Shown here in pieces: positions 1 to 32,000 of a stretch of DNA of 32,000 nucleotides (position 1 is the stretch's first letter; each line of letters starts with the position of its first letter). A program made the position numbers and the translations under genes. Under the pieces are notes generated by a model, which was not told where the DNA came from, ran no database searches, and was given only the letters and a program-made list of their open reading frames with translations. Location of the stretch: positions 1,071,594-1,103,593 of the forward strand of contig NZ_CP022339.1 of NCBI RefSeq assembly GCF_003351905.1. The letters are read 5' to 3'. The DNA is from Candidatus Saccharimonadota bacterium. Its GTDB lineage: Bacteria > Bacteroidota > Bacteroidia > Cytophagales > Amoebophilaceae.

Positions 1-911
1 CTGAACTGGAAACCAAGATTTTAAGCATGTTTTCTAGTGGTATGAGCTATAAGTCTATAGCCGCTCATATTGAAGAAATCTATGATCATAAAGTATCAGC
101 TGCTGAAATATCGGCTATTACAGATAGCTTATTGCCAGTAATAAATGAATGGCGTAACCGTCCTCTTCAATCGGTCTACCCCATAGTTTTTATGGATGGT
201 ATGTTTTTTAAGGTTAAAGAAGATGGGAAATGTGTAAGTAAATGTCTGTATACCTTATTAGGCATAGATCAAGAGGGTAAAAAAGAAGTGTTAGGCTTCT
301 ATTTATCTGAAAGTGAGGGAGCTAATTTCTGGTTAGGTGTACTCAACGAGCTTAAGGCAAGGGGTGTAGAAGATATCCTTATTGCCTGTGTTGATGGACT
401 AAAAAGCTTCCCTGCAGCCATTAATAACGCTTTTCCCAATGCACAGGTGCAGGTCTGTGTAGTACACCAGATACGCAATTCCATCAAGTATGTAGCTAGC
501 AAAGATGTAAAACGTTTTTTAACTGATTTAAAGCAAGTATATCAAGCTTCAAATAAGGAAGTTGCAGAACATTATCTATTGGAATTAGAAGAAAAATGGG
601 GAGAAAAGTATCCAATGGTTATCAAATCTTGGCAAAACAACTGGGAGCATTTGTCTGGTTACTTTAAATATTCAGATCCTGTCAGAAGGCTAATTTATAC
701 GACCAATCCAATAGAAAGCCTCCATAGACAAATTAGACAGTTTACCAAAACAAAAGGGGCATTTACCAGTGTCAATGCTTTGTATAAATCAGTATATTGC
801 GCTATCAAGAAGATGGAGGATAAATGGACTATGCCGCTCAGAAACTGGGCACTGACCATATCTCAGATAGACATCTTTTTTCCTGGAAGAGTCAAATCTG
901 AGTTGACGTGA
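1..911 (+). CDS. IS256-family (Mutator-type DDE) transposase, C-terminal part; the ORF is open to the window edge
   Basis: The translation (VFMDGMFFKVKEDG...ACVDGLKSFPAAI...VCVVHQIRNS) fits the IS256/Mutator transposase pattern. It is identical to residues of the 412-aa copy C protein. Confidence 0.9.
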   Translation, partial: ELETKILSMFSSGMSYKSIAAHIEEIYDHKVSAAEISAITDSLLPVINEWRNRPLQSVYPIVFMDGMFFKVKEDGKCVSKCLYTLLGIDQEGKKEVLGFYLSESEGANFWLGVLNELKARGVEDILIACVDGLKSFPAAINNAFPNAQVQVCVVHQIRNSIKYVASKDVKRFLTDLKQVYQASNKEVAEHYLLELEEKWGEKYPMVIKSWQNNWEHLSGYFKYSDPVRRLIYTTNPIESLHRQIRQFTKTKGAFTSVNALYKSVYCAIKKMEDKWTMPLRNWALTISQIDIFFPGRVKSELT

Positions 912-945
912 AGCCCGAAACTGACACAGTTAATTGAACACTTCC
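1..945 (+). mobile_element. IS256-family insertion sequence, copy A (5' part lies off-window)
   Basis: The encoded protein is identical over the shared 294 aa to copies B and C, and the first ~60 nt I compared by eye match copy B from 18832. It ends with the terminal repeat ...gaaactgacacagttaattgaacacttcc at 945. Confidence 0.9.
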
Positions 946-1108
946 TAACCTTAGAGACAATGGTTTTATAGATTAATTTTATCCTTTTTACCATAAATAT
1001 CTCACTATAAGTTTATAAAAATAGATAAAATATTTTCTTTCCCATTGGCTTGTTTTTCAGTTAAAAAAACCTTAAGAAGTAAGGGTATACCATTAAAATA
1101 CCATTAAA

Positions 1109-1348
1109 ATGATATTACTGGACATCACGGGCGCCCTTGAAGGTTGGATCACAAGCGGTTACCAGTTGTTAACTTTGGTAGCCAAATTACTAGGCGTAGT
1201 AGGCGCGTTTAGACTAGCCTATCTATACAATGTGGGTAGAGACAGAGGTATGATCTTTCATGAATTGTTACACTGGATAGGTGCCATTGTCTTCTTTTCA
1301 TCAGTTGGTCCTTTGTATGATATGATTGCCAATTTTTTTAAACTCTAA
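1109..1348 (+). CDS. Small membrane protein, TraE-like (DUF4134-type, pilin-like T4SS component)
   Basis: 79 aa with two hydrophobic helices. The motif LLGVVGAFRLAYLYNVGRD...WIGAIVFF resembles Bacteroides TraE. It is the first gene of the tra operon. Confidence 0.45.
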   Translation: MILLDITGALEGWITSGYQLLTLVAKLLGVVGAFRLAYLYNVGRDRGMIFHELLHWIGAIVFFSSVGPLYDMIANFFKL

Positions 1349-1371
1349 ATCAGATAAAAACATAATCTTCC

Positions 1372-1695
1372 ATGCAAAAATTAGTCAATAGCCCCTATTT
1401 AAAAGAGAAAGGCGTTTTAGGTCCGTTTTCTTTACCAGAAGCCTTAGTGGCGCTAGGCATTTGTTGCCTGACCTATATGGTCTCTTGTTACTGTGAAGAC
1501 TTTTTGCACTACAATCGTATGTGGACCATCTCTTTAACAAGCCTAATGATTATTATCTCTTTTTTGATAAAAATATTTCTAAAACATAGTAATCCTACCT
1601 GGCTATCAAGTCTTTTCGCTTATCATTTTTTGCATGTACCGATAGATATTTTTAGGATAAAATTTAAGATCAATGCTTTTCTCAAAAAAAGATAA
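1372..1695 (+). CDS. Small membrane protein, TraF-like (DUF4133-type)
   Basis: 107 aa with two TM helices. It sits directly upstream of traG and overlaps it by 23 nt, the position TraF occupies in CTn-type operons. Confidence 0.4.
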   Translation: MQKLVNSPYLKEKGVLGPFSLPEALVALGICCLTYMVSCYCEDFLHYNRMWTISLTSLMIIISFLIKIFLKHSNPTWLSSLFAYHFLHVPIDIFRIKFKINAFLKKR

Positions 1696-4126
1696 GAAAG
1701 AAGACCTACATAGAGTCTTACCTTTTGTAGATTTTCACAATGATATGGCCATATCTGCAGATGGGACTATTTCTGTACCCTTTAAAGCTACTTTAGCCTT
1801 TCAGGAACAGTATACCGAGCAACAGTATATAGATTGGACGCATATGCTATCTAATAGCATGAAAGAATTGCCCTGTAACAGCCTTGTGCAACAAGTAGAT
1901 ATATACTACCCAGATCAATGGCATAATCCATCTGTAGATAGTAACGAGCTTGATTTTTTTAAACAAAAACAATTCAGTCATACAGAAGGTTGCCCTATAC
2001 TCTGCCATGAATCCTATATCATACTTTCCTTTCCTGGATTGTATAAGGAATATACACCAATATCTACTTTTTATTCTAGAGATGAGACAAAAAGTTTTAT
2101 CAAAAACCCATTTATTAATTTAGAAAAGCGATTAATAATAGCCAAGAAAGATGCAGCCCAATTTCGTCAAAGTGTATCTACCCATCTTCCCTTAAACACT
2201 CTTACGTCTGGTGAATTTTCCCGTTTGGTACATAGATGTTTATCCTTAAACTTTAAAGATCCTGAAGGTACCTTATATGGTGGTTTATTAAAAGACAAAG
2301 CATATCTACAGTTGGCTGGTAGAAAAGCGCAAGTAATTTCTTTAATGGAAAGTGCTGCTGAGCCTAGTTATACCGTTCTGGATAGATTTGGCCACAATGG
2401 AGGAGTGTGCGCTCCTTTAACAGAAGGCCTTGGACGAAGCATAAATTTTCCGCATGTTATTTCTAGAGTCATTCGCATGATCGACTCTGAATCTTTCTTA
2501 AAAAACCATTTCAACGCATTTGCTTGGAGTGAAGCCACTAAACTCGATGAACGTAAGCTACAAAACATCAGACATATACGCAGTGAAATGGCTGATTTCG
2601 AACAAACACTTCGCGAGAGAAACGAACCAATTGTTTATTTATCTTTTTTAGTGATACCATTTGGTATGACTGATTTATCAACCCTAAATGAATACAGTTC
2701 TCAGGTACTAGCTGCTTTTTCTGGGATAGGCATGAGGGGTTACTTAGAAACCATTGATACGGCTAATCTATTTTTTGCCGCTTTACCAGGCAATGGCAAT
2801 CAGGTATATAGGCGTCTACCGATTCCCCTACTAACAGCGGTGGCCCATATGAATAGTACCACTCCCTTCACAGGTTATCAAGAAGGTGTGTTTCTAGCGA
2901 ATAGATATAGAGAACCGATCTATTTGAACCCATTTAATACCGATTTAGACAACCAAAATGCCTTTATTTTCGGCCCTTCTGGATCTGGTAAATCCTTCTT
3001 TAATGGCAAAATGATTAAAGATCGATTTCAAGCAGGCCATATAGTGATTGTCATTGACAGTGGTGGCACCTATCGCCATTTGTTCAGTGCGCTAGGAGGC
3101 AAATATATTGAACTCAGTTCAGAAAAATCTTTAGGCTTAAATCCTTTTTTATTCCCAGCTGATGAATCAGGCAGATACCTGCCAGATAGTAGTAAAATTA
3201 TATTTCTAGTTCAACTGATTGGCAAAATGTGGAAGGGAGATTTGAATGAAAATCCCATGAGTGAAGTAGAAAAATCTTTACTCTCTCAGTGGATTAGTGA
3301 TTATTATAGAGATTTACCAAAAGCGGTCATCCCTACTTTAACGGGCTTTTATGACTATTTACAAACATTGGTAGCAGCTAATGGACAAGCTATTCTTGAT
3401 CTTAAAAAGGAACAGTTGTTCCCTTTTCAAGAATTTTTTATTGTGTTAAAGCCATTTGCGAATGGTATCTACAAAAATCATTTTAATGCTTTAGAGCAAG
3501 ACTATCTATTAGACCATAGGTTGGTCTGTTTTGAGTTAGAAGCCATTAAACAGAATAGCAAACTTTATCCATTGGTAGTACAAATTCTATTTGAATTTGC
3601 TTTTGAGATGGTATCTAAACATCCAGATGCCATCAAGTTTATAGATATAGAAGAAGGTTGGACCACCTTAGATGATGCCTCTAGAGAGCATATAGAAGCT
3701 TTTTACCGAAAAGGCAGAAAAACCAAAACCTCTATTCGAATCATCACCCAAGACATCGGGGAAATCAAATCATCTAAGATCGCTAGTGCCATTAAAAACA
3801 ATGCAGCTACCTTTATCCTGTTATACAATGAAAAATCCTCCAGCAGAGAAGAAATAGGTACTTTCTTAGGTATGAATGCGTTAGACATGCAAAAGTATGC
3901 CAGTCTGCGTCGTAAAAACGGTCCAGGTGGTTTTAGGGAAATCTTTATTAAAGAGATGAGCCAGAGTCACGTGTGGCTATTAGAACCCTCTCTTTGGGAA
4001 CATGCCATGTTTACTTCTCATCCATCAGAAAGAAACCAAATCGCTTCATTTACTAAAAAACATGGAAATATAGAAGATGGCATTGCAGAATGGGTATACC
4101 ATACGAAACAAAAATATTATGTCTAG
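1673..4126 (+). CDS. traG: Conjugation system ATPase TraG (VirB4-family) of Bacteroidota type
   Basis: 817 aa with Walker A FGPSGSGKSFF followed by HIVIVIDSGGTYRHL. The size and N-terminal region are typical of Bacteroides/Flavobacterium conjugative-transposon TraG. Confidence 0.9.
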   Translation: MLFSKKDKKEDLHRVLPFVDFHNDMAISADGTISVPFKATLAFQEQYTEQQYIDWTHMLSNSMKELPCNSLVQQVDIYYPDQWHNPSVDSNELDFFKQKQFSHTEGCPILCHESYIILSFPGLYKEYTPISTFYSRDETKSFIKNPFINLEKRLIIAKKDAAQFRQSVSTHLPLNTLTSGEFSRLVHRCLSLNFKDPEGTLYGGLLKDKAYLQLAGRKAQVISLMESAAEPSYTVLDRFGHNGGVCAPLTEGLGRSINFPHVISRVIRMIDSESFLKNHFNAFAWSEATKLDERKLQNIRHIRSEMADFEQTLRERNEPIVYLSFLVIPFGMTDLSTLNEYSSQVLAAFSGIGMRGYLETIDTANLFFAALPGNGNQVYRRLPIPLLTAVAHMNSTTPFTGYQEGVFLANRYREPIYLNPFNTDLDNQNAFIFGPSGSGKSFFNGKMIKDRFQAGHIVIVIDSGGTYRHLFSALGGKYIELSSEKSLGLNPFLFPADESGRYLPDSSKIIFLVQLIGKMWKGDLNENPMSEVEKSLLSQWISDYYRDLPKAVIPTLTGFYDYLQTLVAANGQAILDLKKEQLFPFQEFFIVLKPFANGIYKNHFNALEQDYLLDHRLVCFELEAIKQNSKLYPLVVQILFEFAFEMVSKHPDAIKFIDIEEGWTTLDDASREHIEAFYRKGRKTKTSIRIITQDIGEIKSSKIASAIKNNAATFILLYNEKSSSREEIGTFLGMNALDMQKYASLRRKNGPGGFREIFIKEMSQSHVWLLEPSLWEHAMFTSHPSERNQIASFTKKHGNIEDGIAEWVYHTKQKYYV

Positions 4127-4922
4127 TCATTTTCAAGGTATTCTATCCTCATCAGCTAATCTAGCTGCACAAAACCTAATGGTGGATGTTACCATTACCA
4201 AGATGATTGGAGTAGCTAAGTTGTTACTATTGCCTTTCTTATTGATCCGTTTAATCGTCTACTATTTTCAGTATCATTTAAGTAGTGCTGAGTTATTAAA
4301 ATCATGTTATACCAGTCTGTTAACACTGACTGTTACCTTTATACTTCTTCAATTCTACTTGGATATTTTTCATATACTAGACAAGTTAACTGCTTTAATT
4401 ATGAAGGGGTTTGATTGGCATGATTTAATTAAACCTGATAGTTTAAAAGAATATCCTGAGATAGGTATATGGGAGTTGATTAAAAATTGCTTTTCGAATG
4501 TAACTACTAAGGTGTTAAAATCCATAGCTGGCATCATAGGTTTAACCACTACTATATTCCGTCATCAAGCGATCCTATTTACTTTACAGGTCGGTCCTTT
4601 GGCCATTTCCGCTAGCCTCTTACCAGGCAATTTTAGCGGAATAATTATTTATTGGCTCAATATGCTGATTTCCTTTTTAATGTGGGGGGTAACCATTGAT
4701 TTGCTAGACTATTCACTGATTTCTTTAGAGTTTAATAATGTAGATGGGATAGGTGCTGCCATAGCTACTTGCTTGATGTATGCTATGGTAGGTCCGCTTA
4801 CCTCCTTATATATAGGCAATACGATAGGGAACAGCCTTTTTGCAATAGGAGAAGCAAGGACGAGTCAGTTTATGACTTATGGAGTTAGTAGTTTACAAAA
4901 GTTGAGAAAACAAAATGAATAG
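4077..4922 (+). CDS. traJ: Polytopic membrane protein, TraJ-like (VirB6 analogue); the start may be ATG 4119
   Basis: About 6 predicted TM helices. It lies immediately after traG; the alternative ATG at 4119 overlaps the traG stop by 8 nt. It is shorter than canonical TraJ. Confidence 0.55.
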   Translation: MALQNGYTIRNKNIMSSHFQGILSSSANLAAQNLMVDVTITKMIGVAKLLLLPFLLIRLIVYYFQYHLSSAELLKSCYTSLLTLTVTFILLQFYLDIFHILDKLTALIMKGFDWHDLIKPDSLKEYPEIGIWELIKNCFSNVTTKVLKSIAGIIGLTTTIFRHQAILFTLQVGPLAISASLLPGNFSGIIIYWLNMLISFLMWGVTIDLLDYSLISLEFNNVDGIGAAIATCLMYAMVGPLTSLYIGNTIGNSLFAIGEARTSQFMTYGVSSLQKLRKQNE

Positions 4923-5005
4923 TGACTAGACAATACATTAATCCTTACTTCGTAAGGTCTGTGTGGGCAAGCTAATGGGAAAGAATACTATAAACACAAT
5001 ACAAT

Positions 5006-5668
5006 ATGTTAGATAATAAAGATTATCAGTCATCAACTGTTCAATCGATTCATAAGCTAAACAGCTATCATTACGGGAATATCATTAACCTACTACGATT
5101 TTTAGTTGTTTTTCTTTTGGTATCCTTAGGTGGTTTATCTGCTTTTTTAGGCTATTTGGTATTTAAACAGAACAGAAGTGATTTGGTCTATTTTGCTACC
5201 CTTGAAGGGACCCATGTGGGTATAAGAAAAGAGAATCCAACTAATAACAGCAGAGAATCGTTTGAAGTAGAAAATTTTTCCATGCGTTTTATACAAGATG
5301 GTTTTGCCCATAGCGAAAACAATTATCAGGAAAATATTGAAAGAGCCTTGACCGTCATGAATAATGCTTCTAGAGTTACCTTAAAAAAACTCTTTTCTGA
5401 TGATAGTTTGTTTCAAGTATACAAGGAGTCTAATGGCGTAACAACAGTTACTGTTAAACGCATAGTTACTGATACAGCATCTTATCCATACAAGGCAGAA
5501 GTCTACTTTCAAACAGATTTAAAGTTTTTAACGGGCCAAGGAAAAGTAAAAACCCATAGCTACCATCAAGGGATTGCATTAGAAATGCAACCAACGTCTA
5601 GATGTAGTAAAAATCCCTATGGCTTAATGATCACCGATCTAACCTTTTTAAATCATGAAGCACAGTAG
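5006..5668 (+). CDS. traK: Conjugative transposon protein TraK-like
   Basis: 220 aa with one N-terminal TM helix. The C-terminal region (SYPYKAEVYFQ...SKNPYGLMITDLTFL) resembles the TraK family pattern. Confidence 0.65.
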   Translation: MLDNKDYQSSTVQSIHKLNSYHYGNIINLLRFLVVFLLVSLGGLSAFLGYLVFKQNRSDLVYFATLEGTHVGIRKENPTNNSRESFEVENFSMRFIQDGFAHSENNYQENIERALTVMNNASRVTLKKLFSDDSLFQVYKESNGVTTVTVKRIVTDTASYPYKAEVYFQTDLKFLTGQGKVKTHSYHQGIALEMQPTSRCSKNPYGLMITDLTFLNHEAQ

Positions 5669-6455
5669 CCTGTTACTATTTTTGATCTTTTATTTTCCTG
5701 TTTTTGCATTGAATATTAAAGTATCTGACCAATATCCCACTTTACTCGAATTTAGTGGTACCATTGAGAAGATTTCTTTTGGTAATGGAGACCAAGAATA
5801 TGTCTCCAAAGAAGAAGGTAGGTTCTTAGAAGTAAAAGCCAAGCGTCCTGGGACCAGTAAGACTACCGTTACTGTTTTTTATCTAGTCAATGAAGGGAAA
5901 AAGAATGAAAAGATAGATGTCTTCTATGGAACCGTTAGTTATGATGCTGGGATACAACCAATGTATGATCTTACCCATCATAAAGTGAAACAAATAGAAG
6001 AACTAGAAAAGTGGGATACCGATGAACCATTAACTGAATCCTTAATAGAAGCTATAGAATACGTATCCCAGGATCAACCAAATATCAAACGTTTTCATCA
6101 AACCAAACAAAAAGTGAGTTGTTTTTTGAGCAATGCCATTAGCACAGGAGAAGAGATTGTTTTAAAATTTGTATTAAAAAATAGCTCTCCCTACAACTAT
6201 AAAGTAGGAAGCGTATACTTTTTAGGTAATAACAAAGACAAAACTGCTATTCCTATTAAACTCAAACCTAAGCGTATGGTAGTAGTCCCAGGAGAGATCG
6301 TACCGATGACTTTCGTTATTAAACATAAGGTAGAAAAATCAGGTATCGTCGTTCGTTTTGAAGAGAAAAAAGGACGTAGAGATTTAAGTTTGACCTTACC
6401 TAATAGATTGTTACTGAGTATACCATGTTTGGTTAAAGAATCTAAAGAAGTGTAG
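5655..6455 (+). CDS. traN: Secreted protein, TraN-like (DUF4138, VirB9 analogue)
   Basis: Signal peptide MKHSSLLLFLIFYFPVFA. The N-terminal block (YPTLLEFSGTIEKISFGNGD...LEVKAKRPGTSKTTVTVF) and C-terminal block (LKNSSPYNYKV...VVPGE...EKKGRRDLSL) match my recollection of TraN. Confidence 0.55.
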   Translation: MKHSSLLLFLIFYFPVFALNIKVSDQYPTLLEFSGTIEKISFGNGDQEYVSKEEGRFLEVKAKRPGTSKTTVTVFYLVNEGKKNEKIDVFYGTVSYDAGIQPMYDLTHHKVKQIEELEKWDTDEPLTESLIEAIEYVSQDQPNIKRFHQTKQKVSCFLSNAISTGEEIVLKFVLKNSSPYNYKVGSVYFLGNNKDKTAIPIKLKPKRMVVVPGEIVPMTFVIKHKVEKSGIVVRFEEKKGRRDLSLTLPNRLLLSIPCLVKESKEV

Positions 6456-6460
6456 TTCCT

Positions 6461-7336
6461 ATGGACAAGAAGCAATTAGGTTTTGGATTCGCTGGATTGT
6501 TGGTTATTGCTTGGGTGGTGCTCAGAGATGTTCGCAAAACAAAAAGTTGGTATAATTTTTTTGTGGCCCCTCCACCTAAACCTTGTAAGCTACTCGAAAA
6601 AGCAGAACCCTTGTCGATTACGAAAGAAACCAATCAAAGAATGAAGAATCGCTTTCAATCAGAGCAGGTACGCTGTTCTTTGTTTGAAGATATGGCTAAA
6701 AATATCAGTAAAGATGTATCAACAGTTGAACCAGAGTCTGCTGCATCAAAATCGGTTAAAGAAGCCGAACCAGTTACCATTAAACCTAAAAAGGTAATTC
6801 AAAAAGTTCAAAAGATAGTTTCTTCTCCAAAACAGGAAAAAAACTACTTTCCAGTAGCCTTTGAAAGAAAAGGGAGAAAAAGGAATATTAAGGTAAAAAA
6901 CAGCTTTGCTGCAGGCTATGTCTACGGCACACAGGAGCTCAAACATGGCAGAAGTATTAAAATACGTGTCAAAGAAGCTTTTGCTTACAAAGGTCAAGAA
7001 ATACCAAAAGGCGCATTTTTATATGGAATTGTTGCTTTTGGAAAGGAAAGAATTCTAGCTAAATTAGAAACAGCTGAATTTGGTAAAAATGTGATTTCAG
7101 TGGCTATTGGTTTGTATGACTCAGACTATATGATTGGATTATTGGTAGAGAATTTGCATCCTTTTATTGATCAGGCGCAAAACAAATTGCTCAGTAGAGC
7201 AGCTAGTAGTGGCAATAATTCTTGGATCAGGGAGATCAGCGGGGTGGTAGTAGATGGTATAAAATCTGCTAAAAATGAGCAAAAAATCACAATAGAAAAT
7301 AGAAGAAAGGTATTCCTTAAACCAATAGAAAAATGA
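6461..7336 (+). CDS. traM: TraM-like protein (VirB10 analogue), short form
   Basis: N-terminal TM helix. The C-terminal block (GRSIKIRVKEAF...IPKGAFLYGIVAFGKERILAKLETAEF...VAIGLYDSDYMIGL) resembles the TraM C-terminal domain. At 291 aa it is shorter than the roughly 400 aa or more I recall for canonical TraM. Confidence 0.6.
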   Translation: MDKKQLGFGFAGLLVIAWVVLRDVRKTKSWYNFFVAPPPKPCKLLEKAEPLSITKETNQRMKNRFQSEQVRCSLFEDMAKNISKDVSTVEPESAASKSVKEAEPVTIKPKKVIQKVQKIVSSPKQEKNYFPVAFERKGRKRNIKVKNSFAAGYVYGTQELKHGRSIKIRVKEAFAYKGQEIPKGAFLYGIVAFGKERILAKLETAEFGKNVISVAIGLYDSDYMIGLLVENLHPFIDQAQNKLLSRAASSGNNSWIREISGVVVDGIKSAKNEQKITIENRRKVFLKPIEK

Positions 7337-8247
7337 ATAAGTGTAAAAAATATGGTCTGGTCTCTTTATGCCTGTTCATTCCTATTACCTCTTCAGCAAG
7401 TATAGGATCTTCTATCAAATCAGGATTAAACAAAATCCTACCTAATGGATTAAAAAAGTGGATACCTGGTCTATCTCCAGAAGAAAAAACAGCTCAGTTA
7501 ATGGAAGAACAAGTAGGTACTTCTAATAACGTTCTAGCACAAATGAAAGATGCGGCTGATAGTATGAGAAAACTAAAAGAGCGTGTAGAACAAGCTAATT
7601 CTATTAAAAATCAAAGTAAATCATTATTTAAAGATCTCGCTGAAGCTAAATATGGTAAAGTAGCGCTAGGTATATCTGAGAAAATCAGTGGTATTAGTTT
7701 AAATCCTAGTGATTATATTCCTAGTTTAGATTGTACTAAAGATCTTAAAAGAAATTGTTCTTTTTCGTACTATAGAGAAAAAGCGCTATTAGGTAGAGTA
7801 GATGCTTTTACCAGTAGAAGTAGTAATTTCATGGGTACCAAACCTCCAAAAAGTTTAAACAGGCTTTGCTCAGATATTCAAATGGAATTGCGTCTATCAG
7901 ATCAAATTAAAATAGCTGCTAAAGAGGCCAATAACAGACTGATTCCAGTCTATAAAGAACAGATCAAAAATCTAGAGATTCAAAATAAAAAGATAGATAA
8001 AACTCTATCCAACCCTAATTTTTATAAAAATGATCCAGTAAAATACTTTCAACTAGAAAGCATTAAAAACAAAAATATCTTAGATATGGGAGAACTGGTA
8101 GAGCGGATCAATAGACTTCAAGTGGCATCGGAAGAGGTTTCTAAAAAAGATAAAGAAGCTATTGCAGAGTTATATAGTGCAAAGTTAAACAATGATCTAA
8201 TACAGCATATCGTCAAAAGTAAAATAAAAAGAAATAGTAATTTTTAA
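7333..8247 (+). CDS. Secreted coiled-coil protein of unknown function, translationally coupled to traM (ATGA overlap)
   Basis: Signal peptide (LCLFIPITSSAS). Long K/E-rich helical segments. I recognise no family. Confidence 0.5.
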   Translation: MNKCKKYGLVSLCLFIPITSSASIGSSIKSGLNKILPNGLKKWIPGLSPEEKTAQLMEEQVGTSNNVLAQMKDAADSMRKLKERVEQANSIKNQSKSLFKDLAEAKYGKVALGISEKISGISLNPSDYIPSLDCTKDLKRNCSFSYYREKALLGRVDAFTSRSSNFMGTKPPKSLNRLCSDIQMELRLSDQIKIAAKEANNRLIPVYKEQIKNLEIQNKKIDKTLSNPNFYKNDPVKYFQLESIKNKNILDMGELVERINRLQVASEEVSKKDKEAIAELYSAKLNNDLIQHIVKSKIKRNSNF

Positions 8248-8619
8248 ATGAAGATGAGAGAAAAATACAAACTAGAAGCAATCAAAGAATTTGCAGAAAA
8301 TCCTTTCATAAACTACAGGTCAGAGGTAGAATTGGATGAGTTTTTCATAGATGAACTGTCAAATAAATCTAAGAATATCATCAAGTATTTAATGTTCAAA
8401 CATTCATTTAAAGAAGAAAAATTCTTATTTAAGCTAAATGAGTTTAATAGGTTTATGATATATATCAATATGGAATATCCCTGTGATGGTATAGTAGAAC
8501 TATGCGCTAAAAAGGTATTAGCTAAAACCAAAGATCCAGATCTATATTGGGTGAATAATGATTTCTTTAGAACTGGAATCTTTCAACCAAAATACATAGA
8601 AGATGATGGTTGTAAGTAA
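8248..8619 (+). CDS. Hypothetical protein, last gene of the tra operon
   Basis: 123-aa ORF whose ATG directly follows the upstream TAA. I recognise no motif. Confidence 0.4.
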   Translation: MKMREKYKLEAIKEFAENPFINYRSEVELDEFFIDELSNKSKNIIKYLMFKHSFKEEKFLFKLNEFNRFMIYINMEYPCDGIVELCAKKVLAKTKDPDLYWVNNDFFRTGIFQPKYIEDDGCK

Positions 8620-8625
8620 AGATGC

Positions 8626-9617
8626 CTAGACAAGTTCCTGGATACGAGATGGAGACAAACCAGTAAGAGCAATAATATCCTCTATAGGGTAGCCACGCAA
8701 AATCATAGATTTGGCGATAGAAAAGGCTTTCTCAGCTTCTCCTTCTAGTTTTCCCTCTAGCTTGCCTTTTTCTTGCCCTATTCGGATACCTTCTTGTCTC
8801 CCTTTTTTAATACCTTTTTTCTCTCCTTCTTGCCTTAATTTTTCAGCTACTGACATGGCGATTTCCTTTAATTTTGGGTTAGATTTTTTAATCGTTTCTA
8901 ACAAATCTGGCTGGTCATCCACCTGTAAAATATACAAAAAAGCTTGATCAGCATATCCAATATAATCTTTTTCTAGGAGATCTACAATTAATCTCATATG
9001 ATCAGTAAACCACTGATGAAAAGAACGATAAATTCCTTGTTTAAGTACCATGGCTGCAAAAGCAGCCTTTTTATAGCTAAGCAGTTCATCTTCAGATGTA
9101 CTATATAGATCAACCAGATGAAAACGGTCAAACATACAAGACTTAGCTAGTTCAGGATCCGAGAACATAGATAATAAACTATTTGAACCCTTATATGGTT
9201 TATTGCCGTTATATATACAGTTATTTAGGATAACTGGAAGAGACACATTTCCATTCTCTTTTAAATGTTGGCGTATTAGTTGAACGTTGTATTCTAGGAA
9301 CCTTAGTGGCATATATGGATCTTCTGTAGACTGGTGTTCGGTAAGTACATATAAGTACCCTTCTTTCCCATTTATACTGGTTTTGAATACTAAATCAGAT
9401 TCTCCTCTTCTACCCACTGGATCCACAAAGCTCTTATTAGTCAATTCTAAATTTTCTTGATCTATTTTGATAAATAGATCGGAAGGCAGATTGGCAGATA
9501 GAAAATCTAGCATTGCTTCCTTGCTTCCTTATTGCAAAAAGTGTTCTTAAAGACCGTATCATGAGGCTTATCCGATCCTTCTTTTTTATCCTTTCCCTTG
9601 TTTTTTTTCTCACTCAT
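8626..9617 (-). pseudogene. Rpn/YhgA-like recombination-promoting nuclease (PD-(D/E)XK, Transposase_31 family), frameshifted by an 8-bp tandem duplication
   Basis: The 295-aa ORF (8626..9513) has the GESDLVF...YVLTEHQSTEDP core and a C-terminal charged repeat. An upstream ORF from ATG 9617 encodes MSEKKNKGKDKKEGSDKPHDTVFKNTFCNKEA, the family's HD..FK..F N-terminus. It is out of frame because tgcttcct is duplicated at 9514-9521 and 9522-9529. Confidence 0.8.
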
Positions 9618-9850
9618 GTGATCAATACATTACGAAAAATAAATGGCATTAAAAATATAAACTCTCCTAATAGTAATTAGAAAAAATAAAGCACTATGCT
9701 TGATCTAATAAAGATTCTATATATCAGATCCATATAATACAATATTACGTATAATTACTCCTATATGGTAGGCTATTTTTATCTGATTTTATCATGCCCT
9801 ATCTGTAAAATTAAAAATAGAAAACAAAATAAATAACGTTAGGACTCTTG

Positions 9851-9906
9851 TATTACTAATATAGTATATATTTTATATATACAAAAGATATACTATATTA
9901 GTAATA
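9851..9906. repeat. 56-bp AT-rich imperfect palindrome (two internal mismatches)
   Basis: attactaatatagtatat (9852-9869) is the exact reverse complement of atatactatattagtaat (9888-9905). Pairing continues through the spacer except at 9870/9887 and 9875/9882. Confidence 0.9.
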
Positions 9907-9994
9907 TGTAATTGATTCGATGTTAGGTATCTATTGAATGGTTGGATATCTATAAAAGATTATAAGTTTTAATAGTAAGAAAGTAGACTTTACA

Positions 9995-10022
9995 TATATC
10001 TTTTATATATATAAAAGATATA
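9995..10022. promoter_or_regulatory. 28-bp perfect palindrome 15 bp upstream of parA; putative operator or centromere-like site
   Basis: tatatcttttatat/atataaaagatata is self-complementary. Segment 9995-10028 also repeats 9865-9898 as a direct repeat (32/34 identical). Confidence 0.55.
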
Positions 10023-10036
10023 CTATATATTATTGT

Positions 10037-10582
10037 ATGCAAATTTTAGTGGCAAATATAAAAGGTGGGTGTGGAAAAAGCACATTAGTGTCTGCACTAG
10101 CAGATTTATTAGACGCTGATATTATTGATCATGATAACCAAGGCACAATACGCGTAAGCTCGTCCTTTACTGGTTTACGTGTCCCAGTAACCTATGAAAA
10201 AATAACAAAGAAAATCGTTCTTCACGATACACCACCTTATAATACAGGTAACTTGAAGAGCTTAATACAAGAGGCAGATTTAATACTGATTCCATGTAAA
10301 CTTATGTACCCAGATTTACTTGCATTAAGAGCGCTTTCGGATAAACTAAAGAAACTTAACATGACACAAAAAGGTGTAATTGTTTTTAATGAAATTCGTA
10401 AACCACATAATAATACTTATAAAGAAGTTAAAGCGCTTTATGAATCTAATTATTCAGAAATAAAAAAAGCGAAAACAGAGCTTTCTAATTTAATTAGCTT
10501 TAGTAGAGTACTATCTGAACCGATTACTGGTAAGGCATTAGAACAGATTAAATCATTAATTAGTGAATTAAATATATACTAA
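10037..10582 (+). CDS. parA: ParA/Soj-family partition ATPase (small, type Ib-like)
   Basis: Deviant Walker A at the N-terminus (ANIKGGCGKSTLV). At 181 aa it is typical of small plasmid ParA/ParF proteins. Confidence 0.8.
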   Translation: MQILVANIKGGCGKSTLVSALADLLDADIIDHDNQGTIRVSSSFTGLRVPVTYEKITKKIVLHDTPPYNTGNLKSLIQEADLILIPCKLMYPDLLALRALSDKLKKLNMTQKGVIVFNEIRKPHNNTYKEVKALYESNYSEIKKAKTELSNLISFSRVLSEPITGKALEQIKSLISELNIY

Positions 10583-10637
10583 AGATATATTTAATTAAAA
10601 TACCATTGCATTAGATATAATCTATCTATTTTTATAT

Positions 10638-10889
10638 ATGAGCTCAAATAACCCATTTCAAAATATAAATCAAAAACAGGCTTCTATTTCATTGCAAGAG
10701 CATTGTGAACAAGCTATAGTACGGAAAAAAATAGGAAGACCACTTAGACCTAACATGGGCAAATATCTTATAAAAATGGATAAAGGATTACATGCTAAAT
10801 TATCTAAATATGCAGAAGAATTAGGGATTAATAATTCATTTATCATTTCTAAAGCATTAAAAGAATTTTTCTCAAAACATTGTATTTAG
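10638..10889 (+). CDS. Ribbon-helix-helix (CopG/ParG-like) DNA-binding protein, likely ParA partner
   Basis: The C-terminal KYLIKMDKGLHAKLSKYAEELGINNSFIISKALKEFF fits a beta-strand/helix/helix RHH fold preceded by an unstructured tail. It lies directly after parA. Its stop codon overlaps the first G of an orphan Tn3-type IR. Confidence 0.55.
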   Translation: MSSNNPFQNINQKQASISLQEHCEQAIVRKKIGRPLRPNMGKYLIKMDKGLHAKLSKYAEELGINNSFIISKALKEFFSKHCI

Positions 10890-10926
10890 GGGAATTCTAC
10901 GAAAACGGAAAATAAAGCACGCTAAG
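10889..10926 (+). repeat. Orphan 38-bp Tn3-family terminal inverted repeat (Tn21-subgroup-like)
   Basis: ggggaattctacgaaaacggaaaataaagcacgctaag has the GGGG...ACGCTAAG architecture. Its inner 26 nt match my memory of the Tn21/Tn501 IR. I found no reverse-complement partner in the window. Confidence 0.65.
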
Positions 10927-10975
10927 AGTATAGTTTCCCGAAAAAATTGGGCAAAAAAAACAATAACTTCTCTAG

Positions 10976-11213
10976 TTCGCTTTCAATATAAAAAAACGTC
11001 TTAAAGCTTTAGAAGCTAAAATGGCTCAAGATGGGCTTGTGCTGACTGAATCGCAGCTAGCAGCCCTAGAAAAACGTAGAAACGAACAAGAAGCCTATGG
11101 AGAAATAGATACAGAACACCCTGGTTACTTAGGTTGTCAAGATACCTATTATGTGGGTAACTTTAAAGGTATAGGTAAAGTGTATACTCAAGTGTTTATA
11201 GACAGTTATTCTA
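10976..11213 (+). pseudogene. IS481-family transposase, middle fragment (N-terminal HTH region missing, 3' part displaced by the Tn3 insertion)
   Basis: The translation ...GEIDTEHPGYLGCQDTYYVGNFKGIGKVYTQVFIDSYSR is the start of an rve/DDE core typical of IS481. The frame is open from 10976. The remainder of the tracked ORF (to 11287) reads into the Tn3 IR. Confidence 0.8.
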
Positions 11214-11251
11214 GGGGTCGCCTTGGATATGGGAAATTATTGTACGTTAAG
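11214..11251 (+). repeat. Tn3-family IR (tnpA-proximal)
   Basis: ggggtcgccttggatatgggaaattattgtacgttaag. The tnpA stop codon (11237-11239) lies inside it, as in other Tn3-family members. Confidence 0.95.
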
Positions 11252-14230
11252 ACTGTTTTTGTAGTTTTGTATGTTAGCCGGTCGTAGAGGTCGGAACTTA
11301 CCTGATTTTAGTTTTCGCTTTCTTGTCCAGATATAATCTCCTGTCAAATTGATATGCTCCCATCCTAATGGAGATAGATGTGATAACAATTGATCATTGA
11401 TTTTTATTCCCTGTTTTTTTAGAGAGTCTACAGCTCTTTCGATGTAGACCGTATTCCATAGTGTGATGGCAGCTGTGAGCAGTGTTAGTCCACTGGCACG
11501 GTAGCTCTGATTTTCCAGACTTCTGTCCCTGATTTCACCCAACCTGTGCATAAAGACCGCACGGGCAAGGGCATTACGGGATTCTCCTTTATTCAGCCCT
11601 TTTTGTACACGTCGGCGCAATGCTGGATCTCGAAACCAGTTCAGCATGAATAATGTTCTTTCTATTCTCCCGATTTCTCTGAGAGCTTTTGCCAGACCGT
11701 TCTGTTTTGGATAACTGGCCAACTTCTTGAGCATTAGGGATGCAGTAACTGTCCCCTGGCTGATCGAGGTAGCTAGACGAAGCACATCATCCCAGTTTGA
11801 TTCGATATCTTTCAGATTCAGGCTGTTTGCAGATATAATATACTGAAGTCCAGTGTATTGTTGAGCTTTGCCTTGAATGAAAAGTCGTTTGTCATGTAGA
11901 TCTCGAATTCTTGGGCAGAATTCAAAACCAAGTAGGTGCATAATGGCAAATACATGATCGGTGAAACCAGATGTATCGGTATAGTGTTCCCGGATTTCTA
12001 GATCACTTTCGTGATACAGCAAGCCATCGAGTATATGAGTTGAATCCCTTACCCGGCTGATAACCCTGGTATAAAAAGGACTATATTGATCTGAGATATG
12101 GGTGTAAAACTGAACCCCCGGATCCTGACCATATTTAGGGTTTACCTGTCCAGCATAACGTCCTATGCTACCCACTTTAAAATTCTGACCGTCTGAGGAT
12201 GATGTAGTACCCTGACCCCAGTATATAGCCATAGGTTGCTTTCCTTGTGCATTAACTAGTTCAGCAAGAGCAGCTGAATACGTTTCATCACGTATATACC
12301 AGGCCTGAATACCTTCCAGTGAAGATTTGGTCACTCCAGGACAGACATCTGCCATTTTACTAAGTCCTAGGTTGATTCCATCTGAAAGTATAGTGGTTAG
12401 AAGAAGTCGAGTATCAGGGCGAATCACTTCATTTTTGAGATGAGAAAAATGTTGAGTAAAATCCGTCCAGTCGTTTACTTCATCAAGTATTTCTGTAATT
12501 TTAGGATGAGACAGCATACTATAAACCAGAACTGCTAGCGGTGAAACCTCTGCAGGAACGCTATTATCCAATGGCGTGACCTTCACTCCTTTGTTAGATA
12601 TTTCCACATCAGGTAAATTACCACTAACGGCCATATCATTTACCTCTTCGAGCCGCGATTTCAATAATTTTAGACGATTACCGATATATTCACTGTAATA
12701 AAAAAGGCCAGGAAGTGGTAACTCATGATTCTGAATCAACTTATCAAACTCATTTTTAGGAATGAGGTAATCGTCAAAATTTTTATATCGGCGAGAACCT
12801 TTTACCCAGATATCCCCTGAACGAAGCGCGCCTTTCAGTTCGTTAAGAGCGCAAAATTCATAGTACTGTCTATTTATTCCGGTGGGTGCAATAATCACTT
12901 TCCTCCAGCTTTCAGGAATAAAATCCAACGGTGCCATTGGTGGAACCTTTCGTAACTGTTTATGATACATTTCTCTGATGACTGTCAGAGCATCAGCTAG
13001 TGGCTGTGCAGCCGGAGCGGCATTCAGTTCCAATACAGACAACATTCTTGGAGCGTATTTACGTAACGTACTATATTTCTCAATAACAATATGCAGTGGA
13101 TCAAAATTACTTTTTTTGGTCAAAAAACGGGTTTCTTCTAGACTGGTAATAAATTCTTGCCATGGGATAACATGTTCAATAGCAGTCCATGGATCTTCTC
13201 CGGATTCACGGGCTTCAGTTAATGCCTGACCAACAGCAATATACTGGTACAGTTTAGACTGGATAAGTTTACCTGTCTGCTGGAGTCGCTCTGCCTGAGT
13301 CCTTTTAGCCCGGCTGAACATACTGTTCAAGATACGCTCATGCAGATCGATGATCTCATCTGTAAGTGTAGCTCTGGCTTCTTCAATCACACATATCAGA
13401 ATAGCGTATCGTCTGCTTGATGAGAACTTAGTCAAATCTCGGCTGCTCATATTCCGACCCTCACGGGCCAGTTTCAGTAACCGATTCTGATGAACTAAAC
13501 GTCCGATCCCTACCGGTAAGTCCATTGCAACGATCGTATTCAGGCGTTCAATGTGCTGTAATACATTTTTTCCGTTAATGTTACCAGGAGGTTGAAGCAT
13601 CCAAGCTAGACGTGAAAGATGATTATTTGATGCAATCAGAAGGTTGTCTAGAATAACTTTATGCTCTGGAATAAGCCGAGCATTCAGTTCCGAGAATACT
13701 ATTTTATCACCAGCAGCCATGGCCTTTGAGCACGTTCGCTCCAGTACATCAATAGTGGGAATAATCACGCAATTCCGCTGTATATACTTTAGAAGTTCTT
13801 GTGCCAGCAGAATACCCTTGTCAGTGCGTGTTGCAAGTGGAATTAAATATGCAATGCAATCATTTTGAATTTGTTGTGTAAATTTTTTTAGTCCTAGATA
13901 GCGGTATATCTCTACTAAATGTTCCCTGCGAGTGGTGCCTCTTCCTAATGCGTAATCTTTCCAAAGTTCATTTGATAAACTAAGTCTGCTAGCGATATGC
14001 TTGAGTAAAAAATCGGAAAGTAGTGATTTTTTATCTGGGATAATCCCTATGTTCTTCAGATAACAAAGCAAGACAGAAAAACCGAACCTATTGGCTGGCT
14101 TGCGGTGCGTATTAATAAGCGCTAAATCCTGTTCGCTGAAATAAGTCATGCGGATCAACGTAAGTTCATCCTCAGGTAAAGCTAGTAATGATGCTCTTTC
14201 TGATTGAGAAAGAATTTGTCTCCTAGGCAT
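11237..14230 (-). CDS. tnpA: Tn3-family transposase TnpA, apparently intact
   Basis: 997 aa. The N-terminus (MPRRQILSQSERASLLALPEDE...NRFGFSVLLCYL) and overall length are typical of Tn3-family TnpA. Confidence 0.95.
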   Translation of the reverse strand: MPRRQILSQSERASLLALPEDELTLIRMTYFSEQDLALINTHRKPANRFGFSVLLCYLKNIGIIPDKKSLLSDFLLKHIASRLSLSNELWKDYALGRGTTRREHLVEIYRYLGLKKFTQQIQNDCIAYLIPLATRTDKGILLAQELLKYIQRNCVIIPTIDVLERTCSKAMAAGDKIVFSELNARLIPEHKVILDNLLIASNNHLSRLAWMLQPPGNINGKNVLQHIERLNTIVAMDLPVGIGRLVHQNRLLKLAREGRNMSSRDLTKFSSSRRYAILICVIEEARATLTDEIIDLHERILNSMFSRAKRTQAERLQQTGKLIQSKLYQYIAVGQALTEARESGEDPWTAIEHVIPWQEFITSLEETRFLTKKSNFDPLHIVIEKYSTLRKYAPRMLSVLELNAAPAAQPLADALTVIREMYHKQLRKVPPMAPLDFIPESWRKVIIAPTGINRQYYEFCALNELKGALRSGDIWVKGSRRYKNFDDYLIPKNEFDKLIQNHELPLPGLFYYSEYIGNRLKLLKSRLEEVNDMAVSGNLPDVEISNKGVKVTPLDNSVPAEVSPLAVLVYSMLSHPKITEILDEVNDWTDFTQHFSHLKNEVIRPDTRLLLTTILSDGINLGLSKMADVCPGVTKSSLEGIQAWYIRDETYSAALAELVNAQGKQPMAIYWGQGTTSSSDGQNFKVGSIGRYAGQVNPKYGQDPGVQFYTHISDQYSPFYTRVISRVRDSTHILDGLLYHESDLEIREHYTDTSGFTDHVFAIMHLLGFEFCPRIRDLHDKRLFIQGKAQQYTGLQYIISANSLNLKDIESNWDDVLRLATSISQGTVTASLMLKKLASYPKQNGLAKALREIGRIERTLFMLNWFRDPALRRRVQKGLNKGESRNALARAVFMHRLGEIRDRSLENQSYRASGLTLLTAAITLWNTVYIERAVDSLKKQGIKINDQLLSHLSPLGWEHINLTGDYIWTRKRKLKSGKFRPLRPANIQNYKNSLNVQ

Positions 14231-14397
14231 ATAGTTTGCATTAATAATTATTTTGTAGATTAATTTTCATTCAAATATTTGTCTCATAAGGGTATACCTC
14301 AATGAAATAGCAAAGATGTTATCCTATTCCATTAATGAAATAACTTATATGCGATAGATTCAATGACATAACCTAAATACGATAAATTCATGAGAAT
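14231..14397. promoter_or_regulatory. Putative res site and divergent promoter region between tnpA and tnpR
   Basis: The position is canonical for res. The motif T(C/T)AATGA(A/C)ATA recurs at 14299-14309, 14332-14342 and 14360-14370. An inverted partial copy sits near 14265. Confidence 0.4.
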
Positions 14398-15478
14398 ATG
14401 TTCATCAGAGCTTATTTGAGAGCTTCAACAGAAGATCAGTTTGTAGATCGAGCACAAGAAATGCTCGAGCAGTTTGTTCAGGAGAGAGGACACAAAATCG
14501 CTAGCTATTACCGAGAAAATATCAGTGGAACAAAATTGGATAGACCAGAATTAGGAAGATTACTCATGGATAGTCACCGGAATGATATCTTACTGGTCGA
14601 ACAAATAGATCGGCTGACCCGTCTGAGCAATAGTGATTGGGTAATACTAAAAAAAAAGATTGAACACCATGAACTGAAAATTGTGAGTCTGGATATACCA
14701 ACTTCATGGCAGGCTTTGTCTGACAAAGAAACATCACAAAACGATCCACTCACCTTTCGCACCAAAATCATGCTTTGATTTTAGTTAAAATATCTTATAT
14801 TAGTTGGTTAAAGGTTTGTATGGTTCATAGCTCATTAAGCTAGCTTTTTAAAGTTGAACAAAGGAAAAATGATAGCATCATAATTACTAAAAAAAACGTT
14901 TATGAATGACTATCAATATTATATTTTTTATTTGTTCATTTAAATAATAGCTTATTAAGCACTTTATAAAGACCAAATCCACTATTCCATAATGGATGGC
15001 TGAAATGGTATCGACTAACTTAATGGGAAGTTCATTCCTATTACAAACTAAATCTAGAGATAGAGTTTATAGAAAAAATTCAAATCTATCTCATGATATA
15101 AATGCTTGCTGAAAACAATATTTAGAAATGTGCTGATAATCAGTAATAAATAATTATTAAAGTCTATATTTCTGGTGCGGAATGTGAGATCCAGTAACAC
15201 GTACTGTGATTTCCGCCATCAATAATATGCTCATGGATCTAATGGCCGCAATGTCGTATAAGGATTGGCTGAGCCGTCAGCAACGACAGAAACAAGGAAT
15301 TGAAAGAGCACATGAACAAGGTAAATATCGGGGAAAGCAGCCTGATCATGAGAGACACCAGAAAGTAGTCTACTATCGAAATGTGAAAAAACTAAGTATC
15401 TATGAAACCGCACAAGCTACCGGGTACAGCGCTTCGCAGGTATGCCGTATTCAACGATTGTACACTTTAAACAATTAA
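14398..15478 (+). pseudogene. tnpR: Serine recombinase (resolvase TnpR) split by a 438-bp insertion
   Basis: The N-terminal catalytic part (MFIRAYLRASTEDQ...LLVEQIDRLTR) ends at 14778 after reading into the insert. The C-terminal part (ISAINNMLMDLMAAM...HTH) resumes at 15188 in the same codon phase. Removing 14749-15193 gives a 211-aa ORF. Confidence 0.85.
14750..15187. mobile_element. MITE-like non-autonomous element inserted in tnpR
   Basis: Terminal inverted repeats tcacctttcgcaccaaaa (14750-14767) and the reverse complement of 15170-15187, tcacattccgcaccagaa, match at 15/18. Flanking direct repeat gatcca(c/g) at 14743-14749 and 15188-15194. The interior is AT-rich with no tracked ORF. 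Confidence 0.7.
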
Positions 15479-15611
15479 AAAAGTAATGCTAAGCACTTTT
15501 AGTAGATTGCTAGAAAATGGGGAAATTAATATCGAAAAAGTGTTGCTAAGCAGGTATATTTATACAATAACCTGGAAGAAAAGGAAGAACATCTTTAGTA
15601 CAGAAAACAGC

Positions 15612-15649
15612 CTTAACGTACAATAATTCCCTATATCCAAGGCGACCCC
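15612..15649 (-). repeat. Tn3-family IR (tnpR-proximal)
   Basis: Its reverse complement is ggggtcgccttggatatagggaattattgtacgttaag, a 36/38 match to the left IR. Confidence 0.95.
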
Positions 15650-15654
15650 TTCTA

Positions 15655-16172
15655 GAGTAGCTCATGCAAAACTTTACACTGATAAAACAACCCTAACAGC
15701 TGCCGACCTGTTAAATGATAGAATACTGCCTTTTTATCAAGATCAAAACATACCTATTTTACGTATACTAACAGATCGTGGTACTGAGTATAAGGGTAAA
15801 ATAGAACATCATGCTTTTGAGTTGTTTTTAAGTATAGAAGGTATAGAAATAGAACATACCGTCACTAAAGCCTATTCACCACAAACCAATGGATTTTGTG
15901 AGCGTTTTAATAAAACAATGAAACAGGAATTCTTTGATACAGCTATGCGTAAAAAAATCTATACGGATCTCCATGACTTGCAACAGGACTTAGATAGTTG
16001 GTTAGATTACTACAATCAGGAGCGACCACATTCTGGAAAGTATTGTTATGGTAAAACACCTAGGAAAACTTGGGAGGATAGTAAAAAATTAGTCTTTGAA
16101 AAAAATAATCAAATCGCTTATCTTAACAACCTAACTGACACGTTTAACTTAACGGACAACTTTAATACTTAA
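15655..16172 (+). pseudogene. IS481-family transposase, C-terminal fragment
   Basis: The open frame from 15655 reads (R)VAHAKLYTDKTTLTAADLLNDRILPF...LTDRGTEYKG...SPQTNGFCERFNKTMKQEF...YNQERPHSG. It joins in frame to the 10976-11213 fragment once the Tn3 element and one TTCTA copy are removed. Confidence 0.85.
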
Positions 16173-16404
16173 ATTTTTACTGCCTGTCAGATTAAATACT
16201 AACTACTACACCTTTATGTGATGGAACTATTGATATAAAAAAATCACTTCAGGTGAATTAATTTTTAACATCTTTTCCTTTCTAACTCAATTCGAGCCCG
16301 TTAGTCCAGTGCTAATCGAAAACCTATTGAGTAGTAAAATACTATAGATACACCGTTTTTGCTAGTCAATAGCATTCATAAAAATTAAAGATAAATGCAT
16401 AGCT

Positions 16405-17346
16405 TTACCTGCGTGGTCTAACTACATTGTCTCTCATCATATCAGAACTCCAGTTTGTTTTCCAATATCCATTATTAGCGTTGTTATCATGTATGTGTTC
16501 ATTTATAATTCCTGCTATAGGTGGTTGGAAAGGTCTTAGGCATAAACATTGATCTATACCTTGAGGATCATTCCGCATATCTATATAATCTTTCCTTGAC
16601 CTCCAATAAGTACTAGCAGACACAACATTTCTATCAGTCTCTGTTCGAAATGTAATAAAAGGATCTAAATAATCTGTTTTTAAATCATGCAAAACTTTAG
16701 GAAGTTCTATCAAATATGAGTTGTCTTTAAGCAAATGATCAATGTTCAAAACAAAATTACGAGACCTTTCTTGATTACCATCAGCATAACAAACTTTCAT
16801 ATAAGGAGCTCTACCATTAGGTCTATTTTGATTATAAATTCTATCAAAATTTCTAGTAGGAATTTGATCAACTCCACAGAAATACTCACCCATCTGTACA
16901 CAGTCTAAATAAAAGACTCCATATTCCCTTCCACTAATTGTTCTAACTTCATATTTCCATGGTTTAGGGCAGTCAAAATTTTGATATGCACCATTCCAAA
17001 TATTTAAATTTGTATGATCCACTGACTTATTCAACCTAGCTCTTAAACTATTAAAAAATATATACCCGAGACCATTCTCCATGTTACTATTCTGATTTGG
17101 ATCATATTGATTATTACCAACAGTTAGGAATCCTTTTAATATAGCATTATTCCAGTAAGGTTCTACTATATTACTATAACGAGTCTGATATTTAGCTATA
17201 TTATGCCTCATTCTTTCTGAATCCGTGCTGATTGCGTCAAATGCATTATATCCTATTCTAGAATTACACGCAGAAAGTAACAGCAAAAAACAAGAAAAGA
17301 TATACCAACTTAATTTATTACTAACTTTTAATTTCAATAAAAACAT
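16405..17346 (-). CDS. Predicted lipoprotein of unknown function, Cys/Trp/Tyr/Asn-rich
   Basis: 313 aa with a lipobox-like LLLSAC after a hydrophobic N-terminus and seven further cysteines. I recognise no domain. Confidence 0.6.
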   Translation of the reverse strand: MFLLKLKVSNKLSWYIFSCFLLLLSACNSRIGYNAFDAISTDSERMRHNIAKYQTRYSNIVEPYWNNAILKGFLTVGNNQYDPNQNSNMENGLGYIFFNSLRARLNKSVDHTNLNIWNGAYQNFDCPKPWKYEVRTISGREYGVFYLDCVQMGEYFCGVDQIPTRNFDRIYNQNRPNGRAPYMKVCYADGNQERSRNFVLNIDHLLKDNSYLIELPKVLHDLKTDYLDPFITFRTETDRNVVSASTYWRSRKDYIDMRNDPQGIDQCLCLRPFQPPIAGIINEHIHDNNANNGYWKTNWSSDMMRDNVVRPRR

Positions 17347-17417
17347 TGCTTAAATTTAAATTTCAACATAAATAACGTGATACATATAAAATGTACAAGA
17401 TACTACCAATAAAACAG

Positions 17418-18113
17418 CTACTTTTTCTTTCTTCTCACCATATCCTCCTCAGACTCTTTAATTCCTTTATTTTCTCTCTTACAATATTCTATAAAATCAA
17501 CCATATTACTAGTACGAATTGATTCTACTGTATTATTTCGAAGTACTCTATAAATTTTTAAAGGCCTCTCTTTATGCTGAGTAGGTTGAAGATCTATATA
17601 ATAATACACCATGGCCTCATCCTCATCACCATCCTTATAATTATGCGCTTCGGAATGAGCAGCTATACATAAAGGTACATTAACTTGTTCTATTGCATCG
17701 CTACTACGTGGAAAAGAACAGTACATATCCATATACCTATCCACTTCACGTTGTGCTACTGGCTGTATCATCTCTTCAGATTGAGGAGTTTCAAAAGAAA
17801 AAATACGAAATGGATAACCTAGACCTAAACTTTCTAATCTAGAAGGATCATATTCAAGTAAAAAACTTTTATAACCATCAGGAAATTCATAACCTAACTC
17901 TATTTTAATCTTGTTATTAATCTGTCCTACAACGTTTACCCGTATTTGCCTTTCACTTGATACCTTACCAGATTTACTACTCTCACCAGGTTCTTTTTTG
18001 ATTTCTTGTTTAACTGGTTTCTTGTTATCCATTCTATTCATATTCATACCATTACAAGCACCGATTCCCGTACAAGCAAATAAATTCAAAGTATATAATA
18101 GCCTTGTTTTCAT
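17418..18113 (-). CDS. Predicted lipoprotein with SUKH/SMI1-KNR4-like domain
   Basis: 231 aa with N-terminal LNLFAC and GIGAC, then a K/E/S-rich linker. The pattern IELGYEFPDGYKSFLLEY...YYYIDL...MVDFIEY resembles the SUKH-1 pattern (LG..LP..YK.FL ... F.EFL). Confidence 0.45.
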   Translation of the reverse strand: MKTRLLYTLNLFACTGIGACNGMNMNRMDNKKPVKQEIKKEPGESSKSGKVSSERQIRVNVVGQINNKIKIELGYEFPDGYKSFLLEYDPSRLESLGLGYPFRIFSFETPQSEEMIQPVAQREVDRYMDMYCSFPRSSDAIEQVNVPLCIAAHSEAHNYKDGDEDEAMVYYYIDLQPTQHKERPLKIYRVLRNNTVESIRTSNMVDFIEYCKRENKGIKESEEDMVRRKKK

Positions 18114-18429
18114 AATTATATAAATTTTGTATTAAAAAACAGATATTCAAAACACAGATTAATTTTTAATATGTATTAATCTTAATTTGGATAAAGTGAG
18201 ATTATTGACTCTTGGTTACTGCCCACCTTAGTATCAATATTTTCTAAGATTACAAACAGACTTTAAGTATACAAAATAATATCCAAAAAATCATTATATT
18301 CTGATATAATACCTCATATTTATCTACTATAGAATAGATAAAATCTACGAGATAACACTAAAAGTAATCCAAAAAAGTAGTTAACACACCCTGCATTGCA
18401 AATAAAGGGCTTAAGATTACGGCATAAAT

Positions 18430-19776
18430 GGAAGTGTTCGATGAACTGTGTCAATTCCTAAAAGAGTTATAAATTAAATAATTAACGACTAAAGGTTTTT
18501 AGACATGGAAGAGCATATGAACAATGATTACGTTGGTTTAGTAGATTATAAAGATTTGGAGGAAAACATTTTGTCCTCTATCCGTTTAGGTAAGCCATTG
18601 ACAGGCAAAGGTGGGGCATTAACCCCTCTGATAAAAAGCTTCTAGAGGCGAGTCTAGAAGGTGAGATGGCCCATCATTTGTCTAGTGAGAGGATAGTAAA
18701 TAATCGAAGGAATGGTAAAAGTTGTAAAACTTTTCGTACAAGCTCTGGTTCCTTTGACTTGGTAACCCCTAGAGATAGAACAGGTAGTTTCGATCCACAA
18801 ATAGTTAAAAAGCGTCAAACAAATCTTCATCCTGAACTGGAAACCAAGATTTTAAGCATGTTTTCTAGTGGTATGAGCTATAAGTCTATAGCCGCTCATA
18901 TTGAAGAAATCTATGATCATAAAGTATCAGCTGCTGAAATATCGGCTATTACAGATAGCTTATTGCCAGTAATAAATGAATGGCGTAACCGTCCTCTTCA
19001 ATCGGTCTACCCCATAGTTTTTATGGATGGTATGTTTTTTAAGGTTAAAGAAGATGGGAAATGTGTAAGTAAATGTCTGTATACCTTATTAGGCATAGAT
19101 CAAGAGGGTAAAAAAGAAGTGTTAGGCTTCTATTTATCTGAAAGTGAGGGAGCTAATTTCTGGTTAGGTGTACTCAACGAGCTTAAGGCAAGGGGTGTAG
19201 AAGATATCCTTATTGCCTGTGTTGATGGACTAAAAAGCTTCCCTGCAGCCATTAATAACGCTTTTCCCAATGCACAGGTGCAGGTCTGTGTAGTACACCA
19301 GATACGCAATTCCATCAAGTATGTAGCTAGCAAAGATGTAAAACGTTTTTTAACTGATTTAAAGCAAGTATATCAAGCTTCAAATAAGGAAGTTGCAGAA
19401 CATTATCTATTGGAATTAGAAGAAAAATGGGGAGAAAAGTATCCAATGGTTATCAAATCTTGGCAAAACAACTGGGAGCATTTGTCTGGTTACTTTAAAT
19501 ATTCAGATCCTGTCAGAAGGCTAATTTATACGACCAATCCAATAGAAAGCCTCCATAGACAAATTAGACAGTTTACCAAAACAAAAGGGGCATTTACCAG
19601 TGTCAATGCTTTGTATAAATCAGTATATTGCGCTATCAAGAAGATGGAGGATAAATGGACTATGCCGCTCAGAAACTGGGCACTGACCATATCTCAGATA
19701 GACATCTTTTTTCCTGGAAGAGTCAAATCTGAGTTGACGTGAAGCCCGAAACTGACACAGTTAATTGAACACTTCC
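18430..19776 (+). mobile_element. IS256-family insertion sequence, copy B (1347 bp)
   Basis: The ends are ggaagtgttcgatgaactgtgtcaattcc (18430-) and ...gaaactgacacagttaattgaacacttcc (-19776), with IRs matching at 25/29. There is no flanking direct repeat (gcataaat versus tcttaaaa). Confidence 0.9.
18505..19742 (+). pseudogene. IS256-family transposase with a -1 frameshift in an A-run
   Basis: The ATG 18505 frame reads MEEHMNND...TPLIKSF then TAG at 18643-18645. The rest continues in another frame (tracked ORF 18666..19742). Copy B has A5 (18633-18637) where copy C has the equivalent of A6 (T6 at 22098-22103). Confidence 0.9.
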
Positions 19777-20220
19777 TCTTAAAAAATTAGGTGTAATTCC
19801 ACTTATAAGAAGCTCAATGCCATCTGCTAAATTAGTAATGTTTCTTGAGATTTTTCCTGATAAATTATCCTGATAAAACTGATGAGGTTTTCCCAGCACA
19901 TGATCCATCATTTTTTCAATGATGTTATTAATAATAGCAGGCATAAATTTACAACGTATATAACCTACTCCTCTCCAAGTAAAATTATCCAATACGATAA
20001 AATTCAGAACAATCAAGCTTGATGATAATGTTAAAATTGAAATATCTCTATCCTGCACATGTGGCAGAAGATTAATGACGTTCTTAATCAGTATGCTGTT
20101 AAATGGTCCCCAAAGACCAGCAGCAACTGCAAGTAAGATATAAATAATAGCAATAGATTTATGTGGTCTTAAAAAATGGCAGATAAACTGAAAGAGTGTC
20201 TTGGGCAATAGATGTTGCAT
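19777..20220 (-). pseudogene. ABC exporter (MsbA-like transmembrane domain), N-terminal fragment truncated by IS256 copy B
   Basis: The first ~148 aa (TM helices, then FYQDNLSGKISRNITNLADGIELLIS) resemble an ABC_membrane domain. The tracked ORF then reads into the IS end. Confidence 0.6.
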
Positions 20221-20560
20221 CTTAAAGCTTGATTTCGAGATTAGAGGATAAAAATTGCGTTAAACAACGCTCTCCTATCCTATGTGTTTTTATTTATATT
20301 TGAGTATTTAAATATGTCCATTAACAAATGAGTCGATTGTCGAGTTCGGTAGAAATTTTCTAAATTCACATATAATATCTATATAAGTTTCTCAATATGA
20401 GGACAAGATAAACCATTGAGTAAAATGTATTAGGCAATAAAATAGCGGGTGCAATATAATAAATTCCCTCATTATAATTGACCAATAATTCCCTTATGCA
20501 AGGGAGCAGTGTTACCGCTCTGATTGACCAATCAGGTGATAGTGAATTATAAAAATATAA

Positions 20561-20974
20561 ATGCGTAATATGAGTACGACACTAGAGATTGCTATTTTTC
20601 TTTCTATGAATGGCATGGCACAAGAGGCCATATATTTCTACAAAAAGTATTTCAATGCACAAGAACTATTACTTGTGACTTACAAGGATATCGCAAAAAG
20701 AGACCCCTCAATACAAATTACCAATGAAAATGAAAATTATATTGCCCATTCTGTTCTATCAATTGGAAAAACCAAAGTAATGATTGCAGAAAACATAATG
20801 GACATTAATGAAAAATATAAAGTTGGTAATAATACATCATTATGTATTCAAAGTGCCGATTTAAAAGAAATTGCGTTTTTTTATAAAAGTTTAATTACTG
20901 ATAATAGAGTTAGGGTTATAGTTCCATTATCTAAAAATGTGTTTAGCGAGGCATATGGGGAAGTGTTCAATTAA
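20561..20974 (+). pseudogene. PhnB/YjdN-like VOC (glyoxalase-fold) protein, C-terminally truncated by IS256 copy C
   Basis: NGMAQEAIYFYKKYFNAQ...AHSVLSIG...SEAYGEV resembles PhnB-like proteins. The last codons and the stop (gaa gtg ttc aat taa) are supplied by the IS terminus starting at 20959. Confidence 0.55.
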
Positions 20975-22306
20975 CTGTGTCAGTTTCGGGCTTCACGTCA
21001 ACTCAGATTTGACTCTTCCAGGAAAAAAGATGTCTATCTGAGATATGGTCAGTGCCCAGTTTCTGAGCGGCATAGTCCATTTATCCTCCATCTTCTTGAT
21101 AGCGCAATATACTGATTTATACAAAGCATTGACACTGGTAAATGCCCCTTTTGTTTTGGTAAACTGTCTAATTTGTCTATGGAGGCTTTCTATTGGATTG
21201 GTCGTATAAATTAGCCTTCTGACAGGATCTGAATATTTAAAGTAACCAGACAAATGCTCCCAGTTGTTTTGCCAAGATTTGATAACCATTGGATACTTTT
21301 CTCCCCATTTTTCTTCTAATTCCAATAGATAATGTTCTGCAACTTCCTTATTTGAAGCTTGATATACTTGCTTTAAATCAGTTAAAAAACGTTTTACATC
21401 TTTGCTAGCTACATACTTGATGGAATTGCGTATCTGGTGTACTACACAGACCTGCACCTGTGCATTGGGAAAAGCGTTATTAATGGCTGCAGGGAAGCTT
21501 TTTAGTCCATCAACACAGGCAATAAGGATATCTTCTACACCCCTTGCCTTAAGCTCGTTGAGTACACCTAACCAGAAATTAGCTCCCTCACTTTCAGATA
21601 AATAGAAGCCTAACACTTCTTTTTTACCCTCTTGATCTATGCCTAATAAGGTATACAGACATTTACTTACACATTTCCCATCTTCTTTAACCTTAAAAAA
21701 CATACCATCCATAAAAACTATGGGGTAGACCGATTGAAGAGGACGGTTACGCCATTCATTTATTACTGGCAATAAGCTATCTGTAATAGCCGATATTTCA
21801 GCAGCTGATACTTTATGATCATAGATTTCTTCAATATGAGCGGCTATAGACTTATAGCTCATACCACTAGAAAACATGCTTAAAATCTTGGTTTCCAGTT
21901 CAGGATGAAGATTTGTTTGACGCTTTTTAACTATTTGTGGATCGAAACTACCTGTTCTATCTCTAGGGGTTACCAAGTCAAAGGAACCAGAGCTTGTACG
22001 AAAAGTTTTACAACTTTTACCATTCCTTCGATTATTTACTATCCTCTCACTAGACAAATGATGGGCCATCTCACCTTCTAGACTCGCCTCTAGAAGCTTT
22101 TTTATCAGAGGGGTTAATGCCCCACCTTTGCCTGTCAATGGCTTACCTAAACGGATAGAGGACAAAATGTTTTCCTCCAAATCTTTATAATCTACTAAAC
22201 CAACGTAATCATTGTTCATATGCTCTTCCATGTCTAAAAACCTTTAGTCGTTAATTATTTAATTTATAACTCTTTTAGGAATTGACACAGTTCATCGAAC
22301 ACTTCC
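20959..22306 (-). mobile_element. IS256-family insertion sequence, copy C (1348 bp, intact)
   Basis: It has the same termini as copy B in opposite orientation. There is no flanking direct repeat (gcatatgg versus tccacatc). Confidence 0.9.
20993..22231 (-). CDS. IS256-family transposase, full length
   Basis: Uninterrupted 412-aa ORF. The protein is identical to copies A and B over all shared residues. Confidence 0.95.
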   Translation of the reverse strand: MEEHMNNDYVGLVDYKDLEENILSSIRLGKPLTGKGGALTPLIKKLLEASLEGEMAHHLSSERIVNNRRNGKSCKTFRTSSGSFDLVTPRDRTGSFDPQIVKKRQTNLHPELETKILSMFSSGMSYKSIAAHIEEIYDHKVSAAEISAITDSLLPVINEWRNRPLQSVYPIVFMDGMFFKVKEDGKCVSKCLYTLLGIDQEGKKEVLGFYLSESEGANFWLGVLNELKARGVEDILIACVDGLKSFPAAINNAFPNAQVQVCVVHQIRNSIKYVASKDVKRFLTDLKQVYQASNKEVAEHYLLELEEKWGEKYPMVIKSWQNNWEHLSGYFKYSDPVRRLIYTTNPIESLHRQIRQFTKTKGAFTSVNALYKSVYCAIKKMEDKWTMPLRNWALTISQIDIFFPGRVKSELT

Positions 22307-22518
22307 TCCACATCTCAATCAAAATAAACCTTAACAACGAAATATTTTTATCACAAAAAATTTGCTTATTAACATAGTGCGTGTAAATATTATTTAGGTT
22401 GTATATTTCCTTAGATTTTAACGCTTAAACACAAAGACCCATTTATTAGGATAAATTTTTATAAATTTTGTTTCCTACTTTTTCCCATTTGCTAGCCCCC
22501 ATTTTTTAAATACCTAAG

Positions 22519-23266
22519 CTAGACATTCATAGGTTTTTGATAATTAATGCTAGAATGAAATCTTTGATAATTATACTTGGTAATGTAACTGTTAATTCCC
22601 GCTTTTAGCGCTTTAATATTTTTAAAATCATTTATAATGATGCAATTATATTTTAGCGTTCTAAAAAATCTTTCCATCACAATATTATCAATACTTCTAC
22701 CCCTGCCATTCATGGAGATTTTAATATTATGATTTTTTAATGGCTTTACTATGCCAGTTATAATAGCTGAATTGATTGTATATATATCGATAACCATATT
22801 CGGGGTGTTCCCTATAAACTGAATCTGTTTTTTTAAAAAATCTGAATTACAATTATATTTGTAATATATTAAAGAGCGATTTATCGATAATAACACACAT
22901 TGTCTTGCCTTGGGTAAGTTGGGAAGCTTGGATCTGACAAGACTTTTCTTACTTAATAAATCCAAGCTCTTTAGCTTTCCCACTACCCAATCTCGCTCAA
23001 CTGTAGCCTTGCCTAAGGCTTTAGCAAAGTTCATCATTTTGATGCTTAAGAGTCTGTATTTCATCCTTATAAACGCTAACAACTTTGGATGGATCAAAGG
23101 CTACTGAAGCATTTTCTAAAAACTGACGTTTCCAATTTTGAATAGTTTTACTAGTGACACCATACTTGGACGATAACTAAACTAGCGTTAAATCTTCTTT
23201 TAGTAAAGCTAATATTATTTTAGTCTTTTCTTCCGAACTAAAATTTCTAATCTTATTTCTGACCAT
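22519..23266 (-). pseudogene. Degenerate IS3-family transposase (orfA plus remnant of orfB)
   Basis: From ATG 23266 it reads MVRNKIRNFSSEEKTKIILALLKEDLTLV(TAG)LSSKYGVTSKTIQNWKRQF.... A frame change near 23040 leads to AKALGKATVERDWVVGKLK, and the end reads ISMNGRGRSIDNIVMERFFRTLKY...YNYQRFHSSINYQKP. Most of the DDE core is missing. Confidence 0.7.
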
Positions 23267-23423
23267 TTGATAACTGTATTTTACACATGATTAAACTAAA
23301 ATATACAGAAACAAATTATCATTTTTTTTGTCCGATTTTTTCAGTCCATTATACTTTATGTTCATTCAAGCCCGATGGTCCAACTAACTTTTGGATAGAC
23401 TTTTACCTATTTTTTTTAGATTT

Positions 23424-24707
23424 TTATTTGGTATTGCAACGGCCTGGGTATATGGATTTAAGGATATTTCTAATTTTATCATAAGCCTCCTCGAGTTCGG
23501 AGGTGTTTGTTGAATAAGGTGGTAATAGATAAACAGAATTACCAAGAGGTCTGATTAAAAGTCCCTGTTCTAAGCATTTTCTTTTTAAGGTTTGTGCCTC
23601 ATGAACATCAAACGCTGCTATTGTACCAGTGACACGTCTTTGTCTTGCTGGTAAATCTGCTAAGCCTTTTCTATGTGCATTATTGATTGCCTGAATGGAT
23701 TCCATAGTACTTTGTTTAAGTAATAAGTCTAAGGAAGCAAGTGCTGCTGCACAACCTAAAGGATTGGCAGTATAAGAATGACCATGAGCAAAAGCTTTGT
23801 TGAATTTCTCGTCCAAAAACGCTGAATAAACTTTCTCAGTAGTAACTGTTAAAGCAAGCGGTAAAAAGCCTCCTGTTAATCCTTTAGCAAGACATAAAAA
23901 ATCGGGTATAATTTTAACTTGTTCAAAAGAGAAGTAAGTACCAGTACGTCCAAAACCAGTCATTACCTCATCAAAAATTACCAAAATTTCATACCTACGT
24001 ACTAAACTAACCACTTTTTTAACAAACTCTGGACGACACATTTTCATCCCGTTTGCTCCCTGTATTAAACGTTCTACAATTAATGCAGCAATTTTATCAG
24101 CACTATTATTTAAGTGGTGCTCTAGTGCTGTAAGTGCATAAGTTTCCTTATTCTGTATTTCTTCATCTCGATCCCAAGTTTCAGGAAAAGGAATTGTCAA
24201 AACCGAGAAAAATAAATCTGAGAATATATCATGAAAACCAGATTTTAAACCTATACTCATTGCACCAAATGTATCGCCATGATATCCACCATTAAAACTT
24301 AAAAATATAGTTCTTTTAAGATCACCCTGGTTGCGCCAGTACTGGTAAGCCATTTTTAGTGCTACTTCAACGGCAGTAGAACCATTATCTGAAAAAAAGA
24401 ACTTAGAGAGCCCTGGTAATAAAGAATGTAATTTTTCACAAAGTTTGACAGCAGGCTCATGGGTAAATCCAGCAAAAATCACATGTTCTAGACTGATACT
24501 TTGGTTATATATAGCTTTAGCAATATCAGGATGCGCATGACCATGTAGATTTACCCACCAACTAGAGATGAGATCTAGATATGGCTTGTTTTGCTCATCA
24601 TAAATATATGATCCATATGCTCTTTTAATTGCAATTCGATGTTCAGCTATCTTTTCTTGTGTAAATGGATGCCATATAATTTTTTTATCACGCTCATTTA
24701 GATTCAT
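23424..24707 (-). CDS. bioA: Adenosylmethionine-8-amino-7-oxononanoate aminotransferase
   Basis: 427 aa. The class-III aminotransferase pattern (IWHPFTQ...SSWWVNLHGH...GGYHGDTFGAMS...DEVMTGFGRTG) is typical of BioA. It has a 4-nt overlap with bioD. Confidence 0.93.
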   Translation of the reverse strand: MNLNERDKKIIWHPFTQEKIAEHRIAIKRAYGSYIYDEQNKPYLDLISSWWVNLHGHAHPDIAKAIYNQSISLEHVIFAGFTHEPAVKLCEKLHSLLPGLSKFFFSDNGSTAVEVALKMAYQYWRNQGDLKRTIFLSFNGGYHGDTFGAMSIGLKSGFHDIFSDLFFSVLTIPFPETWDRDEEIQNKETYALTALEHHLNNSADKIAALIVERLIQGANGMKMCRPEFVKKVVSLVRRYEILVIFDEVMTGFGRTGTYFSFEQVKIIPDFLCLAKGLTGGFLPLALTVTTEKVYSAFLDEKFNKAFAHGHSYTANPLGCAAALASLDLLLKQSTMESIQAINNAHRKGLADLPARQRRVTGTIAAFDVHEAQTLKRKCLEQGLLIRPLGNSVYLLPPYSTNTSELEEAYDKIRNILKSIYPGRCNTK

Positions 24708-25318
24708 ATAATATTAAAAATTGTTTGTAATTCAACTAAAAATGGAACTTTTATTAAGTTCTCTTTGCTTATATGCTGCAGTGTAGGAATTGATGCTAAT
24801 ACCTTCACTTTACCATAAAATTCTATTGCTTTAAGATTATCCTTATTATATTGCCCATTTAAAATTATCCCTAGTATGCTGATATTTCTTGCACGTAATG
24901 CTTCTAAACTTAGTAATGTATGATTAATTGTACCGATCGTAGACCGAGCAACTAAGATTACTGGTGTAGCACACTTCTTAATTAGATCGACCATAAATAT
25001 AGTCTCATTAATTGGAACAAGAATTCCTCCAGCCCCTTCTATAATTAAGTTGCTTACTTTAGGTAAAGTTATCTCTTCGATATCAATCTTCCTGCATTCA
25101 ATTGATGCTGCCAAATGAGGGGATGATTCTTTTTCAAAAAGAAAATCTTCTTTATAAACATTAGTACCTGTTAACTTATTCACTTCATGACTATCTGTAC
25201 CTAAAGTACTTCCGGTTTGAATAGGTTTGAAATAATGGTAACCAGTATGTAAGCAAAGCCAGCTACTTATAATAGTCTTACCAACATCTGTATCTGTTCC
25301 TGTTACAAATATTTTCAT
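24704..25318 (-). CDS. bioD: Dethiobiotin synthetase
   Basis: 204 aa with the N-terminal P-loop FVTGTDTDVGKT and EGAGG motif. Confidence 0.9.
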   Translation of the reverse strand: MKIFVTGTDTDVGKTIISSWLCLHTGYHYFKPIQTGSTLGTDSHEVNKLTGTNVYKEDFLFEKESSPHLAASIECRKIDIEEITLPKVSNLIIEGAGGILVPINETIFMVDLIKKCATPVILVARSTIGTINHTLLSLEALRARNISILGIILNGQYNKDNLKAIEFYGKVKVLASIPTLQHISKENLIKVPFLVELQTIFNII

Positions 25319-26058
25319 TTGCTTAAAATTCCAAAAAATACTTTGTAGGTGATGTTAATTTTATCTGTATAAGTTTTAATAATCTTCTTTAAATCACTTA
25401 CCAGAATTTGCTGGTTGCTATAGTTTGCTCCTAAATTATTTAGGTATTTTATAAAGCTACTTGAGTTTGAAAATGCTAGATGAAATTCCTGTGAATTGAA
25501 AAAGCACTTACTTGGGGTTAAGGAAAGTAAATAATCCTCTAATGCTTGTCTAGATGGGTACTGATGGGTTGGTGTAGGTAGTGAGGACTCTATAAAAATT
25601 TTAGACCATTCACTAAATGTACCATCCAGTAGAGACGAAAAAGCAAAAATACGTGAGTGTTCATAAAACTTTTTTATTACTTTATTATGGTCGTTTACCC
25701 ATTGAAGTGCTAGATTCGAGATAACAAGATCATGAAAATCAAAATTCTGTATTTCCATATCACCTAAAATAAATTCGACTTTTTTATTTTCCAGTTTCTT
25801 TTTTGCTTGAGCAAGCATATTGGGTGATAGGTCATTTATAGTGAATTGGCTTTCAGGAAAATAACAAGACAATATTTTTGGAATATATCCAGTACCTGTA
25901 CCCAGGTCTAAAATAGAATCTGGATAGAACGTAGCAGCGTACTTTTTTAAATAATTAACCAGCTCTATGGCACATTTTTTTTGAATTGAAGCAACAGAAT
26001 CATAGGATGAGCTTGCTCTGTCAAAATTACTCTTTATGTGTGCTTTCTGAAATACCAT
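25315..26058 (-). CDS. bioC: Malonyl-ACP O-methyltransferase
   Basis: 247 aa with the SAM-binding motif ILDLGTGTGY. It sits between bioH and bioD. Confidence 0.8.
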   Translation of the reverse strand: MVFQKAHIKSNFDRASSSYDSVASIQKKCAIELVNYLKKYAATFYPDSILDLGTGTGYIPKILSCYFPESQFTINDLSPNMLAQAKKKLENKKVEFILGDMEIQNFDFHDLVISNLALQWVNDHNKVIKKFYEHSRIFAFSSLLDGTFSEWSKIFIESSLPTPTHQYPSRQALEDYLLSLTPSKCFFNSQEFHLAFSNSSSFIKYLNNLGANYSNQQILVSDLKKIIKTYTDKINITYKVFFGILSK

Positions 26059-26674
26059 CTACAAAACTTATAATTTGTTCATGTACAAAATGACGTCCAT
26101 ATAAGCCTAAGGAATGATAACCTTCATTGTGCACTACAACCCTAACGTACTTACTAAAATTGTCAAATACAAGCTCTGTAGGTACAATCGTATCATTTTT
26201 TGAACCTATTATTAATAGTGGTATATCCGGCAAAGGATATGCTGCAGTCAGCAACTCTAAATCTTTCATTAATTTAATTTTATTAAGACAGTTAGAAATG
26301 TCATAATTTATGCCACAACGTTTATGGAAAGATGCTAGCGTATCTATGGGGGTTATCTGAAAGTGCTTTATCATTGTTTTAAGTTCTAATTTTCTTTTTT
26401 TATGTAATTCTGAATCAAATCCTAAAAAATTAATAAAAGCGTGTATCCCAATAAGAGCTGTGAATTTTACCTTTAATGAGATTAATTTTATAAATCCAAG
26501 AGAATGGCCAACACCAATCAGTGTATTGTTACTTGGTAATCTTAAGTTTTCTTTTCCAAAATAACCAAGGTCTAAGCAATAGCAGCAAAGATTTGAAAAA
26601 TATTCTTTTATAAGAGGCTCAAAAAACTTGTGGTCAAATCCCCAACCGTGACAAAATATAAAGCAGGGTTTCAT
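26027..26674 (-). CDS. bioH: Pimeloyl-ACP methyl ester esterase (alpha/beta hydrolase)
   Basis: 215 aa with the HGWG oxyanion motif, the nucleophile elbow GHSLG and a C-terminal H. It sits between bioF and bioC. Confidence 0.75.
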   Translation of the reverse strand: MKPCFIFCHGWGFDHKFFEPLIKEYFSNLCCYCLDLGYFGKENLRLPSNNTLIGVGHSLGFIKLISLKVKFTALIGIHAFINFLGFDSELHKKRKLELKTMIKHFQITPIDTLASFHKRCGINYDISNCLNKIKLMKDLELLTAAYPLPDIPLLIIGSKNDTIVPTELVFDNFSKYVRVVVHNEGYHSLGLYGRHFVHEQIISFVDGISESTHKE

Positions 26675-27807
26675 ATCTTCTTAAGAGCATCTATTAAATG
26701 ATCTAAGTGGATCTCAGTGTGACTTACATTAAGTGCAATCCGTAATCTTGCTGTACCAGGAGGAACAGTAGGTGGACGTATAACAGAAACAATCAATCCG
26801 TGTTTTAAAAGCTTTGCTTTCGCATGGATTGTACTAGTTTCATTACCTAGAATGATTGGTATAATATGTGTAACCGAATTACCTATATTAAATCCAAGTC
26901 TTTGTAGATTATTCCTCAACTTTTCGGCCTTACAAGCTAAAGCTTGACGTTGATCAGTGAGATCTTTTATTAAGTCCCAAGCCTTAGCTGCTGCACCAAT
27001 TATCATTGGCGAAAGAGAAGTTGAGTAGATAAACCCTGAACATTTGTTGATAAGGTAATGCTTTATAATATTAGAGCAACAAACATATGCTCCGAAGCAC
27101 CCCAACGCTTTACTAAAAGTACCTAAAACTAAGTGGGGAATTTCATTAAGATTAATGTTAGTAGATAAGCCGTATCCATCATCACCGATAACACCCGTTG
27201 CATGTGCTTCATCTAAGTATAAAAAAGCATCATGTTCTTTACTGAGCCTAAAGATTTCATCTATTGGTATAACATCTCCATCCATACCAAAAATAGTTTC
27301 AGTAACAATAAACTTTTTCCTTTTTTGATCTTTGAATTTTGTCAATAATTTACTTAAGTGATTCATGTCATTATGATGGTATCGTATAAGCTCAGCATCA
27401 CTTAAAAATATAGCTTGATATAAACTTGCATGATTTAATTTGTCGAAAAAAACCATAGGTTTATGGCCTAATATTGCCTGATCTAATAAACTTGCAAGAA
27501 CTGTTACATTAGATTGAAAACCAGAGTTTAAAATAAGAGCTGACTCAGTTTTTTTGTCTTGAGCAATCTTACTTTCAAGATCTTCAAATATTGGTCTATT
27601 ACCAGATAGTAAACGAGAACCAGTAGATCCTACTCCAAACTGTTTTCCAGCAGATTTTGCTACTTTTAATACCACTTTTGACTTGCTTAATCCAAAATAA
27701 TCATTACTAGAAAAATCAATAAAATTTTTATCCAAATCTGATTGTAACTGTCTATATTTTTCTTTAGCTTTTAATTCATCAAGATGTTTGTAGTATTCTT
27801 TGTACAT
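26671..27807 (-). CDS. bioF: 8-amino-7-oxononanoate synthase
   Basis: 378 aa. This is an alpha-oxoamine synthase pattern with LDEAHATG and the PLP-lysine motif GTFSKALG. Confidence 0.92.
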   Translation of the reverse strand: MYKEYYKHLDELKAKEKYRQLQSDLDKNFIDFSSNDYFGLSKSKVVLKVAKSAGKQFGVGSTGSRLLSGNRPIFEDLESKIAQDKKTESALILNSGFQSNVTVLASLLDQAILGHKPMVFFDKLNHASLYQAIFLSDAELIRYHHNDMNHLSKLLTKFKDQKRKKFIVTETIFGMDGDVIPIDEIFRLSKEHDAFLYLDEAHATGVIGDDGYGLSTNINLNEIPHLVLGTFSKALGCFGAYVCCSNIIKHYLINKCSGFIYSTSLSPMIIGAAAKAWDLIKDLTDQRQALACKAEKLRNNLQRLGFNIGNSVTHIIPIILGNETSTIHAKAKLLKHGLIVSVIRPPTVPPGTARLRIALNVSHTEIHLDHLIDALKKI

Positions 27808-27860
27808 AATTAATTTTTTATTTACCCAACTTACCTATACCTAAGTAAAATTTAAAACTA

Positions 27861-28820
27861 ATGAAAAAAAAATGGATTCTTTCTGAAATAGACAAAATTT
27901 TTAGTCTTCCATTTCCCGAGTTGATTTATACAGCACAAGGAGTACATAGAACACGTTTTAATGGTCATGAAGTACAGATTAGTACACTTTTGAGCATTAA
28001 AACAGGTAGTTGTCCTGAAAATTGCTCTTACTGTCCCCAGTCAGCACACTACGATACTGGATTAAAAAAAGAGCCTTTATCAAAAATTTCAGAAGTAATT
28101 GAAGCAGCCAAACGTGCAAAAGAAGCTGGTAGTACTCGTTTCTGTATGGGTGCAGCTTGGCGTGGACCACGCGATCAAGATTTAAAAATTGTTTGCGAAA
28201 TGGTTAGAGAAGTAAAAAAACTAGGTGTTGAGACATGTGTCACACTTGGGTTATTGAAAGACTACCAAGCTAATATGCTTAAAGAGGCTGGTTTAGATTT
28301 TTACAATCATAATGTTGATACATCTCAAGAGTATTACGATAAAATTATAACAACACGTACTTTTAAAGATCGTTTAGATACATTGGAGCATGTACGTAGT
28401 GCTGGTATCAAGGTTTGTTGTGGTGGTATCCTTGGCATGGGAGAAACTAATCAAGATCGAATAAAAATGTTGATCCTTCTTGCTAACATGGAGGAACCAC
28501 CAGAATCAGTACCAATTAATATGCTGATGAAAATTCCTGGCACTCCTCTTGAACATGTAGCTGATGTCGATCCGTTTGATTTTGTCCGTACTATTGCAAT
28601 AGCTAGAATCATAATGCCCACATCTTATATTCGTTTATCAGCTGGGAGAGAAAAAATGTCAGATGAGCTGCAAGCTCTATGTTTCCTTGCTGGAGCTAAT
28701 TCAATTTTTTATGGTGAAAAGCTACTAACCGCTCAAAATCCGGTACCTGAACAAGATGAATTTTTATTACAAAGATTAGGCCTAAAAAAGTTGCATAACG
28801 AGTCATCTATTTCTATCTAA
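27861..28820 (+). CDS. bioB: Biotin synthase (radical SAM)
   Basis: 319 aa with the [11 protein letters not shown] cluster motif and YNHNVDTS. It is divergent from bioF across a 53-bp spacer. Confidence 0.95.
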
Positions 28821-28913
28821 TTTTGTAAGCAATAACAGTTAAATCTTGTTTCACGTTTATAAAAAATCATATTTTAAAAACCAAAATGCCTAAGGTATAT
28901 CGTTTCGTGTATT

Positions 28914-30362
28914 ATGGAAAAAAAGGCAGAAGATATCTTACAAAAGATTACTGATTCCGATTATGAGTATGGCTTTGAAAGTAATATTTCTGTAGATACC
29001 ATTCCAAAAGGTTTAACAGAGGATACGATTCGTTTGATCTCATATAAAAAAGAAGAACCTGATTGGCTTCTAACCCGTCGTTTACAAGCCTTTCGTCATT
29101 TATCTAAACTCAAAGAACCGACCTGGGCAAAAGTTAGCTATCCACCTATAGACTATCAGAATATCATTTATTATGCTGCTCCTAAGCAAAAAGTACAACT
29201 GAGTTCTTTAGAAGAAGCTGATCCTGAATTACTAGCTACATTCAAGAGGCTCGGTATCTCTCTAGAAGAACAAAAAAGGTTAACTGGTGTAGCTATGGAT
29301 GTTGTATTGGATAGTGTTTCCGTGGCCACTACTTTTAAAGATACGTTAAATAAACTAGGAATTATTTTTTGTTCCTTTAGTGAAGCGGTTCAAAAGCACT
29401 CTGATTTAGTTCAAAAGTATTTAGGTAAGGTAGTACCCATGACCGATAATTATTTTGCTACCCTGAATATGTCTGTATTTAGTGATGGTTCCTTTTGCTA
29501 TATTCCCAAAGGTGTCCATTGTCCTATGGAGCTTTCCACTTATTTTCGCATCAATGCCACCAATACGGGGCAATTTGAACGGACTTTAATTGTAGCAGAA
29601 GAAGATGCTTATGTTAGCTATTTAGAAGGGTGTACCGCCCCTATGCGGGATGAACACCAATTACATGCTGCTGTAGTAGAGATTTATGCTGAAAAAGGGG
29701 CGCATGTAAAATATGCTACTGTGCAAAATTGGTATCCAGGTAATAAGGATGGGGTAGGTGGGGTCTATAATTTTGTAACCAAAAGAGGCCTTTGTGCGGG
29801 CGCGCATGCTAAAATTTCTTGGACACAAGTAGAAACAGGATCAGCTATTACTTGGAAGTATCCCAGTTGTATTTTAATGGGAGACCATTCGGTAGGTGAA
29901 TTTTATTCTGTAGCGGTTACTAAGAATAAACAGCAAGCAGATACGGGAACGAAAATGATTCACTTAGGTAAACATACCAAGAGCCGAATTGTAGCCAAGG
30001 GTATTGCAGCTGGCTAATCCAATAATAGTTATAGGGATTTGGTTAAGCTCACATCTGGAGCTGCGCATGCTACTAACTTTTCTCAGTGTGACTCTTTATT
30101 GATGGGCAATAATTGTGGTGCTCATACTTTTCCTTATATAGAAGTAAAAAACCCAACCGGGCAGGTGGCCCATGAAGCCACTACTTCTAAAATTAGTGAA
30201 GACCAATTGTTTTATTGCAATCAACATGGTATTGATCATGAAAACGCAATTGCACTTATTGTCAATGGTTACTGCAAGGAAGTACTTAATCAGTTGCCTA
30301 TGGAGTTTGCTGTAGAAGCCCAAAAACTATTGTCGCTTACTTTAGAAGGCAGTGTTGGGTAG
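28914..30362 (+). pseudogene. sufB: Fe-S cluster assembly scaffold SufB with one in-frame TAA
   Basis: ORFs 28914..30017 and 30039..30362 are in the same frame. The reading GIAAG(TAA)[11 protein letters not shown]...[20 protein letters not shown]...[16 protein letters not shown]...[10 protein letters not shown] is colinear with SufB through to the normal C-terminus. Confidence 0.9.
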
Positions 30363-30645
30363 GGGTTATGTAACTAGTACTACCGAAAAATTTTATGAAA
30401 TTTTCTATCAGAGAATAAAAAATTATATTGTTTTCCATAAGATAATGTGATAAGACAATGTGATATTGCCTTAATAGGCTAGGTCAAGGACCCTAAAAAA
30501 GGATATTATTTAGACCTTTATAAGCAGTACATACTGTAGCAATCTCTGATATTTTGTTTCCGTTCACGACTATGGTAATAAAAGTTGTTAAATGAGCAAT
30601 AATTTGCTAGGTTTAGTTATTATTTATCAATACTTATACATCTCC

Positions 30646-32000
30646 ATGGAAGGTCTTGGATCTCTAGTTAACAGCTTACAATCAGAAATTCGCCAACTAA
30701 AGGCAGAGATTGATGTATTGACTGATTTATTTACTTTAAAGATCGACCTACTAACGGCAGAAAATAGATCCTTAAAGGAAGCAACTACCTCCTTAACAGC
30801 AACCAATAAAGCTTTAACTGAAGAAATTTCTAAGCTAAAATACAAGCTAGGTTTGACCTCTAAGAACTCCTCGATTCCTACCTCCAAAGAGCTATACAAA
30901 ATAAAACGGAATAAAGTAAAAAGTACTCGTAAACGAGGCGGTCAACCTGGTCACTCAGGTGCTGCTCGTGGTAAGATGGTAGCAGATGAGGTTATCGAGT
31001 TGTCTATTTCAGGTTCATGTTCCTGTGGTGGTCATGTAGCGATATCTTCCAAGCCTTATATTCATCAAAAAGTAGATTTACCCGATATTAAGCCGCATGT
31101 AATCAGTTATCATATGGAGCATGGTCGCTGTAGAAAATGCGGGAAACGCTACACTGCTAGACTTCCTAAGGGTGTTACCTCAGATGCCTTTGGTCCTAAA
31201 ATCAAATCAGTGATAGGCGCTTTGACTGGCTTTTATAAAAACTCTAAACGAGAGGTAGCTTGTATATTACAAGATATCTTTAATCTAGATATCAGTCTGG
31301 GTAGTATCTCTAATAGCGAGGCTAGGGTAGCATTCAAAATGCAAAACAGCTTACCAAGCTATAGAAGAAACCATTAAGCAAAGTAAAGTACTGCATATAG
31401 ACGAAACGGGGCACAATAATAATGGTAAACTAAATTGGGGTTGGATGTTTACTAACGTTATGGCCAGCCTCCTTAAGCTCACTACTTCCAGAAGCCGAAA
31501 AGTTTTAGAAAGTAGTGGACTGAATCCTAAAGATCACATTGTGATCAGTGATAGATACGCAGTTTACAATTACTTTCCACCCACCCATAGGCAACTTTGT
31601 TGGTCACATATAGCTAGAGATTTTGAGAGGTTTTCCCATAGTTTCCATAGAGGTGTTAAAGTATAAGGCTATTCCTTAAAACAGATAGCCAGTGAATTAT
31701 TTGCTTTACATCGATCCTTTTTGAATCATTCTATTGAGTTACTTCCTTTTTTAAGGCGCATTAGAAAATTGCGCAAACAGACCTGGTATGGCTTAAAAGC
31801 TATTGCTAGGGTAGCAGGTGCTGTGCACGCTAATCGTGTAGCCAGAAATATAATGCGAGCAGAGCCTATGTTATGGAAATTTTATCAGGACCCGGTAAAC
31901 ATTCCTTTGACTAATAACTTGGCTGAGAGGCAAATCAGACACTACGTGGTTTATCGTAAAAACTCATACTTTACTCAATCAGAACGGGGTAATAGATTCT
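30646..32000 (+). pseudogene. IS66-family transposase, decayed (frameshift plus in-frame stop), continues off-window
   Basis: It has an N-terminal leucine zipper, RGGQPGHSG, and a zinc-finger-like CSCGG...CRKCG. The frame shifts near 31335-31350 to ...AIEETIKQSKVLHIDETGHNNNGKLNWGW. An in-frame TAA lies at 31664-31666, then ...LTNNLAERQIRHYVVYRKNSYF. Confidence 0.85.

What the first reader, a model, noticed from the sequence alone, without database searches (positions are those of the whole stretch)
1109..8619. Stripped-down Bacteroidota-type T4SS operon without relaxase or coupling protein, and with an apparent K-N-M gene order
Nine ORFs are packed with overlaps or zero spacing: a 23-nt traF-like/traG overlap, ATGA at 7333, and TAA-ATG at 8245-8250. 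That indicates a maintained, co-translated operon. Only E/F-like, G, J, K, N-like and M-like components are recognisable. traG abuts traJ with no traH/traI, and I see no TraL, TraO, TraQ, relaxase, T4CP or oriT candidate anywhere in the 32 kb. By my domain reading, the TraN-like gene precedes the TraM-like gene, whereas CTnDOT-type operons run K-L-M-N. TraJ and TraM are also much shorter than canonical. An intact but minimal mating-pair-formation set in a decaying, IS-ridden context suggests either a recently orphaned conjugation system or one repurposed for another role, such as protein translocation or adhesion.
Basis: partly seen in the sequence, partly recalled or inferred. Interest (0 to 1): 0.65.

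Follow-up and report, generated by a model that had tools for sequence, protein, structure and literature searches.

The report
IS-truncated Cardinium type IV secretion operon
This is an intact second chromosomal copy of the channel-building genes of a little-known, divergent conjugation (type IV secretion) system carried by Cardinium insect symbionts; an insertion sequence has cut it off from its DNA-processing partner genes, so its sparse look is largely explained rather than a new kind of machine.

Summary
Nine tightly packed, intact ORFs (1109-8619) encode VirB2/TraE-like, VirB3-like (by position only), VirB4/TraG, VirB6/TraJ-like, TraK/VirB8, TraN/VirB9-like and TraM/VirB10-like proteins, plus two unassigned proteins. 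No relaxase or coupling protein lies in the 32 kb.

The "minimal" gene set and the K-N-M order are not local decay. Every Amoebophilaceae relative examined has the same order, and so does a Hymenobacter (free-living Cytophagales) plasmid. On Cardinium plasmids pCher and p_B the operon is directly preceded by MobV relaxase, VirD4, an ankyrin protein, a TraO-like protein and a large exported protein.

In the window, homology to those plasmids begins at base 946, immediately after an IS256-family copy and 31 nt before the stop codon of that large upstream gene.

The window most likely comes from the Cardinium cSfur chromosome. Published gene tables list a second, fuller copy there with the only VirD4. 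The window copy shows strong purifying selection (lineage-specific dN/dS about 0.08).

Verdict: an IS-truncated duplicate of a divergent Bacteroidota T4SS that the Cardinium papers I read do not describe. Moderate interest.

The parts
1..945 (+). 3' part of an IS256/Mutator-family insertion sequence, cut by the window edge. Its right terminal inverted repeat ends at 945.
   Evidence: Pfam Transposase_mut 9e-80. It is 100% identical to 18832-19776 and to the reverse complement of 20959-21903. The terminal repeats read GGAAGTGTTC.../...GAACACTTCC.
946..976 (+). Last 31 nt, including the TAA stop, of the large exported-protein gene that precedes the operon on Cardinium plasmids. The rest of that gene is absent from the window.
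   Evidence: blastn homology to plasmid p_B starts exactly at window 946 = L001 19844, and the gene ends at L001 19874. tblastn with the 826/858-aa proteins finds nothing else in the window.
977..1108 (+). Conserved leader upstream of the first gene. It contains a palindrome, CCTTAAGAAGTAAGG, at 1070-1084. It may be an operator or promoter region (inferred).
   Evidence: Alignment of five relatives. CCCATTAGCTT and CCTTAcGnAGTAAGG are conserved in all five, although the flanks are divergent.
1109..1348 (+). VirB2/TraE-like pilin candidate (79 aa).
   Evidence: DUF4134 8.3e-5, 23.2 bits against a 26.5 cut-off. Orthologues in L004 and L006 hit TrbC/VirB2 at 7e-6 and 5e-5. The protein is hydrophobic. 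dN/dS 0.08.
1372..1695 (+). VirB3/TraF-like candidate (107 aa), assigned by position and topology only.
   Evidence: No profile hit. It has two hydrophobic segments and overlaps the VirB4 gene by 23 nt. It is conserved in all relatives at this position. hhalign to the Fibrella small ORF before TraG gives only 52%.
1673..4126 (+). VirB4-family ATPase (the TraG of Bacteroidota nomenclature), 817 aa.
   Evidence: P-loop_TraG 4.8e-59; TraC-F-type 7.9e-57; Bac_Flav_CT_G 1.7e-51, which is 175 bits and below the 261.55 cut-off. Walker A is GPSGSGKS. Walker B is the lineage-wide variant IDIEEGW.
4119..4922 (+). VirB6/TraJ-like polytopic membrane protein (267 aa; 281 aa from the ATG at 4077).
   Evidence: There is no direct profile hit. 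hhalign gives 96.7% (E 4e-10) to the Hymenobacter protein that PGAP names 'TraG N-terminal domain-containing', and 94.5% to the Fibrella protein at the same position. Two relatives give weak TIGR03782 TraJ hits of 0.003-0.004. There are at least four hydrophobic segments. The AlphaFold model is all-helical but has pLDDT 50.
5006..5668 (+). TraK/VirB8-like bitopic protein (220 aa).
   Evidence: TIGR03781 6.4e-5; Pfam VirB8 5.6e-4. hhalign 98.8% to the annotated Hymenobacter TraK. It has a single N-terminal hydrophobic segment.
5655..6455 (+). TraN/VirB9-like secreted protein (266 aa).
   Evidence: Direct hits are weak (DUF4138 0.026; TIGR03780 0.025). Syntenic orthologues pass the DUF4138 gathering score (37.2 and 36.4 against 31.1). 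hhalign gives 95.5%, E 1.4e-8, to those orthologues and 97.5% to the Hymenobacter DUF4138 protein. The best PDB sequence hit of the family profile is TrwF/VirB9, 7o3j_B, E 0.018.
6461..7336 (+). TraM-like (VirB10-analogous) bitopic protein (291 aa).
   Evidence: PF12508 3.3e-24, 86.6 bits, above the cut-off; TIGR03779 5.3e-16. It has an N-terminal hydrophobic segment.
7333..8247 (+). Conserved helical protein of about 300 aa with a signal-peptide-like N terminus (read by eye). It always follows TraM. Its role is unassigned.
   Evidence: It is syntenic in L001, L002, L004, L006, L008 and L015. Only 24 clusters match at E<=1e-3 among 1.84 billion representatives. There is no Pfam, NCBIfam or PDB assignment. 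hhalign to the Hymenobacter gene after TraM is weak: 36%, E 4e-4, over 230 columns.
8248..8619 (+). Small plasmid-family protein (123 aa). It is probably not a T4SS part.
   Evidence: It has no family hit. Paralogues lie next to the VapE/toprim primase genes on p_B and pCher. On pCher an ankyrin gene occupies this position.
8626..10889 (.). Remainder of the plasmid-derived block: an Rpn/YhgA-like nuclease gene (8626-9513, minus strand), ParA (10037-10582) and a ribbon-helix-helix protein (10638-10889).
   Evidence: Pfam. There is 88% nucleotide identity to p_B, colinear up to about window 10980. dN/dS 0.08-0.09.
11213..15650 (-). Tn3-family element lying just beyond the right end of the plasmid-derived block (homology to p_B ends at about 10980). 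tnpA is intact and the resolvase is in two pieces.
   Evidence: 47-nt inverted repeats at 11213-11259 and 15604-15650. DDE_Tnp_Tn3 4.8e-147; Resolvase N-terminal fragment.

Best explanation
The region is the mating-pair-formation (channel-building) module of a divergent Bacteroidota T4SS that is typical of Amoebophilaceae plasmids and related to T4SSs on Cytophagales plasmids.

Origin. It sits here as a roughly 10-kb plasmid-derived block (946 to about 10980) in the chromosome of a Cardinium symbiont, almost certainly strain cSfur of the planthopper Sogatella furcifera. Its gene content and its VirB8-VirB9-VirB10-like order (TraK-TraN-TraM) are normal for this lineage. On plasmids the operon continues upstream into a large exported protein, a TraO-like protein, an ankyrin protein, the VirD4 coupling protein and a MobV relaxase. 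Here an IS256-family element, or a rearrangement through it, has cut that part away 31 nt before the end of the large gene. A fuller copy with the genome's only VirD4 is listed elsewhere on the same chromosome.

How it would work (inferred from family knowledge). The VirB4 ATPase, together with the VirB3-, VirB6- and VirB8-like proteins, forms the inner-membrane platform that assembles the small pilin. The TraN- and TraM-like proteins form the envelope-spanning core. The substrate would have to be delivered by the VirD4 encoded at the other locus. That substrate would be MobV-nicked plasmid DNA, or possibly proteins.

What is shown and what is inferred.
- Shown: the identity of five of the parts, the conserved order, the IS breakpoint, gene intactness and purifying selection.
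- Inferred: that the copy is still expressed and assembled, and that it can cooperate in trans with the other locus.
For: Component identity.

Conserved order. tblastn and ORF maps show the same order in the Cardinium loci L001, L002 and L003 (L003 preserves only the first six genes). The more distant L004 and L006 have the same order. The annotated Hymenobacter plasmid also has K-N-M, whereas a Bacteroides plasmid has TraM before DUF4138.

Upstream module on plasmids.

Breakpoint. Homology to p_B starts at 946, exactly at the IS end. The other IS copies have no target-site duplications, which points to recombination through IS copies.

Source genome. The window's own protein sits on a contig of 1,103,593 bp. 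That equals the published cSfur genome size. The published cluster lists match the window's gene order: CE557_832-839, then 841 Rpn, 842 ParA, 844 TnpA and 845/846 resolvase pieces. They also list CE557_046-057, which includes VirD4.

Selection.
- All nine ORFs are full length with no internal stops, and dN/dS against p_B is 0.08-0.20.
- On the window's private branch there are 45 nonsynonymous and 157 synonymous changes (about 0.075). This is no higher than on the p_B plasmid branch (L001) or on the L015 contig branch, about 0.10 each.
- A chromosomal copy in the Dermatophagoides farinae Cardinium is fragmented, which shows what decay looks like in this genus.

Expression in a relative. The pCher orthologues are transcribed in cEper1: TraM 543, VirB4 395, VirD4 371 and TraK 159 normalised counts.
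Against: - I could not read the sequence left of the window or the other cSfur locus.
- My database searches for the VirD4 and the large upstream protein showed no hit from a 1,103,593-bp contig. This conflicts with the published tables, so one of the two sources is incomplete or masked. I cannot confirm that CE557_057 or the MobV homologues are intact.
- The TraO-like gene and the large exported protein, which belong to the same gene string in every complete relative, are absent here. This copy alone may therefore not assemble a complete outer-membrane complex.
- Low dN/dS is also expected if the truncation is simply very recent. The three IS copies are identical apart from a 1-nt indel, which is compatible with that.
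- There are no expression data for this organism.
Confidence: 0.7

Rival explanations
1. Dead relic. The copy lost its function when the IS event removed the TraO-like gene, the large exported protein, VirD4 and the relaxase. It looks intact only because the event is too recent for mutations to have accumulated.
For: - The three IS256-family copies are identical apart from a 1-nt indel, so the IS is recently active.
- The upstream module is absent from the window.
- A chromosomal copy in another Cardinium has decayed into fragments, so chromosomal copies of this operon are not always maintained.
- A second copy in the same genome makes this one redundant.
Against: - There is no excess of nonsynonymous change on the window's own branch: 45 N to 157 S, about 0.075.
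- There is not one frameshift or stop in 7.5 kb, while nearby genes in the window carry lesions: sufB has an in-frame stop, the resolvase is split and one IS copy is frameshifted.
- The conserved leader upstream of the first gene is retained.
- The paper reports only 89-96% protein identity between the two cSfur copies, so they are not a fresh duplicate.
Confidence: 0.3
2. Repurposed machine. The operon has become a protein-translocation or adhesion device that works without a relaxase, for example to deliver ankyrin or RING effectors to the host cell.
For: - Ankyrin-repeat genes are embedded in or next to the operon in relatives: between the TraJ-like and TraK genes on pCher, in cEhis1 and in the D. 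farinae chromosomal copy, and between VirD4 and the TraO-like gene.
- The operon is under purifying selection in obligate intracellular bacteria.
- The pCher orthologues are expressed in the insect.
Against: - No ankyrin gene lies in this copy; the gap between the TraJ-like and TraK genes is 83 nt.
- Known effector-translocating T4SSs still need a VirD4-type coupling protein, which is missing here.
- In every complete relative the operon is linked to a MobV relaxase and a primase, which is a conjugation signature.
- There is no experimental evidence.
Confidence: 0.1
3. Assembly artefact. The block belongs to a plasmid, or to the other chromosomal copy's surroundings, and was joined to this chromosomal position through collapsed identical IS copies.
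For: - The block 946-18429 is flanked by IS256-family copies in direct orientation whose shared sequence is 100% identical.
- It carries plasmid partition genes.
- Its GC content is low, as in Cardinium plasmids.
- The genome was assembled from host sequencing data and 'no plasmid was detected'.
Against: - A simple circular plasmid or cointegrate would carry the rest of the large upstream gene next to the second IS copy, and it does not.
- Integrated copies of this module in chromosomes are documented independently, in the Cardinium of Nabis limbatus and in the D. farinae Cardinium.
- This cannot be tested without the reads.
Confidence: 0.08
4. One reading: a canonical CTnDOT-type operon that lost traH/I/L/O/Q and locally rearranged M and N in this decaying genome.
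For: The genes named are indeed not detectable in the window, and the surroundings are degraded.
Against: - The same content and order are found in all relatives, including plasmid copies and a free-living Hymenobacter plasmid.
- The ATPase is only about 23% identical to Bacteroides TraG, against about 30% to the Fibrella and Hymenobacter plasmid ATPases.
Confidence: 0.03

Closest known systems
T4SS modules of Cardinium plasmids pCher (NC_018606.1, cEper1) and p_B (CP101108.1, D. farinae Cardinium)
   Same: The same eight genes occur in the same order and with the same overlaps. Nucleotide identity to p_B is 88% over all 7.5 kb, and 77% to pCher over the first 3 kb. The downstream Rpn-ParA-RHH genes are shared with p_B.
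   Different: The plasmids carry MobV relaxase, VirD4, an ankyrin protein, a TraO-like protein and an 826-858-aa exported protein directly upstream. In the window these are replaced by an IS256-family copy. pCher also has ankyrin genes inside and after the operon. The window copy is chromosomal.
T4SS of Cytophagales plasmids, e.g. Hymenobacter sp. 5414T-23 plasmid NZ_CP095057.1 and Fibrella sp. plasmid CP155474.1
   Same: The order is small / small / VirB4 / VirB6-like / TraK / DUF4138 (TraN) / TraM / a roughly 300-aa protein. The ATPases are about 30% identical. hhalign gives 96-99% probability for the VirB6-like, TraK and TraN proteins against the Hymenobacter plasmid, and 91-98% against Fibrella.
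   Different: The free-living versions are larger (TraM 439-459 aa, VirB6-like 358-386 aa). Hymenobacter has an extra gene between the VirB6-like gene and TraK, and places the TraO-like gene downstream rather than upstream.
CTnDOT/Bacteroides-type conjugation system (MPF_B; TIGRFAM Bac_Flav_CT_G/J/K/M/N)
   Same: The phylum is the same. TraG, TraK, TraM and TraN homology is detectable, there is a TraE-like small pilin, and there is no VirB11.
   Different: All TIGRFAM scores are far below their curated cut-offs. The order is K-N-M, whereas the Bacteroides plasmid examined has K-M-N. No TraH/I/L/P/Q are detectable. ATPase identity is about 23%. The partner relaxase in relatives is MobV.
VirB/VirD4 system of Agrobacterium and R388 (MPF_T)
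   Same: The order of the core genes is the same, VirB8-, VirB9-, then VirB10-like, after a VirB2-B3-B4 start. This order for MPF_T is from my own knowledge. The TraN-family profile's best PDB hit is R388 TrwF/VirB9. MOB-suite types pCher as MPF_T.
   Different: No VirB1, B5, B7 or B11 is recognisable. Sequence similarity is marginal (VirB8 5.6e-4, CagX 0.035, TrwF 0.018).
tra clusters and RAGE elements of Rickettsia and Orientia (conjugation genes kept in obligate intracellular bacteria)
   Same: Conjugative T4SS genes are multiplied, integrated and partly degraded in reduced, IS-rich genomes of arthropod symbionts (background from the papers read).
   Different: Those are F-type/Ti-type proteobacterial systems unrelated in sequence. 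The resemblance is ecological, not a matter of homology.

Membership tests
Type IV secretion system, VirB-like core | VirB4-family ATPase with nucleotide-binding motifs | tested here: met
   P-loop_TraG 4.8e-59; TraC-F 7.9e-57; VirB4_CagE 4.3e-35. Walker A is intact. Walker B is the lineage-conserved variant DIEE.
Type IV secretion system, VirB-like core | VirB8-, VirB9- and VirB10-like envelope proteins | tested here: met
   - TraK/VirB8: 6e-5 and 6e-4; hhalign 98.8%.
- TraN/DUF4138: via orthologues above the gathering score, plus hhalign 95.5-97.5%.
- TraM: PF12508, 86.6 bits, above the cut-off.
 The equivalence of TraM to VirB10 rests on published family comparisons that I recall; I did not test it here. 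A PDB search with the TraM profile found nothing.
Type IV secretion system, VirB-like core | VirB2-like pilin and VirB3-like protein upstream of VirB4 | tested here: inconclusive
   DUF4134 scores 23.2 bits against a 26.5 cut-off. Orthologues hit TrbC/VirB2 at 7e-6, below the cut-off. The second ORF has only position, size and two hydrophobic segments in its favour.
Type IV secretion system, VirB-like core | VirB6-like polytopic inner-membrane protein | tested here: inconclusive
   hhalign gives 96.7% to a protein PGAP calls 'TraG N-terminal domain-containing', but Pfam does not reproduce that name. TraJ hits in relatives are weak, 0.003-0.004. The protein is multi-pass hydrophobic. The AlphaFold model is of low confidence.
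Self-transmissible conjugative element (plasmid or ICE) | Relaxase, VirD4-type coupling protein and the mating-pair-formation genes together in one locus | tested here: not met
   No MobV, VirD4 or primase homologue in the 32 kb (tblastn; Pfam). Homology to the plasmid module begins only at base 946. The published tables place VirD4 at CE557_057 and MobV-like genes at CE557_190 and 604, far from this copy.
Self-transmissible conjugative element (plasmid or ICE) | Origin of transfer (oriT) | not tested
   No oriT is defined for this plasmid family. The conserved palindrome at 1070-1084 lies upstream of the pilin gene, not next to a relaxase, and is more likely regulatory.
CTnDOT/Bacteroides-type MPF_B | Proteins reach the curated Bac_Flav_CT_G/J/K/M/N cut-offs | tested here: not met
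   G 175.1 against 261.55; K 22.6 against 152.45; M 58.8 against 172.45; N 13.7 against 164.1; J no hit.
CTnDOT/Bacteroides-type MPF_B | Gene order ...J-K-(L)-M-N with TraH/I/L/O/P/Q accessory genes | tested here: not met
   The window order is J-like / K / N / M. A Bacteroides thetaiotaomicron plasmid shows TraM before DUF4138. No accessory families were detected.
Amoebophilaceae/Cytophagales plasmid-type T4SS | Order of small / small / VirB4 / VirB6-like / TraK / TraN / TraM / roughly 300-aa protein | tested here: met
   Colinear with L001, L002, L004, L006 and L015, and with L003 for its first six genes; L014 matches but has one extra gene between the VirB6-like gene and TraK.
Amoebophilaceae/Cytophagales plasmid-type T4SS | TraO-like gene and large exported protein in the same gene string, next to VirD4 | tested here: not met
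   Present in L001, L002, L003, L004 (partly) and L015. Absent from the window, where only the last 31 nt of the large gene remain.

The most novel reading that the evidence does not exclude
Cardinium and its relatives possess a working T4SS that the Cardinium literature I read has not described. This chromosomal copy would be kept by selection to operate with the single VirD4 encoded elsewhere. The system would move plasmids and islands between co-infecting symbionts, or deliver the ankyrin/RING proteins encoded inside the operon of related strains into host cells. It would then become a candidate route for host manipulation and for horizontal spread of traits such as the biotin operon lying 15 kb away.
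Probability: 0.15. Interest if true: 0.75.

Novelty: new variant of a known kind. Interest (0 to 1): 0.4.

Why it matters
What the literature says. Reviews and genome papers on Cardinium call its plasmids 'cryptic'. They list only Sec, the phage-derived T6SS-iv, a T1SS and partial gliding/T9SS genes as secretion systems. The operon's genes are tabulated as 'protein of unknown function'.

What this analysis adds. These genes form a complete, conserved, selected T4SS with MobV and VirD4 partners, and in cEper1 the orthologues are transcribed. This explains what a large part of these plasmids is for. It offers a mechanism for gene flow among intracellular symbionts. It also points to a natural DNA-delivery route for organisms that cannot yet be transformed.

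A wider point. A Cytophagales-wide T4SS subtype with VirB-like K-N-M order falls below every curated Bac_Flav_CT (TIGRFAM) cut-off tested here. Standard detectors may therefore under-count conjugative elements in this part of the Bacteroidota.

For the window itself the message is more modest. The odd, 'minimal' look of this locus is the result of an IS cut in a duplicated module.

Tried and rejected
- Fetching the sequence beyond the left edge. An exact 30-mer from the junction found nothing in metagenome contigs.
- Using contig length as a tag to ask whether the source chromosome encodes the large upstream protein or VirD4. Neither showed up, but the published cSfur tables list both. I therefore discard this negative as masked or incomplete and do not use it.
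- Testing whether the 14.5-kb Logan contig L015 is the other cSfur copy. Its identities to the window (82-90%) do not match the published 89-96% between the two copies, so it is another strain.
- Structure route. The TraJ-like model had pLDDT 50. The single-sequence model of the 304-aa protein had pLDDT 58, and Foldseek returned only coiled-coil noise with no hit at E<=0.001.
- Assigning the 304-aa and 123-aa proteins. Pfam, NCBIfam, PHROGs, PDB profile search and a 1.84-billion-protein scan gave no family.
- A simple plasmid-cointegrate model for the IS-flanked block. Rejected because the rest of the large upstream gene is not next to the second IS copy, and no target-site duplications are present.
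- Rfam found no RNA family in the window.
- I did not run the sigma-70 promoter scan, because Bacteroidota promoters are outside its scope.

Full report

Yes. Nine same-strand ORFs fill 1109-8619. The junctions are as described: a 23-nt overlap at 1673-1695, ATGA at 7333-7336 and TAA-ATG at 8245-8250. There is also a 14-nt overlap at 5655-5668, and the ATPase gene overlaps the next gene by 8 nt, or by 50 nt with the longer start.

Profile searches gave the following:
- 1673-4126 is a VirB4-family ATPase (P-loop_TraG 4.8e-59, TraC-F-type 7.9e-57, Bac_Flav_CT_G 1.7e-51).
- 6461-7336 matches TraM (PF12508, 86.6 bits, above the cut-off).
- 5006-5668 matches TraK/VirB8 (6.4e-5 and 5.6e-4).
- 1109-1348 matches DUF4134/TraE just below the cut-off.
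- 5655-6455 matches TraN only weakly (0.025).
- The other four ORFs have no hit.

No relaxase, coupling protein or primase is in the 32 kb. This was tested by tblastn with the proteins of related plasmids and by Pfam scans of the other window ORFs of 80 aa or more that I submitted.

**2. Where the window comes from**

Megablast finds 88% identity over the whole 7.5 kb to plasmid p_B of the Cardinium symbiont of Dermatophagoides farinae, and 77% over the first 3 kb to pCher of Cardinium cEper1. The window's own TraJ-like protein is recorded on a contig of 1,103,593 bp. That is exactly the published size of the single-contig genome of Cardinium cSfur from the planthopper Sogatella furcifera, in which no plasmid was detected.

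The supplementary gene-cluster tables of that paper match the window's order gene for gene. They list CE557_832-839, then 841 (Rpn/YjiP-like), 842 (ParA), 843 (transposase), 844 (Tn3 TnpA) and 845/846 (resolvase pieces). I therefore treat the window as cSfur chromosome.

**3. Identity of the uncertain genes**

TraN-like gene. Syntenic orthologues of 5655-6455 in the Cardinium of Nabis limbatus and in an Amoebophilaceae MAG pass the DUF4138/TraN gathering score over the full model (37.2 and 36.4 bits against 31.1). The window family aligns to them at 95.5% probability, E 1.4e-8, over 229 columns. It aligns to the annotated DUF4138 protein of a Hymenobacter plasmid at 97.5%. The best PDB hit of the family profile, although weak, is R388 TrwF/VirB9 (E 0.018). 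The N-before-M reading is therefore correct.

TraJ-like gene. It has no direct hit. It aligns at 96.7% to the Hymenobacter protein in the VirB6 position and at 94.5% to the Fibrella one. Two relatives give weak TraJ hits.

Pilin candidate. Its orthologues hit TrbC/VirB2 at 7e-6 and 5e-5.

Topology. Hydrophobicity profiles fit the roles: multi-pass for the VirB6-like protein, a single N-terminal hydrophobic segment for the TraK-like and TraM-like proteins, and a hydrophobic N terminus on the TraN-like protein. A signal-peptide-like N terminus on the 304-aa protein is my reading of the sequence; the hydrophobicity scan itself found no segment above threshold there.

Unassigned proteins. The 304-aa protein follows TraM in every relative but belongs to no described family. 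The 123-aa protein has paralogues next to plasmid primase genes and is probably not part of the machine.

**4. The 'minimal' set and the K-N-M order are lineage traits**

The same order is present on pCher and p_B, and in cEhis1 as far as that contig preserves the operon (its first six genes). It is also present in the Nabis Cardinium chromosome, an Amoebophilaceae MAG and a Logan contig.

Outside the family, the nearest ATPases (about 30% identity) are on Cytophagales plasmids. The Hymenobacter plasmid is annotated small / small / VirB4 / VirB6-like / hypothetical / TraK / DUF4138 / TraM / hypothetical / TraO-like. A Bacteroides thetaiotaomicron plasmid has TraM before DUF4138, and its ATPase is only about 23% identical.

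All Bac_Flav_CT TIGRFAM scores are far below their curated cut-offs. This is a distinct, compact subtype and not a degraded CTnDOT operon.

**5. Why relaxase and coupling protein are missing here**

On pCher and p_B the operon is directly preceded by an 826-858-aa exported protein, a 164-173-aa protein, an ankyrin protein, VirD4 and a MobV relaxase, with a VapE/toprim primase beyond. I find the 164-173-aa protein to be TraO-like (PF10626 2.6e-4; hhalign 72.5% to the Hymenobacter TraO-like protein).

In the window, homology to p_B starts at base 946. That is the first base after the terminal repeat of an IS256-family copy, and it lies 31 nt before the stop codon of the large gene. Homology then runs colinearly through the operon, Rpn, ParA and a ribbon-helix-helix gene to about 10980. 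Just beyond that point lies a Tn3-family element (11213-15650) that sits inside an IS481-like remnant.

The other two IS256 copies lack target-site duplications, so recombination through IS copies has occurred in this region.

The published cSfur tables list a second operon copy (CE557_046-053). It is followed by homologues of the large protein (054), the TraO-like protein (055), an ankyrin/RING protein (056) and the genome's only VirD4 (057). MobV-like homologues are at CE557_190 and 604. The window copy is therefore a truncated duplicate, and the replicon as a whole is not devoid of these functions.

My own attempt to see these genes through the protein database failed. I do not rely on that negative.

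**6. Integrity and selection**

All nine ORFs have the same length as their p_B orthologues and no internal stops. Pairwise dN/dS is 0.08-0.20 at dS 0.23-0.66.

With a third Cardinium contig (L015) as a third reference sequence, single-nucleotide codon changes unique to each lineage could be counted. The window's own branch carries 45 nonsynonymous and 157 synonymous single-nucleotide codon changes, about 0.075. The p_B and L015 branches show about 0.10 each (Fisher p = 0.32 for window against p_B). There is thus no sign of relaxed constraint.

By contrast, the chromosomal copy in the D. farinae Cardinium is broken into many pieces. In this window sufB carries an in-frame stop.

The leader upstream of the first gene is retained and contains a palindrome conserved in five relatives. 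In cEper1 the orthologous genes are transcribed at levels similar to many chromosomal genes.

**7. Mechanism**

The best-supported reading is a T4SS channel module.
- The VirB4 ATPase with the VirB3-, VirB6- and VirB8-like proteins would build the inner-membrane platform and assemble the small pilin.
- The TraN- and TraM-like proteins would form the envelope-spanning core.
- The 304-aa protein, which has a signal-peptide-like N terminus, would be an accessory.

This copy lacks the TraO-like and large exported proteins and any coupling protein. It cannot move a substrate on its own. If it is active, it must cooperate with the other locus. These steps are inferred from what is known of the protein families; none is shown for Cardinium.

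The main rival is that the copy is already functionless and simply too young to show decay. Repurposing for effector delivery is suggested only by ankyrin genes embedded in the operon of relatives, and these are absent here. An assembly artefact at identical IS copies cannot be excluded without the reads.

**8. Novelty**

The genome and its synteny with plasmids are published, but the genes are listed there as unknown. A 2025 review still calls Cardinium plasmids cryptic and names no T4SS. The papers on cEper1, cBtQ1 and the D. farinae strain mention at most a 'traG' coupling-protein homologue. Automated pipelines do label TraM, and MOB-suite types pCher as conjugative.

The system is therefore a new variant of a known kind. 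The peculiarity of this particular locus is explained by an IS cut.

Noticed in passing
window 23424-28820: A complete biotin operon lies 15 kb from the plasmid-derived block. It runs bioA-bioD-bioC-bioH-like-bioF on the minus strand, with bioB divergent on the plus strand. It is bracketed by IS256-, IS3- and IS66-type elements. The cSfur paper attributes this operon to horizontal transfer.
   Followed up: partly
window 28914-30362: sufB is interrupted by a single in-frame stop codon at 30015-30017 (...[18 protein letters not shown]...). This is either a nonsense mutation in an Fe-S assembly gene or a sequencing error.
   Followed up: partly
window 1-945, 18430-19776, 20959-22306: There are three copies of one IS256-family element. 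Copy 18430-19776 has a 1-nt deletion that shortens the transposase ORF to 358 aa, against 412 aa. Neither complete copy has a target-site duplication, which suggests IS-mediated rearrangements.
   Followed up: yes
window 11021-16172: This looks like a nested insertion. A Tn3-family element (47-nt inverted repeats at 11213-11259 and 15604-15650, intact 997-aa TnpA, resolvase in two pieces) appears to sit inside an IS481-like element. The N- and C-terminal fragments of that element lie at 11021-11287 and 15822-16172.
   Followed up: partly
window 1070-1084: The palindrome CCTTAAGAAGTAAGG and an upstream CCCATTGGCTT motif are conserved upstream of the pilin gene in five Cardinium relatives, although the flanking sequence is divergent. 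It may be an operator or promoter element of the T4SS operon.
   Followed up: partly
window 16405-18113 (minus strand): A SUKH/SMI1-KNR4-like gene (231 aa) sits next to an unassigned 313-aa gene, which may form an immunity-toxin pair. The published tables list CE557_848/849, homologues of pCher genes CAHE_p0043/44, a few genes downstream of the operon, and a SMI1-KNR4 gene (CE557_041) near the other T4SS copy.
   Followed up: no
L002 23703-24599, L003 13758-14657, L009 10914-11501: In pCher, in cEhis1 and in the D. farinae chromosomal copy, an ankyrin-repeat gene is inserted between the TraJ-like and TraK genes. Further ankyrin/RING genes lie next to VirD4. The window copy has none.
   Followed up: partly
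L009 7554-14454 (CP101107.1, D. farinae Cardinium chromosome): A chromosomal copy of the same operon, lying between rpoC and a GTPase gene, is heavily fragmented. The ATPase is in four pieces, the TraN-like and TraM genes are split, and the last gene is truncated. It is a useful contrast to the intact window copy.
   Followed up: yes
window 3641-3661 (ATPase residues 657-663): All Amoebophilaceae and Roseivirga copies of the VirB4 ATPase have IDIEEGW where Hymenobacter, Fibrella and Bacteroides have (L/M/I)DEA(W/L). This is a lineage-wide Asp-to-Glu change at the Walker B position.
   Followed up: no
window 8248-8619; L001 8917-9192 and 38112-38396; L002 7418-7741: The 123-aa protein at the end of the operon has paralogues (33-41% identity) directly beside the VapE/toprim primase genes of both Cardinium plasmids. 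This hints at a role in replication or regulation rather than in secretion.
   Followed up: no
The protein database showed no VirD4 or large-upstream-protein homologue from a 1,103,593-bp contig, although the published cSfur tables list both. Absence in these searches should not be taken as absence in the source genome.
   Followed up: partly

Follow-up and report, generated by a model that had tools for sequence, protein, structure and literature searches.

The DNA analyzed here, a 32,000-nucleotide stretch (the window), very probably carries the BOOM-type biotin operon of Cardinium cSfur, kept vertically since the group-A Cardinium ancestor, with the nearby mobile DNA being a later arrival and not its carrier. 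The encoded Bio proteins are 100% matches to those of Cardinium cSfur, an endosymbiont of Sogatella furcifera, and the genes correspond to CE557_856-861, which Zeng et al. described in 2018 as a complete pathway gained by horizontal transfer (PMC6147030); BOOM was defined in 2020 (PMC7750005). Both the operon and its lateral origin are already known and in print for this same locus (papers of 2018, 2020, 2025, and 2026). The plasmid-like tra blocks of cSfur were likewise published in 2018, and its obligate intracellular biology is described in the same paper (PMC6147030). The details added here are the anatomy of the flanking IS and Tn3 elements, an insertion in the bioF/bioB spacer, and the native sufB that forms the right-hand neighbor of the operon.

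Gene content of the operon

ORF calling placed bioA-D-C-'H'-F on the minus strand and bioB on the plus strand, with all six ORFs intact. Neighboring genes overlap by 4 nt at A/D, D/C, and H/F and by 32 nt at C/H. An earlier reading of this DNA from sequence only had listed six intact genes with their coordinates, these overlaps, and a 53-bp spacer, all of which proved exact. The operon and its bioB side are composed as follows.

23424..24707, minus strand: bioA, adenosylmethionine-8-amino-7-oxononanoate transaminase (TIGR00508, 531 bits, cut-off 405, full length; exact match to cSfur protein AXI24638.1)
24704..25318, minus strand: bioD, dethiobiotin synthase (TIGR00347, 122 bits, cut-off 83; PF13500 over the full length)
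25315..26058, minus strand: bioC, malonyl-ACP O-methyltransferase (TIGR02072, 180 bits, cut-off 185; profile positions 1-244 of 244)
26027..26674, minus strand: BOOM-type 'bioH', alpha/beta-hydrolase serine esterase (homologues in the BOOM set, GHSxG triad, predicted fold)
26671..27807, minus strand: bioF, 8-amino-7-oxononanoate synthase (TIGR00858, 412 bits, cut-off 426; positions 14-365 of 365)
27808..27860, no strand: bioF/bioB divergent spacer, 53 bp (alignment with six other BOOM loci)
27861..28820, plus strand: bioB, biotin synthase (TIGR00433, 412 bits, cut-off 225; exact match to cSfur protein AXI24643.1)
28914..30362, plus strand: sufB, native to Cardinium, interrupted by one in-frame TAA (codon 368; translation)
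30592..31666, plus strand: IS66-family remnants (DUF6444 and zf-IS66 domains plus a DDE_Tnp_IS66 fragment)

BioA, BioD, and BioB score above the NCBIfam equivalog cut-offs, and BioC and BioF score slightly below them; bioC was assigned with operon context as added support for its profile score. BioB keeps the radical-SAM motif CxxxCxxC (CPENCSYC at residue 51). We infer from homology that the operon makes biotin.

The 'bioH' ORF gave no significant match in Pfam or NCBIfam profile searches. It scored 16.3 bits against the canonical BioH equivalog model TIGR01738 (cut-off 206.95), and the Pfam alpha/beta-hydrolase models fell below threshold too. Its product matches a cSfur protein at 100% identity, and the 84 homologues come mostly from Wolbachia, Cardinium, R. 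buchneri, and Lawsonia; this esterase family occupies the same slot, between bioC and bioF, across all BOOM operons. When 31 'BioH' sequences were aligned, GHSxG and the triad S58, D161, and H187 were invariant. A Foldseek search with the AF2 model of the protein (pLDDT 94.7) returned alpha/beta hydrolases, including Klebsiella BioH (6k5e, TM 0.71), which was not uniquely best. The modeled protein has the alpha/beta-hydrolase fold with a Ser-Asp-His triad and is presumed to be the pimeloyl-ACP methyl ester esterase.

If the pathway follows the E. coli-type route, BioC would methylate malonyl-ACP, fatty-acid synthesis would yield pimeloyl-ACP methyl ester, the BOOM-type 'BioH' esterase would strip the methyl group, and BioF, BioA, BioD, and then radical-SAM BioB would lead to biotin. 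The bioFHCDA genes would form a single translationally coupled transcription unit, with bioB transcribed divergently. Alignment of the intervening spacer revealed an insertion of ~24 bp specific to cSfur, the spacers of the six other BOOM loci being 14-34 bp. A sigma-70 promoter scan of the spacer showed no enrichment, and because the spacer is so short, the promoters probably overlap coding sequences.

Phylogenetic position and descent

Among the 88 loci compared, the BOOM gene order was found only in L001, L002, L017, and L081-L088, while ~75 proteobacterial loci have a bioB-F-(C)-D layout. In a tree of concatenated Bio proteins, bootstrap support was 100% for the 9-taxon BOOM bipartition, for Cardinium plus Wolbachia, and for Cardinium; the BOOM clade unites cSfur with Wolbachia, other Cardinium, R. 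buchneri plasmid pREIS2, and Lawsonia. The locus has the six genes, order and orientation, clade membership, esterase between bioC and bioF, and obligate intracellular host of BOOM operons. The sequence-only reading had called this a symbiont-type, laterally transferred biotin operon and had proposed a phylogeny against the known symbiont operons as a check; the gene order and the placement of cSfur in the BOOM clade bear it out. It had also proposed a comparison of GC content, which is 33.4% for the operon, about 6 points below the published genome mean of 39.2%, and 34.7% for the whole window; the persistence of this low operon GC weighs against the history favored below.

The proposal that selection acts on the operon also stood, with all genes intact and dN/dS of 0.10-0.36 across all six. 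Judged by these ratios, the operon is intact and under purifying selection. It has decayed in relatives: bioB is fragmented in the SRR3100146 strain (L081), and bioC and bioD are deleted in a cEper1-like C. hertigii (L083).

A maximum-likelihood (ML) analysis, using a simple Poisson+F+G4 model and 8 taxa, preferred the topology (cSfur,(L081,L082)) with a RELL value of 0.977, and topologies with Wolbachia nested inside Cardinium were worse by 50-64 lnL, so ML supports the two as sister groups. The neighbor-joining (NJ) and ML trees differ in the branching inside the Cardinium clade. Native LipA and SufB make cSfur the outlier among Cardinium, as does the operon ML tree, and this agreement of the ML order with native markers points to descent and not to fresh delivery. 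A single acquisition event has been inferred for group-A Cardinium (PMC12842512). Divergence of the operon from its closest relatives amounts to 16-25%; its dS to the closest of them (L081) is 0.49, and the dS of native sufB for the same strain pair is 0.80. Post-divergence transfer within Cardinium could be another source of an operon dS below that of sufB.

Operon context differs in each Cardinium strain examined. Rearrangement explains these strain-to-strain differences without being proof of them. We suggest that one exchange with a Wolbachia-like member of the Rickettsiales placed the operon in the ancestor of group-A Cardinium and that it was then inherited vertically under purifying selection. 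The present cSfur site would be lineage-specific and made by IS-driven rearrangement, and the IS256 copies, the Tn3 transposon, and the IS256-bracketed tra/par fragment would have come later, without the operon as their cargo.

Flanking DNA and alternative explanations

The bioA side of the operon carries the following features.

1..945, plus strand: IS256-family copy A, truncated at the window edge (transposase match; repeat families D1 and I2)
946..10979, plus strand: Bacteroidetes-type tra block (VirB4/TraG-like ATPase, TraM), Rpn nuclease, and parA with upstream repeats (family matches)
11214..15649, minus strand: Tn3-family transposon with tnpA and resolvase (NF033527, 1104 bits; 47-bp terminal inverted repeats, I4; TTCTA target duplication)
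18430..19776, plus strand: IS256-family copy B (repeat families I1 and I3; 1-bp indel relative to copy C)
20959..22306, minus strand: IS256-family copy C, its 412-aa transposase ORF intact (NF033543, 391 bits)
22501..23354, minus strand: IS3-family remnant, internally deleted (match to the 369-position IS3 transposase profile limited to positions 295-367)

Profile and repeat analysis recovered what had been described from the sequence on this side, namely, a possible IS3 terminus at 76 bp and an intact IS256 at 1.1 kb from the bioA end and tra, par, and Tn3 genes within 25 kb. The IS3 remnant, which lies ~70 bp from the bioA stop codon, is 77.6% identical, in two pieces, to a 1265-bp stretch of pCher. 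Copy C, 1.1 kb from bioA, forms an inverted repeat with copies A and B that was reported as 100% complementary; the copy B ORF is shortened to 358 aa. The tra block is collinear over 10 kb with plasmid p_B (CP101108.1) of the Dermatophagoides farinae Cardinium, at 87.8-88% identity, with homology that begins exactly at the IS256 end; it lacks the coupling-protein and relaxase genes found upstream in the mite plasmid. This tra/par segment is a plasmid-derived fragment between direct IS256 copies. The Tn3 element, 8 kb from the operon, is 92% identical to plasmid CP101109.1, its tnpA has a GC content of 41%, and it is the only element with a target duplication among those checked.

On the bioB side, the sequence-only reading had seen a broken suf operon and an IS66 remnant. 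The IS66-family domains were found, but the former is instead a solitary native sufB with one TAA, and sufB is solitary in other Cardinium too (L091 and L092). SufB is 92% identical to that of the Oedothorax Cardinium, the next matches being Cytophagales at 76-79%, and the sufB homology is confined to the coding sequence. Its dN/dS is 0.05-0.08 upstream and downstream of the stop alike; the TAA reflects either a pseudogene or a sequencing error.

Homology between BOOM loci spans 23456-28802 of the window, its two limits falling within the 3' portions of bioA and bioB. When the operon flanks were compared with those of other BOOM loci by tblastx and blastn, no shared sequence was detected, and no repeats or target duplications bracketing the operon were found within the window. 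The IS256 copy and IS3 remnant stand on the bioA side alone, native sufB and then the IS66 remnant stand on the other, and IS256 copies A and B bracket the tra/par/Tn3 block but not the operon. The locus shows none of the two-sided IS elements or terminal repeats, target duplication, or shared ends of a composite transposon or mobile island. Neighboring IS elements differ between carriers, with IS256-family identities to the copy here of 39-67% (amino acid). The elements next to the operon are far younger than it is: the IS256 copies hardly differ from one another and Tn3 still has its TTCTA duplication, against an operon dS of ~0.5 to the nearest relative. The mobile DNA around the operon looks like a recent arrival and not its vehicle. 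The earlier suggestion that such a setting could account for the operon's mobility was not supported: the flank comparison that it called for revealed no synteny, and nothing beyond the six genes is common to other BOOM loci. Its question of whether the contig is a plasmid was answered in the negative, since the sequence belongs to a 1,103,593-bp chromosome-scale assembly, itself a short-read scaffold, and is flanked by native sufB; it is not plasmid-borne as in pREIS2.

The linkage of the tra/par/Tn3 block is uncertain because it is joined via identical IS256 copies in a short-read scaffold. It is very improbable that the neighborhood is partly an assembly artefact, with the tra/par/Tn3 block or even the bio segment lying elsewhere or on a plasmid. 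For the genome assembly, Illumina reads were processed using SOAPdenovo2 (k=67), SSPACE, and GapFiller, and contigs were picked by BLAST to reference Cardinium. The three near-identical 1.35-kb IS256 copies stand exactly at segment boundaries, no matching target duplication was seen in the flanks of any of them, a bona fide Cardinium plasmid matches the tra block at 88% identity, and window GC is below the genome mean. Nevertheless, a 1.35-kb repeat can be spanned by mate-pair libraries, the tra block without its coupling-protein and relaxase genes looks like a fragment and not a replicon, and a second, diverged chromosomal copy of the block has been reported (PMC6147030). The junction of the bio segment with sufB, a native gene, consists of unique sequence.

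We consider it very improbable that the operon is coupled to the plasmid-derived conjugative segment, through either an IS256 cointegrate or an unrecognized plasmid merged by scaffolding. If such coupling were real, BOOM would have its first candidate vehicle, both from one Cardinium strain to another and between this genus and Wolbachia, and the dS of 0.49 versus 0.80 would then reflect post-divergence transfer.

Recent delivery to cSfur as cargo of an adjacent IS256 composite or of an integrated conjugative plasmid or ICE is very improbable. It draws on the proximity of IS256 and the tra/par/Tn3 block to bioA, on an IS256-family element 2.5 kb from bioB in Wolbachia L086, on the Tn3, resolvase, and IS256-family fragments around the pREIS2 operon, on the varied contexts among Cardinium strains, and on the operon dS being below that of sufB. 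Against this, the window holds no second IS256, inverted repeat, or target duplication around the operon, which lies outside the A-B bracket; other carriers are flanked by different elements (39-67% amino-acid identity), and the homology that carriers share breaks off within bioA and bioB. The operon has diverged but the IS copies have hardly done so, the Cardinium operons are monophyletic and branch as native genes do, and the right flank is native. No close bioB was found among 72,556 PLSDB plasmids, Cardinium plasmids included, the best match being 64% identical.

Vertical inheritance of the bio genes within Bacteroidota, to which the host and its adjacent native sufB belong, is refuted by the operon phylogeny and merits next to no credence: the 80 best BioB loci include no Bacteroidota (in a scan that likewise did not return known Cardinium or Wolbachia genomes), the close relatives are all Wolbachia, Rickettsiales, Holosporaceae, or Lawsonia, the genes stand in the BOOM-specific order, and the pathway is missing from most Cardinium and Amoebophilus (PMC12342168).

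Comparison with known systems

BOOM is a vitamin pathway transferred laterally across phyla that can make a reproductive parasite a nutritional mutualist, and S. furcifera is a major rice pest that feeds on biotin-poor phloem. This re-analysis adds mostly negatives: conservation extends to the six genes and no further, and the IS, Tn3, and plasmid DNA around them is both younger and unshared. Since the flanks are young and unshared and linkage runs through scaffold joins, the window without long reads does not ease the question of the BOOM vehicle.

In the E. coli-type bio locus, bioA is divergent from bioBFCD, bioH is unlinked, and BirA binds an operator. The enzymatic pathway is the same, and there too a pair is divergently transcribed. 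In cSfur, however, bioB alone lies opposite bioFHCDA, the esterase is within the operon and is not canonical BioH, and no operator was identified in the operon.

The BOOM operon of R. buchneri pREIS2 (L087) has the same gene order and also carries Tn3, resolvase, and IS256-family fragments at its flanks. Unlike that of cSfur, it is truly plasmid-borne; concatenated-protein identity is 62%, the IS256 elements are 38-44% identical, and its Tn3 tnpA and resolvase are unmatched in cSfur. The Wolbachia BOOM operons (L085 of Oedothorax gibbosus and L086, CP156069) form the sister clade with 100% support and ~75% concatenated identity. Their flanks are transposase-rich and without synteny, as in cSfur (see also PMC7750005), but they belong to a different host phylum, and a neighboring IS256-family element is 67% identical to that of cSfur.

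The group-A Cardinium operons (cEper1-like C. hertigii L082 and L083 and the SRR3100146 strain L081) are sister to that of cSfur, with 75-82% concatenated-protein identity. They share its 4-nt and 32-nt gene overlaps and differ in the decay in L081 and L083 and in having a genomic context of their own in each strain. The published BOOM locus is the cSfur locus itself, with the same six genes, order, orientation, divergent BioH-type esterase, and clade, and nothing essential differs.

The biotin operon and its esterase

An ORF map of the window reproduced exactly the gene coordinates of the sequence-only reading, and profile searches identified five of the six genes:

bioA: 23424-24707, minus strand; ORF map and profiles, exact match to AXI24638.1
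bioD: 24704-25318, minus strand; ORF map and profiles
bioC: 25315-26058, minus strand; ORF map and profiles
'bioH', a 215-aa ORF: 26027-26674, minus strand; ORF map, without a significant curated-family match
bioF: 26671-27807, minus strand; ORF map and profiles
bioB: 27861-28820, plus strand; ORF map and profiles, exact match to AXI24643.1

The genes of bioA-D-C-H-F overlap successively by 4, 4, 32, and 4 nt, and bioF and bioB diverge across 53 bp. BioA, BioD, and BioB exceeded the curated cut-offs (NCBIfam, Pfam) with full-length profile coverage. BioC (180 bits; cut-off, 185) and BioF (412 bits; cut-off, 426) were also covered over their full lengths and scored slightly under the NCBIfam cut-offs. 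BioB retains the CxxxCxxC motif. Since BioB, BioA, and a VirB4-like ATPase (AXI24618.1, from the same cSfur assembly) match exactly, the window belongs to the published 1,103,593-bp genome assembly of cSfur, the Cardinium symbiont of Sogatella furcifera, and not to a plasmid record.

The 'bioH' product matches a protein of the S. furcifera Cardinium endosymbiont at 100% identity. It scored 16 bits against the canonical BioH model (cut-off, 207), had no significant match among curated families, and is outside the canonical BioH family. Its homologues are found in Wolbachia (60-69% identity), other Cardinium (66-73%), Rickettsia buchneri (47%), and Lawsonia (44%), as well as among unnamed metagenomic proteins. 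Across 31 sequences, the GHSxG motif (S58), D161, and H187 were invariant. The predicted structure (pLDDT, 94.7) matched alpha/beta hydrolases, including Klebsiella BioH (TM, 0.71; 15% identity), which was not uniquely best. From these sequence and model data, the esterase is presumed to have a BioH-like role. The identities BioG, BioJ, BioK, and BioV were dropped, as no curated family match supported them.

Specific to cSfur is a ACTTAGGTATAGGTAAGTTGGGTAAA-like insertion of ~24 bp in the bioF/bioB spacer (27808-27860), which includes AGGTA as a short direct repeat. In the other loci of this operon type, the spacer is just 14-34 bp, so short that the divergent promoters are implied to overlap coding sequences. 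No operator was identified in the bioF/bioB spacer, and a sigma-70 scan of the operon, with a model unsuited to Bacteroidota promoters, found 18 promoters versus 25.7 expected at random.

Descent and selection of the operon

Cardinium and Wolbachia loci were collected via BioH homologues; the listed matches of a BioB scan were mostly distant Proteobacteria and did not include the known Cardinium or Wolbachia genomes. Among the 88 loci compared, the gene order of BOOM, the published symbiont-type biotin operon with divergent bioB, was confined to L001, L002, L017, and L081-L088, while about 75 proteobacterial loci had a bioB-F-(C)-D layout without a match to the BOOM-type esterase. In neighbor-joining trees of 1680 concatenated columns, with deep-node support computed as bipartitions, the BOOM bipartition, the grouping of Cardinium with Wolbachia, and Cardinium monophyly each received 100% bootstrap support. 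The proposal that this is a laterally acquired, symbiont-type operon was thus correct, given the BOOM order and the fully supported BOOM bipartition. Under maximum likelihood, nesting Wolbachia within Cardinium was worse by 50-64 lnL units.

Within Cardinium, maximum likelihood with gamma rates favored cSfur as sister to L081 (strain SRR3100146) plus L082 (C. hertigii), with a RELL value of 0.977. In native LipA and SufB, cSfur is likewise the outlier. The branching order of the operon matches that of these native genes and fits descent within group-A Cardinium. Neighbor joining instead paired cSfur with L081 (93-97%); this grouping disagrees with the likelihood, LipA, and SufB results and was rejected as a rate artifact, regarded as stemming from the faster L082 branch.

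Low dN/dS values (0.17-0.30 versus L081, 0.15-0.36 versus L082, and 0.10-0.18 versus Wolbachia) indicate that the bio genes have been under purifying selection. In relatives the operon has decayed in independent events. L081 has a fragmented bioB (7882-8838). Another C. hertigii strain, L083, has a bioH-bioA fusion with bioC and bioD deleted (10001-11023). In the Wolbachia of Oedothorax (L085), an IS4-type (DDE_Tnp_1) transposase lies between bioD and bioA (12020-12892), and the called bioA is shortened to 356 aa. Against this decay, the full intactness of the cSfur operon is meaningful, and the earlier claim that intactness implies selection is upheld by dN/dS values of 0.10-0.36.

The operon has a GC content of 33.4% and a GC3 of 22% (published genome mean, 39.2%), and its GC content is 31-36% in every host compared. 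Between cSfur and the SRR3100146 strain, dS was 0.49 for the bio genes (23424-27807; L081) and 0.80 for native sufB (28914-30359; sufB locus L092). This gap could be gene specific, reflect base-composition bias, or result from later exchange between Cardinium strains. Given a single calibrator and strong AT3 bias, it was not taken as evidence of transfer, and exchange after strain divergence keeps a small probability.

Flanking DNA and mobility of the operon

The sequence-only reading had proposed that the mobile flanks could explain how the operon moves between lineages. The flanks contain the following features:

IS256-family element, three near-identical copies: 1-945, plus strand; 18430-19776, plus strand; 20959-22306, minus strand (inverted)
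Tn3-family transposon: 11214-15649; 4.4 kb, bounded by terminal inverted repeats of 47 bp and flanked by a perfect duplication of the 5-bp target TTCTA
IS3-family integrase fragment, small, the second such: 15822-16172, inside the IS256 bracket
IS3 remnant, internally deleted: between the third IS256 copy and the bio operon
sufB: 28914-30362, plus strand; starts 93 bp after bioB, with one TAA stop in frame at codon 368 (30015-30017)
IS66 remnants: beyond sufB, on the bioB side

SufB is 92% identical to a protein of the Oedothorax Cardinium, with Cytophagales as the next matches, and by this affinity is a native Cardinium gene. In two other Cardinium strains, sufB likewise stands alone with no sufCDS following, and homology with those strains is limited to the coding sequence. 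The description of a broken suf operon was therefore inaccurate: this is a lone gene with one TAA. On either side of that stop, dN/dS versus another Cardinium is 0.05-0.08; since both halves are constrained, the TAA is explained by a sequencing error or by inactivation in the very recent past. BioB and LipA both require Fe-S clusters, so a real loss of sufB would be surprising.

On the bioA side, the two direct IS256 copies enclose a 17.5-kb tra/par/Tn3 block, and the bio operon is situated outside this bracket. A 10-kb tra/Rpn/parA segment is collinear with and 88% identical to plasmid p_B (CP101108.1) of the Dermatophagoides farinae Cardinium. This homology begins precisely at the IS256 end, and the segment is without the coupling-protein and relaxase genes found upstream in p_B. 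Directly upstream of parA (9851-10028) are AT-rich direct and inverted repeats. They include 34-nt units at a distance of 130 bp and a perfect-spaced palindrome of 28 nt, and they resemble a partition site or iterons that came with the plasmid-derived block. The tnpA ORF of the Tn3 transposon is full length, and tnpA has a GC content of 41%, well above its surroundings. Matches of the transposon in D. farinae Cardinium plasmid p_A (CP101109.1; 92% identity) and Fukatsuia symbiotica plasmids (~76%) indicate that the element circulates among unrelated arthropod symbionts.

No matching target duplications were found at any of the three IS256 copies, nor were swapped flanks of the kind that IS256-mediated inversion or integration would leave. 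The pattern fits IS-mediated cointegration or rearrangement; equally, it is exactly what short-read scaffolding through repeats is expected to produce. The genome of cSfur was assembled from short reads (SOAPdenovo2, SSPACE, GapFiller), and perfect identity among IS copies may be a product of gap filling. As all links from bio to tra, par, and Tn3 cross identical 1.35-kb repeats, the 25-kb neighborhood is not secured by spanning reads.

Nucleotide homology to all other BOOM loci stops at 23456-23468 and 28789-28802, ~20-45 bp short of the 3' ends of bioA and bioB, and no flank sequence shared between cSfur and those loci was found. The IS256-family neighbors of other BOOM loci are different elements, being only 67% (L086, a Wolbachia), about 41% (R. 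buchneri plasmid pREIS2), and 39% (L082) identical to the cSfur copy. No match to the cSfur Tn3 and resolvase proteins was found near the pREIS2 operon. When the operon and its flanks were searched at the DNA level among 72,556 plasmids, the only matches were to sufB, bioB, and IS sequences, with no plasmid-borne close relative. The operon differs from its nearest relative by a dS of ~0.5, whereas the IS copies are near identical and the Tn3 duplication is intact, indicating that the operon is much older than the mobile DNA around it. Together with the native-like descent of the operon, these results do not support the mobile context as its vehicle.

In L081, lipA adjoins bioB directly (6806-8838). 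The cSfur LipA accession (AXI24606) precedes BioA (AXI24638) by ~32 proteins, placing it on the opposite, bioA side. The two arrangements hint that lipA and bio were linked ancestrally, before IS256, plasmid, and Tn3 DNA split and inverted the linkage.

Comparison with published BOOM loci

The locus and its lateral-origin interpretation are already in print. Zeng et al. (2018; PMC6147030) described the complete bioA-D-C-H-F-B pathway of cSfur (CE557_856-861), noted its conserved order, and inferred horizontal origin from Alphaproteobacteria, perhaps Wolbachia. The same paper reports tra blocks on the chromosome (CE557_832-839) with homology to plasmid pCher. The name BOOM for this operon type comes from Driscoll et al. 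(2020; PMC7750005), who listed Cardinium, citing Zeng et al. A 2025 review (PMC12342168) and a 2026 comparative paper (PMC12842512) repeat this account, and the 2026 paper inferred a single acquisition for group-A Cardinium.

The full BOOM order also occurs in L017 (6647-10924), a Telmatospirillum MAG of free-living alphaproteobacterial type, with a BioH-type match of 30%. This locus branches just outside the BOOM clade, and its layout may resemble the ancestral donor arrangement.
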